Below, in pieces: positions 1-64,000 of a stretch of DNA of 64,000 nucleotides; within the stretch, counting starts at the first letter, position 1, and each line of letters starts with the position of its first letter. The translations under genes were made by a program, and so were the position numbers. Source of the DNA: Candidatus Latescibacterota bacterium (GTDB lineage Bacteria; Latescibacterota; UBA2968); the NCBI GenBank assembly GCA_965208125.1, contig OZ242320.1, positions 2,432,001 to 2,496,000 of the forward strand, written 5' to 3'. The notes below the pieces were generated by a model. The model was not told the origin of the DNA, did not search any database, and saw nothing but the letters and a program-made list of their open reading frames with translations.

Positions 1-456
1 TTTTTTGCCCCGGCGATACAGGTGATTTACTATCTGGACGATGTGGATGCCGGGTCCCACTGTACGAGCCTTATTCCAGAGAGTGCCGAGACCAAGCGTC
101 AATTGCCCAAGACGCGGGAGGGGAAATCCGGATGGGGCGAGGGTGTCCTGCGGATTGACGATAGTGAGACGGCGTATGTAGATCCGGATAAGCCGATGTG
201 GACAGATTCTTTTGGTCGCACAAATCCCCGACGGATTGGTCGGGTCGATGTCCACGCGCCAGCGGGGTCTGCTGTGATGTTCAATATTGCCAGTTATCAC
301 TGCGGGACTGTCCGGCAGACACAGCGGATTCGGCGCACGGCGCATTTGATGTATCGGCAGCCAGATCCGATATTCTCGCGGCACGCACTGGGTCCCGATT
401 GGGAGAGTGTGGCGGCGTTTAGAGCCGCGCTGCCAAAGCGATCAGCGATTGGATGA
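1..456 (+). CDS. Phytanoyl-CoA dioxygenase (PhyH)-family protein, 5'-truncated by the window edge
   Basis: Frame is open from base 1; VIYYLDDV..., APAGSAVMFN..SYH and R-R-x-x-H-L-M-Y fit the C-terminal jelly-roll of PhyH-type dioxygenases. Confidence 0.6.
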   Translation, partial: FFAPAIQVIYYLDDVDAGSHCTSLIPESAETKRQLPKTREGKSGWGEGVLRIDDSETAYVDPDKPMWTDSFGRTNPRRIGRVDVHAPAGSAVMFNIASYHCGTVRQTQRIRRTAHLMYRQPDPIFSRHALGPDWESVAAFRAALPKRSAIG

Positions 457-496
457 AAATGCTTTCCTGATCGAAACGGGCAGATGCTGCAGGTCC

Positions 497-1696
497 TCAA
501 AACTGCACCCACACACCTCTGCCTTGAAGGGCTGGAATGTGCGTATTGAGCGATGTGTCACTCAATGGGTTATTCCGTACCTCAACCACATCTCCACTGC
601 CCAATCCCGTGTTTGCAATTAGAGGTGAAAGATCCGAGATGCTGTTGTCGGAAAGACCCAGCACTGTCAGGTTTGTCAGTCCTGAGAGGGCAGAGGCATC
701 CGAGATGCTGTTGCTGTTAAGATACAGGTCTGTCAGGTTTGTCAGTCTGGAGAGGGCAGAGATATCCGAGATGCTGTTGCTGTAAAGATGCAGCCTTGTC
801 AGGTTTGTCAGTCTGGAGAGGGCAGAGATATCCGAGATGCTGTTGCTGTAAAGACGCAACACTGTCAGGTTTGTCAGTCCAGAGAGGGCAGAGATATCCG
901 AGATGCTGTTGGTGCCAAGATGCAGCTCTGTCAAGTTTGCCAGTCCAGAGAGGGCAGAGACATCCGAGATGCTGTTGGTGCCAAGATCCAGGTATGTCAG
1001 GTTTGTCAGTCTGGAGAGGGCAGAGACATCCGAGATGCTGTTGGTGAGAAGACGCAGTTCTGTCAGGTTTGTCAGTCCAGAGAGGGCAGAGATATCCGAG
1101 ATGCTGTTGGTGCCAAGATACAGGTCTGTCAGATTTGTCAGTCTGGAGAGGGCAGAGACATCCGAGATGCTGTTGTTGTGAAGATGCAGCCTTGTCAGGT
1201 TTGTCAGTCCAGAGAGGGCAGAGACATCCGAGATGCTGTTGCTGTAAAGATACAGGTCTGTCAGACCCGTTGCAAACTCAAGCCCGGTCAAGTCGCTGAT
1301 ATTCTTACGCGTCGCTGCAAGCCTGGTCAAGCTCGCCATCTCTTCTCTGCTGATCGGCGCACTACTCGCCTTGTCCAGGCTGTCTGCGATTACCGCACGC
1401 AGGTTCGCATCGCGAATGGCAACCGAGCCGAAGTAGCTGGTGAAACTCAGAAAATCGCCAAAGCCAACCGCACCATCGCTGTCCAGATCATACTTCGCGT
1501 CATATCTCCCATCGCCCTGACGCGCTCCAAACTGATCTACAAACGCCAAAAAGTCGGCAAAATCCACAACGCCATTGCCGTCAAAGTCGGCGTCTGCCGC
1601 GGTTGGGGTTTGTGCAGAGGCAGGCCCCGCCATCAGAAGCAGGGCGAGAAACACAACAGCGAGCGACCCTTCTCTGTAAAAGTTTTTGCGTTTCAT
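497..1696 (-). CDS. Secreted internalin-type leucine-rich repeat protein with N-terminal EF-hand/dockerin-like motifs
   Basis: Signal peptide (..GPASA-Q); DFDGNGVVDFADF and DLDSDGAVGFGDF Ca-binding-like motifs; IRDANLR..I cap; ~11 repeats of 22 aa (LxxLxLxxNSISDxSALSxLTN). Confidence 0.9.
   Translation of the reverse strand: MKRKNFYREGSLAVVFLALLLMAGPASAQTPTAADADFDGNGVVDFADFLAFVDQFGARQGDGRYDAKYDLDSDGAVGFGDFLSFTSYFGSVAIRDANLRAVIADSLDKASSAPISREEMASLTRLAATRKNISDLTGLEFATGLTDLYLYSNSISDVSALSGLTNLTRLHLHNNSISDVSALSRLTNLTDLYLGTNSISDISALSGLTNLTELRLLTNSISDVSALSRLTNLTYLDLGTNSISDVSALSGLANLTELHLGTNSISDISALSGLTNLTVLRLYSNSISDISALSRLTNLTRLHLYSNSISDISALSRLTNLTDLYLNSNSISDASALSGLTNLTVLGLSDNSISDLSPLIANTGLGSGDVVEVRNNPLSDTSLNTHIPALQGRGVWVQF
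633..1290. repeat. Ten near-identical 66-bp tandem repeats encoding the LRR units
   Basis: TCCGAGATGCTGTTG recurs with an exact 66-bp period at 633, 699, 765 ... 1161, 1227. Confidence 0.95.
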
Positions 1697-1877
1697 GTTT
1701 CCTCTTATACATACGTTTGTGTCAACTTACAAAAAAATTTCTTCTTGTAAAGCCTATTTTAGCACGACGCTGGGAAGCCATCAGCTTTCAGCGATCAGCA
1801 CCCCCAATCACCCCAAGGCCTTATGTTATTTGTTTTGCTAACTGCTGACTGACCGCTAATTGGTATTTAAAGATAAG

Positions 1878-2077
1878 ATCCGAAAAGAGACGCGGAGCCT
1901 GAAGGCTTTCTGGCTATGAGACTTTGTTTGCTCTGAGGTTTGATGCTCAATGGTCTGGTGCTTTGCCGGACGTTATGAGCGTCACCCCCTCAAGAGGATG
2001 GCTTTTACAGATACCATGGTCTGGGCTATGCTCCGTCACCGAAGCAGTCGCACTTGCTCCCCTGTCTCCTTCCGGAT
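1878..2077 (-). ncRNA. Putative ~200-nt structured RNA directly downstream of the DIP1984-like gene
   Basis: Ends pair as a ~20-bp stem (AUCCGGAAGGAGAC.GGGGAGC / GCUCCGC.GUCUCUUUUCGGAU); the G-U wobbles pair only on the minus strand; internal cUUCGg and CUUG-loop hairpins; tract of ~10 CANAGC-like repeats. Confidence 0.55.
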
Positions 2078-2083
2078 TGGTGA

Positions 2084-2623
2084 TTACTGCTCGTCCTGAA
2101 AGGCTACGATCGCTTCAAAAGATGCTGCCCGTAGCTTTCTGTTTAACGCCCTAAAAGTCAACCGTACACTTTCAAGGTCCTGGACGCTGTCGGGATATGA
2201 CAATTCGTTGGGTTCCACAATGTCGCGGTCTTCTTTGTAGATTACCCGCTGGTATGCTGCATCCACGACTTGCGTGTGAAGTTCGCCGATTTGCACATTC
2301 AAGCCTTTTCGCAATTCCAGCGCCTCGTTGAGATTGATGGTGTCGCCATCGTGTTCCATCTGGTGCTGAAAATTGGTCTGCTGAATGGCACTGTTGAGCT
2401 TGCGCCGTTTGTATTCCAGTGCTTTGATCTGGTCACGCACTTCAGTGGTGTCAAACCCGGGACTGGGACGATATTGACCCTCTTCGTCGCGATTGAAAAA
2501 TGTTCGATTGCGATTTTGCCTGGTTTCTGACAGGCAATCTTTCAGGGTTTTAATTCTGGCCTCGTATTCAGCTCTGAGTTCCAGAGCTTCGTAGAGGTAG
2601 AGTTTGTTGTTTTCGTCTGGCAT
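2084..2623 (-). CDS. DIP1984-like coiled-coil protein (two internal half-repeats)
   Basis: Start MPDENN after AGGAAGGAG RBS; repeats LYLYEALELR...LNSAIQQTNF and INLNEALELR...LNRKLRAASF resemble the L-x-EAL-x-x-R ... I-x-x-x-N pattern of the DIP1984 family. Confidence 0.6.
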   Translation of the reverse strand: MPDENNKLYLYEALELRAEYEARIKTLKDCLSETRQNRNRTFFNRDEEGQYRPSPGFDTTEVRDQIKALEYKRRKLNSAIQQTNFQHQMEHDGDTINLNEALELRKGLNVQIGELHTQVVDAAYQRVIYKEDRDIVEPNELSYPDSVQDLESVRLTFRALNRKLRAASFEAIVAFQDEQ

Positions 2624-2790
2624 GTTTTCTCCTTCCTTTCTCCTCCCGTCATTTATGCATTTATGCATCGCTTTGGTGCAGTATCGGCTCTGACAAAGCT
2701 GAAAAGATAAAAGATTCAGAGAATTTGAAATTTTTTTAGAAAAATAAAAAACGGGTAGAGAATTACGAGACTCTCTACCTGTTATGCTAA

Positions 2791-2827
2791 TTTTTCATGG
2801 TGGGTAATACTGTACTTGGACCGGTGA
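2791..2827 (-). mobile_element. Degenerate copy of the tRNA-Val(GAC) 3' end (att-like scar)
   Basis: ATGGTGGGtaATACTGtACTTGgACCgGTGA (2797-2827) matches 15088-15118 at 26 of 31 nt in the same orientation. Confidence 0.65.
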
Positions 2828-2909
2828 TTTTTTACCTGATCGTATGAAAAGTCAGGTTTCTGGAAAGTACCGCTCCTGAATCTAAACCACTCGCATTTTC
2901 TGAGATTCC

Positions 2910-3833
2910 TTATTCTTTTTTCCACGGACCACCGTCTTGCCATACTTGATTGTATTCCTCTCTTCTTGTGGCTGCAAGAAGGGGTGGAGCAAGAAAAGTG
3001 CTCAACGTTTCAATAAGTTCAGGAAGTTCCTGTGGGGCATCTGTCAGGTCGCTCCGTTCAAGAAAACTACGCCACTGCTCTGCTTTCCCCGGATATTCGG
3101 CAAATTGCTTATCCAGAGCGACCGGCTGTTCGTTGGGTAAGGGTATCCTTCGTCGCTCGAAAGTCCCCCGGATGGCCTGAGTTAGCACCAGCCCTTCAAA
3201 AGAAAATGTTCTGGCTATTAGCCAGAGGTCATAGAAATCCTTCATACGGCTATTTTGCATACCCAAGACAACCAGGGCATTCAGTTTTTCGGCGACGACC
3301 GTCTCAGGAGGATAGGCTCTGAGTTCGGGTGCAGGAAAATCCAGCAACCCCGGGTACAGGAGAGTAGTGGTCCTGGGTATTACCACGTCTCCAAATCCCA
3401 CGTCAATTTGCACCTGGAACCGTGCAGTTCCAAGCAAACAAGAGAGACGGATGCGATGACTCTCATAGACTGCATTATCTCGAATGGCTTGGACTCGAAC
3501 ACTTTCAGGGTCATAAAAAAGCCCGTCTGCCACCACATTTTCTCGACAGATTGCTTTAAAGACTTTTGCGATATGGTCATGGGAGGCTTCGCCATGGCCC
3601 AACAAATCCAGGTCTCGAGTTATACGATGAGCACTACCTGTCCAGGCGAAGAAAAGCAGGGCACCTTTGAGGATAAAACTGGAGCGAAATGGAGACTGGG
3701 ACAGACGGTAGAGGAATCTTTCAATGGCATATCGCAAGAAAATCTGATTGGGTTCTTCCCTTTTTTCTCTGCTCAGGTTTAAAAGTCGCTGATGGACGGA
3801 TACAGGTAGATTTTTGGGACGCGTTCTTTTCAT
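2910..3833 (-). CDS. abiEii: AbiEii-family nucleotidyltransferase toxin (type IV TA)
   Basis: YAIERFLYRLS, FILKGALL, R-I-T-R-D-L-D-L, IDVGFGD, ETVVAEKL, NSRMKDFYD; ATGA overlap with the upstream antitoxin stop at 3830-3833. Confidence 0.9.
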   Translation of the reverse strand: MKRTRPKNLPVSVHQRLLNLSREKREEPNQIFLRYAIERFLYRLSQSPFRSSFILKGALLFFAWTGSAHRITRDLDLLGHGEASHDHIAKVFKAICRENVVADGLFYDPESVRVQAIRDNAVYESHRIRLSCLLGTARFQVQIDVGFGDVVIPRTTTLLYPGLLDFPAPELRAYPPETVVAEKLNALVVLGMQNSRMKDFYDLWLIARTFSFEGLVLTQAIRGTFERRRIPLPNEQPVALDKQFAEYPGKAEQWRSFLERSDLTDAPQELPELIETLSTFLAPPLLAATRREEYNQVWQDGGPWKKE

Positions 3834-4435
3834 GCCACGATAGCTTCCATATAGGGCCGCATCACATTGGTCATGCGACAGACCTTTGCGAAGTGCCAGA
3901 GGTCGTCCATTGTGATGCGGCGGTCGCGGATGCATTCTTTCAACGCTTCAAGAGCGATGTCCAGGCCGATTTTGTTGCGGTATTTGAAGCAGTCTGCAAC
4001 TGTTTTGGCGGGGTTAAAAATCTGAACGGGAACGCCTTCAATCTGATATGTCTCGATCCCTTCAGTCAGTGCAACACCGGAGAACCGCATCACCCTCAGG
4101 GGAGGAAATTGCATCTTTGGCTTGGCTGCTCTGCGGTCAATGGCCATCCAGACCTGGTGTGGTAGCTGTGTGCCGATTTCGTGAAAGCTCAAAGCTGACA
4201 GCAGACAGATCACCCCGTGGGGAATGCGCTTTGCTACTTGCGCCAGCCCATAGTGTACCGAAATCTCGGCATTGGCTGCAATGTACAGGCCTCTTCCTTC
4301 CCGTCGCACCAGTCCTTTCTGATATAGCCGACGCAGATATTCGGGATGAAGGCCCCGGGACGTCAGATCGCAAACTCTCAAGAGACCTTGCTGTGCCAGT
4401 TCCAGAACTTGATTTTCTGGTGAATTTTTAGACAT
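3830..4435 (-). CDS. abiEi: AbiEi-family antitoxin / transcriptional regulator (type IV TA)
   Basis: N-terminal wHTH (GLVRREGRGLY), GVICLLSALSFHEI, KTVADCFKYRNKIGLD. Confidence 0.9.
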   Translation of the reverse strand: MSKNSPENQVLELAQQGLLRVCDLTSRGLHPEYLRRLYQKGLVRREGRGLYIAANAEISVHYGLAQVAKRIPHGVICLLSALSFHEIGTQLPHQVWMAIDRRAAKPKMQFPPLRVMRFSGVALTEGIETYQIEGVPVQIFNPAKTVADCFKYRNKIGLDIALEALKECIRDRRITMDDLWHFAKVCRMTNVMRPYMEAIVA

Positions 4436-4440
4436 GTGTC

Positions 4441-4470
4441 ATAGTATATCTATTTATAATTTTTTGTCAA
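4441..4470 (-). promoter_or_regulatory. Sigma70-type promoter of abiEi, probably leaderless
   Basis: Minus strand TTGACA (4470-4465), then TATACT (16-nt spacer) or TACTAT (18-nt spacer), ending 5-7 nt before the ATG at 4435; no RBS. Confidence 0.55.
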
Positions 4471-4629
4471 TATTATTACACAAAAGGCTTATATTATTAT
4501 ATTATTATGTGTCTATACCAGAGTTAATGTGACAACCTGAAAACTGTGATACTGGTTGCCCACATTTTGTTTTCACAAGATGTGCGATGTGGCAATTTCA
4601 GGTCTTTGATAGGATAGAGGAATCAGAAT

Positions 4630-5970
4630 ATGAAACAACCTAATGTTGTGTTTATCGACTGTCACGATCTGGGCGATTGGCTCGGTTGTTATGACCGGCC
4701 CGATGTATCGACGCCAAATCTGGATCGGTTGGCTTCTCAGGGTGCCCGGTTTTCGCAATTTATCGCGACGGCACCTATTTGTATTCCCAGTCGCGTTGGC
4801 TTGTATTGCAGTCAGATGCCGCATATGATCGGTGTGTGGGGACAATTTCCCTATGCGGATGATGCTGTGTGCATGGCGCGTTATTTTCAGGATGTGGGCT
4901 ATGAGACGGTGCTGAGCAACCGGTTGATGATTCCGAATGATCCATCCTGGGCGGGTTTTTCGCGTGTGCTGGAGGAGAAGGCTGGTGTGGAAGTTTTGGC
5001 TGAGCGTTTTTTACGAGAAGAAGCACCGTCTATCGAGCGCCCCTTTTTTTTGCAGGTCTCTTTCTCGGAGGTGCATAGACCTTTTGGTCTGGATTACGAT
5101 CCAGAGCTTGCGGAGAGAATGGTTGTGCCTCCGGATCTGCCCGATTGTTCGGAGGTGCGCAAAGATCTCGCCGCGTTGTGTCGGCAGATTGGGGAGTTGG
5201 ATAAAAAAGTGGGGCGGATTCTGAATGCACTTGATGATCGTGGGCTGGCCGATGAGACAGTTGTGGTGTTTACTACGGAACACGGTGTGGCGACTGCGCG
5301 GGCAAAACACACGCTTTACGATGCGGGTATCCGAACGACTTTGCTTATGAGGTACCCGTCTGAGATTGCCGCTGGAACTGTGTATGGTGATTTGATTAGC
5401 AATCTGGATCTGCTGCCGACGTTGATGGATTTGTGCGGTCTGGAGGAGCCGGATGGTATTCTGGGTCGGAGTTTTCGGGGGTTGTTTTCCGGTGCGGGAT
5501 GGGCTGGTCGGTCTGTGGTGTTTAGCGAGCAGACCTGGGGGCGGCGTGCTGGGAACTGGTATTACACGCCGATGCGGTGTGTTCGGTCGGATCAGTTCAA
5601 GCTGATCCGCAATTTTGCGCGGGTGCCAAATTATGTCGATAATGGGTGGGTGAATCGTTTTCAGAACAGGCGAGAGGTTGTTCAGGCACTTTTTTCAAGA
5701 CCGGCACCGGAACGGGAGCTTTACAGTTTGGCAGACGATCCGTATGAGTTGAACAATGTTGCAGATGATCCGCGTTTTTCAAAGGTTCGCGATGATTTGG
5801 AGGGGCAATTAACCGCGTTTCTCGAGGAGACAGAGGATCCCATTTTGATGGGATTTGTGCCGAATAGAGAAGGTCATTCCGATGTTCCGCAGTGGATTAA
5901 ACAGTCAGACGGCACGTTTTTGTTGGAGGCGGATCGGGAGATTTATCACTCGGAGCAGCCTTTTGATTAA
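4630..5970 (+). CDS. Sulfatase (formylglycine-dependent, S1)
   Basis: PNVVFI, TPNLDRLA, CIPSR (CxPxR), ELYSLADDPYELNN. Confidence 0.9.
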   Translation: MKQPNVVFIDCHDLGDWLGCYDRPDVSTPNLDRLASQGARFSQFIATAPICIPSRVGLYCSQMPHMIGVWGQFPYADDAVCMARYFQDVGYETVLSNRLMIPNDPSWAGFSRVLEEKAGVEVLAERFLREEAPSIERPFFLQVSFSEVHRPFGLDYDPELAERMVVPPDLPDCSEVRKDLAALCRQIGELDKKVGRILNALDDRGLADETVVVFTTEHGVATARAKHTLYDAGIRTTLLMRYPSEIAAGTVYGDLISNLDLLPTLMDLCGLEEPDGILGRSFRGLFSGAGWAGRSVVFSEQTWGRRAGNWYYTPMRCVRSDQFKLIRNFARVPNYVDNGWVNRFQNRREVVQALFSRPAPERELYSLADDPYELNNVADDPRFSKVRDDLEGQLTAFLEETEDPILMGFVPNREGHSDVPQWIKQSDGTFLLEADREIYHSEQPFD

Positions 5971-5982
5971 AGGAGTTGTGAC

Positions 5983-7482
5983 ATGAATCTGGAATCCTAC
6001 TGCGCAGGGGAGCCACTTGAGGTTGGTACGGAAACCGTATTGCTGATCGACAATGCCACGGTGGAAGACCGCTGGGGGGTAAGTCGTGTGCTGAATGTGC
6101 CGATTAAGGATCCGCACAACCCCGTGCTTATGCCCGACAGGCCGTGGGAAGATTCGGTGGGTCAGCAAAATGTGATTTACGACGACGAAGCTGGCGTGTT
6201 CCGCATGTGGTATGCCGGGACCGATTGGAACGCGTGGATGCACCAGTTCCGCTTCAAAGACTGGAAGGCGGAGCGGCACGGGTATCCCTATTTTGTCTGC
6301 TATGCCGAGAGCCTGGACGGGGTACACTGGGACAAGCCGATGCTGGAGGGCAAGCCGTACGGACAATATGAGAAGACCAATGTGGTGGTCACGGGACAGC
6401 AAAAGGCCCAGGGGGTGCGCGTGATGTGGAATCCCCTCGGTGGCGTGCAGCAGAGCCGTTTTCTGATGACTTACAAGGACAATCTGGCCGAGGGCTATGG
6501 ATGTCTGTGTCTGGCTTATTCGGATGATGGGATTCACTGGCGGGAGGATCCGTCGAACCCGGCTTTCATCGGTCTGCGGGACACGTGGCAAAACATGGTG
6601 TTCGATCCTGTTCGGGAGCGCTGGCTGATGTTCGGGCGGCCCGTGTGTACCGCTGGTGTTGGGGATGTGCCGGGTGGACCGACGGAGCACAACTTCAAGC
6701 GCCGGACAGCGGTGATGGTCGGGGAGACGCCGTATGATTTTGGCCAGCCCCGGGTGGTGATGTGGCCGGAAGAAGCAGATGATCCGGATATCGACCACAT
6801 GGTGGTTTCTCGGGTAGGCAGCCATTTCATCGGTTTTGTCGGAATGATGGGGCCTCCGCCGCACATGGCCTTCCATCTGCATCTGGCGTTTAGCAGCGAT
6901 GGCTTGCACTGGAATATGTTGCCCGACCGGTCTGTATATCTTCCCCATGGCGGGTCCGACGCTTTCGACTCGGGTTCTACCTCGGGGGCCGGAGGCATTG
7001 TGCGCATGGGAAATACGGATTTTATCTACTATCGCGGATCCCGCCACGGCCAGGCACAGGGCAACAGGAACAATGTCTCGGGCATCGGCCGGGCGCAATT
7101 CCTCCAGGATCGATTCGTCGCGCAGATGGGTGCGCACACGGGAGGCTTTCTGCTTACCCGCGAAATGGTTGTTGCCGCACCGGAACTGATCGTCAATACG
7201 ACCGTGGCCGACGGGTATAACAGCGATCCGACCACGGCGATTGTTCCGCCCGAATTCGCTGTTGAAGTGCTGCGATTCGGTGAGAACGGTGCCCCGAATC
7301 CCGTGCCCGGGTTCACCCTTGCCGATTGCACCACACAGGCTGTTGACCTTGTCGAGCACAAAGTGACGTGGAAAAACAAGCAGGATATGGCAGAACTCGT
7401 GGGCATGCCTGTGTTCCTCCGCTTCTACCTCAAGAACGTGGGCCTCTATTCGCTGCGGTTTCGCGATGGAGGATCTGGATAA
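5983..7482 (+). CDS. Beta-propeller glycoside hydrolase-like protein (GH32/43/130 clan-like), unknown substrate
   Basis: NPVL.PDRPWE, FRMWY, YAESLDGVHWDKP, SDDGIHW, SSDGLHW Asp-box-like repeats; C-terminal beta-sandwich (VFLRFYLKN..LYS). Confidence 0.55.
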   Translation: MNLESYCAGEPLEVGTETVLLIDNATVEDRWGVSRVLNVPIKDPHNPVLMPDRPWEDSVGQQNVIYDDEAGVFRMWYAGTDWNAWMHQFRFKDWKAERHGYPYFVCYAESLDGVHWDKPMLEGKPYGQYEKTNVVVTGQQKAQGVRVMWNPLGGVQQSRFLMTYKDNLAEGYGCLCLAYSDDGIHWREDPSNPAFIGLRDTWQNMVFDPVRERWLMFGRPVCTAGVGDVPGGPTEHNFKRRTAVMVGETPYDFGQPRVVMWPEEADDPDIDHMVVSRVGSHFIGFVGMMGPPPHMAFHLHLAFSSDGLHWNMLPDRSVYLPHGGSDAFDSGSTSGAGGIVRMGNTDFIYYRGSRHGQAQGNRNNVSGIGRAQFLQDRFVAQMGAHTGGFLLTREMVVAAPELIVNTTVADGYNSDPTTAIVPPEFAVEVLRFGENGAPNPVPGFTLADCTTQAVDLVEHKVTWKNKQDMAELVGMPVFLRFYLKNVGLYSLRFRDGGSG

Positions 7483-7510
7483 ACCGATCGCGCTTTATTG
7501 GGGGTTTTCT

Positions 7511-8539
7511 ATGCGCATACAAAACTACTGGCGGTACCCGGGGTGTGGGCCGCATGCGGCGGCGTATCTCGGAGACGGGTTGGTAGCCGCACCGTCAAAA
7601 TACGGCAATCGCATCACGTTCTGGAATGTGAGTGACATCGAACGCCCTGAACTGGTTGCGGACTTGCCGGACCGCCCCGATTGCCAGTCAGTCGCCTTCT
7701 GCAACGGATATCTGATGGTGGGCAGTGATCGCGGGATCGAAAGCATGCGCTTCTCGAAGGCGGATCTCGTCCCCATCGACTGTAGCGCATTTGCCCCGGA
7801 AGTCAACGATTTTGAAGTGGCTGCCGACACGGTACTCGCCGTCAGCAAGCGAAACGTCATCAAAGTTGTACGCGTTGAGGACGATGGCCAGTTGACTGAA
7901 ATCGGCGTGCGCGAAGATGTGCTCGCCCGCTGCCATGGGGCAAGCCATGAAGGATCCCTGGTTGGCGTGACGGGATTCAGAGGAGATGGCAGGGTAGAGA
8001 CCCCTCTCGGCCTTTTTCCGGACGCTGTGGATGAGGATGGACGATTCACCGATCCAGACGGCTGGACGCTTGCCAACGGAGGTGAGCCTTCGAGGTGGTA
8101 TATGAACATTTCGAACCGCATTATCCTGTACCGGAAGCGCGCCTATGTGGCAACTGGTATTTCAAGGATCCAGGATCCCAGGAGGGAATGGTTGCTGGAT
8201 CCATCGGTCACAGTTCTCAGTGTGGAGCATCCTGATGCCCCGGAGTTCCTGGGCAATTACCCCTGTACTGGTTCCGCGACCTGCACGGGGCTTTATCTCG
8301 ACCGGGACCGTGAGTGCTTAATCGTCGGATCCGGGAATATTGTGCGCCGCTTTGACATCGATGGCGACCTTTTGCACGAAACCGACAGGCTTGCGTTTCC
8401 CTACGGAGATTTTGGCGACGGATATCCCAGGGCCCCGACGATCCACGATGTGTGCAAGACCGATTTGATCTGTGACGGTCTGCCCGTTTTTTTCGCCGGT
8501 GCTCAGGCGACCGACGATCTATACCTCTTCACGGTTTGA
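7511..8539 (+). CDS. Hypothetical beta-propeller protein (LVIVD-like repeats)
   Basis: ITFWNVSDIERPELV and VLSVEHPDAPEFLG resemble LVIVD blades; start uncertain (7466 or 7511). Confidence 0.45.
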   Translation: MRIQNYWRYPGCGPHAAAYLGDGLVAAPSKYGNRITFWNVSDIERPELVADLPDRPDCQSVAFCNGYLMVGSDRGIESMRFSKADLVPIDCSAFAPEVNDFEVAADTVLAVSKRNVIKVVRVEDDGQLTEIGVREDVLARCHGASHEGSLVGVTGFRGDGRVETPLGLFPDAVDEDGRFTDPDGWTLANGGEPSRWYMNISNRIILYRKRAYVATGISRIQDPRREWLLDPSVTVLSVEHPDAPEFLGNYPCTGSATCTGLYLDRDRECLIVGSGNIVRRFDIDGDLLHETDRLAFPYGDFGDGYPRAPTIHDVCKTDLICDGLPVFFAGAQATDDLYLFTV

Positions 8540-8683
8540 GTAGAATGGGCATTCTCGAATCTGAAAGCGGAGAAGGGTTTTTTGATCGAAACACAGGCGT
8601 CCTAAGGGGAAGAGGTCGCTTCTATTGTGAACTGGCTTGCGGGGATCGCGTGATCCGGTGGCTATTTATTACAGGAGGCCCGT

Positions 8684-9913
8684 ATGAGGCAGCTTGAAAA
8701 TGGATTGAGTGAACGGACGCTGGCTTTTGAGCCTGGTTTTGAGGTGTACGGTGAGGTGGTGAGTCGCACGTTTCAGCCGTCGTATGTGGTTACGCGCGAC
8801 GGTGTGTTGATCGCCTTTTGTCAGGGCAGGTTACGCGGCGGCCGCGACGACGATCCAAAGGTGATTCTGACGAGCAGGAGCAGGGATTGGGGCGCGACGT
8901 GGTCGCCAGCGAGGGCTGTTTCGGGACGGATCACCCACTACGCGGTGTCTGCGTATCTTTCCGAACGAGATGGACGTGAGCGCGTGTCCGTTCTGTCTAT
9001 GGTTGATTTGCGGGGTACGGAGAATATTTACGACAAGGACTATGGCGAGATGCGGGCGCAGTCCGGTATCGATATCGATGCCGTGGGGCGCGATACGCCT
9101 ATGGTTCTTTGCCGGTTTGATTCGGATGATGATGGCGATACCTGGACTATGGAGACGTTGCTCGGGGACCGGTCGCCTCTGAATCACTGCTATTCCGATG
9201 GTACGCTGATTATGTTCAACGCGGTGGGGCAGGTTCACGCGATTTCTGAAGGTCCTTATCGGGGGCGGTACGTTCTGGGGGGACCTGTTACTGTGGTGCC
9301 CGAGGGAGAGGCCGTTACGAATTATTTTCGCAACCATCCCCAGTCCGGTTCTGCCGTTATTTATAGCGATGATCAGGGCGAGACCTGGCGCGTGGATGGT
9401 TTTATTACGGATTATCTGGCTAACGAAGCTTCCGCTGTGTCGATCAATCGCGGTGAGGAGTTGCTGCTCGTCCGCAGGCTGAATTCGCGCGGTATGCTTG
9501 AAGCTCACGTTCCCTTCTCGGATGTGCGTCCCGGTTCTGTGCAGCGCATTGCCCATACTTCGACGGATTGCGGAAAGACGTGGTCCAGACCCTTTCTCGT
9601 CGATATCAGTGGGGTGCTCTGCCACGGCACACTTGCCCGGGGCGGGAGGCGTCTGCTCTTTTCTATTCCCAATGGCTCCGGTCTGCCCGAATCCGAGCGG
9701 CAGCACGCCACAGAGCGCCAGCGCGGTGCGATCTATTTTAGCGATGACGAAGGTCAGGCATGGCGCCATAAGGTTATCGAACCAGAGACTTTCTCCTACA
9801 GCACTGTTGGTCCCCTCAATGAATCCCAGTATATCACGCTCTACGCATGCAGTTCCATGGGGCAGGAGGGCGTCGGATGTCGGGTGTTTGAGGATGCGTG
9901 GCTGGATGCTTAG
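8684..9913 (+). CDS. Sialidase-like (GH33/BNR) Asp-box protein
   Basis: Five Asp boxes: SRDWGATW, SDDDGDTW, SDDQGETW, STDCGKTW, SDDEGQAW; ANEAS and FSYS motifs. Confidence 0.75.
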   Translation: MRQLENGLSERTLAFEPGFEVYGEVVSRTFQPSYVVTRDGVLIAFCQGRLRGGRDDDPKVILTSRSRDWGATWSPARAVSGRITHYAVSAYLSERDGRERVSVLSMVDLRGTENIYDKDYGEMRAQSGIDIDAVGRDTPMVLCRFDSDDDGDTWTMETLLGDRSPLNHCYSDGTLIMFNAVGQVHAISEGPYRGRYVLGGPVTVVPEGEAVTNYFRNHPQSGSAVIYSDDQGETWRVDGFITDYLANEASAVSINRGEELLLVRRLNSRGMLEAHVPFSDVRPGSVQRIAHTSTDCGKTWSRPFLVDISGVLCHGTLARGGRRLLFSIPNGSGLPESERQHATERQRGAIYFSDDEGQAWRHKVIEPETFSYSTVGPLNESQYITLYACSSMGQEGVGCRVFEDAWLDA

Positions 9914-9933
9914 AAGGATATAGGGGGTATGTT

Positions 9934-10707
9934 ATGATTGGCGAATCTGAAATTGCACAATTTGAAGAGGTTGGGGCGGTCACTATCGATACGCCTTTTA
10001 GTAAAGCGCGGCTGGATCGCGTTTCGAGGGTTTTTGATCGGATGTTGCCGTTTGAAGGCCCGGAAGATGGGAGACCTCCCCAGTATCGTGTGGGGCAACG
10101 GTATTTTCTCGAGCCTGAATTGCTGGATCTGATCCAGGATCCGTTTTTGGAAGCTGTGGCGAAAAAGACGTTGGGGGCCGATGCCGTGCATTTTTTTAAT
10201 GCGTTTATTGTCACTTCCTATCCACAGCCCGGCGCAATATTCAGTTTTTCCGAACATGTGGATATTAAATATAGCCTTTCAGACCTGGATGCCACACCCA
10301 AACAGATGCTTTGCAGTTGTCTGCTCTGGTTGAGCGATGTGACGGAAAAACGGGCACCTCTTATGTACCGACCCGGTAGCCACCGTTTGATTGCAGGGGA
10401 TGTGGAAAAGCATGGGACTTATATTCAGAATCCAGTCCCATTGCGAGAACTTCCCGAGTTGCCTTTTGCAGATCCGGTTCCTTTGCTTGCAAAGGCGGGG
10501 CAGATGACGGTTTGCACCACGGCAATGGTCCACGGCGCATCTATCAATATTGATACGTTTCCCCGGAAGGTGATGTTTATTGTGTTTAAGCCCGCAGGAT
10601 ATACTATTGATGCCAACATGAAAAGCATAGAAGTCCGAGAACAATATTATCGCGAGTTGAGAAATCATTTGCGTGAAGATCGATTGGGTATTCTCGAAAT
10701 GAGTTGA
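9934..10707 (+). CDS. PhyH-family Fe/2OG dioxygenase
   Basis: EHVD (HxD), LWLSDV, PGSH, KAGQ.....MVHGAS, PRKVMF. Confidence 0.8.
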   Translation: MIGESEIAQFEEVGAVTIDTPFSKARLDRVSRVFDRMLPFEGPEDGRPPQYRVGQRYFLEPELLDLIQDPFLEAVAKKTLGADAVHFFNAFIVTSYPQPGAIFSFSEHVDIKYSLSDLDATPKQMLCSCLLWLSDVTEKRAPLMYRPGSHRLIAGDVEKHGTYIQNPVPLRELPELPFADPVPLLAKAGQMTVCTTAMVHGASINIDTFPRKVMFIVFKPAGYTIDANMKSIEVREQYYRELRNHLREDRLGILEMS

Positions 10708-10782
10708 CTAACCTTGCAAATGTAATCTGAAAACGAAAAATTAGTTCTTGACATTTTTATCAACACAACGATCCCCTGAAAA

Positions 10783-12180
10783 TCAACCCGCGAACCTGGC
10801 CCCTGTATAAACCTGACTCTCCATCATTCGTTCCAGGATCCTCAGCTTCAGAGAATTCTCCACGTCAGCCATATCGGCTCTTCCGGCCAGGTTATTCACC
10901 TCACTCGGGTCGTTCTTCACGTCAAACAGCAGGTAGGCCTCCCCTTCTTTGTTGAGTGCAATCTTCCAATCATGATTCAACAGCATGACATCTCCGCCAT
11001 ATTCCGAAATCGCCTCGCTCCGGTGTTCGATCGAGGGGTCTGCAAGCATCGGGCAGAGGGATTTCGCAAACTGGGGATACTCGATTTCCCCTCCCGCTAG
11101 TTCAGCAAGTGTCGGCCCCGCATCAAACCACTCCGTATGGCTTGCGCATGTCTTTCCAGCAGCCGACCGACCGACGGTGTCAGGGGTCCGAATCACCAGG
11201 GGTACGCGAACGGCGCCATTCATAAAATTGCTTTTCGCCAGAATTCCACAATCACCGTTCATTTCGCCGTGATCAGAGACCAGAAGAATCACCGTATCGT
11301 CAAGCTCACCACGTGCTTCGATCGCCAATAGGATCTCTCCGATTTGGTCGTCAATCAGAGTCACGTTACCGGCGTAATCCGCTCGTAGTATCTTTTCTTC
11401 TCCAGGGTCGAATGTGGGCCTGTTGTCCAGGATATCATCCAGGGTTCCCCGAGGTCGCTTGCGCTCATCTCCGAAATAAGGAACCGGACTGGGCATGGCG
11501 TCGGGGTGGTACTTGCTCGCGTACGGTTCAGGTGTGTCATAAGGCATATGTGGTCCGCCAAAACTCACCCAGCAAAACCACGGCTCGGAGCGATCATAGC
11601 TTTCTAGATAGCCTTTGGCCTGCTGGCCTACATATATATCGTAATAGTCCTCCAGCCCCACTGCCGAGGGCCGCACCAGGTACCGTTTGGTTCTGGAACG
11701 CTCAGCGAGGTCCGCTTTGTACTTTTCCCACAGACCCTTTTTTTCCCACATCGAAGTCATATGAGAAACGCAGTTTGCGCACGCTCGTGGGCCCCCAATT
11801 TCATTCACATCATCCAGCCCATAGGCGTGCAACAGGTGCTCTCGACTGCGCAAGTCACCTGACGTAGGATGCAGGTGTGTCTTGCCGAACAGACTGGTTC
11901 GATACCCACAGGACCTGACAACCTGGGTCCACGTTTTCGCGTCGGTCGCCAGGGTATGGTCCTGATGATTCCACACACCCGTATTGTGAGGGTAGTGTCC
12001 CGTAGCCAGGCTCAGCCTTGCAGGTACACAGATAGGCGAATTCGTAACGCAATTAGAAAACCTCACGCCTTCATTTGCGATCCGATCCATATTCGGCGTT
12101 TCAACCCAGCCACCAGTGCAGCCCATCGCATCTGCACGCTGTTGATCCGTCATCAAGAGCAGAATATTCGGTTTCGCCAT
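10783..12180 (-). CDS. Sulfatase (choline-sulfatase-like)
   Basis: PNILLLMTDQQR, CVPARLSLATG, GKTHL, SDHGEM. Confidence 0.92.
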   Translation of the reverse strand: MAKPNILLLMTDQQRADAMGCTGGWVETPNMDRIANEGVRFSNCVTNSPICVPARLSLATGHYPHNTGVWNHQDHTLATDAKTWTQVVRSCGYRTSLFGKTHLHPTSGDLRSREHLLHAYGLDDVNEIGGPRACANCVSHMTSMWEKKGLWEKYKADLAERSRTKRYLVRPSAVGLEDYYDIYVGQQAKGYLESYDRSEPWFCWVSFGGPHMPYDTPEPYASKYHPDAMPSPVPYFGDERKRPRGTLDDILDNRPTFDPGEEKILRADYAGNVTLIDDQIGEILLAIEARGELDDTVILLVSDHGEMNGDCGILAKSNFMNGAVRVPLVIRTPDTVGRSAAGKTCASHTEWFDAGPTLAELAGGEIEYPQFAKSLCPMLADPSIEHRSEAISEYGGDVMLLNHDWKIALNKEGEAYLLFDVKNDPSEVNNLAGRADMADVENSLKLRILERMMESQVYTGARFAG

Positions 12181-12287
12181 ATGTGATTCTTCCGTTTGTC
12201 GGCAATAGAGTGTGAAGCGTTAGAACGCATCATAGGTAAATCAACCGTCGGTTTTGATAGAGAGATTTATTTATAATCCAACAAGTG

Positions 12288-13100
12288 CTACACATCCCAC
12301 CTTGCCAATTCCATCCACCGCGTCATCTCTTTTTGAGCTTCATTAAATCGTTCGCGGATCTCTGGCGGAAGACATCTGTGGTATCCATTTGGAGGCTCGC
12401 GCATCATCACATTATAATGTGCGTGTGTGTAGTTGAAATATAGATTGGATCGCACTGGCTCTGTGGTCTTGGGCAGTCCATTGTGGATGACGGTCTCGGA
12501 AAAGAGTAAGACATCGCCTGCCTTGCCCGTTACTGCGACAGCACCCGGAAGATTCAATCCCTGATATTCCTGCCAGCTCAAATCAAAATTGCTTTTGTGT
12601 GAACCCGGTACAGCCACCACGCATCCGTCGTCGGGTCCATTATCTGTTAAAAAATACACAGTATTGAGCATCCGAGAACGAATATCGCCGTTTCGATAAC
12701 TGTAATCCGTTGTTGGCACGCCGCGATGCCATCCCCCATGTTGCGCTCCCTTGTATTTAGAAATCGACCAGGTGTTGATGAGTTGTGGTTCGCCCATAAA
12801 TGCCTTCAGATAAGGCACGACTTTCGGATGTGCGATCATCAGGTCAAAGACGGGATCAAGCCGTAAGAGACCGTTCAAACGGATCTGCAATTCTCGACTC
12901 TTATCACAGGTTGGTAGTGGTTTTGGTCTGCCAAAAGTGGGTGCAGATGCCATCCATTCATCTTTGTATGTCCGACTTTCCAAATCGGACAGGACATTCA
13001 GAGTGGCTTCACATTCTTCGGGTGTCAATACATTGCGCAGGATCAGAAAGCCACTCAGGTCAAAATGGAACCGGTGTTCGATTGGTATATTATCTGCCAT
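12288..13100 (-). CDS. PhyH-family Fe/2OG dioxygenase
   Basis: FDLSGFLILRNVL, GWHRG, PGSHKSNF, GKAGDVLLFSETVIHNG; start MADNIP after AGGAG. Confidence 0.85.
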   Translation of the reverse strand: MADNIPIEHRFHFDLSGFLILRNVLTPEECEATLNVLSDLESRTYKDEWMASAPTFGRPKPLPTCDKSRELQIRLNGLLRLDPVFDLMIAHPKVVPYLKAFMGEPQLINTWSISKYKGAQHGGWHRGVPTTDYSYRNGDIRSRMLNTVYFLTDNGPDDGCVVAVPGSHKSNFDLSWQEYQGLNLPGAVAVTGKAGDVLLFSETVIHNGLPKTTEPVRSNLYFNYTHAHYNVMMREPPNGYHRCLPPEIRERFNEAQKEMTRWMELARWDV

Positions 13101-13207
13101 ATTTGATGCTCCTGTTATCTTCAATTCAAGCCGAACAACAAGCGAACGTATAGAACGATTGAAAAATCCAAATAAATGTAGCTTTGTGAACCAATGGCTG
13201 CAAGATG

Positions 13208-13240
13208 AAAAAGCCACTCCGAATTTCAGGAGTGGCTTCT
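13208..13240. terminator. Intrinsic terminator-like hairpin downstream of the antitoxin gene
   Basis: AAGCCACTCC-8 nt-GGAGTGGCTT with flanking A/T runs. Confidence 0.6.
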
Positions 13241-13265
13241 TGAGGTGGATGGTGTTTGGGACCTG

Positions 13266-13544
13266 TTACACGTTTGAGGTTGGGTTCTCAATCTCCAGGA
13301 GGCGTTGTTCAAGGAGCAAATTAACCAGACTCTCGATACTTACACCCCGTGTTCGAGCAAGACGTTGCACACGCGCTAATAACTCACGGTCAACCCCTAC
13401 CAGGTATTGCCGTCGTGCTTCTGGCGCAAAATCGAAATCAACAGGCTCCGTCTGTTCCCAATAGTCGGCAAGACTATGTGTATCCCAGAACGTTGCCATT
13501 TCTTCGTAGCTGTCGAATTTCGGAATTTTTTTATCGTCGTGCAT
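13266..13544 (-). CDS. CopG/BrnA-type antitoxin (ribbon-helix-helix)
   Basis: IPKFDSYEEMATFWDTHSLADYW plus C-terminal LARTRGVSIESLVNLLL. Confidence 0.8.
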   Translation of the reverse strand: MHDDKKIPKFDSYEEMATFWDTHSLADYWEQTEPVDFDFAPEARRQYLVGVDRELLARVQRLARTRGVSIESLVNLLLEQRLLEIENPTSNV

Positions 13545-13584
13545 ATTGCCTTCTTTCCTTGTCACGCGCACTCAAAATGAATAT
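13531..13584 (-). pseudogene. 3' remnant of a BrnT-type toxin gene
   Basis: Minus frame reads IFILSARDKERRQYARR-stop, overlapping the antitoxin start; resembles the ISAR...ERxxY C-terminus of BrnT; truncated at the direct repeat. Confidence 0.55.
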
Positions 13585-13724
13585 AGTTTTGTGAACCAAT
13601 GGTTGCAAGACGAATTTCTACAACTACAGGCTTGATATTATGCTCAAAAAGTTAGATTTTTATTGTGAAGGGTAAATTCTCAGGATATTTTTGTGCGTAC
13701 TTCTGTCAGATCTTCCTCGTGCTC

Positions 13725-14360
13725 TCATTTGGCTCTCGATGATGCAGCATTTTCTTTTAACAGGTTGATTTGCGAGGACAGGGCTTCTTCGAGATTTTTT
13801 GCGTTCATCCGCTGTAGAATCTCCTGTTCGTATGTGGACATGAGGGGCGTTTGAATACCATTTGCTTTTGCATTGATCAGGTAGCTAATGCCATCTCGCC
13901 CCTGGTCTTTCTTTTTTACGCTGACGCTTTGAATAGCCAGCTTTGCCAGGTGTGCTGGTGTCAAGGGTTGGATATTAGCGGCAATTCGGGCGTAATAAAC
14001 CACATCGATGCCCTTGAAATGTTCCAGCGGTTCTGCATACACCTTATTATCACCGGGGTTTACATGGGGTTGGTAAATTTTCCGAGTGTCAAAACAGTTC
14101 GTTTCCCGGCGCCAGAGCATATTTTTAGCTTCAGCTTCAGATATGCCGTCTCTTAATATTAGGATAACGCCTTTTACAGAAGCACCACCCTCGGCGACCG
14201 GAACTAACGTGGGTGCATAATTGCGGCTTCGGCTCTTCCGGGCGAATTCAACCATAAATGGCGTATTGACATCTTTGATTTTTGCAGCCGTGTTCGGTCC
14301 AAGTTCTGGACCCGGATTGTCTATTAGAGAGCCGTAGGCGAGAATACCGATTCGTTTCAT
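13725..14360 (-). CDS. Gamma-glutamylcyclotransferase/ChaC-like protein
   Basis: N-terminal GILAYGSLI motif, APTLV, LWRRE, GISYL. Confidence 0.55.
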   Translation of the reverse strand: MKRIGILAYGSLIDNPGPELGPNTAAKIKDVNTPFMVEFARKSRSRNYAPTLVPVAEGGASVKGVILILRDGISEAEAKNMLWRRETNCFDTRKIYQPHVNPGDNKVYAEPLEHFKGIDVVYYARIAANIQPLTPAHLAKLAIQSVSVKKKDQGRDGISYLINAKANGIQTPLMSTYEQEILQRMNAKNLEEALSSQINLLKENAASSRAK

Positions 14361-14430
14361 GTTCAGATCCCAATCTGTCTGTTGTGACTAAATTTGTGCG
14401 TGCTGCCAATCACCGAAACCATCTTCGAAT

Positions 14431-15000
14431 ATGAAAACAGACCGATTTCCATCGAAAGTTCCATTCTTCCCAGTCGGATCTTATAACCTGCGTGGAATAA
14501 AACCTGAGGACGCACGCTCTCTCTACCATTTTATGTCGGATAAAGAGGTAACCCAATTTACAAGCTTACATGCAGAAACGCTTGAAGAGGTCCAATCATG
14601 GATTGAACTTATGATGGAACAGTTTGAAAAGAAACAATCGATTTATTGGGTTATAACAGAGGATAATCGTGCCATTGGTCGATGTCACTATATTTATCTC
14701 GACGCTATACATTCAAGAGCCGAGATTGGATACTACCTCGCAAAAGAGTACTGGGGCTGCGGAATTATGACGAAAGCTGTTGCTGCAATTGTAGAATACG
14801 GCTTTGAACACCTCAAATTGAATCGAATCGAAGCAAGGTCGATTTCCAGGAATTATGGTTCCGCACGCGTCCTTGAAAAAGTCGGTTTTTCAAAAGAAGG
14901 TACCCTGAGGCAGCATACTTTTAGAGCCGGTGAGTTTTTCGATGTTGAGGTGTTTTCGTTTTTAAACGAAGATTGGCAACAATTGAGAAACTCTTTATAG
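14431..15000 (+). CDS. GNAT N-acetyltransferase, RimJ/RimL family
   Basis: RAEIGYYLAKEYWGCGIMTKAV, LNRIEA, N.GSARVLEKVGF.KEG.LR. Confidence 0.9.
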   Translation: MKTDRFPSKVPFFPVGSYNLRGIKPEDARSLYHFMSDKEVTQFTSLHAETLEEVQSWIELMMEQFEKKQSIYWVITEDNRAIGRCHYIYLDAIHSRAEIGYYLAKEYWGCGIMTKAVAAIVEYGFEHLKLNRIEARSISRNYGSARVLEKVGFSKEGTLRQHTFRAGEFFDVEVFSFLNEDWQQLRNSL

Positions 15001-15045
15001 CACACATTACAACGACAAAAGACGGCATCCAGATGGGCACCAAAG

Positions 15046-15080
15046 AAAAATGGGTTGCGCATAAATTTGCGTAACCCATT
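15046..15080 (-). terminator. Terminator hairpin downstream of tRNA-Val (possibly bidirectional)
   Basis: AATGGGTTGCGCA / TGCGTAACCCATT stem with A and T runs on both sides. Confidence 0.7.
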
Positions 15081-15088
15081 GTTTTTAA

Positions 15089-15165
15089 TGGTGGGCGATA
15101 CTGGACTTGAACCAGTGACCTCTTGCATGTCAAGCAAGCACTCTAACCACCTGAGCTAATCGCCC
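15089..15165 (-). tRNA. trnV: tRNA-Val(GAC)
   Basis: GGGCGATTAGCTCAGGTGGTTAGAGTGCTTGCTT-GAC-ATGCAAGAGGTCACTGGTTCAAGTCCAGTATCGCCCACCA; cloverleaf with encoded CCA. Confidence 0.98.
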
Positions 15166-15201
15166 ACTAATTTGAAAGAACACACGGCCTGGTATGAACA
15201 A

Positions 15202-15230
15202 AAGCTATATGGATACAAAAATGTTGTCAA
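15202..15230 (-). promoter_or_regulatory. Sigma70 promoter for tRNA-Val
   Basis: Minus strand TTGACA-N17-TAGCTT, about 36 nt upstream of the tRNA. Confidence 0.6.
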
Positions 15231-15359
15231 GCGAATTTTCTGACGGACGGTCGATTTTTTGGTGTGAAAAAGTGGGCAGAAATGCATATCATAGTATTGG
15301 AAGACCAGTACATTGCCGATAACTTTGAATTGGTTTGCTGGTTGGCAAAGGAGATAAAA

Positions 15360-16268
15360 ATGCAATATCGCAATCTTGGGCGCACTGGCATTAAAGTATC
15401 TGTTGTCGGTCTGGGGGGACACGAGTTCCATCCTGATTCGCGTGTCGCTGGCTTTGGGGATAACAAGGACCTGGCAGTAACTCCTGGTCACATTTTTCCT
15501 GGCTTTGGTGGAGAGAACAGACTGCGGATTGTAGAGACAGCTCTGGAAGCTGGGGTCAACCTCTTTGATCTGACAATCGATTCTGAGAAAGAGGCTATGG
15601 GCAGGATTCTGAGAGCGGTGGATGTCAAAGATGAGATTCTTATACAAACCCGGCCAGAGGGCATGGTCTATACCTATGACCCGCACAACAGGAAGATGGC
15701 GGACTACAGCCTCTTGAGAACTGAAGCGATCCGAGCTTTGAAGCTCATACAGCGGGAGGTGATAGACATCTACAACTTTGCCTTCATGGCAGATGCCCTA
15801 AAACACGATCCGGACTACCTCGATAAAATTGCGGACAACATCCAGAAGCTCAAGGATGAGGGGCTGATCCGATTTGCTTCGGCAGATACATTTTCAGGTC
15901 CGGAGACTTATGCCAAACAGTATGACAAGGGCTGCTTTGATACAACTTTCATAAACTGCAATCCCCTCGAAAAGGCCAAATTTGGTGATACCATCGTGAA
16001 AGCGGAAAAGCAAGCGTTAGGCATCCTGGGGCGCGTGCTCTTTCAGAAAGCAAAGGTGTTTGCAATTGCAGAAGAAAAAGGCTACGTCAACAGGGCACAA
16101 GTTGCTAAGGCTCTGATCAAGTGGGCAGTCAAGGATAGCGGAGTTCACACCATCATGTTGGGTGTCTCCTCTCCAGATCAGTTGACAGAGAACCTGACTG
16201 CCTTAAAAGATCTAAATTATGATGAAGATGAGATCAGGATTATAGAGGCACTGAGCGAGGAATCTTAA
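15360..16268 (+). CDS. Aldo/keto reductase family protein
   Basis: MQYRNLGRTGIKVSVVGLGG, ALEAGVNLFD, LKDEGLIRF, GVSSPDQLTENL. Confidence 0.85.
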   Translation: MQYRNLGRTGIKVSVVGLGGHEFHPDSRVAGFGDNKDLAVTPGHIFPGFGGENRLRIVETALEAGVNLFDLTIDSEKEAMGRILRAVDVKDEILIQTRPEGMVYTYDPHNRKMADYSLLRTEAIRALKLIQREVIDIYNFAFMADALKHDPDYLDKIADNIQKLKDEGLIRFASADTFSGPETYAKQYDKGCFDTTFINCNPLEKAKFGDTIVKAEKQALGILGRVLFQKAKVFAIAEEKGYVNRAQVAKALIKWAVKDSGVHTIMLGVSSPDQLTENLTALKDLNYDEDEIRIIEALSEES

Positions 16269-16340
16269 TATGCAAATTTCACATGGTGCTCTTGACGGTC
16301 AGCGCCACCGCACCCTTATTTCAACAGAAGGATTTGTGTT

Positions 16341-17768
16341 ATGAAACCATCTATGTTTCTCACTATAGCTGCTTTTGTATTCTCTGCCGCTGGTGTGGCT
16401 CCGGGTGCCGAAGCCTCTGCGATTCCTGCGTTTCCCGGTGCCGAAGGGGCCGGTGCTCAAACTGTTGGTGGTCGAGGTGGTCGCGTCATTGAGGTTACCA
16501 ACCTCAACGACAGCGGTCCTGGCAGCCTTCGCGCCGCCGTAGAAGCCACTGGGCCCCGCACCGTTGTCTTCCGAGTCGGTGGCACGATCCACCTTCGCAG
16601 CCCGCTCAAGATCAGCGAGCCTTATCTCACCATTGCTGGCCAGACCGCTCCTGGCGGTGGCATCTGCCTGGCCGACTATCAACTCAGCATTGATGCCGAC
16701 GAGGTTATTGTGCGCTTCCTGCGTGTTCGCCTTGGCGATACTTCGGAAAAAGATATGGACGCCATCGGCAGCCGGTATCATAAGAATATCATCATCGATC
16801 ACTGCTCAGCCAGTTGGAGTATAGATGAATGCGTTTCTCTCTATCGCGGAGAGAACATCACCGTCCAATGGTGCCTGATCTCAGAAAGCCTCCGAGAATC
16901 GACGCACATAAAAGGTGCCCACGGCTTCGGTGGCATCTGGGGTGGCAAGCGCGCCAGCTACCATCACAACCTCCTGGCACACCACTCCAGTCGCAATCCG
17001 CGTATCGCAGGTCGTGAGCCCTTTGTCCAGCTTGTCGATCTGCGAAACAACGTCATCTACAATTGGGGCTACAACTCCTGCTACGGCGGCGAGGGCGATG
17101 TTCGCATCAATCTGGTCAATAACGTTTACAAACCCGGCCCTGCAACCCGCGAAAACGTGCGCGCTCGTCTCACCAACCCTTATGAAGGTGATGAAGGTCC
17201 CGAAGGGTTGGAGCGTTGGTGGATTGCTGGAAATCTCGTTATGGGTGCTCCAGACGTCACTGCTGACAATTGGCTCGGCGTCCATCCCGGTAATGATCTC
17301 CCTATCAATCATTTTCGTGCCGAGGGTCCTTTCGAGATTGCACCGATACATACGGATTCCGCCGCACGCGCTTACCAGCGCGTTCTGGAACACGTCGGTG
17401 CCATCCTCCCGAGCCGTGACACGTACGACAAACGTATCGTCGCCGAGGTAGAATCCGGCACGGCCACTTACGGTGGTTCGTATGGCGAAGGTTCAGGCAT
17501 TATCGACTCCCAGAAAACGGTTGGTGGCTGGCCCGAATTGGCTTCCGGTCAACCACCTGCCGACACCGACCGCGATGGTATGCCCGATGCCTGGGAGAAG
17601 CGTTATGCACTCAACCCGGCTGATCCTGCAGACGGCCCCAAAGACCGTGACAACGACGGCTATACCAATCTTGAGGAATATCTCAACGCGACAAACCCCA
17701 CGGTTTATATCGATTATAGTGACCCGGCCAATAATCGCTTTAGTTGGGACATCGAATCGACCGAGTGA
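16341..17768 (+). CDS. Secreted pectate lyase (PL1-like) with C-terminal Ca-binding repeats
   Basis: Signal peptide; AFPGAEGAG...GGRGG, VTNLNDSGPGSLR, IIDHCSASWSIDE, SRNPR, DTDRDGMPDAWE. Confidence 0.9.
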   Translation: MKPSMFLTIAAFVFSAAGVAPGAEASAIPAFPGAEGAGAQTVGGRGGRVIEVTNLNDSGPGSLRAAVEATGPRTVVFRVGGTIHLRSPLKISEPYLTIAGQTAPGGGICLADYQLSIDADEVIVRFLRVRLGDTSEKDMDAIGSRYHKNIIIDHCSASWSIDECVSLYRGENITVQWCLISESLRESTHIKGAHGFGGIWGGKRASYHHNLLAHHSSRNPRIAGREPFVQLVDLRNNVIYNWGYNSCYGGEGDVRINLVNNVYKPGPATRENVRARLTNPYEGDEGPEGLERWWIAGNLVMGAPDVTADNWLGVHPGNDLPINHFRAEGPFEIAPIHTDSAARAYQRVLEHVGAILPSRDTYDKRIVAEVESGTATYGGSYGEGSGIIDSQKTVGGWPELASGQPPADTDRDGMPDAWEKRYALNPADPADGPKDRDNDGYTNLEEYLNATNPTVYIDYSDPANNRFSWDIESTE

Positions 17769-17810
17769 GCGTCTCAGTTCAAGCATTCGGGTTTTTTACT
17801 GGAGGTGTGT

Positions 17811-19283
17811 ATGTCAAAACCCAATATTGTTTTTATATATTCAGATCAGCATCGCGGCGATGCGGTGGGGTGCGCGGGGCATCCGGTGATCAAAACACCA
17901 CATCTGGATCGTCTGGGGTCCGAAGGGGTGGTGTTTAGCCAGTGTTATACCAATGGGCCGATTTGTATGCCTGCGCGAGCGACGATGATGACGGGGCAGT
18001 ATGTGCGGGAACACGGTGTCTGGCAGAATATTGTTGAGGCCGATCAGCGCGGTCCCAGTCATGTGCGAAATGTGCGCGATGCTGGCTATCATACTGCCCT
18101 GGTGGGCAAGACCCACTTATATACGCATACAGGCGGAACAAAAAGTCAGGAAAAGACGGCAATATTGGAAAATTGGGGGTTTGTAGATATTCAAGAGATG
18201 CACGGTCCACACGCGTCGGGGGTGAACAAATCGCAGTATTCGGATTATCTCGAAGAATTGGGTTTGTGGGAGACGCATCGAGACTATGTGGTCAGGTCAA
18301 AGACGCGCCTGGAAGAGGGCAGAGCACGAGCGTGGGAAGATCCACCCTGTCCATTGCCTTCTGAATGTCATCTGGACAGTTATACCGGGCGTACGGCCGC
18401 AGAATGGGTGCGCGATTACGATGGGGACAAACCGTTCTATCTGCAGGTGCTGTTTCCGGGTCCGCACAATCCCTTTGATTCGCCGCAGGAGTATCGCGAT
18501 ATGTACAGTATGGATGATATTCCTGTGGGTATTATGGATCTGCCCAAAGAACCGTATCCCAAGTATATCGTGCGGTCGCTCTTTCGCGCTGGCGATGCCA
18601 AAACGATGACCGAAGAAGAGAAGAAACAACTGGTTATCAATTATTATGCAAAAATTACATTGATCGACAATGCAATCGGGGGTATTATTGCAGCGCTCGA
18701 GGCAAAGGGCATGTTGGACAATACCTGGATTATTTACAGTTCGGATCACGGTGAGATGGCTGGGGATCATCGGTTGAGCCACAAAGGGGTTTTTTACGAT
18801 ATGGCTGTACGGGTGCCTCTGGTTGTGCGTCCTCCGGGGGGACAGGCGGGGTGGACGTCTGAAGGATTGACGGATTGCCTGAATATCACGGCTACGGTTT
18901 TAGATGTTGCAGGGGCAGAGTCTTTGGAAAATAGCGATGGGGTTTCTTTTGTATCGCAGGTGTTGGCAGGGCCGGATGCCGATGGTGCGCAAAAGGGCAA
19001 AGACGCTGTGTTTAGTGAAGTCGATGGGTTTACGATGGTTTTTGATGGGCGATACAAGCTGGTGGTCGAGTCCGTGTCTGAGAAGCCGGTTGAGATGTAC
19101 GATTGTCAAAATGATCCTGAGGAACTAAATAATGTTTTTGAGGATCCGGATCTGGAATCTGTGCGGCGAGATTTGATCGATACACACTTGAGCGCGATCA
19201 GAGATCGATTGGATCGAGAGAAGCTCGAGAGTTATCGGGCGATTCCGGCAAAGACGTATTCTCCACTAGATACAAAATCCTGA
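17811..19283 (+). CDS. Sulfatase
   Basis: PNIVFIYSDQHR, CMPARATMMTG, GKTHL, SDHGEM. Confidence 0.92.
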   Translation: MSKPNIVFIYSDQHRGDAVGCAGHPVIKTPHLDRLGSEGVVFSQCYTNGPICMPARATMMTGQYVREHGVWQNIVEADQRGPSHVRNVRDAGYHTALVGKTHLYTHTGGTKSQEKTAILENWGFVDIQEMHGPHASGVNKSQYSDYLEELGLWETHRDYVVRSKTRLEEGRARAWEDPPCPLPSECHLDSYTGRTAAEWVRDYDGDKPFYLQVLFPGPHNPFDSPQEYRDMYSMDDIPVGIMDLPKEPYPKYIVRSLFRAGDAKTMTEEEKKQLVINYYAKITLIDNAIGGIIAALEAKGMLDNTWIIYSSDHGEMAGDHRLSHKGVFYDMAVRVPLVVRPPGGQAGWTSEGLTDCLNITATVLDVAGAESLENSDGVSFVSQVLAGPDADGAQKGKDAVFSEVDGFTMVFDGRYKLVVESVSEKPVEMYDCQNDPEELNNVFEDPDLESVRRDLIDTHLSAIRDRLDREKLESYRAIPAKTYSPLDTKS

Positions 19284-19481
19284 ATGTAAGACTAAAAACA
19301 CGATATACGACGGTATAATGAGTTTATAAAGCGTTTTGGATGGGACCAGATGTGCAATATTTTAGGACAAATATTTGTTTCAAAGTATGGAAATCTTGTT
19401 TAAAAACGCATATATTCTGTCAGATGACTAACGTGATGCGACCCTATGCGCGACTTCTTGACGATTTAGGAAAAATAAACA

Positions 19482-19733
19482 ATGGATGAAAAAAAACTCC
19501 TGAAACGAATTACGATCAACCCGAAGATCTTTGGGGGTAAGCCTATTGTTCGAGGACGTCGGCTTGCCGTTGAACATGTCCTTGGCATGCTCGCAGCAGG
19601 AGATACCCCTGAGGTGTTGCTTAAAGGGTATCCTTGGCTGACACATGAAGATATTCAAGCCTGCCTCCTGTATGCCCGAAAGGTGATTGGGCACGAGCGT
19701 GTTGAACCGATGATTCTGGAATCCGGTTCATGA
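19482..19733 (+). CDS. DUF433-family protein (putative antitoxin)
   Basis: RITINPKIFGGKPIVRGRRLAVEHVL..L......LL..YP.L...DIQACLLYA. Confidence 0.9.
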   Translation: MDEKKLLKRITINPKIFGGKPIVRGRRLAVEHVLGMLAAGDTPEVLLKGYPWLTHEDIQACLLYARKVIGHERVEPMILESGS

Positions 19734-19741
19734 GGGGCTTT

Positions 19742-20530
19742 ATGGACGCGATTCAAGTTGCCGATAGTATTACAAAGCTCGGCTCACAGTCGCGGGGAAC
19801 GGTTCTTGTTGCCGCTTCTCACGGGGGGCGGTACTGCGGGTATCTCGCAGCATTGGCTGGTCTTCGGGGCGTTATTTTTAACGATGCAGGCGTTGGGAAA
19901 GATAATGCGGGGATTGGGTCGCTCGATTATTTGCAAGGTCTCGGGCTCGCGGCTGCCGCGATTGCACATTCGTCTGCGCGCATTGGAGATGGGGCAGATA
20001 TGCTCAAGCGCGGGCGCATTAGTTTTTGCAATGAGATGGCCGGTGCGCTCGGCTGTGAAGAAGGGCAGATGTGCCGAGAGGCGGCTGAAGTTTTGTGTAA
20101 TGGCATACCCTTTGAAGGGGATGTACCGGGCTACGAGGAATCGCGCTCTGTGTTGCAAGAGGTGCCTGTTCTTACGATTGCCTGTGATTCTGCTTCACTC
20201 GTTACGCCGGAGGATGCAGGTGCGTTTATTATTACGGGGTCGCACGGTGGAGTGATTGCGGGCAGGCCCGATTATGGTATTGCTGCAGAGGCGAGGGGCG
20301 CGGTGTTTAACGATGCGGGAGTCGGTATTGATCGGGCGGGTGTTCGGCGTCTTGAGATTCTGGATCGCGCCGGTATTCCCGCGGGGACAGTGGATGCGAT
20401 GACCGCCTGTATCGGCGATGCGGTTTCTGCATGGGAGAGCGGTGTTCTGTCGTACGTCAATTTACAGGCGGAGAGATGCGGTGTTAAAGCGGGGATGACG
20501 GTTCCGGAGTTTGGGGAAAGGCTCGTATAA
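19742..20530 (+). CDS. Conserved hypothetical protein with two tandem SHGG/NDAGVG domains
   Basis: Internal duplication ASHGG...FNDAGVGKDNAG...ARIGD / GSHGG...FNDAGVGIDRAG...ACIGD; start 19730 or 19742. Confidence 0.6.
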   Translation: MDAIQVADSITKLGSQSRGTVLVAASHGGRYCGYLAALAGLRGVIFNDAGVGKDNAGIGSLDYLQGLGLAAAAIAHSSARIGDGADMLKRGRISFCNEMAGALGCEEGQMCREAAEVLCNGIPFEGDVPGYEESRSVLQEVPVLTIACDSASLVTPEDAGAFIITGSHGGVIAGRPDYGIAAEARGAVFNDAGVGIDRAGVRRLEILDRAGIPAGTVDAMTACIGDAVSAWESGVLSYVNLQAERCGVKAGMTVPEFGERLV

Positions 20531-20546
20531 AACCCCACCACCCAAC

Positions 20547-20574
20547 GGGCGGGCACGGGGGCACCGCCCCTACA
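20547..20574. repeat. GTAG-type REP-like palindrome
   Basis: GGGCGGGCACGGGGGCACCGCCCCTAC; related to the elements at 47838 and 54544. Confidence 0.55.
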
Positions 20575-20599
20575 TTATGTATTTGGATACGGAGTTTTT

Positions 20600-22330
20600 A
20601 TGTCTTCAGTTGTACACATGAATGGCGGGCAGGCGCTCGCTGAGATGTTTCGCCTTCACAATCCGGCGCCTATGTTCGGCATGGGGGGCTTTCAACTTTT
20701 GCCCTTTTACGATGCTGTGCGCGAGTTGGGGCTTTCACATACGTTGATCAATGATGAGCGGTGTGGTATTTTTGCCGCGGATGCTTGGGCGCGCGTGACT
20801 GGGCGTCCCGGTATATGCGATGGGACGCTCGGTCCCGGGGCGACGAATCTGGTTACAGGCCTGGTGGAGTCTCTCAATGCGGGTGTTCCGCTTATTGTTG
20901 TTGTGGGTAATAGCAATCGCGAGCATTCGTGGAAGAATATGACGCAGGAGGCGCGTCAGACGGAGATTCTGGCGCCAGCGGCTAAAGCGCTTATTCGGAT
21001 CGAGAGCGGCAATCGCATTCCCGAGCTTGTGCGACGCGCGTACGCTGTTGCCACGTCCGGGCGCCCGGGACCTGTTGTGCTGGATGTTCCCGAGGATATT
21101 GCACATGGGGAGTATGATTATTCCAAATCGGATTTTTTTGTGGATCCAGAGACGCTGCGTATTCCCGCACAGCGTTCGCGCCCGGGGCGAGACGCGGTTG
21201 CACGCGCGGTGGCGTGTTTGCGCGATGCCCGGCGGCCGATTATTCTCGCTGGCGGTGGTGTCCATCTTTCTGGGGCGTATTGCGAACTGCAGAGTTTTGC
21301 CGAGGCGTTTGGTATTCCAGTTGCGCAAACGCTGAGTGGCAAGGGTGCGATTCCCTGCGTCCATCCACTTAGCGTGGGGCTGTTCGGGCGCTGGTCGCGG
21401 ATTGCCAATGATTTGATTGCGTCTGCAGATTGTATTCTGTCGGTTGGATGCAAGATGGGCGAGATTGCCACGAAACGCTATGATTTGATTCCGCGCGGTG
21501 TGCCTTTTATTCATCTCGATATTGTGGCTGAGGAAATTGGGCGTACGACGCCTGCTACCGTTTCACTCTGGGGCGATGCGGCTGAGGGTTTGCGCGATCT
21601 TCGGGATAGTTTGTTTCCCGACCGGGTGGCGATACAGGAGATGCGCGCGGGCTATTTGACCGAGGTCTCAGAGCGGATGGTTGCCTGGCGAGCCGAGGCA
21701 GAGCCGCGTTATGCGTCTGATGAGAGACCCGTCAATATGGCGCGGGTGGTGCGCGAGTTGCAAAACGCGATGCCCGAAGACGGTATTCTCGTTGTGGATG
21801 GTGGGTTTGCCGCGCATTGGACTGGTTTGCTCTACGATTCAACCCGGTCTGGGCGCACGTATATTGCCAATCGAGGATTTGCATCGATCGGTTACGGGCT
21901 GCCGGGTACGATGGGCGCGCAACTCGCAGCGGGCGATTCTCCCGTTGTTGGTCTGACGGGAGATGCGGGGTTTAATATGGTGCTCGGCGAATTGGAGACA
22001 GCCCGGCGCCTTGAGCTTGGGTTTACGCTGGCGATTGTGAACAATGCGGCTTCGGGCTATGTCAAAGCTCTTCAGCACAATATGTATGAGGGGCGCTATC
22101 AGTCGAGTGATTTGAGCGAGACGGATTATGCCGATACAGCCCGCGCACTCGGTTGTCAGGGTATTCGCGTAGATGATCCCGGGGCATTGCAAGATGCTTT
22201 TGCCGAGGGTATTGCCGATCGCGATATTCCTACGATTATCGATGTTATTGTTACGAGAGATCCATCAAAAATGTTGCCGGGCGTTGATAGCCGAACAGCG
22301 CCGGTTAAAAAGGGCGATAGGCCCGCGTAG
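20600..22330 (+). CDS. Thiamine pyrophosphate-binding enzyme, acetolactate synthase-like
   Basis: NDER..FAADAWARVTG, GPGATNL, SGRPGPVVLDVP, GDAGF...NN TPP motif. Confidence 0.9.
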   Translation: MSSVVHMNGGQALAEMFRLHNPAPMFGMGGFQLLPFYDAVRELGLSHTLINDERCGIFAADAWARVTGRPGICDGTLGPGATNLVTGLVESLNAGVPLIVVVGNSNREHSWKNMTQEARQTEILAPAAKALIRIESGNRIPELVRRAYAVATSGRPGPVVLDVPEDIAHGEYDYSKSDFFVDPETLRIPAQRSRPGRDAVARAVACLRDARRPIILAGGGVHLSGAYCELQSFAEAFGIPVAQTLSGKGAIPCVHPLSVGLFGRWSRIANDLIASADCILSVGCKMGEIATKRYDLIPRGVPFIHLDIVAEEIGRTTPATVSLWGDAAEGLRDLRDSLFPDRVAIQEMRAGYLTEVSERMVAWRAEAEPRYASDERPVNMARVVRELQNAMPEDGILVVDGGFAAHWTGLLYDSTRSGRTYIANRGFASIGYGLPGTMGAQLAAGDSPVVGLTGDAGFNMVLGELETARRLELGFTLAIVNNAASGYVKALQHNMYEGRYQSSDLSETDYADTARALGCQGIRVDDPGALQDAFAEGIADRDIPTIIDVIVTRDPSKMLPGVDSRTAPVKKGDRPA

Positions 22331-22343
22331 TGGAGATTATCTT

Positions 22344-23309
22344 ATGGCTCTTACACAAGAGAAACAACGCGAGATGCTGCGGATTATGCAAACGATCCGG
22401 CGCTTTGAAGAGCGCGCGTCTGATGATTATCGCGCAGGGGATATTTACGGCGTGGTCCATTGCTATATCGGCGAAGAAGCCGTTGCTACGGGTGTCTGTG
22501 CCGCGCTCAATCCGGATGATCAGATTATCAGTACGCACCGGGGGCACGGGCATTGTATTGCCAAGGGCGCGGATTTGAAGCGTATGATGGCTGAGCTTTA
22601 CGGGCGGGAGACGGGGTATTGTAAGGGCAAAGGGGGATCGATGCATATTGCCGATTTTAGTATTGGGATGCTGGGTGCTAATGGCATTGTCGCAGGTGGC
22701 ATACCCATTGTTACGGGTGCTGGCCTGGCCGCACAGCTCGAGGGTAAGGGCCGCGTTGCGGTTTCGTTTTTTGGCGATGGGGCGTCAAATGCAGGTCCGT
22801 TTCACGAGTCGATCAATATCGCAGCGGCGTGGAAGTTGCCTATGATTTATGTTTGCGAGAATAATCTTTATGCGGCGAGCACTCCGGCGGCGAGTACGCT
22901 GGCATATCGCGATGTTGCCGCGCGTGCCGCGGGATACGATATTCCGGGCGTGGTTGTGGATGGGAATGATGTGATGGCGGTTTATGGTGCGACGCAGGAG
23001 GCTGTTGATCGCGCGCGCAATGGCGAGGGTCCCTCGCTGATTGAGTGCAAGACTTATCGCTGGCGGGGGCATACGGAGAGGGTTGGGGGGGCTGATCCAA
23101 GGCCGCAGCGCGAGATCCGCGCATGGAAGGAGCGAGATCCGATTGAGCGATTTGTCGCGGGTCTGATGGATCAGGGCTGTATTACTCAGGAGGCGTGGCA
23201 AGAGATGGATGAAGAAATTCTCGCGGAGATTGAAGATGCGGTGCAATTTGCCATAGAGAGTCCATTTCCAGATTTAGAAGCAGCAGTCGAGGATGTTTTT
23301 GCCGAGTGA
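22344..23309 (+). CDS. 2-oxoacid/acetoin dehydrogenase E1 alpha subunit
   Basis: GEEA, STHRGHGH, GKGGSMH, GDGA...ENN, TYRWRGH. Confidence 0.92.
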   Translation: MALTQEKQREMLRIMQTIRRFEERASDDYRAGDIYGVVHCYIGEEAVATGVCAALNPDDQIISTHRGHGHCIAKGADLKRMMAELYGRETGYCKGKGGSMHIADFSIGMLGANGIVAGGIPIVTGAGLAAQLEGKGRVAVSFFGDGASNAGPFHESINIAAAWKLPMIYVCENNLYAASTPAASTLAYRDVAARAAGYDIPGVVVDGNDVMAVYGATQEAVDRARNGEGPSLIECKTYRWRGHTERVGGADPRPQREIRAWKERDPIERFVAGLMDQGCITQEAWQEMDEEILAEIEDAVQFAIESPFPDLEAAVEDVFAE

Positions 23310-23325
23310 TTCCGAGGATAATACG

Positions 23326-24282
23326 ATGAGAAAAATCTCTTATGCACAGGCCGGGATGGAAGCCCTTGTAGAAGAAATGAGGCGCGATCCTACGACGTTT
23401 CATCTGTCAACCGATGCGCCCGATGCGCTCGTCGAAGAGTTTGGGTCTGAGCGCGTGCGCGCTACGCCGATTGCCGAGGGCGCGCTTACCGGGATTGCTG
23501 TTGGCGCTGCGGGGTCTGGCTTCCGTCCGATTATTAACTGGAGTATGGTTACGTTTTCTTTTGTGGCGATGGACCAGATTGTGAATCAGGCAGCCAAGAT
23601 TCACTATATGTTCGGGGGGCAGGTGAAATTCCCGATTACTTTCCGCACGTCGGTCGGTGGCGGCAGGCGGGTTGCGGCGCAGCATTCGCAGAGTCCGTAT
23701 TCGATGTTTATGAATCTGGCGGGGTTGAAGATGATTTTGCCTTCGACGCCTTATGATATGAAGGGGCTTCTCAAGACTGTTATTCGGGATGATAATCCCG
23801 TCATTTCTTTTGAGTCCAATCGTCTCATGGGTGTTGCAGGTGAAGTCCCAGAAGAGCCTTATACTCTGCCGCTGGGCAAGGCGGATATCAAGCGCGAGGG
23901 TACAGATATCACTATTGTCGCGCTGGCATGGCTGGTACACGAAGCGCTGGCGGCTGCTGAGGTGCTGGATAAGGAGGGGGTTTCCGTTGAGGTACTGGAT
24001 CCGCGTACGCTGGTTCCGCTTGATTGCGATGCTATTCGCGCGTCTGTGCAAAAGACCGGGCGGCTGGTTATTGCAGACGAGGCGGGTCCCACAGCGGGTG
24101 CCTCAGCCGAGATAGCTGCTGTCGCGACCGAAGATGCGGAGACTTTTGCAAAGATGAAAGCGCCCGTCAAACGCGTCTGCGCCCTCCATGTGCCCATTCC
24201 GTACACGCCCCAGTTGGAAGATCACGTATTTCCAGATCGGGATAATATTATTGCAGGTGTTAGGGAAGTGATGGATGTCTGA
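23326..24282 (+). CDS. 2-oxoacid/acetoin dehydrogenase E1 beta subunit
   Basis: TPIAE, AMDQIVNQAAK, AAQHSQS, REGTDITIV, DPRTLVPLD. Confidence 0.9.
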   Translation: MRKISYAQAGMEALVEEMRRDPTTFHLSTDAPDALVEEFGSERVRATPIAEGALTGIAVGAAGSGFRPIINWSMVTFSFVAMDQIVNQAAKIHYMFGGQVKFPITFRTSVGGGRRVAAQHSQSPYSMFMNLAGLKMILPSTPYDMKGLLKTVIRDDNPVISFESNRLMGVAGEVPEEPYTLPLGKADIKREGTDITIVALAWLVHEALAAAEVLDKEGVSVEVLDPRTLVPLDCDAIRASVQKTGRLVIADEAGPTAGASAEIAAVATEDAETFAKMKAPVKRVCALHVPIPYTPQLEDHVFPDRDNIIAGVREVMDV

Positions 24283-24366
24283 TAAAAGAATCAAGACTTG
24301 AATTTTTTACCAGCATAGATATCTGGCGATAACCTATCACCCTACCGGAGTTTTTTTTAAGGCGCT

Positions 24367-26019
24367 ATGATCGTTTCCATAGACAAACTTCAAACCTGGA
24401 TGGACGCCAGGGAAGATGAACATCTGGAGTTCAAAGAGGCAAAGAAAAATTTCCACTTTGAGTCCCTGGTAAAGTACTGTGTCGCCCTCGCCAATGAAGG
24501 CGGTGGAAGGATGATTCTGGGCGTAACGGATAAACTACCGCGTAAAGTGGTTGGCAGCCAGGTTTTTCCAGATCTCGAAAAGACAAAGGCCGACCTGATC
24601 GAAAGGTTACGGCTTCGCATGGATGTCGAGGAGATTTCGCATCCAGACGGCCGGGTTCTGGTTTTTCAGATTCCCTCTCGACCAATCGGTATGCCTGTGC
24701 AGTATAAAGGTGCGTATTGGATGCGTGGAGGTGAAAATCTTATTCCAATGACCCCCGACTTGCTCCAACGCATTTTTGCCGAGTCTGGTCCCGATTTCTC
24801 GGCGGAGATTTGTACGTCTGCCCAATTGGGAGATCTCGATCCAAATGCTGTGGAGGTTTTGCGCCAACTCTGGCAGTCTAAGTCGCCGGATCAGGACATA
24901 TCGGGCCGTCCGATAGAGCAACTCTTGTCAGATGCCGAGTTGGTCGTCGATGGTCAGGTGACTTACGCGGCATTGATTCTTCTTGGCAAGCGGAAAGCTC
25001 TGGGCAAATATCTTGCCCAATCGGAGGTCGTCTTTGAGTACCGATCGAATGAAGCACCGGGACCAGCAGCGGAACGACATGAGTTCCGGCAGGGATTCCT
25101 CTTAGTACTCGACGAAATCTGGCGGCTTATTAATCTGCGTAATGACCGACAATCGTTCCAGCAAGGACTCTTTGTGTGGGATGTGCCTACTTTCAATGAG
25201 CGCGTAGTGCGCGAGGCTGTCTTGAATGCGGTGAGTCACCGCGATTATCGCCAAGGAGGATCGGTCTTCATTCGACAGTATCCTCGGCGTATTGAGATTG
25301 TTAGCCCTGGTGGCTTTCCGCCCGGTATCACACCTGACAATATCCTTCGGCAACAAAATCCGCGCAATCGTCGTATTGCCGAAGCTCTCAGCAAATGCGG
25401 ATTGGTCGAACGCGCCGGACAAGGATTTGACTTTATCTTTAGCGAGAGCATCCGACAGAGTAAACCTTTACCTGACTTTTCCCATACAGATGCTTACTCC
25501 GTATCGCTCACACTTCACGGCGAGATTCAAGATCCCGAGTTTCTGCGTTTTCTGGAAGAGATTGGTCAAGAAAGAGTGACAGCATTCGGTATCAACGATT
25601 TTTTGGTGGTCGATCTCGTCCATCGCGAGCAGCCTGTTCCTGACGATTTACAATCAAGGGTTAGTCATCTGCTGGAACAGGGAATCATTGAGCGCGTGGG
25701 ACGCGGACGGGGTGTGCGGCTCATGCTCTCCCGGCGGTTCTATCGGCATATTGGTAAGCCGGGGACTTATACACGTAAGCGTGGATTGGACCGCGAAACA
25801 AATAAGGAGTTGCTGCTAAAGCACATTCGAGATAACCGGAAAGAAGGAAGTCAGTTAAAGGAACTCGTTCAAGTGTTGCCATCCCTGTCGTACGTCCAGG
25901 TTCAGAAATTACTTCAAGATTTGAGAATTAAGGGACAAATCCACAAAGTAGGGAACACTAAAGCCGCTCGTTGGTACCCGGGAATCTCTCCATCTGGAAT
26001 TATGCCTAAAAATAAATAA
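24367..26019 (+). CDS. AlbA_2/Schlafen-like domain plus RecG C-terminal (HATPase-like) and wHTH protein
   Basis: EDEHLEFKEA, ALANEGGG.MILGV, REAVLNAVSHRDY, SPGGF, PRNRRIA, VERAGQG. Confidence 0.85.
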   Translation: MIVSIDKLQTWMDAREDEHLEFKEAKKNFHFESLVKYCVALANEGGGRMILGVTDKLPRKVVGSQVFPDLEKTKADLIERLRLRMDVEEISHPDGRVLVFQIPSRPIGMPVQYKGAYWMRGGENLIPMTPDLLQRIFAESGPDFSAEICTSAQLGDLDPNAVEVLRQLWQSKSPDQDISGRPIEQLLSDAELVVDGQVTYAALILLGKRKALGKYLAQSEVVFEYRSNEAPGPAAERHEFRQGFLLVLDEIWRLINLRNDRQSFQQGLFVWDVPTFNERVVREAVLNAVSHRDYRQGGSVFIRQYPRRIEIVSPGGFPPGITPDNILRQQNPRNRRIAEALSKCGLVERAGQGFDFIFSESIRQSKPLPDFSHTDAYSVSLTLHGEIQDPEFLRFLEEIGQERVTAFGINDFLVVDLVHREQPVPDDLQSRVSHLLEQGIIERVGRGRGVRLMLSRRFYRHIGKPGTYTRKRGLDRETNKELLLKHIRDNRKEGSQLKELVQVLPSLSYVQVQKLLQDLRIKGQIHKVGNTKAARWYPGISPSGIMPKNK

Positions 26020-26100
26020 TAGTACAAAAAGCATAATTTTGGCATAATTATACACAATTAATTTTATAAATGGTTGTTTTTTAATAAGTTTTTTATATAT

Positions 26101-26170
26101 TTTTAAGTGCATTTAAGTGCATTTAAGTGCATTTAAGTGCATTTAAGTGCATTTAAGTGCATTTAAGTGG
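26101..26170. repeat. Seven tandem copies of the 10-bp unit ATTTAAGTGC
   Basis: Read directly; five copies are perfect, the first and last differ by one base. Confidence 0.97.
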
Positions 26171-26242
26171 CGTTACCCCGCTTTAGTGAATATGCGTGAA
26201 GGTTCTACTCAGGCACTGATCGTTTGGGAGGTGGATTCAAAC

Positions 26243-26311
26243 TCTGTTATCGGCTAAAAGGATCAAGTATAAAAATAAAAAACCACGTTTTTCAGGCGTG
26301 GTTTTTTGTTT
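26243..26311. repeat. Copy 1 of a ~65-bp motif containing a bidirectional terminator (other copies at 40938-41008 and 43877-43938)
   Basis: TCTGTTATCGgCTAAAA..GaTCAAGT...TAAAAAACCACGT...GGCGTGGTTTTTTG. Confidence 0.8.
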
Positions 26312-26416
26312 CATATTACGAGCATTTTCTCCTTCAAATTGAAACACAATGCGCCAGTTACGCGACACACTAATCGAATATAACCTACTTGATCTTTAGG
26401 ATGAAGGGAATCTATT

Positions 26417-28864
26417 ATGGAGATGCAAAAGAATATCATGAGAGTTTTCATTTTGGTAGGGTATATATATTTGGGATTATGTCAAAGTGCGAATGCCCAA
26501 ATTATGATCACAGGCAAAATTGTCGATGCTGATAGCGGACAGCCATTAGAGACTGCTAATATTAGAGCTAAGGATACGTTTTTTGCAACGATATCTAATG
26601 AAGATGGTGTGTTTGTGCTCGAGGTCTCGGAATTTCCTGTCACGTTGATCATTACGCATATTGGATATGCAGATCAGAGGGTTTTGGTGAATGAGGCTGC
26701 TGAAATCCCGTCTATCAGAATGCAGCCTGTGGCATACCCATTTGAGGAAATTATTGTAACGTCTGATATGGGATCGACAATTATGCAAAGAGTCATTGAG
26801 CAAAAGGGTCAATGGCGACCAAATCTGAAGCGTTTTAAGGCGATGGCATATACGCGGCAAGTCGCTGAAAATCTCGAAGGCGAAGCGCGCATTGTCGGGA
26901 TAGGGGATCTCGTATCTGAAATGCATTGGGATCGCGATAAAGGTTCCCGTGAAGTCATCCTGTCTAAACGCCATACCAAAAACGTCCCGGAATGGTTACA
27001 AACCTATTCCATCGTTAAACCTCTTTATTCACTACCCAATATTTATGATGACGAGGTTTTTTTTGCGGGAAACCGTATTATTGGTCCAACTCATCCAGAT
27101 GCACTCAATTTTTATCATTTTCAGTTGCGTGAGCAACAATACAATGGGGAACAGATTATCTATGAAATATCCCTGCGCCCTAAGACCAAACTCCAACCGG
27201 CTTTTATGGGCCGGGTATTTGTTTTGGATGAAGCCTTTGTGATTTTACGAGCCGAATTAGAGCTCAGTTCTATTATATATTCAAGTGCGCCCTTAGCCAG
27301 AGTAAAAACTTCCTTTCTCCAGCAATTTCAGGAGTTTGGGGACGATATGTGGTTGCCCATTGATTTTCACCTGCAGATTGAGGGAAGCGGAGGTATTCCC
27401 GGATTGTTTCGCACTGCCAGGGGCAGACTGACGTTGATTACACAGTTGAAAAATTTTGAGATAAACCAACAATTTGCCACCCAGATCTACGAGAGGGGCC
27501 AGATTGTTTCGGTTGATGATGTTTCCGTTCGAGAGGACAGCTTATTTACAAAATTTTCAGATAGAATGCCCTTTTCAGAAAGAGAGGAGAAGGCTTATGG
27601 TGAAATTGATGAGAAGTTGACGATTCGCAAGGCATTCCCACCTTCTGGTCCTCTGGCGCGTTGGACCACAATGAGCCTGGGACCGTTGAGGTCACCAGAC
27701 CCGTCTCAGACTCCCAGGGGGTATAGATGGGTTTTTAGTTGGGGAAAGGGCGGAGACTATAATCGCGTCAGTATGGCGGAAATGAGGGCGAGAATGGGTT
27801 TTGGCGTGATCAATTCAGCTACGGGAAGGCGAGATAGGTTGTTCCTTGAAGGTGGATATGCTCAGGGTCCCGCCCGCTGGCTTTATCGCGCTGAATTTTG
27901 GCACGAATGGGGCAGGACCCGTCTTTCGAGGAACCAGGGGCGACTGAGTGTTCGTCATCGAGCCGGTATTGCTGAACGGTATTATTCGTATCATTACGGT
28001 TTTCGCCCGGTAGGCAGGATTTTATCTACGAATAATATCCTCTCGCTATTGGGTTGGGAAGATTACTACGACTATTATTGGAGAGAATCTACAGATGTGG
28101 TATTTTTTCAAACTTTTTTAGAAAGAAAAGCGGGACTGATCGTTGGGTTTCACGATGAGAAGCATTCTTCGCTGGGCAAGCAGACGGATTTCAATATTTT
28201 GGGAAGAGATAAAATACAACGTATAAATCCACCTGTTGATGAAGGTCGGCTCCGTTATATTGATTTCAGATTTTATTTTGCAAAGTCTCGTTATAAGCGT
28301 GCGACTGCTCGGGTTGAATGGGGTTCTTCAGATCTCTTAAAGAGCGATTTCTCTTATGTCAAATACGAATTGGATTTTGATTGGCGTATTGAAACATTTT
28401 TGAAGCGTCGCGCAAGACCCAATGTTTTAGATGTTCGCGTTACGGCTGGCACTTTTACGGGTGATTTACCCGTACAGCGTTTTGGCGTTCTGGATGTTTG
28501 GCGTCCTTTCACTTCGTTTGGCACTTTTAAGCATTTGAATGGCTATCCCTATGAAGGCGAAAAATATTTCGGTGTGTACTGGCAGCACAATTTTCGCTCT
28601 GCGCCTTTTGAGATGTTCAATATGGAATATTTGGCAAAAAGAGGCTTTGATATCATGCTTCATGGCGGATCGGGACGAACCTGGATATCGAAAGAGAAAT
28701 TGGATATGCTACAATATCAACCCCAGGTTCTCGATAAGTTCTATCACGAAGCGGGTATTTCTTTAAACATGTATCATGTGATTCGCATTAACGCGACCAA
28801 AAGGCTGGACGAGGATGGATTTTCAATACGAGCTAATTTTACACTGATGAGGCCCCAATTATGA
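26417..28864 (+). CDS. Outer-membrane protein with N-terminal carboxypeptidase-regulatory-like domain (DUF5686-like)
   Basis: Signal peptide; ITGKIVDADSGQPL..ANI, TISNEDGVF.L, THIGY; beta-rich C-terminal region ending in aromatic strands. Confidence 0.7.
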   Translation: MEMQKNIMRVFILVGYIYLGLCQSANAQIMITGKIVDADSGQPLETANIRAKDTFFATISNEDGVFVLEVSEFPVTLIITHIGYADQRVLVNEAAEIPSIRMQPVAYPFEEIIVTSDMGSTIMQRVIEQKGQWRPNLKRFKAMAYTRQVAENLEGEARIVGIGDLVSEMHWDRDKGSREVILSKRHTKNVPEWLQTYSIVKPLYSLPNIYDDEVFFAGNRIIGPTHPDALNFYHFQLREQQYNGEQIIYEISLRPKTKLQPAFMGRVFVLDEAFVILRAELELSSIIYSSAPLARVKTSFLQQFQEFGDDMWLPIDFHLQIEGSGGIPGLFRTARGRLTLITQLKNFEINQQFATQIYERGQIVSVDDVSVREDSLFTKFSDRMPFSEREEKAYGEIDEKLTIRKAFPPSGPLARWTTMSLGPLRSPDPSQTPRGYRWVFSWGKGGDYNRVSMAEMRARMGFGVINSATGRRDRLFLEGGYAQGPARWLYRAEFWHEWGRTRLSRNQGRLSVRHRAGIAERYYSYHYGFRPVGRILSTNNILSLLGWEDYYDYYWRESTDVVFFQTFLERKAGLIVGFHDEKHSSLGKQTDFNILGRDKIQRINPPVDEGRLRYIDFRFYFAKSRYKRATARVEWGSSDLLKSDFSYVKYELDFDWRIETFLKRRARPNVLDVRVTAGTFTGDLPVQRFGVLDVWRPFTSFGTFKHLNGYPYEGEKYFGVYWQHNFRSAPFEMFNMEYLAKRGFDIMLHGGSGRTWISKEKLDMLQYQPQVLDKFYHEAGISLNMYHVIRINATKRLDEDGFSIRANFTLMRPQL

Positions 28865-29865
28865 ATTTGAAGCCCAAATTTTCGGTGATTATCCCAACAT
28901 ATAATCGCGCAAATTATATTGGGGAGGCTGTTGAGAGCGTTTTGCAACAGACGTATCAGGGTTTTGAACTCATTGTGGTGAATGATGGTTCTACGGATGA
29001 TACGGCAGAGGTGATCAGCCAGTTTGGAGATCGGATTTGCTATGTTGAAAAGGCAAATGGTGGGAAGGCGTCTGCTGTGAATCTGGGTCTGAAATATGTG
29101 ACGGGTGAGTATGTTTGGATTTTGGACGATGATGATATCGGGTTGCCGAATAAGCTCGAGTTGCACGCGGCGCAGTTTGCAGAAGATCCGGATTTGAAGT
29201 TTGTCTATACGGGTTATGAATTCATAGAGGGTGAGAGAAGCGATTTGCCCGTGCGGTCTTTTGAAGCGAGGATGCCGCCCATAGGCGATATGGTGATGTA
29301 TTTGTTTGGGCGGTTTGAGTTGTGCAGTCCCACTGTGGTTGCCCATCGGATGTGTTATGAGAGGGTCGGCTGTTTTGACGAGCGTTTGATTCGCGGGCAA
29401 GATTACGATATGTGGATTCGCATGATACGCGCCGGGTTTAAAATTGGGATTATTAAACAACCCACGCTTCGATGTCGCATGCATGAGGGTGATCGAGGTT
29501 CGGCGTCTGATCGCTTTTCTGCGAGCGATATAAGAAAAAAGAATCGGGAATATCTGGGGCTTATTGTGCAGAAGTTGTATTGGGAGTTGCCTCTACGGGC
29601 TTTTTACAGTCGTTTGGCTCAAGATCCAAATGACCCGATTTTGATTCTGAAGGCGCTGTTGAGGCGTTTGTGGGTGATGCCCCTCGCGCTACAGGACGAG
29701 GTGTTGCGCGATCTGGATATGCTGGAAAGACATGTCGAACAGCATCGCTTGTCTTTTGATGATTCTGCCAACCGTTTTTTGATAAGTCTAAAAAATACAA
29801 CAGAACAAACCACACCCCGTGTTGCCAAAAAGGTTGAAAAAATTCTAAATATGACACATGATTAA
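28861..29865 (+). CDS. Glycosyltransferase family 2
   Basis: SVIIPTYNRA, VVNDGSTDDT, NGGKASAVN.G, ILDDDD, GQDYDMWIR; ATGA overlap with the upstream gene. Confidence 0.92.
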   Translation: MNLKPKFSVIIPTYNRANYIGEAVESVLQQTYQGFELIVVNDGSTDDTAEVISQFGDRICYVEKANGGKASAVNLGLKYVTGEYVWILDDDDIGLPNKLELHAAQFAEDPDLKFVYTGYEFIEGERSDLPVRSFEARMPPIGDMVMYLFGRFELCSPTVVAHRMCYERVGCFDERLIRGQDYDMWIRMIRAGFKIGIIKQPTLRCRMHEGDRGSASDRFSASDIRKKNREYLGLIVQKLYWELPLRAFYSRLAQDPNDPILILKALLRRLWVMPLALQDEVLRDLDMLERHVEQHRLSFDDSANRFLISLKNTTEQTTPRVAKKVEKILNMTHD

Positions 29866-29949
29866 TCATCGAATCAAAAAAAAGGCGTCATCGCGGCATG
29901 TTTAAAGCCGCGATCCAGTGTTTTTGCCTTTTCATCTGTGGTTGCTTTT

Positions 29950-32900
29950 ATGTTTAAAATCGGCACCATTCTCGACAACAAATACCAAATCCAGACGCAC
30001 CTGGGAGCCGGAGGCATGGGGGAAGTTTATCGGGTGTTGGACCTGGAGCAAGGCCAGGACTGTGCGCTCAAAATTTTGAATACCATGGTGGATCAGAAGG
30101 CTGTGCATCGCCGTTTCCATAGAGAATTTCAAATGCTGAACAGATTGCAGCACCCGCGCCTGGTAAGCACCTTTGCCTGGGGATTTGCCGAAGGTCGTCC
30201 CTATTTTACAATGGAATATTTGCCCGGAAAGACATTGGAAAAAATAATCGCCGATCAGGCACATTTGGGACAATTTCGGGCGTCTCACTTTTTCAATTTG
30301 ATACAGCAAATTGTCGAGGGATTGGCTTATGTCCACGCGCAGGGTGCAGTGCATCGCGATCTCAAGCCATCCAATATTATGGTTTTGGAAACAGAAGAGG
30401 GGATTGAAACCACGATTCTGGATCTGGGGTTGGCTAAATTTAGACATCTGCACAGTGTTTCCATCACGCAGACGGGGGCAACAATTGGTACAGCAGAATA
30501 TATGTCGCCAGAGCAGGGTAAGGGTCTTTGGGTGGATCATCGGTCAGATTTGTACTCATTGGGCGTGATCTTATACGAAATGCTCATGGGTGCGCCGCCT
30601 TTTTCTGGACAAAACCCGATATCTGTTATTATGAAGCATATTCGAGAGTCACCACCATCAATGGCTGAAGCCCATGTCGAAGTTCCAGCCCAGACGCAAC
30701 AAATAGTGCTGAAGTTGCTGGCAAAGGAGCCTGTTGATCGTTATCAGTCGGCAGAGGAGGTGGTGCAGGCGTTGAATGGTGTGGCATCATCGAGGTTTAT
30801 GCTGTCTGATGACAAGCAGCGCGATGTGCATAGGAAAGTGATGCGGCCGCAATTTGTCGGGCGCGAGTCCGAGATGAAGACGTTGCGCGCGATGTTGCAG
30901 GATGTACAGGCTGGCGAGCAGCGCGTGGTTCTGATCTCCGGTGAGGTAGGGGTGGGCAAATCGAGACTAATTGAGGAACTATTGGGCGACGCTTTGATCC
31001 ATGATTTTCTGTGTTTGAAAGGTGCAGGGCGAGAAGAGGGTGGACAAATCTACGGTGCGTTGGTGGAGGCTTTTCAGCGAGTAAAAACGACGGATTTGGT
31101 GGGGCGGGTGCCCGATTCATTAGAGACGGACAAGTTTTCTGTTATGGAGCACTGGTTGCAGTTATTAAAGCGTCTGCGACAGAAACAGCCCATTGTGTTG
31201 TGTTTGGAAGATATTCAGTGGCTTGATGAATTGACCCTGGAATTTTTGCAGTATGTGTTGCGCGATCCAGAACCCTGCCCATTTTTGTTATGCCTGACTT
31301 ACCAATGGTCTAACAGGGAATCCATTCCAGAGGAAATTGAGAATTTTATAAGTAGTAATGAATTTGCTGGGGCGACCCGGATTCAGTTGGAGAATCTACC
31401 GCGAAAAGAGGTGGGGTATTTAGCGGCGTCGATGTTGGGGGAGCGATCCATACCATCGGATGCATTGCAAACTCTGTTTAGAGAAACGGGTGGGCAACCC
31501 CTGTTTGTCGTGGAGGCTGTGCGGACGCTGGTGAATGCCGATGTGATTCGGCAGAATTTGTATGGCGATTGGCAGTGGGAAGAATTTCCCGAAACCCTGT
31601 TGTCCGATGATATTTCAGAGGTTTTGTACAGGCGCATAACTGCCCTTCCTGCGGTGCAACGTCAGGTCATGGAATACGCGTGTGTTTTTTTGAATGATTT
31701 TTCTTTTGAATTATTGGCTGAGATTTGGCTCGGTGATGAGTTGAAGTTGTTGGATGTGCTCGAAGACTTGATTGAAGAGGGGCTGTTAATTACTTATGGC
31801 GATGAGGAGCGGTATCGTTTTTCACAGGGTTTGTATCGGCGGGCAATTTACGACCGCATGCAAGATGTGCGGCGGCGGTTGTTACATCGTGAAATAGGTA
31901 ATGCTCTGGAAGAGTCGGAAGGTGCAGAAGAATTGACAGAAGAATTGAGTCGGGGTATTATTCGCCGCGTTATTGAGACAAATGAACCCGTTTTGAGTAT
32001 GGACGCCCAGACAGACGAAAGGTTAAATCGTTACCAAAGCGTGATAGACTACAATATTCGGTCTGTATTGTGTGTGCCTGTATTCCATCTTAATGAAGGT
32101 GTGATGGGTGCGCTATATGTGGATCATCGCGGCATGGGCAACGCATTTTCTGAAGCAGATCAGACGTTTTTACAGGCATTTGCGAATTTGGTGGGGGTGG
32201 CGCTGGTCAATGCGAAGATGTATGAACAATTGAAAGAGAGAGCACAATATTTGCAGCAAGAGGTCGAAAGGCGGTACCAGCTTGGCGATATGTTTGGACA
32301 TAGTGATGCGATGCAGGCGATCTACCGGCTTATCGAACGCGCGGCAAAGAGTGATGTTCCCGTGCTTGTGCAGGGCGAAACAGGTACGGGTAAAGAATTG
32401 GCAGCGCGTGCCATACACTACAATAGCACGCGCAAAGACCAGCGTTTTTTGTCACAAAATTGTGCCACACTATCACCAGAGTTGTTGCAGAGTGAGTTGT
32501 TTGGGCACAAAAAAGGCGCGTTTACTGGCGCAAATGAAGATCACATTGGGATTTTTGAGGCTGCCAATGGCGGTACGGTTTTTCTCGATGAAATCGCCGA
32601 TGCCCCACCGCAGTTGCAAAGGAGTTTGTTGCGGGTGTTGCAAGAAGGGGAGATTCGGCGCGTGGGGGAAACAGTGGATCACACAGTAGATGTCCGCATT
32701 ATTGCAGCGACCAATCGAGATTTAAAAGAGGAAGTAGAGAACGGCTCTTTTCGCGAAGATTTGTATTACCGCTTGCATGTGATTCAGATCGATATGCCGC
32801 CTTTGCGGGAATACCTCGAAGATGTGCCATTATTGGCTGAACATCTACTCATTCGTGCAAAAGAAGAGGCAAACAAGTCGGTTGGGGGACTGACAGTGGG

Positions 32901-33219
32901 TGCAATCAGGGCGCTCACAAGTTACAACTGGCCTGGCAATGTGCGCGAGTTGGAGAATGAGATTCGGCGGGCGGTGGCATTGGCAGAAGAAGAGGGGGAT
33001 ATTACGCCCGATTTGTTTTCAGAATCCATTGGGCATACAGTGTCAGATATTCCTGTCGAATTCCAGGGGCGTTTACAAGACCATGTCCAGGAGTATGAGA
33101 GACGGTTGATTCGAGCCGCACTCGAGAAATGCGATGGCAATATTACGCATACTGCCAGAGAATTGGGGATGACGCGCGTTGGTTTGCATAAGAAGATCAA
33201 TCGTCTGGGATTGAGATAG
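29950..33219 (+). CDS. Ser/Thr kinase - P-loop ATPase - GAF - sigma54 activator (AAA+) - Fis HTH fusion
   Basis: LGAGGMGEVY, ALK, HRDLKPSN, DLGLAK, GTAEYMSPEQ; FVGRESE and GEVGVGKS; RSVLCVP..GALYVD; GETGTGKE, SELFGHKKGAFTGA, FLDEI, FREDLYYRL, WPGNVRELEN; C-terminal HTH. Confidence 0.93.
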   Translation: MFKIGTILDNKYQIQTHLGAGGMGEVYRVLDLEQGQDCALKILNTMVDQKAVHRRFHREFQMLNRLQHPRLVSTFAWGFAEGRPYFTMEYLPGKTLEKIIADQAHLGQFRASHFFNLIQQIVEGLAYVHAQGAVHRDLKPSNIMVLETEEGIETTILDLGLAKFRHLHSVSITQTGATIGTAEYMSPEQGKGLWVDHRSDLYSLGVILYEMLMGAPPFSGQNPISVIMKHIRESPPSMAEAHVEVPAQTQQIVLKLLAKEPVDRYQSAEEVVQALNGVASSRFMLSDDKQRDVHRKVMRPQFVGRESEMKTLRAMLQDVQAGEQRVVLISGEVGVGKSRLIEELLGDALIHDFLCLKGAGREEGGQIYGALVEAFQRVKTTDLVGRVPDSLETDKFSVMEHWLQLLKRLRQKQPIVLCLEDIQWLDELTLEFLQYVLRDPEPCPFLLCLTYQWSNRESIPEEIENFISSNEFAGATRIQLENLPRKEVGYLAASMLGERSIPSDALQTLFRETGGQPLFVVEAVRTLVNADVIRQNLYGDWQWEEFPETLLSDDISEVLYRRITALPAVQRQVMEYACVFLNDFSFELLAEIWLGDELKLLDVLEDLIEEGLLITYGDEERYRFSQGLYRRAIYDRMQDVRRRLLHREIGNALEESEGAEELTEELSRGIIRRVIETNEPVLSMDAQTDERLNRYQSVIDYNIRSVLCVPVFHLNEGVMGALYVDHRGMGNAFSEADQTFLQAFANLVGVALVNAKMYEQLKERAQYLQQEVERRYQLGDMFGHSDAMQAIYRLIERAAKSDVPVLVQGETGTGKELAARAIHYNSTRKDQRFLSQNCATLSPELLQSELFGHKKGAFTGANEDHIGIFEAANGGTVFLDEIADAPPQLQRSLLRVLQEGEIRRVGETVDHTVDVRIIAATNRDLKEEVENGSFREDLYYRLHVIQIDMPPLREYLEDVPLLAEHLLIRAKEEANKSVGGLTVGAIRALTSYNWPGNVRELENEIRRAVALAEEEGDITPDLFSESIGHTVSDIPVEFQGRLQDHVQEYERRLIRAALEKCDGNITHTARELGMTRVGLHKKINRLGLR

Positions 33220-33230
33220 GTGTGAAACCA

Positions 33231-33358
33231 GTGTATCCTTATATATACAGTATGTCCTATTGTTTACATTATTAATATCTATATAAATCAATTAGTTATG
33301 AGTATTTTATTTTATAAACGTTTGTAAGTGTATCCTTTCAGATACACTTGTATCTGAA
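33231..33358. promoter_or_regulatory. Candidate enhancer (UAS) palindromes and IHF site
   Basis: Perfect AAGTGTATC-N6-GATACACTT (33326-33349); degenerate GTGTATC-N6-TATACAG (33231-33250); overlapping TTCAGATACA-CT-TGTATCTGAA (33337-33358); IHF consensus AATCAA-TTAG-TTA (33286-33298). Confidence 0.65.
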
Positions 33359-33409
33359 TGTCGCATTTACAACACACGTAATTCTTAAATTTTATTTCCT
33401 TGTTTTTTT

Positions 33410-33442
33410 AAGCACTTGAGCTTTTTCAAGTGCTTTTTTTTT
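33410..33442 (+). terminator. Hairpin with U-tract just upstream of the sigma54 promoter
   Basis: AAGCACTTGA-6 nt-TCAAGTGCTT followed by a T run. Confidence 0.5.
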
Positions 33443-33456
33443 GATAGAACGATTTG

Positions 33457-33472
33457 TGGCACGAATTTTGCA
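33457..33472 (+). promoter_or_regulatory. Sigma54 (-24/-12) promoter
   Basis: TGGCACGAATTTTGCA matches the consensus TGGCACG-N4-TTGCA with exact GG-N10-GC spacing, 47 nt before the precursor ATG. Confidence 0.9.
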
Positions 33473-33519
33473 ATATGAAGGGCAGAGATAGCATTTAAAT
33501 TCTCAATAAGGAGGATACC

Positions 33520-33702
33520 ATGGCAACGCCACGCAAGTTGAATTTGATCAATGGAACGATAGATACAGAGGGTGATATTCAAACACTTCGGTCCGCAGAT
33601 AGTCTCAAAATTGGGGGATGTCCAGCTGGCTGGCCATCTGTTCCTCCCCTGCCTTTTCCCAATGACGATGACGATAGGGACGATCTTGAGCGCCCGGAGT
33701 GA
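33520..33702 (+). CDS. RiPP precursor peptide (60 aa)
   Basis: Strong RBS AAGGAGGA (33508-33515); first ORF after the sigma54 promoter; directly upstream of the rSAM/SPASM gene; leader KLNLING...DSLKIGG-C, Pro-rich core, acidic tail. Confidence 0.8.
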   Translation: MATPRKLNLINGTIDTEGDIQTLRSADSLKIGGCPAGWPSVPPLPFPNDDDDRDDLERPE

Positions 33703-33730
33703 ATCATCTCTGTCCTGAGGATTACCCGAC

Positions 33731-35161
33731 ATGCTGTGCATTCAAAAATGCGACATGCATCTTTTTCAAACTGAAGAACACAAACAGCCTGTTGCCTATC
33801 AGGTTGAGACGGGTCTGTTTTTTGAATTGGATCCCCATTTCCAGGCAATTTTAGCGTGTTGTGAGGGCTTGTCGGCTTCACAGGTTGTCCAGAGGTTGAC
33901 CGATCAATACGAGGCAGAGGAAATTGCCGAGGCCATTGAGGAATTGGTACAGGTGGGTTTGATTTCAGATGGTGCATTACCCTTGGTGTCCCAGGTGCCG
34001 ACGACAGAGGGGATGGCAGCCTGTGGGGTATCGCAGACAGATCGTTTGCAGGTGTCCTTGCACGTTTCGCATACGTGCAATATCCAATGTGCGTATTGCT
34101 TTGCTCACGGTGGAGATTATGGCGGTAAGGCTATGCTGATGCAATCCGATGTTGCCGAGCAAGCCATACGCTGGATCGTCACCGAGGCTCAGGTGTTCGG
34201 ACGGTGCCAGATTGATTTCTTTGGCGGGGAGCCGCTCTTGAATTTTCCATTGATTCAGGAGCTTGTCCCATTTGCCAAATCCCTGGGCGCGCGATTGGGT
34301 GTGCAGGTTGGTTTTGGTATTGTGACCAATGGCACGTTGTTGACTGACGAGATGAAGCAGTTTTTGGTTGATGAAAAGTTTCAGATTAAGGTCAGCCTGG
34401 ATGGTGGGCGCAAAACACAGGACCGCATTCGCAAGTTTCACAATGGTTCTGGCACTTATGATGTTGTGGCAAAGAATGTACAGAAATTGACTGATGAGGT
34501 GCCTGAGCGCGTGTATTTGCAGGCTATTATGACAGCGTATGATATGGACGAGGATCAGATTGCCGATGCGTTGCGTTCTCTGGGTACTGATAACGCGCTC
34601 ATCGGTCCGGCTGTTGTTTCACCTGATGCGCCTTATGCTATTGGGGAAGAACACATACCCGTTTTGAAGCAACAAATTTACAAGCGCAGCCGGCGTGCGC
34701 TCAAAGCCATTTTAAGTGGTGAAGAAAGTGAAGAGTTTGATCCGCGGATTCAAAAACTTTTGACGCGCGCAAAATCCTGTCACGGGTGCTTGGGTGGCAA
34801 GCAGTATTTGGCGATTGCAGCGGATGGGTCGATTTATTTTTGCTCGAGTTTGGCCGATGCGCCCGAGTTTAAGATGGGTGATGTGTTTTCGGGTATTGAT
34901 CGCGAAAAGCAGCAGCATTTTGACGCGCAGTTCAATGTGAATAATCGTCCTGAGTGCAAGACGTGCTGGGCGCGCAATTTGTGTGGTGGCGGGTGTCTTT
35001 GGGAGGCGAGGACGACGACGGGTGACCCAATGTATCCAAACCCTGTTGCTTGTGAACAGACGCGCTATCGCTATGAACTGGCGATGGAGATGTGTATGGA
35101 GATAGCAGAGGAGGATGCGTCTTTGTTGCAGCGACGATATGATCTGGAAGTGGCTTCATAA
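33731..35161 (+). CDS. Radical SAM/SPASM peptide maturase with N-terminal RRE (PqqD-like) domain
   Basis: CNIQCAYC (CxxxCxxC), FFGGEPLLN, VTNGTLL, VSLDG; SPASM cysteines CLGG...IYFC...CKTCWARNLCGGGC...C; N-terminal ~75-aa strand/helix domain ending EAIEELVQVGLI. Confidence 0.93.
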   Translation: MLCIQKCDMHLFQTEEHKQPVAYQVETGLFFELDPHFQAILACCEGLSASQVVQRLTDQYEAEEIAEAIEELVQVGLISDGALPLVSQVPTTEGMAACGVSQTDRLQVSLHVSHTCNIQCAYCFAHGGDYGGKAMLMQSDVAEQAIRWIVTEAQVFGRCQIDFFGGEPLLNFPLIQELVPFAKSLGARLGVQVGFGIVTNGTLLTDEMKQFLVDEKFQIKVSLDGGRKTQDRIRKFHNGSGTYDVVAKNVQKLTDEVPERVYLQAIMTAYDMDEDQIADALRSLGTDNALIGPAVVSPDAPYAIGEEHIPVLKQQIYKRSRRALKAILSGEESEEFDPRIQKLLTRAKSCHGCLGGKQYLAIAADGSIYFCSSLADAPEFKMGDVFSGIDREKQQHFDAQFNVNNRPECKTCWARNLCGGGCLWEARTTTGDPMYPNPVACEQTRYRYELAMEMCMEIAEEDASLLQRRYDLEVAS

Positions 35162-35226
35162 ACCACTGGAGGAGCAGGATCAGAACAGGTCTCCTGGTAT
35201 ATTCCCTGACCCGGGACGCCTGTTTC

Positions 35227-35271
35227 AAGCATACAGGTGTGACGAATATCTATTGTCAGGCCTGTATGCTT
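35227..35271. repeat. Intergenic REP-like stem-loop between the rSAM and methyltransferase genes
   Basis: AAGCATACAGG..TGAC-loop-GTCA..CCTGTATGCTT. Confidence 0.55.
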
Positions 35272-35317
35272 AAAGCCGCCACGCGCATGCCAAAGTAATC
35301 CAATAGAGAAGTGAGAA

Positions 35318-36226
35318 ATGCATAAAATTTCAGACCTCAAAATACCGGATCGGCTTAATCTGAATGCAGGTTGGAGCATTGGTGAGACGGCGTTTGAGAG
35401 AATTAGAACCACGCTTCTTGAGATGTCCCCAGTAGAAAGAATTCTCGAATTTGGGAGTGGTCCGAGTTCTGTCCGGCTGGCTATGGCGTTTCCCGAAGCG
35501 CAGGTTTTGTCTGTGGAAGGTGATTGGCGGAATTTTGCAGAGACCACGAGTCTGATGCGATCATTCTGGGATCAACACAATCTATCGATCAAATATCGTC
35601 CGATTACTCTTGAATCTTATGGAGACGCGGAATTTTTGACTTATGAATATGGGATGTTCTGGGAGGAAGAGATAGATTGCGTGATTATTGATGGTCCACC
35701 TGTCTATACCTTGCGAGGTCGAGAAGCCTGTCTCTACCAGGTTTATGATCAGGTCAAGATTGGTGGTCTGGTCATCCTGGACGATTTCAGAAGGTCTTAT
35801 GAGAAGCAAATTGTCGAGAACTGGCTGTCCGTCTATCCCGGCAGTTTTACAGTGGAAATGATCCGCGAAGACCACCATCTGGCCGTGTTGCGTAAGATCA
35901 AATCTGTGACACCGTGTTGGGATGCGCCTTATAGGCTTTCGGATGTTCAGTCTGTCAGCGAAACGCTCTCCCGCATTACACAGGCATTATCGCAGGTTGA
36001 TGATGTGTATTTGAGAACGCTGGCCAAAGCGAATAATTGCTCTGAAACAGATCTGATTGGCCTGTTCAATACCATTCGCAACATCTATGGGGTGACGCCT
36101 GAGCGCATCCAGGAGTTCATGAGCGGAAATTCTATACTTTCACCAGACGTTCAAAAAAGAAAACAGAATGCCTGTTATATGACAATCGTCAACGCGTTTT
36201 TTCGAGACGCTCAGTTTTCACATTAA
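35318..36226 (+). CDS. Class I SAM-dependent methyltransferase-fold protein with helical C-terminal extension
   Basis: ILEFGSGPSS (motif I), VLSVE, CVIIDGPP, GGLVILDD. Confidence 0.7.
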   Translation: MHKISDLKIPDRLNLNAGWSIGETAFERIRTTLLEMSPVERILEFGSGPSSVRLAMAFPEAQVLSVEGDWRNFAETTSLMRSFWDQHNLSIKYRPITLESYGDAEFLTYEYGMFWEEEIDCVIIDGPPVYTLRGREACLYQVYDQVKIGGLVILDDFRRSYEKQIVENWLSVYPGSFTVEMIREDHHLAVLRKIKSVTPCWDAPYRLSDVQSVSETLSRITQALSQVDDVYLRTLAKANNCSETDLIGLFNTIRNIYGVTPERIQEFMSGNSILSPDVQKRKQNACYMTIVNAFFRDAQFSH

Positions 36227-36478
36227 AGAAAGTGAATACAAAATGAGGAAAAGTCCAACGGCTGCGGGATGTTTTTCTGGATTTTTCCAGAAAAATTAAG
36301 GATCGGTCCTCCCATCCCGCAGTCTATTTAATGACCGATAGCCGGTATAATATTGAGTAGCAGGTAAATAGAAAACTACATTTCAATTTGGAACCCAACG
36401 GTCTCCACTAAACCGTTGGTTTTTTCTGTTAGGGCTTTGCATTCAAAAGTTCAAGGTGTGAGCAAAAGGAGACCTAAA

Positions 36479-37873
36479 ATGAAGAGAATACTTGGCATAG
36501 CCATGGTCGTTCTCGTTCTCGTCTTTCTTGTGTACGGAAACTATTCCAGGATTGATCCGGCCGTTCCCGACCTCAAAGTTCGCGAACTCCCGCCTCTTAC
36601 GGTGCCGCCATCGACAATTACGATTCCATTCTCCTTTCCAATCCAAGCTATCGGAGATGCATTGGAACAAGAGATCCCGAGGACTCAGGACGGCACAGAG
36701 AGTTGGGTGGGGAGGATTCTCGGCATCAAAACAAGCATCTCAGTAGATTGGCGGGTTGAAAGGGATGGCATAAGCATCTCCGGAGGCGAAGATAAAATTA
36801 GGACCAGGACTAGATTGAGTGCCGAGGTGGAAGCAAGAAATGTGGAAATCGCAGACATTACAGGAAATCTCAGAGCGACTATGAGGCCGAAACTGAATTC
36901 GAATTGGCGCCTTAATCCTCAACTGACAACGAATATTAACTTGTCAACAGCCAATCTACTCAGATTCATTAGTGTACGAGGGTTACTTGAACCTGAACTC
37001 AACCAAAGACTTAGTAATATTAGCAGTGACTTTAATAATAAGTTAAGCCGCGACGATTTCATAGAGAAAGCCGTCAGACAACAGTGGCATGAGATTTGCC
37101 GTTCCTTTCCTATTAGCCCGGATTCAAGTATTTGGCTAGAGGTAAAGCCAGTAGCTGTTCGATCAGCACAGCCCATAGTTGATACCCAAAATGTCTACTT
37201 GCAGTTCAGTCTTGACGCGGAGACACAGATCGTCGAGACGCAGACCCAACCACAATGCACTTTCCCTGACAGTCTAATTATAGAAGACTCACAGCCCGGT
37301 TACTTCAAAATCGTTCTACCCGCTGCATTGGAGTACGATACCTTAGAAGCCTTTCTAAAGAAAAAATTTGCGGGCAAAACCGTTGATAAAGATGTTTCAG
37401 TGAGGATTAATGCTGTTAACATCCTTTCAGATGGCGAGGTGATTGTATTAGGTGTCAAGTTGACCTTGAAGGCTAATGGTTGGTTCGGACCTCGGGCTCA
37501 AGGAATAGTTTATCTTTCAGCTAAACCCCATCTTAATGTCGATAGACAAGAGATTATACTTACAAAGTTACAACTCGATATAGAATCTCGAAACGCACTT
37601 GTCACCATTTTTGGAGAAGCCGCAGAATCAGTACTATTGGTTGCTCTTGGCGACGAGATAGTATTTGACCTTAGCCCCAAATTGGAAGAGGCCCGAGACA
37701 GGGCGCAGCAAGCCCTGAATGCGATATCGACGGACGAACTTCTGGTTGAAGGGCAGTTGAGTGAGATCCGAATAACGAGTCTTGATGTGGGGACCGACAG
37801 ATTACGCCTTGTCACTACTGCTCAAGGAGGGGCTGTAGCTTCTGCAAAAAAAATTTCATGGAGTTCGAACTGA
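36479..37873 (+). CDS. DUF4403-like membrane-anchored protein
   Basis: N-terminal TM, PSTITIPFSFPI..I..AL, SIWLEVKP, QGIVYLSAKP; RBS AGGAG before MKRILG. Confidence 0.65.
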   Translation: MKRILGIAMVVLVLVFLVYGNYSRIDPAVPDLKVRELPPLTVPPSTITIPFSFPIQAIGDALEQEIPRTQDGTESWVGRILGIKTSISVDWRVERDGISISGGEDKIRTRTRLSAEVEARNVEIADITGNLRATMRPKLNSNWRLNPQLTTNINLSTANLLRFISVRGLLEPELNQRLSNISSDFNNKLSRDDFIEKAVRQQWHEICRSFPISPDSSIWLEVKPVAVRSAQPIVDTQNVYLQFSLDAETQIVETQTQPQCTFPDSLIIEDSQPGYFKIVLPAALEYDTLEAFLKKKFAGKTVDKDVSVRINAVNILSDGEVIVLGVKLTLKANGWFGPRAQGIVYLSAKPHLNVDRQEIILTKLQLDIESRNALVTIFGEAAESVLLVALGDEIVFDLSPKLEEARDRAQQALNAISTDELLVEGQLSEIRITSLDVGTDRLRLVTTAQGGAVASAKKISWSSN

Positions 37874-37964
37874 TCGAAAGCCGGGATGACAACGCCGTTG
37901 CCGGAAAGGCTACTTCTAATGTGAAATAAATCAATAGTCTCATCACCGTTGGTTTGGACTTTAA

Positions 37965-38129
37965 GAAGCTGTCTTAAAATTATTTTGAACAGGCCTGACA
38001 CATTTACGCAAACTGTGGGTCGATAGCGGCTATCTCGGTGAAGACTTCAAGGAATGAGACGCAAAACGGAAAGCGCACGTATAAAATTGATACCGGCTCG
38101 CTTAATTACATGGGTTTTAAGACAGCTTC
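37965..38129. mobile_element. IS5-family-derived MITE / internally deleted IS
   Basis: Perfect terminal IRs GAAGCTGTCTTAAAA / TTTTAAGACAGCTTC; TAA duplicated on both sides; internal frame KLWVDSGYLGEDFKE resembles the IS5 transposase WxDxGYxG motif. Confidence 0.8.
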
Positions 38130-38141
38130 TAAGGAGCGCAG

Positions 38142-39293
38142 ATGTCAAATATTGATCGCAGCACTACAAACAAGTCTGAGTCTCACCTACCACGACGTTT
38201 TATAATGGCTGTGGTTACCCTTTTCTTTGGTCAACTCGTCGGTGAGAACTCTGTAATTTTGGCCAAACTTTTCTACTTTTACTTTCATGGGCCTGATGAA
38301 TTAGAGCTATGGAAGGTCATGCAGGTCTCACTGGTGCTGCTGATGGTTTTTACTTCTTTAGCTATTCTGATAATTGTGCGTTTGGTAGAGGCAAATTCTG
38401 AACAAGTTGAGCAAGTCTTGCTTTTTGTATCATTAGCATTTATTACTGCGGGTTTCGCTATCATAGACCAATCTCTTCCATCAATGGACAAGGGTAGGCA
38501 GTTACCACTGTGGGAGACCTTATACTACTTCGGTTGGCCAATGATGCTGTGGTTTGTCATTCCTTATTTTTTATTAGATGGGTCGCGACTTGAGCGAGTC
38601 CAAAAGATCGTAACTTTTATTGCTATATCTTTTGTAGGCCTTGTTATATGTGGTAGTGTGGGTGGAGTTCTCTTTTTACTTGCTCCGACGATACTTGAAT
38701 ATACGAAATTAATGGAGGGTGCCGTTGGAGTCCTTGATGATCCCATAAAGTTCTGGCAAGCGAGTCCTCCTACTATCAACTCGATCTGTGCGTTGTTTGT
38801 AGTAGTGGCTTTTGCTCCCAAATGGTGGCGAAACCTTAAGCTACGAGTTTCATGGACGGTTTGGATCCTCATTTTCACTGGATTTGCGATCATTTACGCT
38901 GGGATGTTTGGTAGTTTTTTCTTTGCAGAACGTCATCATTTTAGTGACCAGAAGTCCATAGGACTGCAAATTCAATTGTTTAGCAAGTTTGGTTCATTTT
39001 CGCTCATCATAACTGTAGTATTCTTGTTAAGTCTTTGGCTGGTGCGTCACCAATCAAATTCGGATGCGGCTATCGGTTTCCCGTCAGGCAACCGCTTTTG
39101 GGTGTACTTGTCAATAGGGTTGGGGCTGGGATTCTCTCTGGTTCAGCTCTTTGAACTCCTTCCATATGGCTCATTTGTTGAGGCTGAGGCTAGACATGTG
39201 CTCGTGGTCCTGGTATTCCATGCCCTGAACGGAATATGTCTCGGTTTCTCGCTTCGATCCCTCAGATGTGTGATAAGGTATGTAATGCGGTGA
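38142..39293 (+). CDS. Hypothetical polytopic membrane protein (~10 TM)
   Basis: Long ORF with many hydrophobic segments; RBS AAGGAG; no recognised motif. Confidence 0.65.
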   Translation: MSNIDRSTTNKSESHLPRRFIMAVVTLFFGQLVGENSVILAKLFYFYFHGPDELELWKVMQVSLVLLMVFTSLAILIIVRLVEANSEQVEQVLLFVSLAFITAGFAIIDQSLPSMDKGRQLPLWETLYYFGWPMMLWFVIPYFLLDGSRLERVQKIVTFIAISFVGLVICGSVGGVLFLLAPTILEYTKLMEGAVGVLDDPIKFWQASPPTINSICALFVVVAFAPKWWRNLKLRVSWTVWILIFTGFAIIYAGMFGSFFFAERHHFSDQKSIGLQIQLFSKFGSFSLIITVVFLLSLWLVRHQSNSDAAIGFPSGNRFWVYLSIGLGLGFSLVQLFELLPYGSFVEAEARHVLVVLVFHALNGICLGFSLRSLRCVIRYVMR

Positions 39294-39516
39294 GGGCGAT
39301 GCGCCTACTTCAAATCGAGTTTATCCCTTGCTTCCTCTTGCACACGCTACTACGCTGTGTGGGCTTGATCCGTTTTGGATGGGGTTGCCTATCTGTGGAC
39401 CAAAGCCATTTTGGAAAATCGACCGGTCAAAGTCTATAATTATGGGAGAATGCTCCGCACCAGATCCCGAGTGGACGGGACAATGTCCCGGTCTGGTTTA
39501 GAAGACATAGGAGAGA

Positions 39517-39756
39517 TTGATGAGTAGTGAAATATTTCATTTCGTTCATTCTGATGAGGTGACAGGATTTTTTGACAGATTGCAGCTACGAGAAAAATTT
39601 GATGCAGGAAACATAAAGTGCCACTTCTGTCACACAGTAATTACCGTGCAAAATTTCAAGGGTGCTACGCGGTATAGGGGAGAGCTTATATTCGTGTGTG
39701 ACCAGCCTGAATGCTATGAGTCATTTTGGACACCTGTAGATAGCGAGAACATTTAA
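39517..39756 (+). CDS. Small putative Zn-binding protein
   Basis: CHFC ... CDQPEC; RBS GGAGAG; TAATG coupling to the next gene. Confidence 0.55.
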   Translation: MMSSEIFHFVHSDEVTGFFDRLQLREKFDAGNIKCHFCHTVITVQNFKGATRYRGELIFVCDQPECYESFWTPVDSENI

Positions 39757-40871
39757 TGACATCAAAGGAAGTTCTACAATTTCTCAATCTCTTTATGGAT
39801 AAGAGTCCACTACTGCTTTTAATCGGTGGACTCCTTAGCCTTGTCGTATTCTTGTTCAGAATCTTGATAGATGAAGATCGAAGTGGGCTCTGGAGAGCGA
39901 GGATCAGCTATGCAGCATATAAACTTACTGGTAACAGAGATTCAGAGAAACGGTACATCTCTGATGATGTACGTTCCAGAATTAATTTGGCGCGGAGAAA
40001 ATTTTCCCACGGAGCGCAGGATCCTCCTGAAGCTGTCTCCGTTGACTGGGTGGATGAAGAACCAGGGACCACCTACGACATTGGAGAAGGTGAATTTGTC
40101 GTAAGGCTTCAGAGCAGCGATGAGCAAGAGAAGAACATTGTAGATCTAGCCATTGCGGTCACTAAGAGGACGACATTACCCGGCGTACGAACTGTCATGG
40201 AGCAGCCACTGCGAGTCGCGGTGACACTTAATTTGGTACAATCAATTCTTAGAATGATTAAGAACAAAGCAGCACTGGAATGGTTTTTCGAGAACCGCTT
40301 ATCTCCCATACTACAAGATAAGGAAGGACTACGTCGAGAATTTGAGCGAATCGAAGATATAGATGAGCGCGGGCTGTTTACGCATATTCTATTGGTTGAA
40401 CTTGAGGAGTTTGGTGAAGTGATATTAGGACGCACGCCTCGCCCATATATGTTTGGAGATGTCCAAGGTCTAGTTGACTTTCTCCATCGGGTCGCTACCA
40501 AACGTCCAGGCGAAGACATACCACTTGAGTATAGAAGAGCGTATATCAAAATCGCGATAATCTTAGTAGCTAAAACAGAACGGATTCTAAATGAAGGCAT
40601 TGAGCCGTATGTGAAGGCGATGACACATAGTGCTAACCGAGATTTCAACACAGTTTATGTACTGGGCTATGATAAGGAAGTTCTATCAGAGAAGGATTTC
40701 CTTTCATACGAGGAATTTCGTAATTTGATCTCACAACTCGATAAAGAGCTAGATCTATTTCCGGTTCAGAAGGACTTTTCTATCGATTACTCTTGCATAG
40801 ATCAACAGGGTAAGCAACGCAAAGCAACGTGTACCCGATACATACTCAAAGATACCTCGGGTCGCGTGTAA
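39756..40871 (+). CDS. Hypothetical protein with N-terminal TM helix
   Basis: 371-aa ORF translationally coupled to 39517-39756. Confidence 0.65.
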   Translation: MTSKEVLQFLNLFMDKSPLLLLIGGLLSLVVFLFRILIDEDRSGLWRARISYAAYKLTGNRDSEKRYISDDVRSRINLARRKFSHGAQDPPEAVSVDWVDEEPGTTYDIGEGEFVVRLQSSDEQEKNIVDLAIAVTKRTTLPGVRTVMEQPLRVAVTLNLVQSILRMIKNKAALEWFFENRLSPILQDKEGLRREFERIEDIDERGLFTHILLVELEEFGEVILGRTPRPYMFGDVQGLVDFLHRVATKRPGEDIPLEYRRAYIKIAIILVAKTERILNEGIEPYVKAMTHSANRDFNTVYVLGYDKEVLSEKDFLSYEEFRNLISQLDKELDLFPVQKDFSIDYSCIDQQGKQRKATCTRYILKDTSGRV

Positions 40872-40937
40872 GAGTAGATCATCTGCCGAATCATCCCACA
40901 CCCTGTTTCACCCTAATTAAAAAAGGAACCCCCCTTT

Positions 40938-41361
40938 TCTGTTATCGACTAAAATGGGTCAAGTCCATAACTAAAAAACCACGTCCTTTGGGCGTGGTTT
41001 TTTGGTTTTTACTGCTAATGTTTTCGACAGGGATTAGAACCGCGATTGTTTGCTCTCCATGCTGGTATGCACATCGATCAGCACGGTTTTGCCATCGGCA
41101 TTTAGTCGCTGTGCTTCTTGTAATGCAGGGCGCATTTCGCCCACTTTTTTGACGGTGATGCCCACAGTGCCCATGCCTTCGGCAATTTGGGCGTAGTTGC
41201 CCTGCATATTGGAAACGCCGTAGCGTTCGCGCGCCGTGGGAAATCCGCCGGGGTATGTCGCCATGTCCCCGTTGTTCAGAATCACGGTTGTAATAGGGAT
41301 GCCTGCGCGGGCAGATGTTTCGATGTCCAGGCCGGACATGCCGAAGGCGCCATCGCCCATC
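40938..41361. repeat. ~415-bp diverged direct repeat of 43877-44289 (terminator plus 3' end of the TPP-enzyme gene)
   Basis: Colinear by eye with scattered, mostly third-position substitutions. Confidence 0.92.
41034..41360 (-). pseudogene. Duplicated C-terminal fragment (108 aa) of the TPP enzyme at 43962-45593
   Basis: MGDGAFGMSGLDIETSARAG...SMESKQSRF differs from the intact gene's C-terminus at three residues; no 5' portion. Confidence 0.9.
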
Positions 41362-41455
41362 GGTCCAATTGGTTTGTATTCGCAGCCTCTTCTTCTTATC
41401 TTTCATATAGGATCTAAGGTACACACCAAATCGAGTCAAGCTTTAAGAGGCTATA

Positions 41456-43864
41456 ATGCTGCGTAATTATCTGGTTGTAGCGGTTCGGAATCTGTTGAAT
41501 AATAAAATCTTGTCAATGATCAACGTTTTTGGACTAGGAGCAAGTCTGTCGATCTGCCTGCTGATCATCTTGTTTGTGTCATACCAAAAAACGTCTGATG
41601 CATGGCACAAGAAGGCAGATCGTATCTATCTCACCATCTGCGACTACCGTTCGCCCACCCAGCCTGATCGTGTTCGCTCCTACGCAACGACACCTGCGAG
41701 TCTTGCTTCGCTTCTTCAAGATATCTGCCCAGATGTAGAAGTGACGACACGGTTACGCAGATTCCGTGGTTCCATGGGCTTTCCCGGCAGTCAAAGTCAA
41801 ATTAAAGTGTCTGGCCTTTATGCCGAGCCGTCGTTTTTCGAGGTATTCGATTTCGCTCTTGTGGAGGGGAATCCCGCTACCGCGCTTTCCGAACCCAATT
41901 CCATCGTGCTTTCGCAGAACCAGTCGGTTGCATTATTTGGAGATTCCAGCCCACTGAATCAGACTGTGATGATCGGACAGACGCCATACAAGGTAACGGG
42001 CGTCCTGGCGGATCCGTTAGGGGCCAGCTATGTACGGTTTCAGATCTTGGTGTCGTTTGAGACCTTGAAATTTGCGCCACCCCGCGGCATTCCTCAGTGG
42101 AGCGATGGCATGAATGACACATACACATTTTTGGTCTTACGAGAAGGTACCCACCCAACGGTCCTGGAAAGATACTTCACACAGATCATTCAAGACCACT
42201 ACCAGCCTGGTACAGATCGACAGATAGAGAGGGCAAGTGCCCAATTACTGACCGACCTCAACCTGAGCGTCATGAGAGTTAACCAACTTAGTTGGATGGT
42301 TCCTGGCATGGCTGTTTATTTTGTTAGTGTTCTGGCCGCTATAATACTGATAGGGGCGTGCTACAATTATACCAACTTAATTGTGGCCAGAGCAATGGCC
42401 AGAGCCCACGAGGTGGCAATTCGGAAAGTCGTAGGTGCATATCGCAGACAGATCATTGGCCAAATATTGGTGGAGTCGATTCTAACAGTATTGCTGGCGA
42501 CGTTTTTTGCCATGTGGCTGTTGGTATGGTTAATTCCTGCTTTCAACGAGATGTTCTTTACTTCATTTTTTCCCTTGGCCCGCATCAAGCTCGACGTTCT
42601 CAAAGATCTGACGGTCTATCTCACTGTCCTTGGCTTCATCGTAGGCGTAGGCATTCTTGCGGGCACCTACCCCGCACTTCATCTTTCCCGATTCGTCCCA
42701 GTCTTGATCTTGAAGGGAGGAAGTTTTACAAAGGATCGAGCCAAGTCATTCAATCGGATGTTTGTGGTGGGGCAGTTTGGCATGTCGTTATTCTTCGTCC
42801 TCTCGACCCTGTTCGTGTACCAGCAGTTCCGATATATGGTATCGTCCGACTATGGATTTGATCATGAAAATATAGTGAACGTACGGCTTCAGGGAGTGGG
42901 CTACGACGTGTTCCGGCAGGCGATGGAGCAATCGCCCTCAGTGGAGCTCATTTCTGGTTCCTCACAGATTCTGATGCAGGGTGAGCGATCAGAACGTTCG
43001 GTGACGATTGGGAGAGGTGATCCTAAGACAGTTTCAGTTTCCGAATTAATAGTGGACTACAATTTTGTTTCGAACCTGAAACTCAAGCTACTTGCAGGCC
43101 GTTACTTCAATCGCCCATCGGATATTCACAGGAGTGTGCTGCTCAATAGAACCGCTACTCGGTTGCTAGGTCTGGAAAACGAAGAGCAAGCGATAGGTCA
43201 AATCTTGAACGTGTCAGGGAAGAACACGAAACCTACCATTGTGGGGATTCTGGAAGACTTTCAGACATATGGCATAGGCATGGATATTGATCCTGTCATA
43301 CTGCTCTGTGAGCCAGCGCGTATAAATTGGGCAAACGTGCGCGTGTTACCCGGCCATATGCCTGAGGCGGTTGCGCACCTCGAACAGGTCTGGGCTGAGT
43401 TAGGAAGTCCTTGGAAAGTGGAGTACGATCTGTTTACGACGCAAATCCAAAAAGGAATGCTCGCTGGAGTCTATTCCGATGTTTTGCATATCATTGCTCT
43501 GATTAGCGCTTTCGGGGTGCTTTTGGCCTTACTTGGCATGTTGGGAATAGCTATGCATGTCATGGAAATGCAGGTCAAGGCAGTTGCAATACGCAAGGTT
43601 CTGGGAGCGAGTTCTTGGCAGATCGCTGTGCTCTTGTCAAAGGATTTTCTCTTGATGCTTGTTGTGGCGGTTCTACTTGCAGCTCCTGCTGCGTGGTTTG
43701 CAAACCACCTCTGGTTAAACCAGTTCCCCCTCCGAACCACAATGAGTCCGTGGCTGTTCGGTGGTGTTGTTGCCGTGATGGCAGCAGTTGTTCTCACAGT
43801 AGTTGGGTCGCAGACGCTTCGTGCAGCGAATTCCGACCCAGTAAAGGCACTCAGACGTTTATAG
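41456..43864 (+). CDS. ABC transporter permease, duplicated MacB/FtsX type
   Basis: MLRNYLVVAVRNL, INVFGL, NYTNL..AR...RAHEVAIRKVVGA, GQF, AIRKVLGAS, AANSDPVKALR. Confidence 0.9.
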   Translation: MLRNYLVVAVRNLLNNKILSMINVFGLGASLSICLLIILFVSYQKTSDAWHKKADRIYLTICDYRSPTQPDRVRSYATTPASLASLLQDICPDVEVTTRLRRFRGSMGFPGSQSQIKVSGLYAEPSFFEVFDFALVEGNPATALSEPNSIVLSQNQSVALFGDSSPLNQTVMIGQTPYKVTGVLADPLGASYVRFQILVSFETLKFAPPRGIPQWSDGMNDTYTFLVLREGTHPTVLERYFTQIIQDHYQPGTDRQIERASAQLLTDLNLSVMRVNQLSWMVPGMAVYFVSVLAAIILIGACYNYTNLIVARAMARAHEVAIRKVVGAYRRQIIGQILVESILTVLLATFFAMWLLVWLIPAFNEMFFTSFFPLARIKLDVLKDLTVYLTVLGFIVGVGILAGTYPALHLSRFVPVLILKGGSFTKDRAKSFNRMFVVGQFGMSLFFVLSTLFVYQQFRYMVSSDYGFDHENIVNVRLQGVGYDVFRQAMEQSPSVELISGSSQILMQGERSERSVTIGRGDPKTVSVSELIVDYNFVSNLKLKLLAGRYFNRPSDIHRSVLLNRTATRLLGLENEEQAIGQILNVSGKNTKPTIVGILEDFQTYGIGMDIDPVILLCEPARINWANVRVLPGHMPEAVAHLEQVWAELGSPWKVEYDLFTTQIQKGMLAGVYSDVLHIIALISAFGVLLALLGMLGIAMHVMEMQVKAVAIRKVLGASSWQIAVLLSKDFLLMLVVAVLLAAPAAWFANHLWLNQFPLRTTMSPWLFGGVVAVMAAVVLTVVGSQTLRAANSDPVKALRRL

Positions 43865-43899
43865 AGCTGACGAATAGACTAAAACGGATCAAGTTCATA

Positions 43900-43935
43900 A
43901 GTAAAAAACCACGTCCTTTGGGCGTGGTTTTTTGG
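43900..43935. terminator. Bidirectional terminator between the convergent permease and TPP-enzyme genes
   Basis: AAAAAACCACGTCC-TTT-GGGCGTGGTTTTTT. Confidence 0.8.
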
Positions 43936-43961
43936 TTTATGTCTGGTGTTTTCGATGGGGA

Positions 43962-45593
43962 TCAAAACCGCGATTGTTTGCTCTCCATGCTGGTATGCAC
44001 ATCGATCAACACGGTTTTGCCATCGGCATTAAGTCGCTGCGCTTCTTGCAATGCGGGGCGCATTTCGCCCACTTTTTTGACGGTGATGCCCACAGCGCCC
44101 ATGCCTTCGGCTATTTGGGCGTAGTTGCCCTGCATATTGGAGACGCCATAGCGTTCGCGCGCCGTGGGAAAGCCACCGGGATAGGTCGCCATGCCCCCGT
44201 TGTTTAGAAGGACGGTTGTGATGGGAATGCCTGCGCGGGCAGATGTTTCGATGTCCAGGCCGGACATGCCAAAGGCGCCATCTCCCATCATGTTGAGACA
44301 GAATTTATCGGGATGTGCCAGTTTGGCGCCGATCATCAGGGGGATGCCAAAACCCAGGTGGGTTGTTTTGCCCCAGCCGATGTAACTGTGGGGTGTGGTT
44401 GCGGTGTAAAATGGCACGATTGAGTCGCGGGGGGCGCCGGCGTCGTGTGTGACGATGCTGTTTTCGCGGTCGAGTGTGTTGTTGATTTCGTTGATGACGC
44501 GATAGGGGTTGAGAGGTTCTTCATTTGAGGTCAGCAGGGGTGTCCAGGTGTCGAGCCATTGTTTTTTTGCCTGTGCGATTTCAGCGGCGACGCGGTCGGA
44601 ATTTTTTGGTTCGCCAATTTGAGCTTTTACTTCGTCAATGATCGCTTGCAGGGTGAGTTTGACATCGCCGATCAATCCGATATCTACGGCTTCGTCTTTG
44701 TTGATGTCATCTGGGTTATCGGTGTTTTGGATGAGTACTTTGCAGGGGGGAACGGATTGGGCATAAGGTGTGCGGGTTAAACTGGATCCGAGTGCGAGCA
44801 GTACGTCGCAATTTTTGAGCCAGTGGTGTACGGGTCCCGTGGTTGCGCCGCTGCCAGCGCCGAGGGCCAGAGGATGGCGTTCGTCAAAGGCCGATTTGCC
44901 GGGCATGGTGCAGAATACGGGTGTGGCGGTCAGGTCGGCCAGTTCTTTTAGTTCATCTGTTGCCCCGGCAAATACGACCCCGTGTCCCGCCCAGATTACG
45001 GGGTTTTTTGCCGCGAGTAGTGCTGTGACGGCATCTTTGATGTCTCCGGACGAGGGCATTTGTTGCGCGCGTTTTGGCGAGTGATAATTTTGTGCATCGG
45101 CGGGTATTTCCTCTGCGCAGACGTCGGAGGTCATTTCGACTACGACTGGACCAGAAATACCATTGCGAAGCGCGTGGAATGCGCGGCGCATCACGGTGCC
45201 GACATCTTCTGGTCGATAGATCGCCTCGACGCGTTTGACCCATCCGCGATAGGTGTGGGTTGCGGAAAAATTGGGACGAACCGCGATTTGACTGAGTCTT
45301 ACGCCGCCTGGGAGGACCAGAATTGGGACGTTGTCGGCATAAGCCTGGGCAATGCCACCCATTGCGTTTTCCGCACCGGCTTGTGCCTGTATTGCTACGA
45401 CGCCAAATCGCTGTCGGTTGCTGGTGCGGCTAAAGCCGTCTGCGGCCATTACTGCGCCGCGTTCGTGGCGAAATGCGATTGGGCGAATGCCTTCTTTGGC
45501 TGCTGCTTCAATCAGGGGATTGCTGGGATAACAGGAGATCCATTCGACGCCTTCTTGTTTCAAGATGCGCGCGATATATTCAATGCCGTCCAT
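43962..45593 (-). CDS. Thiamine pyrophosphate-requiring enzyme (acetolactate synthase-like superfamily)
   Basis: RHERGAVMAADGFSR, GPVVVE, GDGAFGM...LLNN. Confidence 0.9.
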   Translation of the reverse strand: MDGIEYIARILKQEGVEWISCYPSNPLIEAAAKEGIRPIAFRHERGAVMAADGFSRTSNRQRFGVVAIQAQAGAENAMGGIAQAYADNVPILVLPGGVRLSQIAVRPNFSATHTYRGWVKRVEAIYRPEDVGTVMRRAFHALRNGISGPVVVEMTSDVCAEEIPADAQNYHSPKRAQQMPSSGDIKDAVTALLAAKNPVIWAGHGVVFAGATDELKELADLTATPVFCTMPGKSAFDERHPLALGAGSGATTGPVHHWLKNCDVLLALGSSLTRTPYAQSVPPCKVLIQNTDNPDDINKDEAVDIGLIGDVKLTLQAIIDEVKAQIGEPKNSDRVAAEIAQAKKQWLDTWTPLLTSNEEPLNPYRVINEINNTLDRENSIVTHDAGAPRDSIVPFYTATTPHSYIGWGKTTHLGFGIPLMIGAKLAHPDKFCLNMMGDGAFGMSGLDIETSARAGIPITTVLLNNGGMATYPGGFPTARERYGVSNMQGNYAQIAEGMGAVGITVKKVGEMRPALQEAQRLNADGKTVLIDVHTSMESKQSRF

Positions 45594-45613
45594 GAAAATT
45601 CCTTGGGAAAAAG

Positions 45614-46507
45614 CTATTCTTTTAATGTTTCATTAAAAAAGTCAATCGTGCGTTGCCAGGCGAGCTTTGCCGCGGCTTCGTCATAGCGCGGTGTTGTGTC
45701 GTTGTGAAATCCGTGGTTGGCGTTTTCGTATATATGAGCCGTGTAATTCACCCCTGCTTCTTTGAGCGCGGCTTCATAAGCGGGCCAGCCCTGGTTGATG
45801 CGTCTGTCCAGTTCGGCATAGTGGATGAGTAAGGCGCCTTTTATTTTTGGTACGTCTTCGGCAGCGGGTTGGCGGCCGTAAAAGGGGACTGCGGCGGAGA
45901 TGATGTCGGGGATGCGTACGGCAAGGGTGTTTGACATGCCGCCGCCAAAGCAGAAGCCCACGACGCCGACTTTGCCGGTGCATTTTTCGTGTGTGTGTAG
46001 ATAACGCGCAGAGGCGATAAAGTCTTCTGTCATTTTATTGCGGTCTATCTCGCGCTGCATGAGCCGCCCTTCGTCATCGGTGCCGGGATATCCGCCGAGG
46101 GGCGCGAGCGCGTCGGGGGCAAGAGCCAGAAAGCCTGCCGTTGCCACGCGCCGGGCAACGTCTTCTACGTAGGGATTTAGGCCGCGATTTTCGTGGATGA
46201 CGACGACGCCGGGGACTTTGCCTTCTGCCTGTGCTGGGGCGACGAGGTATCCGCGGGTTTTTTCGTGTCCTTCTGGTGATGGGTATTCTATGTATTCGGC
46301 GCTGATGCGCTCGTCGTCTGTGGCGATTTGCTGTGCAAGCGCGTAATTGGGTTTTAGACTGTCCAGCAGCGCGGCAGCGGTTACGCCGCCGACTGCGAAT
46401 TTTGCAGCGCGGTTTAAGAAGCCTCGCCGGTCTGTTTGTCCGTGGACATATTCGTCGTAGAGGTCGAGGAGTTCCTGGTCAAAGTCAGTTGCTCGTTGGC
46501 GTTTCAT
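45614..46507 (-). CDS. Dienelactone hydrolase family protein (YghX-like)
   Basis: [29 protein letters not shown] nucleophile elbow, [12 protein letters not shown]. Confidence 0.92.
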
Positions 46508-46547
46508 AATGGATTCCTTTCTGTGATTATACAATGCAAACGGCTTT

Positions 46548-46787
46548 TCAGGTCGCAGGGATTAATAATTCGGCGACGTTCTTACCTATTGTTGGAGGCG
46601 GTAAGACCCTGTTTTCTCGATGGGCGATTTCTAACCACTCATCAACAATTTGGCATAACGCCCGGTAAACTTCGACTTCATTATCGCCGTGACAACACGG
46701 ACCAATAATGCCCGGACAATAACCAATGAAACATTGGTCTTCGTCCGACCATTCGACAATTTTGATGTACTGAGCACTGTCGGTCAT
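46548..46787 (-). CDS. hicB: HicB-family antitoxin
   Basis: [20 protein letters not shown]...CHG......L......W, LPPP; ATGA overlap with hicA. Confidence 0.8.
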
Positions 46788-46978
46788 CGTTGAGATTCCC
46801 CTATGTTCCTTTTGACTTCTTTTTCCTGGTAAGGTTTAGCGTCATCACCGAGTTTTCCAGAAATTGTAACGCGCATACCTTTCGGATGTTCATAATTTCT
46901 ATGACTGCCTTTTCCGCCTCGATTGATGAATCCGGCCCTTTCCAAATCACTGATTAACGCTCTTATCTTTCGTGGCAT
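46784..46978 (-). CDS. hicA: HicA-family toxin
   Basis: LERAGF...GGKGSHRNYEHP, DAKPYQEKEV. Confidence 0.85.
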   Translation of the reverse strand: MPRKIRALISDLERAGFINRGGKGSHRNYEHPKGMRVTISGKLGDDAKPYQEKEVKRNIGESQR

Positions 46979-46981
46979 AGT

Positions 46982-47755
46982 TTATCCAACGGTCTCGCGT
47001 ACACCATCCCACTCACGCCATATATCGGTGAATGCATCTACTCCAATTTCGTCAATCTGTGTGTGTTTGGTCCTGAAGATTACGGCGTATCGAATGTCTG
47101 GCGAGGTGTTGGGGCAGCCGGTATGTACCATGGCGTGATGGGCAAAGATTACGTCTCCCGCTTCGCCAGTTACAAATACCGGACCTTCGGGTAGTTCGAC
47201 ATGGGGCATGTGGTCGTCCAGGATCTGATGTCCGTGTTCTTTGAAGTAGTTTTCGAAGAAGTGATGCGATTTGGGCCAGACGGTAAAGTTGCCGCCATTG
47301 GGAACGGGGACATCGTCGAGATATACGACCGCGAAGGATGTAAAATTCCGGTTATAAGTTCCATCTTCGCGCAATCCGCGCAACCGGTCGCCTACGGCTT
47401 TTATGCCGTCCAGATGCCCGCCACTTCTGCCCCACCCAATTTTTTCCGTTAAAGTATCTTTTGCAAGACTGCCTGGGGGACGCGGAAAATTGAGCTTGAT
47501 ACTTCCCGTCTGACTGCGCTGCAAATTGCCTTCTCCCAATGCGGATTCGAGGAGAGAGAAGGCGGGTGTTTCGTTGAACAGGTCCGTAATGACTGGTGTG
47601 GCGTTGATTTCGGGAAATGGGTTGGTATTTCCTTTGCCTATTTCGGCATTGATCGCCTGCCGCGCGGCATCTACCATCACGCGGGGCACGGCACCCGGGA
47701 CTTTGAGATAGCCTTCTTCGTAAAAGAAGCGCTTTTGGCTTTCGGTTAGTTCCAT
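46982..47755 (-). CDS. PhyH-family Fe/2OG dioxygenase
   Basis: MELTESQKRFFYEEGYL, HLD, VYLDDV, GNFTVWPKSH, GEAGDVIFAHHAMVH. Confidence 0.85.
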   Translation of the reverse strand: MELTESQKRFFYEEGYLKVPGAVPRVMVDAARQAINAEIGKGNTNPFPEINATPVITDLFNETPAFSLLESALGEGNLQRSQTGSIKLNFPRPPGSLAKDTLTEKIGWGRSGGHLDGIKAVGDRLRGLREDGTYNRNFTSFAVVYLDDVPVPNGGNFTVWPKSHHFFENYFKEHGHQILDDHMPHVELPEGPVFVTGEAGDVIFAHHAMVHTGCPNTSPDIRYAVIFRTKHTQIDEIGVDAFTDIWREWDGVRETVG

Positions 47756-47837
47756 TGCGGTCTCCTCAAATTCGCGTTTCAATTTCACTTCGTCCAAAAT
47801 TATACCACTTTCCAAAAAAAGCAATATTTTTACCATT

Positions 47838-47926
47838 GGGACGGCACAGGGGCCGTCCCCTACGGTTTGTAGGGGCGACCCCCTGTGGTCGCCCGCTGAT
47901 GTACGGGCGGGTTTAAAACCCGCCCC
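47838..47926. repeat. Cluster of GTAG-type REP palindromes (REPIN/BIME-like)
   Basis: GGGACGGCACAGGGGCCGTCCCCTAC / GTAGGGGCGACCCCCTGTGGTCGCCC / GGGCGGGTTTAAAACCCGCCCC; near copy at 54544-54612. Confidence 0.75.
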
Positions 47927-48052
47927 GCTGATACCTCTTGATAATTTTTTTGTTTCATGCCATAATTTCACGGGGCGTGGGGAAAGCAGATTTATCACCT
48001 TTATGATGACTCCAGTGCTGAGATAATATGGCCTGGGGCGAAAGGAATGAAG

Positions 48053-49219
48053 ATGTCCAGTTCTCAATCAGTTTATCGCGCTGCGGCTTTTGCCGATTTC
48101 AAGCCTGAGCTTTCGGCACCCGGGGCTACGCCAGAGCGATTGGCGCATCTGGAGGAGCACGGTTTTGTCATTATCAACGATTTTGTCGATAATCCGTGGA
48201 TTCCCGTTCTCCGCGAGGCGGGTCGCCGCGTTACCGAGGCGTGCGCGCCAGAGAATGGGTACGACGAGATCGATTGTTCGAAGGGCTATGTACACCGCAC
48301 GGGCAATGATGAGCCGTGGGCGATTCGGGGGCTTATTCATCCGGCTTTTGGGGAGCCGTGTTTTGCGGAGTTCCACGGGTCGCCAGATTTTCTGAGTTTT
48401 GTTCATTCGTGGTGTGACGGGCTGGAGCCAGAAGATATGGTGCTGGGGGGGTTGTTGTTGTGGTGCAATCCGCGGCAGAAAGAGAATAAGCTTAGCTGGC
48501 ACCGGGATGTGACGTGGTGGGGTACGGGGGAGCGCTATTTTGCACAGCGGGATGAGCGGGGTAGTAATCCAGAGGCGTACTCTGAGGAAGTCGAGCGAAA
48601 ACGCTGGAAAGAGATTGTCGCAAATAATGCGAAGTCGCTCAAGGAGCGGAATGGGGTGAGTATGTTTTTGGCATTGGCGGATGATGAGTGTCACGAGCTT
48701 GTGCCGGGGAGTCACAAGCGGTGGCGTACGCCGTTTGAGCACGATGTGCTTTTGCCGAAGGCGGTGAAGGAGCAGGGGGTGCCGCATACGCCGAGTTGGA
48801 ATGGCGAAGATCCATTGCCGGGGCAGGTGGCGATCCGGCTCAAGGCCGGGGAAGCGCTTATCCGCAATGGGACGACGATCCATACGGGGCACACGGTTCC
48901 CGACCGCGAGCGCAATACGTTGTCGATCGGTTGGTCGAAGTGGTCGGGACCATCTGACGAGGAGCCGTCTGTGAGCGATGTGCGGCATGCATGGCAGCTC
49001 GATCCGGCTGTGCGGGAAGCACTGCCACACGAGTGGATGAAGACGGCGTGGGATCGCTGGGCCGAGAGAACGAAACTCGGGGATACGCTCGAGGACCGGT
49101 ATCCGGGTTTTGATATCAAGCGCATCAAAGATGGCGAGGTGGCCGGTTGGCGCGGTGAGTTGGAGCGACAAGCTGCGGCGGCTGGCGAGGCGTGGGAGCG
49201 TTTCCAGACTTTGTCGTGA
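48053..49219 (+). CDS. PhyH-like dioxygenase
   Basis: LEEHGFVII, SWHRD, LVPGSH, LKAGEALIRNGTTIHTG; start 48047 or 48053. Confidence 0.75.
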   Translation: MSSSQSVYRAAAFADFKPELSAPGATPERLAHLEEHGFVIINDFVDNPWIPVLREAGRRVTEACAPENGYDEIDCSKGYVHRTGNDEPWAIRGLIHPAFGEPCFAEFHGSPDFLSFVHSWCDGLEPEDMVLGGLLLWCNPRQKENKLSWHRDVTWWGTGERYFAQRDERGSNPEAYSEEVERKRWKEIVANNAKSLKERNGVSMFLALADDECHELVPGSHKRWRTPFEHDVLLPKAVKEQGVPHTPSWNGEDPLPGQVAIRLKAGEALIRNGTTIHTGHTVPDRERNTLSIGWSKWSGPSDEEPSVSDVRHAWQLDPAVREALPHEWMKTAWDRWAERTKLGDTLEDRYPGFDIKRIKDGEVAGWRGELERQAAAAGEAWERFQTLS

Positions 49220-49234
49220 AGATTGTGCAATAGC

Positions 49235-49275
49235 AAAAAGCCCCCGGTGCTTATTATGGCGTCGGGGGCTTTTTT
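49235..49275. terminator. Bidirectional intrinsic terminator
   Basis: AAAAAGCCCCCGGTGC-loop-GCGTCGGGGGCTTTTT between convergent genes. Confidence 0.8.
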
Positions 49276-49288
49276 GTGGGTGGGATGT

Positions 49289-50842
49289 CTATGATGTGTA
49301 GATGTTCTCCATCTGATAGGCGTCGAGTGACAGGAGTTCGCTGTCCTGTCCCTGTGATCGCAGGGAGACGCCCGTGCTGTCTTCGCGCCCGGGATAGACG
49401 CGCAATGCCACGCATTGTTTGCCGTTTACAAATACTTCTACGACGCTTTTGTCGATAAATACGCGCAATTTTAAGGTTTCATCCGGTTCGATATGGACCG
49501 AACCGGTTTCTGGCGCGCGGGTGCGCACGTCGGGTAGAATGGAGGAACACGATGAGTCGATTGTGATCAGGCTTTTCTGTGTGTTGCGTGCTCGATTTCT
49601 GAGCCCGCGATCTTTGAAGAACATGATGCGCGTGACTTCTTCTTTGTTGGGTGAGCGCAATACGTCCATTTCGACCATGGGCGCGTTTTTGGTATCGATT
49701 TCAGCGACGATCTCCATTGCGTTGCCCTGAATATTGTCGAGTACGATCTCGCTATTGGCAGCGAGTGTCATGCGTCCTACGTGCTGGTGATCGCGGCGCA
49801 GGGATTCCACATCGCCCGCTGGTTCTATGCGTATATCTTCTTCGCCGATGAGCGTCATTTTGCGGGGCAGAGTCATGATCTGGTTCCAATTCTCTGTTGG
49901 CTTGCCCGGGTTCATGTTGAAGATGACAATGATATTGCCATTTCCATCCGGGGTTGCCGAAGGCGCGTGTACGCCACAGGGAGCAGAAGGTCCGAAATTG
50001 CATTTGTCGTGCGCTGTTACCACAAATTTGTCGCGTTCTTTGTCGTAGTCGCCCAGGAGATATTGCCCCCCGCTTATGTGGCTGTAAAAGAGCAAGATAT
50101 GGCGATCGCCAATAGGCCAGAAGTAGGGGCAGGCGCCGTCGTCGCCAACGATTGTGAAGAGGTCGTCTTCGACAAATGGATGCAGGTACGTCCAGTTCGC
50201 CAGGTCGGGTGAGCGGAGCAAGAAGTTCGCGCGTTTGGGCTTGCCACCAGGCCCGGGCAGGGTGCCGCCTGAGAGGGAGTAGTAAAAGTCGCCCTTTTTC
50301 CAGATGCACGGATCAAATACCCGATAGGGCGGGGTGGAGCCATCGGGGTTTTGCATGGGGATTACGGCTTGTCCGGTTACTTTTTCCCAGTTCAAGAGCA
50401 GGGGATCGTTGGATACGGCGACCATGTTGCCAACCATGGTGCCGTGATACATGGCGATGACGCGGTCGTCTTCTACGAGTGTTGAGCCGGAAAAACAGCA
50501 GCGTTCGGGGTTGGGATAGATCGCATAGGGCAGGTCTTCCCAGTGGATTAAGTCGTCGCTGATGGCGTGTCCCCAGTGCTGGCGCGGGTCTTCGGGGGGA
50601 TATGCCTGGTAAAACAGATGCCATCGCCCCTGCCAGAAGCAAATCCCATTGGGGTCGTTGAGTGTGTGTTCTGGGTTTACGTAGTGGTAGATGGGTCTGT
50701 GGGGGTCGCCTTCATAACTTTTTCGCGCTTCGTTCATCCGCTGTAATAGCGGATTTGTGGCGAGGGCTTCACGCTGTTCTTCGAGTGTGTTTGGAAATGT
50801 GTAGTGCGGTACGAGTGATGTGTAATCTGGCGTGTCGCTCAT
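49289..50842 (-). CDS. Glycoside hydrolase family 32-like protein with variant catalytic motifs
   Basis: LNDPNG, WHLFYQ, HWGHA.S.DLIHW, FSGS, FDP, GACP, C-terminal LRVFIDKSVVEVF. Confidence 0.85.
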   Translation of the reverse strand: MSDTPDYTSLVPHYTFPNTLEEQREALATNPLLQRMNEARKSYEGDPHRPIYHYVNPEHTLNDPNGICFWQGRWHLFYQAYPPEDPRQHWGHAISDDLIHWEDLPYAIYPNPERCCFSGSTLVEDDRVIAMYHGTMVGNMVAVSNDPLLLNWEKVTGQAVIPMQNPDGSTPPYRVFDPCIWKKGDFYYSLSGGTLPGPGGKPKRANFLLRSPDLANWTYLHPFVEDDLFTIVGDDGACPYFWPIGDRHILLFYSHISGGQYLLGDYDKERDKFVVTAHDKCNFGPSAPCGVHAPSATPDGNGNIIVIFNMNPGKPTENWNQIMTLPRKMTLIGEEDIRIEPAGDVESLRRDHQHVGRMTLAANSEIVLDNIQGNAMEIVAEIDTKNAPMVEMDVLRSPNKEEVTRIMFFKDRGLRNRARNTQKSLITIDSSCSSILPDVRTRAPETGSVHIEPDETLKLRVFIDKSVVEVFVNGKQCVALRVYPGREDSTGVSLRSQGQDSELLSLDAYQMENIYTS

Positions 50843-50862
50843 GGTGCTTTGTCCTTTCTGTT

Positions 50863-52314
50863 TTAGGGAATCCTCATTGCTTTCAGTTCGGGATGTGCGT
50901 CCCAGTGCGCCCGGATCCGCTGTCCCCAGTTGCCGATCTGACGGGTGGGGCGTTCGTGTGTGATTCTTCGCCGTTCCAATCCCGCTTCAAAATTCAGTAG
51001 TGTCTGGCGGCATTGTATCAATAATGTGCGTTTGTTTTCTTCATGGGCGAGATTACGCGTTTCTCCCGGGTCGTTCCTGAGGTCAAAAATTTGTTCGAGG
51101 CCGATGCGTTCGGGATCGGGTCCGGGTGGGAGCAGGTCTTTTTCATCTCCGTAGGGAATATACTCACAGACGTATTTATATCGGTCGAAAAGCAGTGCGC
51201 GTCCCCAGTAGTTGCTTTCGACAAAGCCAAAGTCGCGCCAGGGTACGTCTCGCCCTTCGACGAGGGAGCGCACGCTCATTCCCCGCGCCTGTTCGGGTGG
51301 GTCAATTCCGGCGTAGTCGCATACTGTGGGGAGGAGATCGACGCCGGATACAAAGTGTTTGTGATCAAATGCGCCTTTGGGGATGTTCAGGTTGTGTCCG
51401 AGCGATGAGACGATAAAGGGTACGCGAATGCTGGCTTCGTAGAGGGAGAATTTCTGGAACATCTGGTGTTGTCCAAAGGCTTCGCCGTGATCTACGCTGA
51501 AGATGATTGCGGTGTTGTCCGCGAGGCCGCTTTGCTCAAGGGCGGTTAAGATCAGGCCGATTTCACCATCTACTTTTTCTACAAAGCGGTGGTGATGCCA
51601 TATAAATGTTCGCCATTGAAGTTCGTCCCATGTTTTCATGGCTCGCAAGATGGGCCAGTGAATCAGGCATTCGTCTATGCGCCTGCATACGCGGTGTAAG
51701 ACGGTTTCGCGCGTGTCGTAGTTAAAATTGTCAGGTAGAGGGGGTAAGTCCTTTTCGGTGAGCATGCCCCGGCGCACAGCGTCGGGCATTTCTTTTGTTT
51801 CAAAGTTGTGGCCATATTCGCAGATGTCGTGTGGGTTGACGTACCAGACTTGCAGATAAAATGGGTCGGTTTTGTCGTAAGTGGTTAAAAAATCTACGAC
51901 GGCATGGGTCATTGCCGCGTCGTAGTATTCGCCGCCGCCTGCACCGATTCGCTGTTGGCCGTAGTAGAGGACGTCGAAGCTATCATATACGTTTCGACCA
52001 TCTACGTGCCATTTGCCGCAGTGGATTGCGCGGTGGTCGCTTTGTTGTAATATTTGACCGAGGTCGGGTATGTCTTCGTGCAGATGGCCGCCGTTGAACG
52101 GGGTGCCGGCTTCTGAGGTGTATCGCCCGGTCATCCAGCTCGCTCGCGCAGGGGCGCAGACGGGGTCGCTGCTGTAAGACCGCATGAATGAGATGCCGTT
52201 GTTGTGCAGGCGGTCGATGTGTGGGGTTTTTACATGTGTGTTCCCGTATGCAGATATGACGTCCCAGGTGTGCTGGTCGGTGTTGATGAACAGGATATTG
52301 GGTCGGTCGCTCAT
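50863..52314 (-). CDS. Sulfatase
   Basis: RPNILFINTDQH, CAPARASWMTG, GKWH, DHGE. Confidence 0.92.
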   Translation of the reverse strand: MSDRPNILFINTDQHTWDVISAYGNTHVKTPHIDRLHNNGISFMRSYSSDPVCAPARASWMTGRYTSEAGTPFNGGHLHEDIPDLGQILQQSDHRAIHCGKWHVDGRNVYDSFDVLYYGQQRIGAGGGEYYDAAMTHAVVDFLTTYDKTDPFYLQVWYVNPHDICEYGHNFETKEMPDAVRRGMLTEKDLPPLPDNFNYDTRETVLHRVCRRIDECLIHWPILRAMKTWDELQWRTFIWHHHRFVEKVDGEIGLILTALEQSGLADNTAIIFSVDHGEAFGQHQMFQKFSLYEASIRVPFIVSSLGHNLNIPKGAFDHKHFVSGVDLLPTVCDYAGIDPPEQARGMSVRSLVEGRDVPWRDFGFVESNYWGRALLFDRYKYVCEYIPYGDEKDLLPPGPDPERIGLEQIFDLRNDPGETRNLAHEENKRTLLIQCRQTLLNFEAGLERRRITHERPTRQIGNWGQRIRAHWDAHPELKAMRIP

Positions 52315-53096
52315 GTCGCGTCTCCCGTCAGTACGAAGGTCTGGAATGTGGTCGATGCGATGATGACCTGTTCTTGTTGATCCAGCCACCAGTACGAGGG
52401 TAGCATTCCTGCGCCATAGACGAAGAAGCCGGAGAGTTTCAGGGTTCTGTCGCCGAGTGGTAAAGTACTGTCTTCCATGTAGCCGATATGTGCGGGCGTG
52501 CGAATTTTTTCGAGGTCTTCCAGAATTGTGAGGGAGATTTTTTTGCCGGAAGATTTTAACTGGTGTGCGAGTTTTGGGATGACGTCGAATAGCGTCCAGT
52601 TGCAGGTGATGGGATGGGTGTTTTCGAGATGACCGACGGGTAAGGTTGTGTTGTTGACGACGAGTGTGACGCGCTGCTGGTTTCCATGTGATGTGATACG
52701 TCCTTCGCAGGTGAATTGGCGATATTTATCCCCCGCACCATTGGTCGCTGTTACGCGCCAGGTGTCCCGCAGGGTGCAGAGGTCGTCGTCCGTGCAATAG
52801 AAGTCGAGGTGCAGATTTTCGCCGCTTGTGGTGTTGAGAAATTGAATGTCGTAATGCCAGTTTTTCGATGGTTCGCGCTTTTGGCTGATTATTACTTCGC
52901 CGATTGTCAGGTCGCGCACGGGGTCTCCACCGCCACGCCCTTTGTATCCTTTCCAGTAGTTCGGGAGGACGGTGTATTTTTTTTCAGATGTTGGCGTAGT
53001 GCTTCTATTCAGTATTTCGATTAACTGCTTGCCAAAATGCGGGGTCTGACTTTTGCCATCGTACTGAAATGTCCAGTGTATGTGATCGGATGTCAT
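52311..53096 (-). CDS. Hypothetical protein
   Basis: In-operon ORF with ATGA overlap to the sulfatase; no motif recognised; start 53096 or 53108. Confidence 0.6.
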   Translation of the reverse strand: MTSDHIHWTFQYDGKSQTPHFGKQLIEILNRSTTPTSEKKYTVLPNYWKGYKGRGGGDPVRDLTIGEVIISQKREPSKNWHYDIQFLNTTSGENLHLDFYCTDDDLCTLRDTWRVTATNGAGDKYRQFTCEGRITSHGNQQRVTLVVNNTTLPVGHLENTHPITCNWTLFDVIPKLAHQLKSSGKKISLTILEDLEKIRTPAHIGYMEDSTLPLGDRTLKLSGFFVYGAGMLPSYWWLDQQEQVIIASTTFQTFVLTGDAT

Positions 53097-53104
53097 TGGA
53101 TGCC

Positions 53105-54520
53105 TCAATCGGACACTGGCGTAATTTTCAATACGAGCGCGTGGTCACACGGTTTTTCTGCGGGGAGTTGGACTTTTAGTCCGCGCATTGTTTGCGACCA
53201 TTTTAACGATCCTACTCCCAATAGTTCGACTTTGTCGATTTGTTTGGTTAGCAGACGCAGGGAAGAGCCGAGCGATTGGATCGTTATTTCGTCTTTTTCG
53301 GGTATTGCCAATACGGTTGCATAGAGTACATCGCCTCGCGTGGTGAATCGGATGTCGCGTTCGCTAAACATCTGTCGCTTTGTGTCGGTGAATGAACCGG
53401 TTGTGACTTCTGTTGGGCCTTCGCCAAATACTTTCCAGGGACGCGAGTCGTAGATCGCTTCGCCGTTTACGTTTAGCCATTTGCCGATTGCGAGCAATAG
53501 GGCCTCTTCTTCTTCGGGGATTGTGCCATCGGCGCGCGGTCCCACGTTGAGCAAGAGTGCGCCGTTTTTGCTTACGATATCTACCAGATCGCCGATTAGT
53601 TGTGAGGCACTTTTGTATCCCCGTTCTTCTTCGATATATCCCCAGGATTTTCTCGCCACGCAGGTGTCGGTTTGCCAGAAGTGCGGGTTGATGTCGTCTA
53701 ATTGTCCGCGCTCAATGTCGTAAACTGCGACCTCTGGGGGAAAGGTATCGTGTTTGTAGTTGATTGCTACGCCGCGATCCCATTCGGCGCCGCGGTTGTA
53801 ATAGTAGGCTGCAAAACGCTGTACGTAAGATGCGAAAGCGGGTTCTTGTATCCACCAGTCAAACCACACGATTTGTGGGTGATATTTATCGACGAGTTCG
53901 CAGGTGCGCGCGAGCCAGTCGTCTAAGAATTCTTCGTTGGGCTGGCTGTCTCTCGGTTGCGCGGGTCCGTATAAGCCCGCGTATTGTCCGTCCTGTACGT
54001 CGGAGTCAAATTGCATCCCGCCGTCCATGAACCACCAGTGTTCTGCGCGGTGGGTCGATAATCCGAATATCAGCCATTGTTTGCGTACGGCTTCGGCGAG
54101 TTCGCCAATGAGATCGCGTTTGGGTCCCATTTTGCTCGCGCACCAGTCCGATAGGTCGGTGTCGTACAGGGCAAATCCATCGTGATGCTCGGCTACGGGG
54201 ACGACAAAGCGGGCGCCAGCTCTGCGGAATAAATCAGCCCAGTGGTCGGGGTCGTATTTTTCCGCTTTGAACATGGGGATGAAGTCTTTGTATCCAAATT
54301 TTGTGTGTTCGCCATAGGTCGCTTTGTGATGCGCGAATTCTCTGGCGCCTTGTTGATACATGTTGCGGGGGTACCATTCGCTTCCATAAGCGGGGACTGC
54401 ATACACGCCCCAGTGAATGAAGATGCCAAATTTGTCGTTCTGATACCAGTCGGGGACGCGATAATTTGAGAGCGATTCCCAGTTCGGTTCAAAAGGGCCT
54501 TCGGGTAGTTGTATTGCCAT
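53105..54520 (-). CDS. Alpha-L-fucosidase (GH29)
   Basis: KFGIFIHWGVYAVP, EWY, AEHHDGF, VWFDWW, LVDIVSKNG.LLLNVGP.ADG. Confidence 0.95.
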   Translation of the reverse strand: MAIQLPEGPFEPNWESLSNYRVPDWYQNDKFGIFIHWGVYAVPAYGSEWYPRNMYQQGAREFAHHKATYGEHTKFGYKDFIPMFKAEKYDPDHWADLFRRAGARFVVPVAEHHDGFALYDTDLSDWCASKMGPKRDLIGELAEAVRKQWLIFGLSTHRAEHWWFMDGGMQFDSDVQDGQYAGLYGPAQPRDSQPNEEFLDDWLARTCELVDKYHPQIVWFDWWIQEPAFASYVQRFAAYYYNRGAEWDRGVAINYKHDTFPPEVAVYDIERGQLDDINPHFWQTDTCVARKSWGYIEEERGYKSASQLIGDLVDIVSKNGALLLNVGPRADGTIPEEEEALLLAIGKWLNVNGEAIYDSRPWKVFGEGPTEVTTGSFTDTKRQMFSERDIRFTTRGDVLYATVLAIPEKDEITIQSLGSSLRLLTKQIDKVELLGVGSLKWSQTMRGLKVQLPAEKPCDHALVLKITPVSD

Positions 54521-54543
54521 GGTTTCTCCTGTGAATGATTGCC

Positions 54544-54612
54544 GGGACGGCACAGGGTCCGTCCCCTACGATGATGTTGTGGTTTGTAGGGGCGACTCCC
54601 CGTGGTCGCCCG
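54544..54612. repeat. REP doublet (GTAG-type)
   Basis: GGGACGGCACAGGGTCCGTCCCCTAC ... GTAGGGGCGACTCCCCGTGGTCGCCC. Confidence 0.75.
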
Positions 54613-54616
54613 CCTT

Positions 54617-55756
54617 TCAAAATTCTACATAAGGCTCTGATTCTATGGGTGTAAATGGTTTTGGCGGATATTTTGCCAGGATATCCTCTTTTAAATCTAC
54701 GCCCCAGCCGGGTCCCTCAGGGGGTACGCAATGGCCGTCGATTACTTCGATGGGTTGTGTGAGGACTTCGTTGTAGCGGTCGATGGAGGATAGGAATATT
54801 TCCTGCATTAAACTGTTGTGGATGCAGAGGTCCAGGTGCAGGCTGGCGATGGTGGAGATCGGTCCGTTTGAGTTGTGCGGGGCTACGGTTACGTAATATG
54901 TTTCGGCCATTGCTGCGATTTTTTTGAGTTCGGTGATGCCGCCCGCGTGGCAGATGTCCGGCTGGATGATGCCCACGGCATTTAGTTCTAACAGTGCGCG
55001 GAATCCCCAGCGGGTGTACAGTTGTTCGCCCGTTGCAATGGGTACGCGCACTTCATGGGCAAATTGGGCGAGGGCTTCGGGGTTGTCCCATAAGATGGGT
55101 TCTTCCATCCAGGCGATGTTGTATGGCTCGAGTGCTTGTGCGACCCGGCGCGCGCTCCAGATGTTTAATCGCGCGCGTATGTCAATTCCGATTTCGACCT
55201 GCGGTCCGGCGGCTTCTCGCGCGGCTTCTACGAGCGCAACACCGTGTTCTATGCGGTCGATTTTTGCGACTTGTTCGCCGCCAAAGGGGTAGAATTTTAA
55301 TGCTGTATAGCCTTGATCTACGACTTGTTTTACGCCTTCTAAGATGCCTTCGGGGGTGTTTCCTTTTCTGGGCCAGCCGTTGGCGTACATGCGTATTTTG
55401 TCGTGGGATTTGCCGCCGAGTAATTCATATACGGGTACGCCGAGTGCTTTGCCTTTGATATCCCATAGGGCGAGGTCAATGGCGCTGATGGCGCTGGTGG
55501 TTACGGGTCCGCCAGACCAGGTGACGCGCCGATATAGGGATGTCCATAGTCGTTCGATTTCAAAGGGGTTTTTGCCGATTAAATATCGCTTGAATGCTCC
55601 AAATTCCGCTATTAATCCTTCGTCTTTGTATTGCAAACTGGCTTCGCCCAATCCGTATATGCCGGCGTCGGTTTCGATTTTCACAAATGTCCAGTTTGTT
55701 CCCCCACCCTTTCCCGGGGTGCCCATACGCATGACGTGTAGATCGGTGATTTTCAT
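54617..55756 (-). CDS. Mandelate racemase-family acid-sugar dehydratase (galactonate dehydratase-like)
   Basis: ISAIDLALWDIKGKALGVPVYELLGG, WMEEP, ATGE, IQPD, APHN. Confidence 0.9.
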   Translation of the reverse strand: MKITDLHVMRMGTPGKGGGTNWTFVKIETDAGIYGLGEASLQYKDEGLIAEFGAFKRYLIGKNPFEIERLWTSLYRRVTWSGGPVTTSAISAIDLALWDIKGKALGVPVYELLGGKSHDKIRMYANGWPRKGNTPEGILEGVKQVVDQGYTALKFYPFGGEQVAKIDRIEHGVALVEAAREAAGPQVEIGIDIRARLNIWSARRVAQALEPYNIAWMEEPILWDNPEALAQFAHEVRVPIATGEQLYTRWGFRALLELNAVGIIQPDICHAGGITELKKIAAMAETYYVTVAPHNSNGPISTIASLHLDLCIHNSLMQEIFLSSIDRYNEVLTQPIEVIDGHCVPPEGPGWGVDLKEDILAKYPPKPFTPIESEPYVEF

Positions 55757-55766
55757 TCGTGCTCCT

Positions 55767-57032
55767 TTATTCTTTAATTGCGACAGCTATTTCCTCTGGT
55801 TTGTCCAGTTGTGGGATCCATTCATAAGGCACGCGATAAGCGCGATAGCACGTTTCGTGAGGGCTGATAAATTCCCATACAATTTCGAGTTCGGGAGTGA
55901 CTTCAAAAAGCCGACCTCCTGCCCCTTCGCAAATCAGTGTATTGCCATTGGGCAAGCGCTGTGCAGAACTCCACGGACGGCTGTAAAAACGGCAGGCGCG
56001 GATCCGGTCACCATCCGCCTTTAGCGCGGAATACTCCCACACGAGTTCCAGTGTTACCGGATCGAATTCTACCACACGAGAATAATCTCGTACCGCGTTC
56101 ATCCTCCCGTTGGGAGCACCCGGATTCGGTGCACCATATCCTGCAGCACCGCCATTATCGAATACCAGGATGTTTCCTGCACCGGGCAAGCCTTTTGGTA
56201 TCATATGCGCGTGATGCAGTCCAATGATCCAGCCCAATGCCCGCAGTTCAGATGTCAGTGAATAATCCGGCCCGACTTTCCACGCGATTTTACCAGTCTC
56301 TTTGCTGATTACTGCGATTGTGTTGGTATGTCGTCCATCCCAGATAAAATTATCTGGATGAAATCGCTCGTCGCCAGCATCATACCATTTGTTTGGTCCC
56401 AAATAGGATACACTGTTGGAATGTACCCAGTCATAAGGATTTGCTCCGACGCGTCCTCCCCGGTAAATCGCATTTTTTGCTTCTTCGCTGAAATCCATTT
56501 CATCAAAGTGATCCACGCTTTGCCATTCCCACACGGTGTCGCCGTTCCAGTTTACTTCCAAAATACAATCGCCATGCAGCACCCCGGGTGCGATATGTGG
56601 CCTTTCAACTTCTTTTGCTGCGAGGACAATGGTATTTCCGCCTTCTATAATGGGATCTAAACCCGGCGCATAATACCCGGTTGGACTGCCCTCGCGTTCA
56701 AAATCGTGGTGTTGCTTGGCGGACCAGATTTTTTTCTTATCAATTTCGATTTGCTCAGTTTTATTGTAGTGCCAAATTACATTTCCATCCCAATCTATCT
56801 GAACGAGTTCGCGCCCCCGTTCCATGCGAGGACCGTTGTAACGCCGGTCACCGAGGATATGTCCCCCAGGCATTACTTTGCCCAGTTGTGACAGATCAAA
56901 ATGCTTTACCAGGTTGCCGTTCATGTCAATTATCTCACCGCCAGCATAGACCGTATAGCCATTCCAGCTACGCTCGGGGTCGTACACAGATATACCTACT
57001 GGTCGGGGAACACCCGTTACGCGTGATGCCAT
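55767..57032 (-). CDS. Aryl-sulfate sulfotransferase (ASST-like)
   Basis: QHHDF.REG, DWVHSNS, HHAHMIPKGLPGAGNILVFDNG, SSAQRLPNGNTLICE. Confidence 0.85.
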   Translation of the reverse strand: MASRVTGVPRPVGISVYDPERSWNGYTVYAGGEIIDMNGNLVKHFDLSQLGKVMPGGHILGDRRYNGPRMERGRELVQIDWDGNVIWHYNKTEQIEIDKKKIWSAKQHHDFEREGSPTGYYAPGLDPIIEGGNTIVLAAKEVERPHIAPGVLHGDCILEVNWNGDTVWEWQSVDHFDEMDFSEEAKNAIYRGGRVGANPYDWVHSNSVSYLGPNKWYDAGDERFHPDNFIWDGRHTNTIAVISKETGKIAWKVGPDYSLTSELRALGWIIGLHHAHMIPKGLPGAGNILVFDNGGAAGYGAPNPGAPNGRMNAVRDYSRVVEFDPVTLELVWEYSALKADGDRIRACRFYSRPWSSAQRLPNGNTLICEGAGGRLFEVTPELEIVWEFISPHETCYRAYRVPYEWIPQLDKPEEIAVAIKE

Positions 57033-57059
57033 TGATAGACTCCTCAGTAGATTTTGGGA

Positions 57060-58802
57060 CTAAGCGGGACTGATTCTCTTTATATAAACATAGTAGGCAC
57101 CGGGTGGTGCGTCAATGCCATCGTCGAAATAGGTTTGTACGCGGGTTGAGCCTTTTTTAAGTGATAGATGAAAGGCGACGCATTTGTCTTCTTCGCTGAC
57201 TGCTTTTTGTTGGACGATGTCGCCTAATTGTAATTTTGCTGTTTTGATGGCGAGTGCTTCTCCCGGCAATAGATCATCTACATAAGGTACGCCTGTTCTG
57301 CCCGGTAGGGCGGCGCAGATCGGTGTGTCGATTTCAACGGGCCAGCGGCGAAGTTCGAATTCGTATTCTCCGTCTTGTTCAATGTCGATGGTCCAGAAGC
57401 CGTTGTCTCGCTCTTTTTGGCGCACATGCCGCTGGCTGTAAATTCCTTCTTTTCCGTGCCAACTGTGCGCGGTCAGTGTTGTGGGGTTTTCGCGATCTGA
57501 TCCGATTGGGATTTCGCTGTATTCGCCAAATCGCCGGGAGATGTCGGTCCACCAATTTTCATACGCTTCGCATAGTGTTTTTACGATTTCGGGATTGTGT
57601 TCTGCTATGTCGCGCTTTTGCTCGGGGTCGCGTTTGTGGTCGAATAGTTCGTGTTGTGGCGCACGCCATGTTCCCGTGTGTACGAGTCGCCAGCGGTCGG
57701 TCATGGCGGCGAAGTCTTTGTATTTTTTCGGGTGATCAATTTGCTGCTGGTGTACGAATAGTGTGCGTATGGGCCAGTTGCTATAGGCGTTGTTTAACAG
57801 GGGTGTGAGGCTGATGCCGTCGAATTTTGCGTCCGGTGGTGAGAGTTTGCAGAGGTCGATTAATGTGGGCAATATGTCGATGTGGGCGGTTAGATGATCG
57901 ATATCGCGACCGCCTGTCAGTTTTCCGGCGGGCCAGTGTATGAAACACGCGTTGCGATGGCCGCCGTCATAGACCCACGTTTTTTTGCCGCGCATGCCCG
58001 CGTTATATCCATCTGTTGGATATCCATCCGCGGTTATTCCCGTTCCCATGGATGTGCCGTTGTCTCCCATGAAGATAAGTATGGTGTTTTCTGTCAGGTT
58101 ATTGTCCGCGAGCCACTGGCGGAGGCGCCCGATGTTTTCGTCGATGTTTGCGATCATGCCGTAAAATCGCGCGCGTTGTTTCGGTATTCCCTGTTGTAAA
58201 TAAGGCGCGCTGTATTTTTCGTGTACGTTGAATGGGCCATGGGGGGCGTTGGTGGAGATGTAGCAGAAGAACGGGGTTTCATCCGCCTCCATAAATTGCA
58301 TGGCTTCGTCGAACCATACGTCTGTGCAATAACGGACGTGCGGTTCGGGTGTGCCGTTTCGGAGATATGTGGCGGTAAAGTTGTCGTTGTCCCAGTAGTC
58401 CGGGATTTCTCCAACTACGCCGCCGCCAAAGCTCAGGGATTCTCGAAATCCCCGGTCAAAAGGGCGATAGGGATAGTTGTCGCCCAGATGCCATTTGCCA
58501 AAGATGCCGGTGCGATAGCCCGAGTCCGAAAATGCGTCGGCGATGGTGATTTCGTCCCGGCGCATGATATACCGGCCCCGCAAGGTGCTCCATACGCCGG
58601 TGCGCGCGGCATATCGCCCGGTCATGAGCGCGGCTCTTGTGGGCGAGCACATGGCATCTACGTGATAGTCGGTCAAGCGCACGCTCTGGTCGTATAATTG
58701 ATCCAGATTTGGCGTTTGCAATACGGGATTGCCGGTGCAGCTTAGATCCCCATATCCCTGATCGTCGGTTAAGATCAGGATTACATTGGGGCGTTCTGTC
58801 AT
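57060..58802 (-). CDS. Arylsulfatase
   Basis: [37 protein letters not shown]. Confidence 0.95.
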
Positions 58803-59761
58803 GCGCGATGCTCCTTGTATGGACTGAGGTCCATTTCTGGATAGGCGTTTTTGATGAGGTGAAGCGTTTCTGGCGTGTAGAAGTCGTCGCCGGGATTGGG
58901 CCAGCCAAAGAGGCTGCGGACCCTTGCGGTGGTTTTTGTTAAGAAGGGACGCAGGCGTCTGCGTTCTTGTATGTCTCGTTTTTCCGTGAGTGTCCAGGTG
59001 CTGGTGTCTCTGCGGCCCACTGCGTAGAAGAGGACTGCGCGTTGTTTTCTGGGGTTGGTGAATGCCTGGGCTGAATGGGGCGTGTGTGAGCTGTAAAAGA
59101 GTACGGTTCCGGTTTTTCCCGTGGCGGTGACGGGTTCGAATTTGTAAGGGAGTTTGCGGATGTCGTCAAAGCGATAAGATGCGTGTTCTGTGCCTATTGG
59201 GGCGCGGATGAGTTTGTTCATTTTGCTGTGTGCGCCGGGCAATACGCGGACCGGGGCGCAGTCTGCGTCGTTGTCGGTCAGATAAACCCAGGCCTGGATG
59301 TGGCCGTAGCGTTGCCATTCCGGGTGCGGGGGTAGCAGGGGTTTTGCCCAGTCGATGTGGAAGCCCTGCCAGGGTTCTCTTGGGGTTCCCCGGTCTAAGC
59401 GTCCGCTGCGGGTATAGACAAAGCCGTGGTGGTAGTGCATGTCGGGTGTGTCTAAGAGTTGGGTTAGGGCGTCTAAAAAGGGTTCGTGTTCAAGGGTGCG
59501 GTCAATGGCGTCGATACCCGTTGGGATGTCGTGAAATTCCGCGCGGGGTCCGCCAAAGTTGCGGCGGCCTTTTGGTCTGATGAGTGTTTCTGCAATTTCG
59601 GGATGGGCATCTATTTCGGCGTTGAATTCTTCGTGAGATTTGCCGTAAGCATTTTGTTCTGCGACTTCAAGCGCGGGTGCCAATTGCTCTTTTGAGAAGA
59701 GGTCGGGGACTAAGAGATAGCCATTGCGCTGATATGATTCACATTGTTCAGGGGTCAACAT
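58799..59761 (-). CDS. PhyH-family Fe/2OG dioxygenase
   Basis: [42 protein letters not shown]. Confidence 0.85.
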
Positions 59762-59772
59762 TTTCGATCTCC

Positions 59773-60573
59773 TTATCCGGCGATTACGGGATGCAGGGGG
59801 TGATCCCAGGGTTTGCCGATTTCCATTTCGTCTTGCGCGCCCGCTGCGTCATTTTTGCCGGTGAAGAGGACGTAGTCGGGAATGTAGATGATGGCGAATG
59901 CGCGGCGGGGTTTGTCGCTGAGGTTTGGTCCCGCATAGTGGAAATTGCATCCGTGGTGGAAGGTGACGCCGCCGGCTGGCAGTTCTATGGTTTCCGGTTC
60001 GGCGACTTTGTGGCCGCGTTCTTTCATTTTTTGGACGATGCTTTCGCCCTGAATGGTCAGGCTCACGCTTTCTTGTTTGCCGAATTTGTGGCTTCCGGGG
60101 ACGAAGTGCATGCAGCCGTTTTTGACATAGACATCATCGATTGCGATCCAGGCGGAGAGTGCGCCCGGGCGATCCATGCCAGACCAGTATGGGAAGTCCT
60201 GGTGCCAGTTGGTTTCCCGGCTTTTGACGCCGGGTGGTTTTATGAGTGCGTGGTCGTGATAGATGCGGATCTGTTTGGCTTGTGATAGCCGGCGAGCGGA
60301 TTCTGCGAGGCGTTTGTGCAGGGCGATTTTTCGCGCGCCTGCATAGTCGGTCCAGAGGTTGACCATTTGATTGAATACGAGTTCGTATTCGGGTCTGCCT
60401 CGTCCCGCGTTTTCTGCGCCTTTGATTCTGGCGCGGTTGATTGCTACGGCGTGGTCGAGCGCGTCTGCCAGTTCCCGGAGGTCTTCGGGCGTGAAGAAGT
60501 TGGGATAGCTGATGAATCCCTTTTTTTCATATTGCGCGATGTCTTCAGGGGTTGTGGGGCAGTCTGTGGTCAT
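59773..60573 (-). CDS. PhyH-family Fe/2OG dioxygenase
   Basis: IKPP, WHQDFPYW, AWIAIDD...NGCMHFVPGSH, FHHGCNFHYAGPN.S..PRR. Confidence 0.92.
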   Translation of the reverse strand: MTTDCPTTPEDIAQYEKKGFISYPNFFTPEDLRELADALDHAVAINRARIKGAENAGRGRPEYELVFNQMVNLWTDYAGARKIALHKRLAESARRLSQAKQIRIYHDHALIKPPGVKSRETNWHQDFPYWSGMDRPGALSAWIAIDDVYVKNGCMHFVPGSHKFGKQESVSLTIQGESIVQKMKERGHKVAEPETIELPAGGVTFHHGCNFHYAGPNLSDKPRRAFAIIYIPDYVLFTGKNDAAGAQDEMEIGKPWDHPLHPVIAG

Positions 60574-60589
60574 TGTTGTTCCTCCAGTA

Positions 60590-61609
60590 TTATTTTATTT
60601 CCGCTACTTCTACCATTTGTCCGCCGCGTTGTGCCGATAGATAGGCCGCATCGACGATTTGCATGGTGTGTAAATTTCCTCGCCCACTGTGCATGGGTTC
60701 TGTGCCGCGCCGGGCAGAGTCCATCAGGTGATTCATGCTTTCACCCATTGCGTGTGCAAAAGCCCCTTCGCGATTGAATTCGCGTGTTTCCTTTTTTCCG
60801 TTCAGGGGATGGATGTGCAATGTGGCTGTGTCGTCAAGTACAACTTTTTTGACGGATAGTGCCGAGCCTTTTGTGGCGTCTATGCGCAATCGACATTCCG
60901 ATAGGGTTAAGCCATGCCAGTTGGATATCATGGTGCCGACGACGCCATTTTCAAATTGTACTGTTAGACTGGTAAAGGTTTCGCCTTTGACGTCTGGATT
61001 CCAATGGCGGGTTACGGCTGATACGCTTTGGGGTGGGCTGCCAGCCAATGTGCGGATGCGGTCGATGAGGTGGATGCTAAAGATACTGATTTCCAGGCGT
61101 TGCTCCCGGCTTCGCCACCCGCGCACTCGCGTCCGATTTTTTAGTTCGTCGTGCGATATATAACGTACGTCGCCAATATCACCCGAATTGACGATGTTGC
61201 GCATTGCGACGACGTCTTCCATGAATCCCAGTTGGTGGTTTACCGCCAGGGTTACGCCTGCTTTTTCCGCTGCTTCGACAAAGGAGACTGCATCGCACAA
61301 TGTTTCGCCGAATGGTTTTTCGACAAGGAGATGGATTCCTTTTTCAATTGCGGGGAAGATTACGTCATGGCGCACAGCAGGGGGTGTTAACAGGCTGATG
61401 ACATCGACTTCTCCCGATGCGATCATTTCCGCCGCATTTGTAAAGCGATTGGGTATGTCGTATTGGTCACAATATCCATTCAGTTGCTCTTTGTCTATAT
61501 CGCATCCTGCGACGACTTCTCCCAGGTCGTGTGCGACTTTCCGATATCCCGCAATGTGCCGATGCGCTATCCCACCACACCCTACAATTCCTATCCGATA
61601 TCCGTTCAT
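60590..61609 (-). CDS. Gfo/Idh/MocA family oxidoreductase
   Basis: IGIVGCGGIA, TPP..., HLLVEKP, SIHLID. Confidence 0.9.
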   Translation of the reverse strand: MNGYRIGIVGCGGIAHRHIAGYRKVAHDLGEVVAGCDIDKEQLNGYCDQYDIPNRFTNAAEMIASGEVDVISLLTPPAVRHDVIFPAIEKGIHLLVEKPFGETLCDAVSFVEAAEKAGVTLAVNHQLGFMEDVVAMRNIVNSGDIGDVRYISHDELKNRTRVRGWRSREQRLEISIFSIHLIDRIRTLAGSPPQSVSAVTRHWNPDVKGETFTSLTVQFENGVVGTMISNWHGLTLSECRLRIDATKGSALSVKKVVLDDTATLHIHPLNGKKETREFNREGAFAHAMGESMNHLMDSARRGTEPMHSGRGNLHTMQIVDAAYLSAQRGGQMVEVAEIK

Positions 61610-61619
61610 AATGAATTCC

Positions 61620-63008
61620 TCATAATTCAGGTGCGCCGTGATTCCACGCGATATAAGACCGCGGACTCAGTTCGATCAGTTTGTCCAGTAAGCGTTTCTG
61701 CAATTTGGATTTTAATTCTGCTATATCCTGGCGGTCCCACAGGTTTTCTTTTTCCCACGGGTCATTTTTCAGGTCGTAGAGTTCGCCATAGGGTTTGTTC
61801 CAATAATGCCCTATTTTCCAACGCCGGGTGCGCAAGCACCGAATGCCCGATGCTTCCATGTACAATTCGTCCCGGTCGTCCAGGTCTTCCGCATAGGACC
61901 AATAATGCGAGAGGTCGCGTGATGCCATGTGTTCGGGCACTTCTGCGCCTGCTACGGTCAGACAGGTGGCTGCAATATCAATTGCCGAGATTAGAGATGA
62001 TTCTACTTTTCCGCGTACGCCGCCTTTGGGGGGTTTGATTACAAAGGGTATGCGCATGAGCACTTCCATTATGTTTTGCCCTTTTGCCATGAGTTGGAAG
62101 TCGCCCATGAAATCGCCGTGGTCGCTGGTGAAGAATATGAGGGTGTTGTCATAGGTGTCACTATTTTTTAATGCTTGTACGATTGCGCCGATTTTTTCAT
62201 CTATGAGTGTTACGTTTGCGTAATAAGCGTGCCTAAGTTTGCGTATTTCATCGTTTGTAAAAGGCTGTTGGCGCTCGGGGCCGCCGCGAAGTGAGTTGTG
62301 CGGCGGTTTTTGTGCCAGCATCTCAAAATTCGTTTCTGGCATGTCGATGTCTGCCGGGTCGTACAGGTCGGCCTGAGGAAGATTGCCACAGTCAATGGGG
62401 CCGTGTGGTCCTGGGAATGAGATCCAGCAAAACCAGGGGTGATCTTCGGGCATGCTGCTTTCAATCCATTCGCGGCCCCGGTCACCTACGTAGTGATCGA
62501 CGTGGTATTTTGGGTCCGCTTTCCATTCCGAATATCTTCTGATGTCGGGATTTCCCTGAATTAATTCACTGCGGTGCTTAAATCCAGAGTCCCATAGCCA
62601 CTGGTTATAGGAGTTGCGGTTTGGATTCTGAGGTGCGGGGCTGTGGCTGTCTATAATATCTTCGTAGTTATAACCCCGTTCAATTTTCGATTCGCCAAAG
62701 TGCTGTTTTCCAATTACTGCTGTGTAATATCCCGCTTCCTGTAGATAACTCATGAATGTCTTTTCGTGCGCTGGCAAATAGGTGATAAAGGTGGGTGCCG
62801 CGCACTGATGCGGATATTTCCCCGTGAATATTCCCGCCCGCGCAGGTACGCAGGATGGATTAGGCGTATATGCCCGGGTGAATAGAACGCCGTCATTGGC
62901 CAGGGCATCCAGATGCGGTGTTTTTACCGCGGGGTTTACACTTCCCAGATGGTCAAATCGCTGCTCATCGGTCATTATGAACAGGATATTTGGTCGGTTC
63001 TTGGCCAT
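61620..63008 (-). CDS. Sulfatase
   Basis: RPNILFIMTDEQR, CVPARAGIFTG, GKQHF, SDHGD. Confidence 0.92.
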   Translation of the reverse strand: MAKNRPNILFIMTDEQRFDHLGSVNPAVKTPHLDALANDGVLFTRAYTPNPSCVPARAGIFTGKYPHQCAAPTFITYLPAHEKTFMSYLQEAGYYTAVIGKQHFGESKIERGYNYEDIIDSHSPAPQNPNRNSYNQWLWDSGFKHRSELIQGNPDIRRYSEWKADPKYHVDHYVGDRGREWIESSMPEDHPWFCWISFPGPHGPIDCGNLPQADLYDPADIDMPETNFEMLAQKPPHNSLRGGPERQQPFTNDEIRKLRHAYYANVTLIDEKIGAIVQALKNSDTYDNTLIFFTSDHGDFMGDFQLMAKGQNIMEVLMRIPFVIKPPKGGVRGKVESSLISAIDIAATCLTVAGAEVPEHMASRDLSHYWSYAEDLDDRDELYMEASGIRCLRTRRWKIGHYWNKPYGELYDLKNDPWEKENLWDRQDIAELKSKLQKRLLDKLIELSPRSYIAWNHGAPEL

Positions 63009-63015
63009 GATTTTC

Positions 63016-63915
63016 TCACCTGACGACATTTTGACCGGCATATCGCTCTCTGAACAGGGTCTGGCGAATTGGGGGCATGGCGTTCAGGATGCGGGGATCG
63101 GGTCGCAATAGTCTGGCGTGACCGCCATCTACGAAGTTGTAGAGGTTGGCAATGGCAATGCGGTCGTTTTCTTCATTGGTCCACGGATGCGCGCTATGTG
63201 TTGTTGCTTCTGCGAAAAACAGGACTGAGCCTGCCGGACATGAATAGGTCGTCCAGATGCTGGAGTCGGGGTCTTGTATTTCGTCGGGCGCGGTGTACAC
63301 AGCTTTGTGGCTGCCCGTTACGAGGAGTGTGCCGCCCTGTTTGTGTTTGACGGGGTTCAATTCCCAGATCACGCGGGTATGCGGGCTGTTGGCTTTGCCG
63401 GGGAAGGCGTTGTAATAGTGCGCGTCGCCGGGCAGGCGATATAGTCCATTGCCATTGTGCGGACTAAACTGGCGGGCTTCTCTTTTGCCTTCATTTCGCC
63501 GATTGGGTGCGGTTCTATACCAGAGTCCATTGGCGGCCAGACTGAATCCATAACAGTTGGGGCTTGATAAGCGGGGATTGGCCATGAATTCGTTTAACAT
63601 GCCGACTACGAGAGGGTGATCTATCAATTTCTGTGTGGGACCTGCCAGTGGGGTGCGTTCGTGTTCGGGGAGCGATTGGGGATCGAAGTGCAGTTGAATA
63701 CAATATTCCCGCATTTCTTTGATGTCCTGTTCGCTCAATACGCCGGGGACTAAGAGCCACCCGTCTTTGTCGAACCGGTATTTCTGCTCTGCGGTCGGTT
63801 CGATGATGTCTAATCCGTCGCCATTTTTCTTTGCCAATGTATCTGAGTAGTCGTCCATTGGGCTGCCCAGATTTTTGTCGATGATATAAGGTGTTACTGT
63901 TCCGTTGCTGTCCAT
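63016..63915 (-). CDS. PhyH-family dioxygenase
   Basis: EQKYRFDKDGWLLVPGVL, GGTLLVTGSHK, CPAGSVLFFAEATTH. Confidence 0.8.
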   Translation of the reverse strand: MDSNGTVTPYIIDKNLGSPMDDYSDTLAKKNGDGLDIIEPTAEQKYRFDKDGWLLVPGVLSEQDIKEMREYCIQLHFDPQSLPEHERTPLAGPTQKLIDHPLVVGMLNEFMANPRLSSPNCYGFSLAANGLWYRTAPNRRNEGKREARQFSPHNGNGLYRLPGDAHYYNAFPGKANSPHTRVIWELNPVKHKQGGTLLVTGSHKAVYTAPDEIQDPDSSIWTTYSCPAGSVLFFAEATTHSAHPWTNEENDRIAIANLYNFVDGGHARLLRPDPRILNAMPPIRQTLFRERYAGQNVVR

Positions 63916-63932
63916 GTTGGTCTCCTGTTCAA

Positions 63933-64000
63933 TTACCCGTCCATATACGCCGTTGTGCGCGGGAAGAATGTATCCACTTTTTCGTTGTACGGTTCGCTGA
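63933..64000 (-). CDS. Probable 3' end of a gene truncated by the window edge
   Basis: Open minus frame ...SEPYNEKVDTFFPRTTAYMDG-stop, ending just before the RBS of the next gene. Confidence 0.35.
   Translation of the reverse strand, partial: SEPYNEKVDTFFPRTTAYMDG

Follow-up and report, generated by a model that had tools for sequence, protein, structure and literature searches.

We identified a member of an uncatalogued structured-RNA family on the minus strand at positions 1878-2077 of the 64,000-nt stretch of DNA that was analysed (the window); the family length is about 180-190 nt. In many bacterial phyla the RNA follows one small helical protein gene, which suggests a protein-RNA module not described before. 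Within the RNA, a clamp of two helices (P1 and P1b) closes a compact 5' domain, consisting of a GNRA hairpin and two pseudoknots, and an unstructured loop of about 70 nt that carries phased short repeats. A covariance model of the family scores the element at 178.5 bits, with a match spanning 1874-2078 that is the only one in its own 5.75-Mb genome.

Fold, strand and catalogue status of the element

The preliminary description had placed the start of the element 6 nt past the stop codon of the upstream gene and had paired its two ends over about 20 bp, with G-U pairs valid on the minus strand only, and all of this holds. The TAA stop lies at 2086-2084, the six bases 2083-2078 intervene, and the first paired base is 2077. 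RNA positions 1-14 (window 2077-2064) pair with RNA positions 187-200 (1891-1878), and a short bulge separates this outer stem from the pairing of RNA 18-22 with 180-184, giving a closing stem of 14+5 bp and 20 closing pairs in the minimum free energy (MFE) structure of the minus strand. The outer stem contains two G-U pairs, G6-U195 and G9-U192, which become C-A mismatches on the opposite strand. The MFE of the minus strand is -73.4 kcal/mol compared with -56.4 +/- 3.9 for 200 shuffled sequences, none of which folded as well (z -4.31). The fold alone is insufficient to assign the strand, since the plus strand likewise folds strongly (z -3.63). We assigned the minus strand because the orientation behind the gene is constant, the hairpin loop is of the GNRA type and G-U pairs are in excess in the stems (84 G-U vs 48 A-C cells across the alignment of stems).

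In line with the first proposal, the element matches no family in Rfam. A search of the whole window against Rfam 15 at the gathering score returned only a tRNA at 15092-15165 and nothing over the element; at E-values up to 10, the region 1600-2900 gave four weak matches, none of them overlapping 1878-2077, and 12 diverse homologous loci gave no Rfam match at all. A coding reading was rejected: no reading frame is conserved, because the lengths of the element vary by 1-2 nt between relatives, and the low U content accounts for the open frames found on the antisense strand.

Covariation supports a closing stem, a GNRA hairpin and two pseudoknots

Covariation was assessed on 75 distinct sequences, with 500 shuffles and slid alignments as controls. 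Paired cells made up 88.4% of the total compared with 74.0% in shuffled alignments, double changes were present in 33 of 40 pairs, and none of the 500 shuffles equalled this covariation; the slid controls paired in only 33-45% of cells. A separate MAFFT alignment agreed with this result, and RNAalifold unaided recovered P1, P1b, P2 and one stem of each pseudoknot. Conservation of the closing stem and the repeat tract downstream of homologous genes, on which the preliminary description had staked its case, is borne out, as is its view of a genuine structured RNA on the strand of the gene. The parts supported by covariation are the closing stem, the GNRA-loop hairpin and two H-type pseudoknots.

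The 5' arm of P1 (2064-2077, minus strand, as for all parts below) has a near-invariant core, GGAGAC, and a freely variable outer part, and its 3' arm (1878-1891) reads GUCUC followed by a U-rich run; both sides have changed in 9 of the 11 pairs. P1b (helix 2) joins GGAGC (RNA 18-22, 2056-2060) to GCUCC (RNA 180-184, 1894-1898) and is 99.2% paired, with compensatory changes in four of five pairs, including A-U to G-C in 10 rows and C-G to U-A in 10 rows. P2 (2025-2051, helices 3-5) consists of a 2-bp clamp (G27-C53, C28-G52) and a 7-bp hairpin (RNA 32-49) capped by a GUGA loop of the GNRA type at 2036-2039. Most alignment rows have GUGA, GCGA, GAGA or GCAA in this loop, and helix 5 is 98.4% paired with compensatory changes in all five pairs. 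The UUCG previously described as the tetraloop of a GC-UUCG-GU hairpin sits inside the 7-bp stem and forms no tetraloop.

The CAGA..UCUG and GACG..CGUC pairings described earlier as small hairpins do exist, but each of them supplies one of the two stems of an H-type pseudoknot. In pseudoknot 1 (1998-2023), stem A (C55-G70, A56-U69, G57-C68) interleaves with stem B (A61-U80 to U65-G76). Stem A (helix 6) is 98.2% paired, CAG/CUG being replaced by CGG/CCG in seven rows, and stem B (helix 7) is 77.1% paired with double changes in all five pairs. Pseudoknot 2 (1969-1987) combines stem A (G91-93/C99-101; helix 8, 75.4% paired) with stem B (G95-G98, GACG, with C106-C109, CGUC; helix 9, 84.1% paired), and the latter shows double changes in all four pairs, as in GACG/CGUC, GAAAC/GUUUC and GAUAG/CUAUC. 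Between the pseudoknots lies a linker or small hairpin (1988-1997) whose sequence and length vary between lineages (alignment columns 92-126); the proposed CCU-CUUG-AGG hairpin falls within it. The RNA also has a near-invariant 5' segment of 25 nt.

These stems bear on whether the element is a feature of the DNA, such as a MITE, an attC-like integron site or another inverted-repeat element. Its ends do form a terminal inverted repeat of about 14 bp, and homology to the window stops exactly at 1878 in three genomes of the same genus. We rejected this break as the end of a mobile element, because it reflects the presence or absence of a downstream LRR gene block in these relatives. A dispersed MITE, which the preliminary description had listed among the outcomes that would refute its reading, was not found: BLAST of the 200 nt against its own genome returned only the self-match at a significant E-value, the covariance model likewise finds a single copy, and the copy number is one in each of the 24 positive genomes of the window's phylum. 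An attC site is an imperfect palindrome of about 60-140 bp with an inverse core RYYYAAC at its 5' side and a core GTTRRRY at its 3' side. The element begins with AUCCGGAAGG... and ends with ...CUUUUCGGAU, its conserved core is GGAGAC/GUCUCC, AAC...GTT core sites are absent from its ends, and its roughly 200 nt hold internal covarying pseudoknots; an integron site was therefore rejected. With the internal covariation, the GNRA loop and the excess of G-U cells, a DNA-level reading is already largely refuted and we regard it as extremely improbable.

A single-stranded tract of phased A-R-C units

The 3' part of the region closed by the clamp is an A/C-rich single-stranded tract (1900-1965). The preliminary description had noted about 10 degenerate units of 7-9 nt; the tract is real and its phase is kept across phyla, but there are about eight units of 8 nt, each ending in A-R-C, mostly AGC. 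Its length is 63-72 nt in 49 non-redundant elements and 69-72 nt in 46 of them. AGC occurs 253 times in the tracts compared with 72.6 +/- 8.0 times after shuffling, and the distance from one AGC to another is exactly 8 nt in 72 cases, compared with a mean of 1.4 and a maximum of 6 in 500 shuffles. The tract does not fold beyond shuffled sequences (-9.8 vs -10.7 kcal/mol). Pairing of the tract with the 5' region of the gene was rejected, as RNAduplex predictions at 30 loci did not differ from those for shuffled tracts (mean z -0.04). From the phasing, the fixed tract length and the strict tie to one protein subfamily we infer that the repeats bind protein.

The RNA follows a gene of a tandem-repeat DUF6847 subfamily

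The gene upstream of the RNA (2084-2623, minus strand) encodes a helical protein of 179 aa. The listed open reading frame (2084-2668, 194 aa) begins at an earlier ATG than the homologues, which are 177-181 aa long, span 90-92% of the 194-aa frame and place the start at 2623. Residues 21-103 of the longer frame match Pfam DUF6847 (PF20935) at 28.1 bits, a marginal pass of the cut-off of 27, and NCBIfam DIP1984_fam (NF038048) scores 26.5 bits, below its curated cut-off of 70. In homologues, profile positions 58-140 are matched twice in one frame, indicating an internal tandem repeat. We treat the protein as part of a divergent tandem-repeat subfamily of DUF6847/DIP1984, which shares its fold with the classical family (PDB 3kdq) and differs from it in that the C-terminal part of the profile is duplicated in tandem. 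An AF2 model of the protein (pLDDT 85.6) has 3kdq as its sole clear fold match (Foldseek TM 0.70/0.81; VIA Z 12.9, rmsd 2.9, 152 aligned). Above generic helical matches, Foldseek and VIA list no other structure, including none of the ToxN/AbiQ type, although absence from these lists does not exclude a family, and neither finds a recognised RNA-binding fold; 3kdq itself is a structure without an explained function.

Self-association of the protein is predicted by modelling, with an ipSAE of 0.44 compared with 0.00 for the best control, a contact agreement between runs of at least 68% and a partner pLDDT of at least 74. Of 30 solved homo-pairs, 20 reach the ipSAE mark that was applied, as does 1 of 23 single chains, and the pass may owe something to likeness with the solved 3kdq crystal. 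Among 25 diverse homologues 15 Arg/Lys residues are invariant. The protein is acidic (pI 5.14; 26 K+R vs 33 D+E). A sequence search of the PDB gave nothing meaningful, PHROGs returned a weak match to a family of unknown function, and hits in the ESM Atlas were DUF6847 and helical clusters, either unnamed or Gp157-like, which serve as leads only. A literature search returned no papers on DUF6847, PF20935 or 3KDQ. For DIP1984 it led to work on Acinetobacter epidemiology, and among the records listed for septicolysin, which we take to be a name for the DUF6847/DIP1984 family, most deal with Acinetobacter plasmids and none with function.

Of 79 loci that had been located through the protein, 74 gave a covariance-model match to the RNA directly after the gene and in its orientation; in the remaining five the gene is truncated or the contig ends. 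Conversely, in a metagenome scan that started from the RNA, 62 of 80 loci among the matches listed had the gene ending 10-48 nt upstream of it. Overall the RNA lies 5-48 nt behind the stop codon. The tandem-repeat subfamily has the RNA at 16 of 16 loci, in contrast to the two classical full-length DUF6847 members tested (L109, L110), which have none; L111 also has none. Protein identity is 60-70% between phyla. The RNA is present in 24 of 151 genomes of the window's phylum, and the module occurs patchily in 9 of 19 other genomes of the same genus. The claimed taxonomic range may be inflated by binning, since archaeal labels come from short contigs and one of these (L062) matches a bacterial-labelled contig (L047) over all bases compared.

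Departures from the one-to-one arrangement are also found. An intact RNA occurs without the gene (L221, 149.6 bits), as do a weaker RNA (L153, 65.7 bits) and remnants in two genomes (G006, G103), and at one locus (L087) three tandem RNA copies follow a single gene. Because orphan and multi-copy RNAs occur, the RNA may act free of a 1:1 linkage in cis. At another locus (L031) an insert of about 150 nt is tolerated between gene and RNA.

Transcript evidence and a possible role in cis

A hint of co-transcription is provided by contigs from RNA libraries of two studies that bridge gene and RNA; as assembled contigs they are mute on ends, strand and processing and may contain DNA. They end at window positions 1854, 1889 and 1917 on one side, the last (contig X18) in letters that resemble a sequencing adapter, and at 2608, 2613 and 2668 on the other. 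Positions 1653-1805 and 2826-3000 were uncovered in all four runs, which is not evidence of absence.

Contigs that stop soon past P1 would fit a 3'-UTR element acting in cis on the message, be it an elaborate terminator, a block to 3'/5' exonucleases that stabilises the transcript, or an autoregulatory site, with no lasting ribonucleoprotein. Consistent with such a role are the position of the RNA just past the stop codon in the orientation of the gene, a T fraction of 0.365 in the 12 nt past GUCUC of the P1 3' arm compared with a background of 0.224, and the terminator scan, which found no other terminator-like site past the gene. The scan listed no G+C-rich, short-loop hairpin leading straight into a U run, as in an intrinsic terminator; the long-range P1/P1b pairing is followed by T-rich sequence in part of the family, with a T run of at least 4 in 23 of 71 elements, so that a clear U run is present in only about a third. 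In PVC-group loci the RNA lies between co-oriented genes and has no U run. A terminator or stabiliser would have no use for two covarying pseudoknots, for the 25-nt near-invariant segment or for a 70-nt loop that is phased and constant in length, and the element had been judged from the outset too elaborate for a plain terminator. The triple copies behind one gene, the intact orphan and the tolerated insert also argue against a purely cis-acting element, which we consider unlikely.

Genomic setting and the toxin-antitoxin alternative

The window neighbours of the module are AbiEii/AbiEi genes, an LRR protein and a sulfatase. A terminator-like hairpin (2754-2779, minus strand) ends the upstream AbiEi/AbiEii unit and bounds the module's own putative promoter region (2624-2750) on its upstream side; homology blocks in same-genus genomes begin at 2795 or 2739. 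Across loci, neighbours are rich in PIN, HTH/Xre, AAA_14/DUF4143, Polbeta nucleotidyltransferase and IS200 genes and include HepT/MNT and ParE-like genes, placing the loci in toxin-antitoxin-rich islands. Patchy, mobile and rich in toxin-antitoxin genes, this setting suggests an accessory role, addiction-like or defence-like, over a housekeeping one.

Clustering of flanking open reading frames gave no cluster common to more than eight of the clustered loci and hence no third conserved partner. A 380-aa protein behind the RNA in PVC-group loci was rejected as such a partner; it is missing from four of five other module-bearing genomes, and the RNA adjoins it in four of nine Verrucomicrobiota genomes that have it. 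Its model (pLDDT 86.3) had no Foldseek match at E-values up to 0.001 and a best VIA match with Z 6.0, rmsd 4.3 and 112 aligned. An msr-msd RNA of a retron was rejected as well, since there is no adjacent reverse transcriptase gene and no conserved cluster: reverse transcriptase is absent from the window neighbours and from the 25 most frequent Pfam families among 150 neighbouring open reading frames.

A compact two-part module with patchy occurrence and wide horizontal spread, in such islands, could also be a type III-like toxin-antitoxin or abortive-infection system, in which the DUF6847-like protein does harm when free and is neutralised when the RNA encoded beside it binds to it. Known type III systems use pseudoknotted RNA as the antitoxin, extra and orphan RNAs are found here, and the RNA-less gene copies among the loci compared are all truncated or contig-cut. 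Against this, Foldseek and VIA found no nuclease or effector fold for the protein, the RNA lies downstream rather than upstream, and its repeats are 8 nt long and not processed units of about 36 nt. PADLOC-DB 2.0 had no family matched by the protein at E-values up to 1, and the protein was not found in plasmid, phage and IMG/VR viral-contig collections. We consider this reading quite unlikely. Since no PADLOC model matches the protein, it is only the neighbourhood that speaks for a role in defence.

A proposed protein-RNA module with a phased loop as a candidate platform

The reading we prefer, which we hold tentatively and at slightly under an even chance, is that the RNA is transcribed as the 3' portion of the message of the 179-aa DUF6847-like gene, and that gene and RNA form a self-contained, horizontally mobile module. 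The phased loop would serve as a platform for the self-associating protein, several copies or repeat domains of which would dock at the 8-nt register, the folded 5' domain would act as a nucleation or specificity element, and the outcome would be a defined ribonucleoprotein. The fixed length, the 8-nt phasing, the unstructured tract, the tandem-repeat protein, its modelled self-association and its 15 invariant Arg/Lys would be in keeping with a platform. An acidic protein is unusual for coating RNA. It is also possible, if doubtful, that the 70-nt loop of eight phased A-R-C units is a molecular ruler that sets a fixed number of DUF6847-like repeat domains in a widespread ribonucleoprotein, and that the pair spreads horizontally as a minimal addiction or defence module outside the current classes of toxin-antitoxin and defence systems.

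The same tract could instead act in trans, as a sponge or decoy for a host RNA-binding protein or ribonuclease that reads the phased A-R-C/AGC, with the neighbouring protein as a helper or mechanistically unrelated. RNAs that titrate proteins repeat a short motif many times, and the unstructured A/C-rich tract resembles them by analogy; orphan and multi-copy RNAs, and the acidity of the protein, would also fit. A host factor as the target is hard to explain, however, because the RNA is strictly tied to one protein subfamily across phyla whose host factors differ, and a single copy per genome likewise argues against a decoy. We consider this improbable.

Implications and comparison with known systems

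Few large bacterial RNAs have several covarying pseudoknots, and of the classes known, most proved to be ribozymes, riboswitches or ribonucleoprotein cores. The RNA described here is a new class paired with a defined, presumed partner from a solved but unexplained family (3kdq), giving the DUF6847 domain its first functional lead. The module occurs in many uncultured phyla and, at about 750-800 bp in total, is small enough for direct testing; the alignment and covariance model could seed an Rfam family. If an addiction-like or defence-like role is true, a protein-RNA type would be added to those classifications. To our knowledge, a clamp-closed loop of fixed length with triplets phased at 8 nt has no catalogued precedent.

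Several known systems share part of this organization. In tmRNA, which acts with the small dedicated protein SmpB, the ends are clamped in a stem, and several pseudoknots and a long unpaired segment are present. The element resembles it in its stem-clamped ends, pseudoknots, single long unpaired internal stretch and small presumed partner; in contrast to tmRNA it lacks both a tRNA-like domain and a reading frame for a tag, and both ARAGORN (no genes in 1600-2900) and the Rfam tmRNA models were empty. In ToxIN-type III systems, direct repeats of about 34-36 nt stand in tandem ahead of the gene for the toxin, an endoribonuclease of the ToxN/AbiQ type. The module described here is similar in pairing a small protein with a pseudoknotted RNA next to it, in having just two parts, and in its mobile occurrence within toxin-antitoxin or defence islands. 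It differs in that the RNA is downstream and forms a single large fold whose units measure 8 nt, where the known systems have tandem units of about 36 nt, and in that Foldseek and VIA show no ToxN-like fold for the protein.

CsrB and RsmZ present GGA motifs in hairpin loops to CsrA/RsmA, which is encoded elsewhere. As in these RNAs, many copies of a short motif in a non-coding RNA could hold several copies of a protein. The motifs here are instead unpaired and strictly phased, the core is a double pseudoknot, the RNA is encoded with its presumed partner, and no Rfam match to any such family was found. TRAP is a beta-sheet ring protein that reads G/UAG triplets spaced by 5 nt in the Bacillus trp leader. 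The spacing here is 8 nt, the tract is a loop closed off inside a large RNA fold, the RNA follows the gene of its own presumed partner rather than forming part of a biosynthetic leader, and the protein is a helical DUF6847-like repeat rather than a beta-sheet ring. Common to both are single-stranded, phased purine-rich triplets, here A-R-C/AGC, and a homo-oligomeric reader, which is putative here. In TRAP the number and spacing of the repeats match the protein assembly, as they may do here.

A structured RNA lies immediately downstream of the partner gene

The element lies on the minus strand, from 2077 to 1878, and starts 6 bases after the TAA stop codon of the partner gene (2084-2623, minus strand). 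As had been proposed from the sequence, its ends pair: RNA positions 1-14 with 187-200 (14 bp, two of the pairs being G-U), followed by a second, 5-bp clamp helix (18-22 with 180-184). The minimum free energy of the fold is -73.4 kcal/mol, compared with -56.4 +/- 3.9 in 200 shuffles (z -4.31). The complementary strand also folds strongly (z -3.63), so the strand assignment rests on other evidence. The impression that the region matches no known RNA family held up: Rfam 15 at the gathering score gave a tRNA at 15092-15165 as its sole match in the whole window, the four weak matches found at E up to 10 in 1600-2900 all lie off the element, and ARAGORN gave zero matches for it. Both BLAST and a covariance model of the RNA found one copy in the 5.75-Mb genome, and the element is thus not a dispersed repeat, which removes the MITE that the preliminary description had allowed for. 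Short dispersed repeats of ~65-85 nt (74-88% identity) are found at 1704-1768 and 1776-1861, with copies elsewhere in this genome and in genomes of the same genus.

The RNA and a DUF6847 subfamily occur together across phyla

Of 801 candidates from a protein search, 659 are relatives of the partner at E up to 0.001, many of them 60-70% identical. Scanning species-representative genomes for the protein gave 79 loci that, by record title, span many phyla, including Latescibacterota, Desulfobacteria and relatives, Spirochaetia, Verrucomicrobiota, Lentisphaerota-type Victivallales, Kiritimatiellia, Planctomycetota, Acidobacteriota, Gemmatimonadota, Nitrospinota, Chloroflexota, others and three archaeal labels. 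The archaeal-labelled loci (L042, L062 and L092) are contigs of 2.3-3.1 kb, and the bases printed for L062 (Thermoplasmata archaeon) are those printed for L047 (Candidatus Desulfatibia), judging from sequence a likely binning artefact that bears on the claimed archaeal range; archaeal presence is therefore provisional. When the 200-nt element was compared by BLAST with the 400 nt that follow each gene, almost all loci showed a common 5' segment and 3' motif, and the core stem arms of homologous elements lie 175-207 nt apart.

A covariance model built from 43 of the protein-found loci gave 76 hits and located the RNA at 74 of the 79, always on the strand of the gene and immediately 3' of it; at the other five the genes are truncated or at contig ends. 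Every tandem-repeat subfamily locus (16/16) has the RNA, and none was found at L111 or at two classical full-length DUF6847 genes of the window's phylum, L109 and L110. Within the window's phylum the RNA is present in 24 of 151 genomes, as a single copy in each, two of these being degraded remnants (G006, without the protein, and G103, with a 45-aa protein remnant). Within the genus the module is found in 9 of 19 other genomes. These data define a new, strongly covarying RNA family that is one-to-one with a specific DUF6847 subfamily.

An RNA-first scan of metagenome contigs with a 19-letter consensus pattern gave at least 80 loci. The partner gene ends 10-48 nt upstream of the RNA in 62 of the 80 listed; in 12 of the 80 the upstream sequence extends for at least 560 nt but lacks this gene. 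Ten of these 12 are chance pattern matches with no RNA by the covariance model, leaving two RNAs without the gene: L221 (149.6 bits) and L153 (65.7 bits). L221:1393-1594 is an intact orphan: the 1.39 kb before it contain no DUF6847-like gene, and it lies between a Polbeta-nucleotidyltransferase/HepT pair and one of Unstab_antitox/ParE-like type. The Candidatus Uabimicrobium chromosome (L087) has three intact RNA copies behind one DUF6847-like gene, at 3517-3714, 4062-4264 and 4278-4478 (124.5, 106.8 and 114.5 bits), the last two in tandem, and no same-strand ORF of at least 60 aa lies between the copies. At L031 (G014:C1:2233795-2233936) ~140-150 nt are inserted between the stop codon and an intact RNA, so short gene-RNA separation is tolerated. 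The constant position 3' of the gene favours a rival explanation, a purely cis-acting 3'-UTR element, and the orphan, triple and separated copies speak against it; the orphan and triple copies favour another rival, a decoy that would act in trans on a host factor.

Covariation supports a clamped, doubly pseudoknotted fold

RNAalifold on a MAFFT alignment of 43 sequences recovered the closing-stem helices P1 and P1b, the P2 hairpin and, for each of two pseudoknots, one of the stems, with compensatory changes in 16 of 27 pairs; the second stem of each pseudoknot was placed by eye, and all pairs were then counted. In this alignment 85.9% of cells are paired versus 74.1% in shuffles and 34-44% in slid controls, 29 of 40 pairs change on both sides, and no measure was reached by any of 500 shuffles. 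The model-fitted alignment of 75 distinct sequences, which is biased towards the model for nested helices, gave 88.4% versus 74.0% (slid controls 33-45%) and both-side changes in 33 of 40 pairs, matched by 0 of 500 shuffles. The covariation sought downstream of homologous genes is thus present, and both the closing stem and the repeat tract are kept.

In the 75-sequence alignment, P1 is 83.1% paired with both-side changes in 9 of 11 pairs, its outer part being free and its core, GGAGAC/GUCUCC, near-invariant. P1b (99.2%, 4/5) and the upper stem of P2 (98.4%, 5/5) are paired almost throughout, and in most rows of alignment A2 of homologous elements a GNRA loop (GUGA, GCGA, GAGA or GCAA) caps P2. 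Stem A of pseudoknot 1 is 98.2% paired (2/3), with CAG/CUG changed to CGG/CCG in 7 rows, and stem B 77.1% (5/5); the stems of pseudoknot 2 are 75.4% (A, 2/3) and 84.1% (B, 4/4) paired. Paired columns hold 84 G-U cells versus 48 A-C cells, an excess that fits an RNA on the strand of the gene. A DNA-level element is largely excluded. The pseudoknots favour a further rival, a type III-like toxin-antitoxin pair.

The repeat tract is phased and of fixed length

The tract occupies the loop between pseudoknot 2 and P1b. It folds no better than shuffles (-9.8 versus -10.7 kcal/mol) and is composed of 36% A, 28% C, 22% G and 15% U. Among 49 non-redundant elements it measures 63-72 nt, and 69-72 nt in 46. 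AGC triplets number 253, compared with 72.6 +/- 8.0 in shuffles; successive triplets are exactly 8 apart in 72 of 204 gaps (shuffle mean 1.4, maximum 6), and 157 of 204 gaps are in phase (8, 9, 15-17, 24-25; shuffle mean 7.0). A consensus from 50 non-redundant sequences resolves about eight units, every one ending A-R-C, so the list of short A/C-rich units drawn up from the window alone was correct. What is new is that the phase is a strict 8 nt, that the total length is fixed and that both are conserved across phyla.

The partner is a tandem-repeat protein

The partner is a helical protein of 179 aa (homologues 177-181 aa); the listed 194-aa ORF begins at an earlier ATG. It scores 28.1 bits with Pfam DUF6847, barely above the cut-off of 27, and 26.5 bits with NCBIfam DIP1984_fam, below the cut-off of 70. 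In homologues, part 58-140 of the DUF6847 profile is matched twice in one frame, indicating a tandem duplication of that part; the two halves aligned directly score weakly above shuffles (38 versus 26.9 +/- 5.2). At L107 and L279 (G150:C158) a full RNA (141.4 bits) lies behind a ~110-aa match that can be aligned with each half of the 179-aa protein and that, from its sequence, may be a natural form with a single repeat or the product of a gene truncated at its 5' end.

The AlphaFold2 model (pLDDT 85.6) comprises four long helices and two beta-hairpins and has one clear structural relative, the Corynebacterium diphtheriae protein 3kdq (Foldseek TM 0.70/0.81; VIA Z 12.9, rmsd 2.9, 152 aligned). 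Modelling of four copies predicts a symmetric interface and so supports self-association, with an ipSAE of 0.44 versus 0.00 for the best control, a mark attained by 20 of 30 solved homo-pairs, compared with 1 of 23 single chains; contacts agree between runs by at least 68% and partner pLDDT is at least 74. The predictor may owe this result to the crystal structure of 3kdq. With a pI of 5.14 the protein is acidic overall, although it has 15 invariant Arg/Lys in 25 diverse homologues.

Genomic neighbourhood and mobility

Clustering of flanking ORFs revealed no conserved neighbour, the biggest cluster comprising 8 loci, the gene and antisense shadow frames aside. Pfam analysis of 150 of 157 picked neighbouring ORFs gave PIN (6), AAA_14 (5), HTH_31 (5), DUF4143 (4) and HTH_3 (3), and also Polbeta nucleotidyltransferase, IS200 transposase, RadC and others. 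The neighbours in the window are AbiEi/AbiEii, an LRR protein and a sulfatase. An AbiEi-like antitoxin (3830-4435) and AbiEii toxin (2910-3935) lie on the minus strand directly upstream of the module. At four loci of the same genus (L012, L013, L014, L017) the match near 3830-3870, the AbiEi gene end, joins the terminator hairpin directly, so AbiEii is missing there. The LRR protein (497-1696) has dockerin/EF-hand-like N-terminal matches; it and its upstream region (497-1877) are absent from three same-genus genomes, where the last base of the RNA meets sequence from ~380-470. Within the genus the module flanks vary by whole-gene indels, and RNA and gene form a two-part mobile module. The partner protein matched none of the PADLOC models, and searches of plasmid, phage and viral-contig collections did not find it.

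PVC-group loci are arranged as an Xre-like HTH gene, the DUF6847-like gene, the RNA and a ~380-aa protein (L078:3767-4903, L076, L077, L079, L086). The last of these has a large and highly conserved family (629 relatives at E up to 0.001), gave no Pfam domain or fold match, and adjoins the RNA in 4 of 9 Verrucomicrobiota genomes that have it. A distant relative (L153:1092-2141, E 1e-7) follows the gene-less RNA at L153.

Transcription of the module

The upstream AbiE unit is closed by a terminator-like hairpin (2779-2754), and a terminator scan gave no such site 3' of the partner gene. Sequence past the 3' arm of core P1 is T-rich (0.365 versus 0.224), with a run of at least four T in 23 of 71 elements; in PVC-group loci a co-oriented gene comes next, with no U run. 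Four sponge metatranscriptome runs from two studies contain relatives 88-99% alike as assembled contigs, which are blind to ends, strand and processing and come from libraries that may hold DNA. A 759-nt contig spans 1854-2608, a 776-nt contig (run X18, depth 226) spans 1917-2668, and others cover 1889-2320, 2302-2613, 1849-2088 and 2086-2795; 1653-1805 and 2826-3000 lack coverage in all four runs. There is thus a weak hint that gene and RNA form one transcript ending just past P1. The 776-nt contig ends at 1917, within the repeat tract, and continues into 24 loose letters that resemble a sequencing adapter; this end may be artefactual or mark a site where fragments often stop.

A putative ribonucleoprotein and its nearest analogues

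Because the tract is phased, fixed in length and unstructured, the protein is tandem-repeat and apparently self-associating, and classical family members have lost the RNA, we infer that RNA and protein join as a ribonucleoprotein in which the phased loop would hold several protein repeat domains. The acidity of the protein and the orphan and triple RNA copies count against it. The nearest functional analogies are TRAP, where phased-triplet RNAs are read by oligomers, the protein-titrating RNA CsrB, the pseudoknotted RNA antitoxin ToxI and tmRNA. Since the element lacks their defining features where these are testable, and a literature search gave no paper mentioning DUF6847 or PF20935, we rate the element and its gene as a new kind of RNA-protein module.

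Follow-up and report, generated by a model that had tools for sequence, protein, structure and literature searches.

Background

Two-gene cassettes of the SCIFF type, in which a small Cys-bearing peptide gene precedes the gene for a maturase with an RRE, a radical SAM (rSAM) core and a SPASM domain, are widespread, and include CteA/CteB (thermocellin) and ScfA/ScfB of Clostridia. In the account given in PMC8326336, the CteA leader is bound to the RRE of CteB in a beta-strand mode. The same source describes QhpD, which forms Cys-Asp and Cys-Glu thioethers, and NxxcA/NxxcB, a ranthipeptide system with a single thioether bridge (Cys23-Asn20). PapB, the maturase of the freyrasin system, is reported to make Cys-to-Asp/Glu links and to tolerate varied spacing (Cys-Xn-Asp, n = 0-6; PMC9413430). 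Automated tools already flag such clusters in the Latescibacterota, where antiSMASH surveys list unnamed "ranthipeptide" clusters, and RRE clusters, in sponge-associated members (PMC12993501).

The locus described here lies in a window of 64,000 nt of Latescibacterota DNA, the whole stretch that was analyzed. Modified-peptide systems of this kind are known, and the locus, an uncharacterized branch among them, brings no new principle. Judging from its sequence, the locus is probably a self-contained, sigma-54-dependent RiPP cassette, a lineage-restricted branch of the ranthipeptide type whose product would carry one Cys-based macrocycle (Table 1).

Table 1 Features of the cassette and its upstream region (window coordinates)
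Feature	Position	Strand	Details
Dedicated regulator, 1093 aa	29938..33219	+	Pfam domains
Candidate activator-binding site 1, TGTAT-N8-ATACA	33232..33249		226 nt before promoter GG
Candidate activator-binding site 2, AAGTGTATC-N6-GATACACTT	33326..33349		129 nt before promoter GG
Terminator-like hairpin AAGCACTTGA/TCAAGTGCTT, then T run	33410..33445	+	Between regulator gene and promoter
Sigma-54 (-24/-12) promoter TGGCACgaattTTGCA	33457-33472	+	GG at 33458-59, GC at 33470-71
Ribosome-binding site AAGGAGG	33508-33514	+	5 nt upstream of peptide ATG
Precursor peptide gene, 60 aa, one Cys	33520..33702	+	ORF; conservation and selection
RRE/radical SAM/SPASM peptide maturase, 476 aa	33731-35161	+	Starts 28 nt past peptide stop
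Methyltransferase-like accessory gene, 302 aa	35318-36226	+	Motif EFGSGPSS; C-terminal part helical and unassigned

Results and discussion

A conserved peptide-maturase pair

The original prediction paired a 60-aa ORF, preceded by a strong ribosome-binding site, with the rSAM gene that follows it. Both the site and the ORF are present as described, and the pair is conserved as a unit. The same genome carries a second copy (enzyme 92% identical, peptide 61%), and 36 further Latescibacterota loci have the pair, with the family peptide ORF 21 to 28 nt ahead of the rSAM gene at most of them. A search for small ORFs beside homologous enzymes, the check proposed for this pairing, recovered the full peptide ORF at 31 of the 32 genus loci with upstream DNA; at the 32nd, the core is present and the start is shortened. 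For a second family, with about 50% enzyme identity, an ATG-started peptide ORF was found at three of four loci (at the fourth the sequence is in frame and no ATG was found), and also at loci L020 and L023. Only part of the Latescibacterota carries the system, and five of the 20 genomes searched in the genus gave no rSAM match. Related records are MAGs of uncultured Latescibacterota, DNA runs containing parts of the stretch are mostly labeled sponge metagenome, and both agree with the uncultured symbiont lineage proposed earlier.

The peptide begins with a leader (residues 1 to 20, KLxLxNG..EGxI) and a linker. Its core consists of Cys34, a hypervariable loop (35 to 40), an invariant VPPLPFP segment (41 to 47), and an acidic run (48 to 55). 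All aligned peptides (45 of 45 and 32 of 32, the distant family included) have Cys34. Among 33 genes, dN/dS is 0.28 for the leader, 0.12 for the proline motif, and 0.11 for the acidic run, with 0.95 for the six freely varying residues after the Cys, figures that are descriptive because the compared pairs are related; at the Cys34 codon, pN is 0 and pS 0.92. Purifying selection on the leader, Cys34, VPPLPFP, and the acidic run fits a precursor peptide. An ORF this short might instead be untranslated, the region serving as a mere 5' leader of the rSAM mRNA, a reading to which we give next to no weight: purifying selection is region-specific amid abundant synonymous change, also at the Cys codon, every aligned locus keeps AGGAG(G/A) 5 to 8 nt ahead of the peptide start codon (ATG), and public gene callers have called the family in 61 clusters, none of them named for function. 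The 60-aa peptide has no match among Pfam or NCBIfam models, those for precursors included.

In the genus peptides the first Asp lies 14 to 15 residues past the Cys, and the second-family peptides lack the acidic run, so that the acceptor residues conserved across the whole family are prolines and a leucine only. No Asp, Glu, Thr, or Asn acceptor conserved in both peptide families was found. The PPLP and Asp-rich-Trp motifs of the peptide are similar to proline-ligand and acidic Arp2/3-binding motifs of eukaryotes, and as a rather improbable reading the peptide could therefore be a host-directed mimic.

The maturase and its closest relatives

The domain features claimed for the rSAM protein are all present: PqqD/RRE at residues 21 to 74 (24.2 bits, Pfam cut-off 23.4), Radical_SAM at 112 to 280 with the CxxxCxxC motif CNIQCAYC at 116 to 123, and SPASM at 353 to 413. 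All 15 aligned family members share seven SPASM cysteines (C353, C371, C409, C412, C418, C422, and C441). Scored against NCBIfam models, a check suggested with the original prediction, the enzyme gave about equal top scores with four thioether-maturase models, namely SCIFF (TIGR03974, 260.3 bits), QhpD (TIGR03906, 255.1 bits over residues 16 to 468), the nif11-like peptide maturase (TIGR04064, 253.6 bits), and PapB (NF047865, 229.9 bits), all of them below the curated cut-offs (425, 453, 518.7, and 340, respectively), so isofunctionality is not assured. True SCIFF maturases from Firmicutes, used as controls, reach 509 to 727 bits on the SCIFF model and 270 to 300 on the PapB, QhpD, and nif11 models. 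The window enzyme stays near this latter level on all four, suggesting a separate branch. The closest solved structure is that of CteB (5wgg), matched over residues 24 to 452 with an E value of 6.7e-58. By these comparisons the maturase sits in the SCIFF/QhpD/PapB/nif11 thioether (ranthipeptide-type) super-clade, and the class is therefore most likely ranthipeptide-like; the earlier view that the core matches no class is not supported in this respect.

The rSAM protein might alternatively be an anaerobic sulfatase-maturing enzyme (anSME) serving the many sulfatases of the genome, the small ORF being incidental. In the genome, the anaerobic sulfatase maturase model TIGR03942 matches only the window enzyme and its paralogue, and both groups share a radical SAM core and a SPASM domain. 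Sulfatases carry the motif C-x-P-x-R, which the peptide of the own-genome paralogue (C-P-P-G-R) fits. This pattern, however, is not conserved among the family peptides, and the enzyme studied here has a peptide of its own as its presumed substrate, co-conserved and under selection. Further, the TIGR03942 score is 113.4 to 113.9 bits against a cut-off of 349.45, and the PDB anSME match is restricted to the SAM core (E 1.9e-16), whereas that to CteB is full length. The enzyme has an N-terminal RRE; to our knowledge, anSME lacks one. The genome also has 12 matches to the FGE-sulfatase domain, which points to oxygen-dependent maturation, and the genus genomes with no rSAM match likewise speak against such a role. 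We consider this explanation extremely improbable.

Predicted leader binding and the proposed bond at Cys34

A predicted complex of peptide and enzyme scores 0.75 (best of three controls, 0.03), a result that might pass through resemblance to the CteB-CteA complex already solved; of 80 solved complexes 58 attain the score mark used, as do two of 110 mismatched pairs. The runs share at least 50% of contacts, with a partner pLDDT of at least 47. Peptide residues 5 to 14 are placed on enzyme residues 28 to 34 and 68 to 75, a predicted beta-strand mode like that described for CteB, and the precursor core, Cys34 included, received no confident placement in the complex.

Like SCIFF, the window system has two genes in the same order, and SCIFF and CteB are its best NCBIfam model and best solved structure. 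Unlike SCIFF, its maturase is 27% to 33% identical to the SCIFF maturases, its precursor has one Cys in 60 residues rather than six in about 45, its core is Pro-rich and acidic, and its control apparently falls to sigma-54 together with an activator of the kinase-STAND type. The PapB system shares a thioether maturase of the same super-clade; its precursor carries six Cys-X3-Asp motifs, whereas the single Cys here lies at a distance from Asp beyond the n = 0-6 range reported for PapB. As it is described, NxxcA/NxxcB is a precedent for a product with one Cys and one ring, but the NxxC motif is not conserved in the window family and NxxcB is not among the named high-scoring models.

A true precursor/maturase pair could also use another radical chemistry: a thioether might form at an alpha carbon, the Trp/Pro-rich core might acquire a C-C or C-O cross-link, or the enzyme might carry out an epimerization or oxidize Cys34. 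The enzyme falls under every curated cut-off and forms a separate branch, the two peptide families have no conserved Asp, Glu, Thr, or Asn acceptor in common, and the rSAM/SPASM superfamily is described as chemically diverse (PMC8326336, PMC10288494). Against this, the four best models are all of Cys-dependent maturases of the thioether group, the sole universally invariant core residue is a Cys, and high mutual similarity is described for ranthipeptide synthases (PMC10288494). On balance we regard other chemistry as unlikely, though it carries more weight than any other alternative to the ranthipeptide-type reading.

Neighboring genes

The methyltransferase-like gene had been predicted to encode a class I methyltransferase fold within the cluster. 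A same-strand ORF is indeed there, but the fold is only weakly supported and the gene is a genus-specific accessory outside the core cassette. The Methyltransf_24 match has an E value of 0.002 and 19.4 bits, below the Pfam gathering cut-off of 26.3. The putative glycine-rich motif I of class I SAM binding, EFGSGPSS, is invariant in 21 sequences, and the profile of the 21 homologues matches the PDB O-methyltransferase 2gpy (E 2.2e-5) at residues 32 to 82. Atlas features gave 0.96 to Methyltransf_24 clusters, and the AlphaFold model, with a mean pLDDT of 40, was unusable. The gene was found in this genus only, where most copies adjoin the rSAM gene and other paralogous cassettes are without it. 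The 156-nt gap between the two genes has no terminator-like site.

The neighbors of the maturase gene also include the regulator and genes for GT2 and DUF4403. GT2, considered earlier as a possible part of the cluster, proved to be a syntenic neighbor only. As with SCIFF cassettes, protease and exporter are unlinked: no conserved gene for either was found beside the cassettes examined. This, together with a QhpD score close to that of SCIFF (255 versus 260 bits), might suggest that the peptide, like QhpC, becomes cross-linked and serves an enzyme as small subunit or cofactor carrier instead of being a free product. The genus peptides carry an invariant Asp run, and QhpD forms Cys-Asp as well as Cys-Glu thioethers; the second-family peptides lack the acidic run. 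However, quinohemoprotein amine dehydrogenase genes are not nearby, and dehydrogenase subunit genes are conserved beside none of the cassettes examined. Genomes carry two or three cassettes, and the loops are hypervariable, which suits a diversifying peptide better; a subunit role appears very improbable.

A probable dedicated sigma-54 switch

The promoter, correctly identified in the original prediction, is an exact match to TGGCAC-N5-TTGCA. The motif alone is within chance for the window (one match versus 1.44 expected at up to one mismatch, with at least one match in 75 of 100 shuffles), and its weight comes from conservation among relatives. GGCAC-N5-TTGC occurs 57 to 79 nt ahead of the peptide ATG at 33 of 33 genus-level loci, and GG[CT]A[CT]-N5-TTGC ahead of eight of eight second-family loci; for the looser pattern the background is 0.062 per kb over all loci examined, real sites counted in. 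The genome has one Sigma54_AID match (51.2 bits), inside a 497-aa open frame that we take as rpoN. Sequence evidence thus supports a conserved sigma-54 type promoter, with an rpoN candidate in the genome and a dedicated activator next door.

That activator gene, which earlier work on this stretch had overlooked, encodes Ser/Thr kinase, AAA_16 (STAND) NTPase, GAF, sigma-54 interaction AAA+ (Sigma54_activat, 246 bits), and HTH_8 domains. A kinase-STAND-GAF-sigma-54 activator is the most constant partner of the peptide-enzyme pair, and a homologue of 1590 to 1683 aa ends about 520 nt ahead of the rSAM start at all 36 related loci with enough upstream DNA. Conservation is lowest in its TPR and HTH parts. 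The window regulator lacks a TPR segment of about 510 aa that other copies have, and the window copy may therefore be misregulated. Candidate site 2 is a perfect inverted repeat (I6) whose position agrees with the -129 sites of other loci; similar palindromes lie at about -129, -210, and -230 at related loci, and their type (TGTAT..ATACA or TGCAT..ATGCA) is specific to the paralogue. These palindromes are putative binding sites of the activator.

For the terminator-like hairpin, the CAAGTGCTTTTTTT element is visible in aligned upstream regions of related loci. Relatives turn up on contigs in metatranscriptome libraries from two studies, a weak hint of expression, as DNA is possibly included. 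One such contig covers the peptide leader and the rSAM gene of a relative, which does not imply a single transcript, and another covers the 3' end of an rSAM gene and the methyltransferase-like gene. Contigs of one study end 44 to 47 nt before the position corresponding to 33532 in a relative, a weak hint of a start site.

Proposed mechanism

In the ranthipeptide-type reading, the kinase-STAND-(TPR)-GAF-AAA+-HTH protein would bind the palindromes that lie some 130 and 230 nt ahead of the promoter and, upon a signal, open the sigma-54 promoter. The transcript would encode the precursor, the maturase, and probably the methyltransferase-like protein as well. The RRE of the maturase is predicted to grip the leader at KLxLxNG as an added beta-strand. 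By homology, the radical SAM/SPASM core would act on Cys34, the sole invariant core residue, with its sulfur most likely joined to a non-alpha carbon in the VPPLPFP-acidic segment or the linker. The thioether would close one macrocycle of the ranthipeptide type that displays the hypervariable six-residue loop. In paralogues with the methyltransferase-like protein, a methyl group may perhaps be added.

A more far-reaching proposal is that the cassette is a private peptide-signaling circuit and a new RiPP class, with Cys34 tied to the proline-rich segment and the loop read by the TPR part of its own activator, so that sponge symbionts could autoinduce or discriminate kin. The two or three cassettes per genome, their own palindrome types, the freely varying loop, and the poor conservation of TPR and HTH fit this proposal, which we nonetheless hold to be quite improbable.

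Implications

The cassette belongs to an uncultured sponge-associated lineage beyond the reach of genetics. A single donor cysteine leaves one ring to solve, the 61 peptide clusters are a natural library of loop variants, and the dedicated on-switch (sigma-54 promoter, paralogue-specific palindromes, and kinase-STAND-TPR-GAF activator) is recognizable, so that the system can be used to ask which signal induces it and what role the product has. Should the sulfur turn out to be bonded to the proline-rich segment, a kind of acceptor that has yet to be described, peptide engineering would gain a new thioether topology.

Organization of the cassette

The promoter, ribosome-binding site and 60-, 476- and 302-aa reading frames named in the original prediction were all recovered on the forward strand, and they are preceded by a large regulator gene that was absent from that account. 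Coordinates of these features, and of neighbouring genes discussed below, are collected in the table.

Features of the cassette and neighbouring genes in the window, with domains of the maturase
Feature	Position	Strand	Basis
Sigma-54 promoter TGGCACgaattTTGCA	33457-33472	+	sequence
Ribosome-binding site AAGGAGG	33508-33514	+	sequence
Precursor ORF, 60 aa, one Cys (residue 34)	33520-33702	+	ORF
Maturase ORF, 476 aa	33731-35161	+	ORF, domains
Maturase: PqqD-type RiPP recognition element (RRE)	enzyme residues 21-74		domain match
Maturase: radical SAM core	enzyme residues 112-280		CNIQCAYC at 116-123
Maturase: SPASM domain	enzyme residues 353-413		domain match
Methyltransferase-like ORF, 302 aa	35318-36226	+	ORF
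Regulator, 1093 aa: Ser/Thr kinase, AAA_16 (STAND) NTPase, GAF, sigma-54 interaction AAA+, HTH_8	29938-33219		domains
Glycosyltransferase (GT2)	28861-29865
MacB/FtsX-type ABC permease	41456-43864
ORF with Schlafen AlbA_2 and HATPase_c_4	24367-26019

Conservation of promoter, peptide and regulator

Since the promoter motif is not found beyond chance in the window itself (one match versus 1.44 expected, allowing up to one mismatch), its conservation across related loci was used as evidence instead. The element GGCAC-N5-TTGC is present 57 to 79 nt upstream of the peptide ATG in all 33 loci of the window's genus. A second, distant family from the same order, with a related peptide and an enzyme about 50% identical, has GG[CT]A[CT]-N5-TTGC in all eight of its loci. 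A second cassette in the window's own genome (enzyme 92% and peptide 61% identical) has its own exact TGGCAC-N5-TTGCA element, along with a regulator of the same type (1636 aa). A full family peptide ORF, mostly 21 to 28 nt before the enzyme gene, is present in 31 of the 32 genus loci with upstream DNA, and the remaining locus retains the peptide core with a shortened start. In each of the 36 loci with enough upstream sequence, among them the 50%-identity family and a single locus at 42% identity, the regulator gene stops approximately 520 nt short of the enzyme gene. Two loci with neither a sigma-54-type motif nor a clean family ORF (L062 and L024) were excluded from these counts. In L024, which belongs to another family in the class, the leader-like ..LRLVNG.. 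and core-like ..SCYPDYPMFPWP.. parts of the presumed precursor are located approximately 210 to 245 nt before the radical SAM start in different reading frames, which may reflect either an indel in the assembly or a disrupted gene.

Genes for the enzyme were identified at E<=1e-30 in 26 of 61 related genomes. Within the genus they occur in 15 of 20 genomes; the number of matches per genome ranges from one to three and is mostly two or three, at 87% to 93% identity. A sample of the phylum gave matches at E<=1e-60 in 26 of 168 genomes, spread over 7 of 49 genera. By record title, the related contigs are from uncultured Candidatus Latescibacterota MAGs, with one more labelled Poribacteria. Sponge is named as the habitat only from run labels and record titles, with DNA-run shares of 0.11 to 0.22.

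Only relatives of the locus occur among the assembled contigs of four metatranscriptome runs (two studies), with 28 of 236 records at least 99% alike; libraries of this type can contain DNA. A 1618-nt contig includes a peptide leader and a divergent core followed by the enzyme gene, and an 821-nt contig joins the 3' end of the enzyme gene to the methyltransferase-like gene. The contigs of one study end 44 to 47 nt before position 33532 of the relative, which is the place expected for a sigma-54 start, although the hint is weak. The bins at 33300-33501 have no RNA-library cover, which may simply reflect intergenic divergence at the 85% threshold.

A precursor peptide with a single conserved cysteine

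The 60-aa peptide has no match in Pfam or NCBIfam, and an Atlas search with it gave no lead (best score 0.75). Its family comprises 61 clusters from public gene callers, for which the sole source name is "hypothetical protein" (one cluster). A profile search of 1.84 billion representatives returned 19 matches, 17 of them 47 to 121 aa long, and the family pattern is present in all ten of these short proteins that were inspected. The other two are long repeat proteins aligned over the leader stretch only. These proteins, P0194 (2689 aa) and P0199 (642 aa), match the profile repeatedly at leader positions 6-26 (16 and 5 stretches, respectively), probably through chance likeness to a repeat unit.

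Among 45 genus peptides, I20, C34, V41, P42, L44, P45, F46, and P47 are invariant, and the leader (KLxLxNG..EG) and an Asp run are nearly so. M1, L7, N11, G18, I20, and C34 are still invariant once the distant family is included; peptides of that family read ..(I/V)N(G/A)..D..G.(I/L)..~14..C.WP.FP.LPPP and have no acidic run. Codon analysis of 33 genus genes gave dN/dS values, descriptive rather than a test because the sequences are related, of 0.28 for the leader, 0.45 for the linker, 0.95 for the loop at residues 35-40, 0.12 for VPPLPFP, and 0.11 for the acidic run. The Cys codon has zero nonsynonymous changes and frequent TGT/TGC exchange (pS 0.92). Even with that limit, the pattern is that of a translated gene whose leader is conserved, with a single essential Cys and a six-residue stretch that varies freely between two fixed anchors.

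The maturase is related to thioether-forming enzymes

When scored against NCBIfam models, the maturase obtained 260 bits for SCIFF maturases (cut-off 425), 255 bits for QhpD (cut-off 453), 254 bits for nif11 maturases (cut-off 519), and 230 bits for PapB (cut-off 340), and this ranking of models is unchanged for relatives of 50% and 42% identity. Seven SPASM cysteines are invariant across 15 aligned family members. Among solved structures, the best match is CteB, a SCIFF maturase (E 6.7e-58, enzyme residues 24-452). The original prediction had named an anaerobic sulfatase maturase as the reading that would overturn it, and this reading fails: the corresponding model gives 113 bits versus a cut-off of 349, the structure match to a sulfatase maturase is confined to the SAM core (1.9e-16), the enzyme carries an RRE and is paired with a dedicated peptide, and the genome encodes 12 FGE-type domains for sulfatase maturation.

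In the genome collection, the closest relatives outside the phylum are Firmicutes proteins of 27% to 33% identity. Three of these were scored and are true SCIFF maturases (509 to 727 bits), which themselves obtain 270 to 300 bits on the PapB, QhpD, and nif11 models. The distance of the Latescibacterota enzymes from SCIFF is thus about equal to that between SCIFF and the other thioether maturases. Judged by HMM scores, they are a separate branch of the thioether-maturase super-clade.

In distant relatives, the maturase gene is followed by a second radical SAM/SPASM-like gene of 25% to 32% identity (L062 2674-4050, L063 1096-2511, and also in genomes G034, G058, G025, and G028). In the two cases checked, it is without CxxxCxxC and keeps the CxxCx5Cx3C cysteines, and it may encode a non-catalytic partner.

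A complex predicted from the enzyme and peptide alignments scored 0.75, and the best of three controls scored 0.03; the threshold applied to this score is passed by 58 of 80 solved complexes, and by 2 of 110 mismatched pairs. Contact agreement between runs was at least 50%, and the partner pLDDT was at least 47. Binding of the leader by the enzyme RRE is predicted in this model, with peptide residues 5-14 (the KLxLxNG leader) pairing with enzyme residues 28-34 and packing on residues 68-75; placement of the core and Cys34 is not confident. Such a strand-on-RRE mode is that described for CteA on CteB (PMC8326336), and the pass may therefore partly reflect likeness to CteB-CteA.

Regulator and palindromes

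The regulator in the window is shorter than the other copies seen (27 ORFs of 1590 to 1683 aa). It is without, in frame, a TPR/MalT-like sensor segment of approximately 510 aa in the interval between AAA_16 and GAF that every other copy seen has, which may reflect either a real deletion or an assembly error. Column identity among 23 full-length regulators is lowest in the TPR region (0.61 to 0.77) and at the HTH end (0.72 to 0.77), and is 0.85 to 0.92 in the kinase and AAA+ domains. This pattern fits, without proving, paralogue-specific sensing and DNA recognition.

Two TGTAT-N8-ATACA palindromes are located between the regulator and the promoter, 226 and 129 nt upstream of the promoter GG, and a terminator-like hairpin with a T run lies downstream of both, before the promoter. 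Palindrome sequences differ by paralogue lineage (TGTAT..ATACA in the window type, TGCAT..ATGCA in another, and a third that fits neither), and they sit at conserved distances of about -129, -210, and -230. Any assignment of activator sites or of an activator signal is putative. In one paralogue lineage, a 345-aa sigma-54 activator with AAA+ and HTH only, and no sensor domain, is encoded downstream of the maturase (L005 13803-14840; 11 further loci have it at the corresponding position).

Accessory and neighbouring genes

The methyltransferase-like gene is accessory. Of 32 genus loci, 13 have a full-length copy within approximately 6 kb downstream, three have a remnant and the rest have none; over the same distance, it is absent from every second-family locus. 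It was identified in 14 of 20 genus genomes searched and in none of 40 outside the genus. The five genus genomes without an enzyme match are also without a methyltransferase-like match, as is one genome with three cassettes. By their coordinates, most of the 24 matches adjoin an enzyme gene, some just 19 nt past its stop, and no terminator-like site was found in the gap between the two genes. In the window's genome, at least one copy is apart from any cassette. A third copy there (L083, C1:1792000-1808000, at 8985-9881; 81% identical) lies approximately 4 kb past another sigma-54 activator gene, has one TGA inside the match, perhaps its own stop, and has no family peptide or radical SAM gene nearby. 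Assignment of the 302-aa protein to class I methyltransferases is weak but consistent; its AlphaFold2 model, built from 21 aligned sequences all at least 79% identical to the query, has a mean pLDDT of 40.2.

Several other neighbours were considered. The GT2 gene, a candidate tailoring enzyme, is upstream of the regulator in nine loci, with a 27-aa remnant in one more; it is absent from other paralogous cassettes and was treated as synteny. GT4-type glycosyltransferases follow maturase genes in L058 (7618-8787) and L063 (2576-3775) with a mutual identity of just 25%, and the recurrence of glycosyltransferases near cassettes may be coincidence. Downstream genes for DUF4403, a 383-aa membrane protein, and a 371-aa ORF have no counterpart in 39 related loci and were rejected as parts of the system. 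The ABC permease located 5 kb downstream has a relative beside just one other cassette, a 28%-identical gene directly 3' of that in L029 (8174-10534), and was not counted; no exporter is otherwise linked to the cassettes. A 395-aa gene after the paralogous radical SAM gene is unrelated to the methyltransferase-like gene and has no Pfam match. The AlbA_2 ORF of the window, among TPP-enzyme and glycosyltransferase genes, is unrelated to the cassette.

Proposed chemistry and relation to known systems

In the text available from an antiSMASH survey of Latescibacterota MAGs from sponges, clusters typed as "ranthipeptide" (non-alpha-carbon thioether peptide) and RRE are listed with no further analysis (PMC12993501). 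Another sponge-MAG survey reports ranthipeptides among its RiPP classes, not tied to this phylum in the portion available (PMC11832590). In the literature on Latescibacterota ranthipeptides and sigma-54 RiPPs, we did not find the peptide family, its single-Cys proline-rich core, or control by sigma-54 and a kinase-STAND regulator, and the PMC10288494 datasets of RRE-associated radical SAM enzymes and precursors may list the family.

A single bridge has been described for NxxcA (PMC8326336). PapB forms Cys-Asp and Cys-Glu links and accepts Cys-Xn-Asp spacings of n=0-6 (PMC9413430). The Asp run of the genus peptides lies beyond that range, at 14 to 15 residues from the Cys, and the distant family lacks it, so the acceptor may be in the shared proline-rich segment or the linker. 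The system is most likely a sigma-54- and activator-dependent RiPP cassette in which the maturase modifies Cys34. By homology, the likeliest product would have one thioether between Cys34 and a non-alpha carbon, forming a ring that encloses the variable loop, and where the accessory gene is present the peptide may also be methylated.

Follow-up and report, generated by a model that had tools for sequence, protein, structure and literature searches.

A probable single-cysteine RiPP precursor with a ranthipeptide-type maturase and a predicted sigma-54 promoter in Latescibacterota

A short open reading frame in the window (the whole stretch of DNA analysed here, 64,000 nucleotides from a Candidatus Latescibacterota genome) encodes a peptide of a new, narrowly distributed family that is served by a ranthipeptide-type maturase. 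On comparison of its sequence with those of its relatives, 33520-33702 is established as a conserved coding gene, and together with the gene of the enzyme downstream it very probably forms a precursor-maturase pair. The overall reading that we favour, with reasonable though not high confidence, is that the peptide is the precursor of a lineage-specific RiPP whose operon is activated through sigma-54, whose leader docks on the RRE of the enzyme and whose Cys34 enters one thioether. Formation of this thioether, taken for itself, has slightly better than an even chance of being right, while any single residue named below as its acceptor is unlikely to be the correct one. As judged from its sequence, the precursor is not a SCIFF. 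Positions of all features are collected in Table 1.

Table 1. Features of the precursor-maturase locus, with positions in the window
Feature	Position	Strand	Basis
Regulator, 1093 aa: Ser/Thr kinase, AAA_16 (STAND), GAF, sigma-54 AAA+, Fis-type HTH	29938..33219	+	Pfam
Two overlapping perfect palindromes, AAGTGTATC-N6-GATACACTT and TTCAGATACA-N2-TGTATCTGAA	33326..33358	.	
Hairpin AAGCACTTGA-N6-TCAAGTGCTT, 11 pairs, then T run	33410..33435	+	
Predicted sigma-54 (-24/-12) promoter TGGCACGAATTTTGCA, TGGCAC-N5-TTGCA	33457..33472	+	
RBS AAGGAGGA	33508..33515	+	aaggagga/ggagg kept ahead of ATG in listed loci
Precursor peptide gene, 60 aa, ATG	33520..33702	+	Family search, alignment, codon-position variation
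Precursor leader, ~residues 1-27	33520-33600	+	
Variable stretch of precursor, residues 21-40			
C34 codon	33619-33621	+	
VPPLPFP of precursor	33640-33660	+	
Acidic tail of precursor	33661-33699	+	
RRE/radical SAM/SPASM peptide maturase, 476 aa	33731..35161	+	Pfam, NCBIfam, PDB, alignment
Class I SAM-dependent methyltransferase-like protein, 302 aa	35318..36226	+	Weak Pfam, PDB, Atlas

The translation of the precursor gene agrees exactly with the sequence quoted in the original prediction, and so does the composition described there: one Cys (C34), a Trp at Cys+4 (W38, that is, C-x3-W), six Pro within residues 35-47 and an acidic tail, NDDDDRDDLERPE. How can such a short frame be distinguished from a chance ORF? 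A word-indexed search of 5.8 billion proteins gave 62 candidates of 47-73 aa, 61 of them with E<=0.01, and the profile of the family, run against 1.84 billion representatives, found just 20 proteins at E<=0.001: 18 short peptides, in part frame-shifted, that belong to the precursor family or to the sister clade, and two large repeat proteins. Across 31 loci base variation falls preferentially on third codon positions, both in codons 1-20 of the leader (62/51/108 for the three positions) and in the VPxxPFP codons (14/9/58). The radical SAM gene always starts 20-30 nt downstream of the precursor in the loci inspected, the gap being 28 nt in the window. The homologues, the third-position variation and this constant spot before the radical SAM gene together put the ORF beyond chance. 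Pfam and NCBIfam models have no match to the peptide, and the family profile meets only chance matches among PDB chains (HicA3, E 0.82; P450, E 1.6).

The alignment of the family (A1) has 62 rows, two of which, P0039 (truncated) and P0015 (divergent at the C-terminus), cause some of its gaps; frame-shifted or truncated records (P0189, P0191, P0196, P0198, P0200) are left out of the counts, and the peptides of L003, L016, L020 and L035, which the automatic precursor list omits, were taken from other listings. I20, C34, V41, P42, P45 and F46 are invariant in A1, followed by L7, L9, N11 and G12 (61/62 each), E17 and G18 (60/62 each) and D49-D52 (56-59 of 62), so that a near-invariant leader pattern KLxLING..D.EG.I and an Asp run can be read from the 62 sequences. 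Position 53 is W in 52 peptides and R in eight, that of the window included. Fifty-two peptides have a single Cys and ten have two. The original prediction supposed that homologues would keep both GGC and the Trp; this holds for the Cys itself (62/62), but not for GG (23/62) or W38 (34/62), and DSLK, another segment to which it gave weight, is found in 8/62. Trp is lacking after the Cys in 5/62, as well as in the second copy of the window's own genome.

The family is confined to a small part of the phylum. Its profile matches 20 of 168 Latescibacterota genomes (G000 included), always as a short open frame, and these fall in two genera, g1 (15/20, plus G000) and g10 (4/15), with one to three copies per genome and two in that of the window. 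When a single genome per species was scanned, 58 loci were obtained. In 33 of them the maturase is 87-93% identical to the window enzyme, and all these records are titled Latescibacterota or Latescibacteria except one Poribacteria and one 'uncultured bacterium' (L037). Four loci belong to a sister clade (enzyme 49-52% identical) and two to a third clade (42-48%); 17 are Bacillota-type records with enzymes 27-33% identical, flanking true SCIFF genes, and the remaining two (L052, L058) are partial matches.

The arrangement of a precursor followed by a maturase is common to the three diverged clades. Sister-clade precursors (nine sequences) have a leader L-x-x-(I/V)-N-(G/A)..D..G.I, a single aligned invariant Cys and a core C-x-W-P-x-F-x-(I/V/L)-L-P-P-P; their tail is neutral or basic, without the Asp run. 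Those of the third clade (16 sequences) read MHLKPINRQGKKRRK...P-x-L-S-C, and their Cys, present in 16/16, is the sole invariant residue between the leader and a conserved KD near the C-terminus. The Cys is thus the only post-leader residue invariant across all three clades, and the acidic tail with its Asp run is missing from both of the others. The residue at Cys+7 is hydrophobic throughout: V in 62/62, I/V/L in 9/9 of the sister clade and F/Y/W in 15/16 of the third. A conserved Thr after PPP was considered as acceptor in the sister clade and was dropped because further members carry DP, VK or MS there.

The maturase has a PqqD-like RRE at residues 21-74 (Pfam, 24.2 bits; cut-off 23.4) together with Radical_SAM and SPASM domains. 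Across 64 sequences there is no variation in C116, C120 and C123 (CX3CX2C) or in the SPASM residues C353, C371, C409, C412, C418, C422 and C441. The window thus holds a short precursor beside an enzyme with an RRE, a CX3CX2C motif and a seven-Cys SPASM domain. The top NCBIfam model for the enzyme is that of the SCIFF maturase (TIGR03974, 260.3 bits against a cut-off of 425), followed by QhpD (255.1 against 453), the Nif11-type radical SAM peptide maturase (253.6 against 519) and PapB (230 against 340); anaerobic sulfatase maturase models give 113 and 77 bits, and the cyclophane formers YhhB and FxsB 88 and 73.5 bits. The best PDB match is CteB (5WGG, E 6.7e-58, residues 24-452) and the second is anSME (E 1.9e-16, residues 112-248, radical SAM core only). 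Proteins called SCIFF maturase by their sources are 30-34% identical to it, and the part of PMC10288494 available describes a high mutual similarity of the ranthisynthases. By its best NCBIfam and PDB matches the maturase belongs to the CteB/QhpD/PapB synthase group; since its scores stay under the curated cut-off of every named family, it lies within this group and in none of those families.

One residue sets the window enzyme and its nearest relatives apart. Cys350 is an extra Cys three residues before the first SPASM Cys (C350-x2-C353); it is present in 26/26 aligned enzymes that are at least 48% identical (window and sister clades) and in 0/38 more distant rows, position 350 being E, D, H, N, Q, K or T in 17 third-clade rows and L, V, R, A or P in the 21 rows that are at most 33% identical, with Leu in CteB. 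According to the sections of PMC6231123 at hand, the first auxiliary cluster of anSME (Aux I) takes its fourth ligand from Cys255, shortly before the first motif Cys (Cys261), while that of CteB has an open site which is occupied by a Cys of CteA. By analogy with anSME, Cys350 may complete the first auxiliary cluster. If it is a cluster ligand, the substrate-Cys ligation proposed for CteB may not apply to the window enzyme, and the alternative that Cys34 itself is oxidised, which is weighed below, stays alive.

How would the leader be recognised? In the structure of CteB with CteA the leader extends the sheet of the RRE (PMC6231123, in part). The original prediction proposed to model the leader-RRE complex, and this was done from an alignment of the enzyme (A4) and one of the peptide (A3). 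The model scores 0.76 against 0.00 for the best of three controls, a value that may reflect likeness to the CteB-CteA complex already solved; of 80 solved complexes, 58 attain that mark, as do 2 of 110 mismatched pairs. Contact agreement between runs is at least 40% and the pLDDT of the partner at least 47. Contacts are predicted between peptide residues 5-14, 18 and 20-27 and enzyme residues 28-34, 37, 68-75, 341-346, 452-459 and 470-476; the model places the LING segment on the RRE, and core residues 28-60 are not placed with confidence. Leader residues ~5-27 (KLNLING...IQTLRSAD) would accordingly dock on the RRE as an added strand or hairpin, in the manner of CteA on CteB.

What, then, would be joined to the sulfur of Cys34? 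The likely product is one radical SAM-made thioether from C34, as suggested by the group to which the enzyme belongs, its RRE, the leader and the invariance of the single Cys. In the proposed mechanism the enzyme would abstract a hydrogen from a residue downstream and join that carbon to the C34 sulfur, and the outcome would be one thioether macrocycle within the Pro-rich core. No identical acceptor residue is found across all three clades. Cys+7 (V41 here), hydrophobic in all of them, is the only position that is consistently constrained and is one candidate for the acceptor; a thioether to Val is not known to have a precedent. One of Asp49-52 could be a second candidate in the window clade only: these residues fit the PapB/QhpD precedent, lie at least 15 residues from the Cys, and are absent from the sister clades. 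PapB joins Cys to Asp or Glu (PMC9413430, in part). Since the sactisynthases GggB and QmpB resemble ranthisynthases (PMC10288494, same part), a link to an alpha-carbon is possible as well. Other elements of the original prediction found less favour with the homologues. It named Trp as a possible partner of the Cys, and with W38 in 34/62, and with five peptides and the genome's second copy devoid of Trp after the Cys, conservation excludes Trp38 as a general thioether partner. Cleavage after GG, which it also considered, finds no support: the loci contain no C39 peptidase, and the leader/core boundary of CteA precedes GGC (PMC6231123, in part). Nor did removal of an acidic follower fare better, the acidic tail being absent from both sister clades. 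In most loci neither protease nor exporter is linked to the cassette, so the product may stay uncleaved and intracellular, as may also be true of SCIFF.

In its strong form the original prediction would make the leader a genuine homologue of that of SCIFF, reused on a new core. The CteA sequence quoted in it is identical throughout to chain B (21 residues) of PDB 5WGG, and by eye DSLKIGGC matches DSLKKGGC of CteA at 7/8 positions while LINGT and ILNGS share NG; the maturase is homologous to the SCIFF enzyme CteB, the docking predicted on the RRE is that of CteA, and the third clade starts H-L-K-P-I-N, resembling K-H-I-K of SCIFFs. Against this, few segments of the family vary as much as the CteA-like one (DSLK 8/62, GG 23/62), and the two motifs are spaced ~10 residues further apart than in CteA. 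Fifteen SCIFF genes were taken beside Bacillota-type enzymes and 14 were aligned (A2; L044, without a start codon, was omitted). When the family (A1) is aligned with these true SCIFFs, the similarity of the leaders is not significant (hhalign probability 0.3%, E 0.19, nine columns); in favour of homology, the only stretch aligned, (S/T)-hydrophobic-(K/E)-x-G-G-C, is the very region of the 7/8 match. Asn stands at the position of CteA N8 in 1/14 SCIFFs, as read by eye in A2, and NG is therefore no feature of the SCIFF family. The SCIFF model TIGR03973 (cut-off 50 bits) matches 0/62 members at E<=10 and, at E<=1, none of three further relatives (the other copy in the genome and one peptide each from the sister and third clades), while two true SCIFFs used as positive controls score 87.3 and 83.9 bits. 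An HMM of the SCIFF leader does not favour the family over shuffled peptides, with a median of -0.8 bits and a maximum of 5.3 for the former and -1.6 and 4.9 for the latter; the 1.9 bits of the window peptide are reached by 1.3% of 833 reported shuffles. Conversely, a search of 1.84 billion representatives with the family profile brings up no SCIFF, and in the PDB the CteA chain is not found at E<=10. The six-Cys core of SCIFFs (CxECQxSCQSACKTSCT..NQxC) is also absent from the window peptide with its one Cys. The 7/8 match is real for the window peptide but sits in a segment that is variable in both families, so a claim that the leaders are homologous is not justified, and we regard such homology as improbable. 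What stands of the claim that leader recognition by a SCIFF maturase was reused is a CteB-like enzyme and a near-invariant LING, but profiles lend the homology of the leader itself no support.

The invariance of the Cys, alone among post-leader residues of the three clades, would also suit an enzyme that modifies Cys34 itself without any crosslink, either by anSME-like oxidation to formylglycine or by another change at the thiol-bearing carbon. Cys350, with its distribution (26/26 enzymes at least 48% identical, 0/38 others) and its place just before the first SPASM Cys (cf. Cys255/Cys261 of anSME), points the same way, and anSME is the second PDB match. CteB is however far closer, full-length at E 6.7e-58 against 1.9e-16 over residues 112-248, the sulfatase maturase models give 113 and 77 bits against 230-260 for thioether and peptide maturases, the sulfatase motif (C-x-P/A-x-R) is absent from the peptide, and the conserved VPxxPFP would be left without a role; such a modification thus seems to us quite improbable. 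A crosslink free of sulfur, of the C-C or C-O type made by other radical SAM/SPASM peptide cyclases, in which one of the aromatics F46, W38 and W53 is bound to a different side chain, could draw on F46 (62/62), on the W or F near the Cys in the sister clade (C-x-W-P-x-F, 9/9), on the aromatics at +5 and +7 in the third clade and on the fact that SPASM enzymes of related clades perform this chemistry (PMC10288494, in part). It would leave the invariant single Cys unexplained, two of its aromatic positions vary (W38 34/62; position 53 W in 52 and R in eight, among them the window peptide), and the best-scoring families are thioether formers, the cyclophane formers YhhB and FxsB reaching 88 and 73.5 bits; we hold it to be very unlikely. 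That the ORF is a small regulatory or chance frame before the radical SAM gene, and no substrate, could appeal to the failure of all family models to match the peptide. It has almost nothing left to recommend it when amino acids are conserved while third positions vary, when 61 homologues exist, when three diverged clades share the arrangement, and when the predicted complex scores 0.76 against 0.00 for the best control.

The reading that we prefer, a thioether-forming precursor-maturase pair, includes a proposal on how the pair is switched on. The Sigma54_activat domain of the upstream regulator is recognised with E 2e-73 (Pfam), and a homologue of the regulator lies upstream in 35/36 loci (L001-L036), the one miss being L016, which has only 317 nt of upstream sequence. 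The promoter in Table 1 is the sole match in the 64-kb window, where 0.06 are expected. The strict pattern was found in 15/38 loci and a looser core, GGCA[CT]-N5-TTGC, was used afterwards; this core is upstream of the precursor in 32/37 loci, and the two strands of the 918 kb scanned contain no more than 40 matches in total. In L030 and L031 no TGG-N9-TGC is seen up to 200 nt from the start codon, and L038, of the third clade, has no consensus sigma-54 site. The genome encodes rpoN (429.6 bits, cut-off 277), so by sequence all parts of a sigma-54 operon are at hand: a predicted promoter with -24 GG and -12 GC, rpoN and an AAA+ activator. The kinase-STAND-GAF activator would thus switch on the precursor-maturase operon from this promoter. 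The overlapping palindromes are a candidate binding site of the activator ~100-130 nt upstream of the promoter; an exact palindrome with arms of 8-10 nt is at -130 to -135 from the promoter in 16/30 loci, and its arms change together between paralogues. The hairpin between palindromes and promoter resembles a terminator that would end the regulator transcript, or else another site for a protein, and its arms recur, with variable loops, at ~-48 in 21/30 loci. It is to be noted that the window regulator is without ~510 aa (a TPR region) that are present in its relatives, the gap being in-frame against the regulator of L001, so the window copy may be misregulated.

Downstream of the maturase gene the loci differ. 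The methyltransferase-like protein (Methyltransf_24 at E 0.002, below the gathering score; O-methyltransferase 2GPY at E 5e-4; Atlas neighbours with PF13578) has a full-length homologue downstream of the radical SAM gene in 13/36 loci, the window included, all of one paralogue type, and is for this reason an accessory gene at most. Eleven loci have there a stand-alone sigma-54 AAA+ activator (345 aa) and then a UvrD-type helicase. Because the downstream genes vary by paralogue type, the constant module consists of activator, promoter, precursor and maturase. No other locus retrieved has a homologue of DUF4403, of the 383-aa membrane protein or of the two ORFs that follow it, and these neighbours were dropped from the system.

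Sequences from RNA-labelled libraries bear on the operon as well. In four such libraries of two studies, two of them sponge metagenomes by label, contigs of relatives (85-99% alike) cover precursor and maturase, and two contigs of one study, 1618 and 1141 nt long, extend from the start region of the precursor into the gene of the maturase; their variable core is a different one. RNA-labelled libraries can contain DNA, and a two-gene contig shows neither ends nor a single transcript. Contigs of X16 and X17 (one study) begin 44-47 nt before 33532, near the start expected from the promoter, and contigs cannot show starts. In the four runs no contig lies over 33300-33500 or beyond 35176; as the flanks are poorly conserved and the contigs are from relatives, this missing coverage shows nothing. 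Runs X1-X14 and X19-X24, with small shares, were left out of the evidence on habitat.

What might such cassettes do for their hosts? One speculation, to which we give little weight, is that they are paralogous and mutually insulated peptide-signal circuits of sponge-associated Latescibacterota, with a thioether of a kind not seen before running from the single Cys to an unactivated aliphatic carbon at Cys+7 (Val). Each peptide would be under the command of its own kinase-STAND-TPR-GAF sigma-54 activator, which might also sense it; an 8-residue ring would stand ahead of a rigid polyproline (VPPLPFP) and an acidic Trp/Phe tail; and the variable stretch 21-40 together with the co-varying palindromes would set the specificity of each copy. 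In a bolder version, the Pro-rich and acidic-aromatic motifs and an SRCR-like leader hairpin would mimic short linear motifs of the sponge host.

Ranthipeptide loci have been noticed in this lineage before. A survey of sponge Latescibacterota genomes reports ranthipeptide and RRE clusters called by antiSMASH and describes the function of ranthipeptides as unknown (PMC12993501), and a second sponge study counts ranthipeptides among its RiPP classes (PMC11832590), both according to portions of their text. The calls of the former probably concern the same kind of locus as the window cassette; they are class labels only, and precursor sequence, motif, promoter and regulator are not given in the portions consulted. 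The supplementary dataset of PMC10288494 may list enzymes of the window type. A literature search found no paper that joins a ranthipeptide with sigma-54, and the sole match for single-Cys radical SAM thioether ranthipeptides concerns, in the portion available, archaeal proteins. Thioether peptides made by radical SAM enzymes have been mined mainly through Cys-rich cores, and single-Cys examples are said to be too few for training the scoring module of RODEO (PMC10288494, same part). The analysis supplies for the family a defined precursor in three clades, a motif set (leader L-x-L-I-N-G..D..G.I, one Cys, a hydrophobic Cys+7), the enzyme signature C350-x2-C353 and a regulatory design in which a predicted sigma-54 promoter is paired with a kinase-fused activator. 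The family also offers a natural contrast to CteB: must the first auxiliary cluster bind the substrate Cys? As a two-gene cassette, it makes the chemistry testable in E. coli.

SCIFF (CteA/CteB, Tte1186 type) is one of the closest among known systems. Both are minimal two-gene cassettes in which the gene of a short precursor is followed at once by that of an RRE/radical-SAM/SPASM enzyme. No solved structure is closer to the window enzyme than CteB, and the strand formed by the leader is expected to lie on the RRE as it does in 5WGG; the first Cys often comes after small residues, and protease and exporter are unlinked in most loci here. Not like SCIFF, the window precursor has one Cys instead of six, a leader ~10 residues longer and a Pro-rich core with an acidic tail, and its enzyme, ~30% identical and at 260 bits under the 425-bit cut-off, has the extra Cys350 in SPASM; the peptide has no TIGR03973 match, and the system is in Latescibacterota rather than Bacillota, under predicted control of sigma-54 and a kinase-activator. 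To QhpC/QhpD and PapA/PapB (freyrasin; Cys-Asp/Glu thioethers) it is related through the enzyme (QhpD 255, PapB 230 bits), and the conserved Asp run of the window clade could supply an Asp acceptor; the scores are however under the cut-offs of 453 and 340, the peptide lacks the repeated C-x3-D and has its nearest Asp 15 residues from the Cys, and the sister clades are without the Asp run. KgrA (enteropeptin, a sactipeptide), compared by description only, is likewise a radical SAM thioether peptide with a single Cys. It was excluded from the RODEO training set for insufficient single-Cys precursor data, and its enzyme KgrC is described as sequence-divergent from the ranthisynthases (PMC10288494, same part).

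The gene for the kinase/sigma-54 activator upstream of the precursor is unusually short in the window. Its open frame comprises 1604-1691 codons in 25 of 27 related loci, while the window copy encodes only 1093 aa. Residues 4-671 and 667-1093 of this copy align with residues 13-680 and 1190-1616, respectively, of the activator of the related locus L001. Because the alignment to L001 stops at residue 680 and resumes at residue 1190, about 510 aa are absent in frame from the window activator, and the corresponding region bears TPR repeats in the sister-clade locus L030. This gap could be either a natural deletion or a collapse in the assembly, and regulation of the window copy of the cassette may be altered by it.

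Positions of the features in the window and in related loci
Feature	Sequence	Position (nt)	Remark
Kinase/sigma-54 activator gene	window	29938-33219	1093 aa
Two palindromes upstream of promoter	window	33326-33358 and 33410-33435	equal offsets in related loci
C350-H-G-C353 motif	window	34778-34789	maturase residues 350-353
Genes after maturase, second paralogue type	L002	7497-11841	and 10 similar loci
Genes 3' of cassette	L030 (sister clade)	7937-13219	
Second radical SAM/SPASM gene	L038 (third clade)	2746-4041	directly 3' of first

Between this gene and the precursor lie two palindromes, both of which keep their positions across related loci. The palindrome near -132 relative to the promoter differs between paralogues in both arms jointly (e.g., AAGTGTATC/GATACACTT versus AGGTGCATCC/GGATGCACCT), and it may be a paralogue-specific activator site. 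In the other, at about -48, the arms are unchanged (AAGCACTTGA/TCAAGTGCTT) and the loops vary. The precursor of L038 is preceded by three GTGATAA-N6-TTATCAC-like palindromes, one of them imperfect.

Gene contents downstream of the cassette also vary. Loci of the second paralogue type have, after the maturase gene and in place of the methyltransferase gene, a gene for a sensor-less sigma-54 activator of 345 aa, consisting of AAA+ and HTH only, and then one for a 1093-aa UvrD-type helicase. L030 has genes for a 6-bladed beta-propeller protein (DUF5128/DUF4934), an AhpC/TSA-like protein and a 560-aa ABC exporter, in which no peptidase domain was matched. The second radical SAM/SPASM enzyme of L038 is 25% identical to that of the window.

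As for the peptides themselves, five metagenomic records (P0189, P0191, P0196, P0198, and P0200) change reading frame inside the core or shortly ahead of it, continuing for example as ...PFPMMTIGTILIS. This reading agrees with the +1 frame of the corresponding DNA in the loci, and we take these records to be sequencing errors or decaying copies. The precursor family profile also matches, over five repeats (summed E 1.2e-9; peptide residues about 6-24), P0193 of the representative library, a 642-aa SRCR-repeat protein (Pfam SRCR E 1.4e-164), whose domain starts (LRLVNG....EGRIEIY) are similar to the leader KLxLING..D.EGDI. The precursor peptides gave no SRCR match when searched against Pfam, and the likeness is probably a beta-hairpin pattern common to both. 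What makes it curious is that, of the four RNA-labelled libraries with relatives of the window locus, two carry the label sponge metagenome.

In the maturase, Cys350 may provide the first auxiliary cluster with its fourth ligand. All 26 aligned enzymes of at least 48% identity have the C350-H-G-C353 motif; the 38 more distant rows, which include SCIFF maturases, all lack it.
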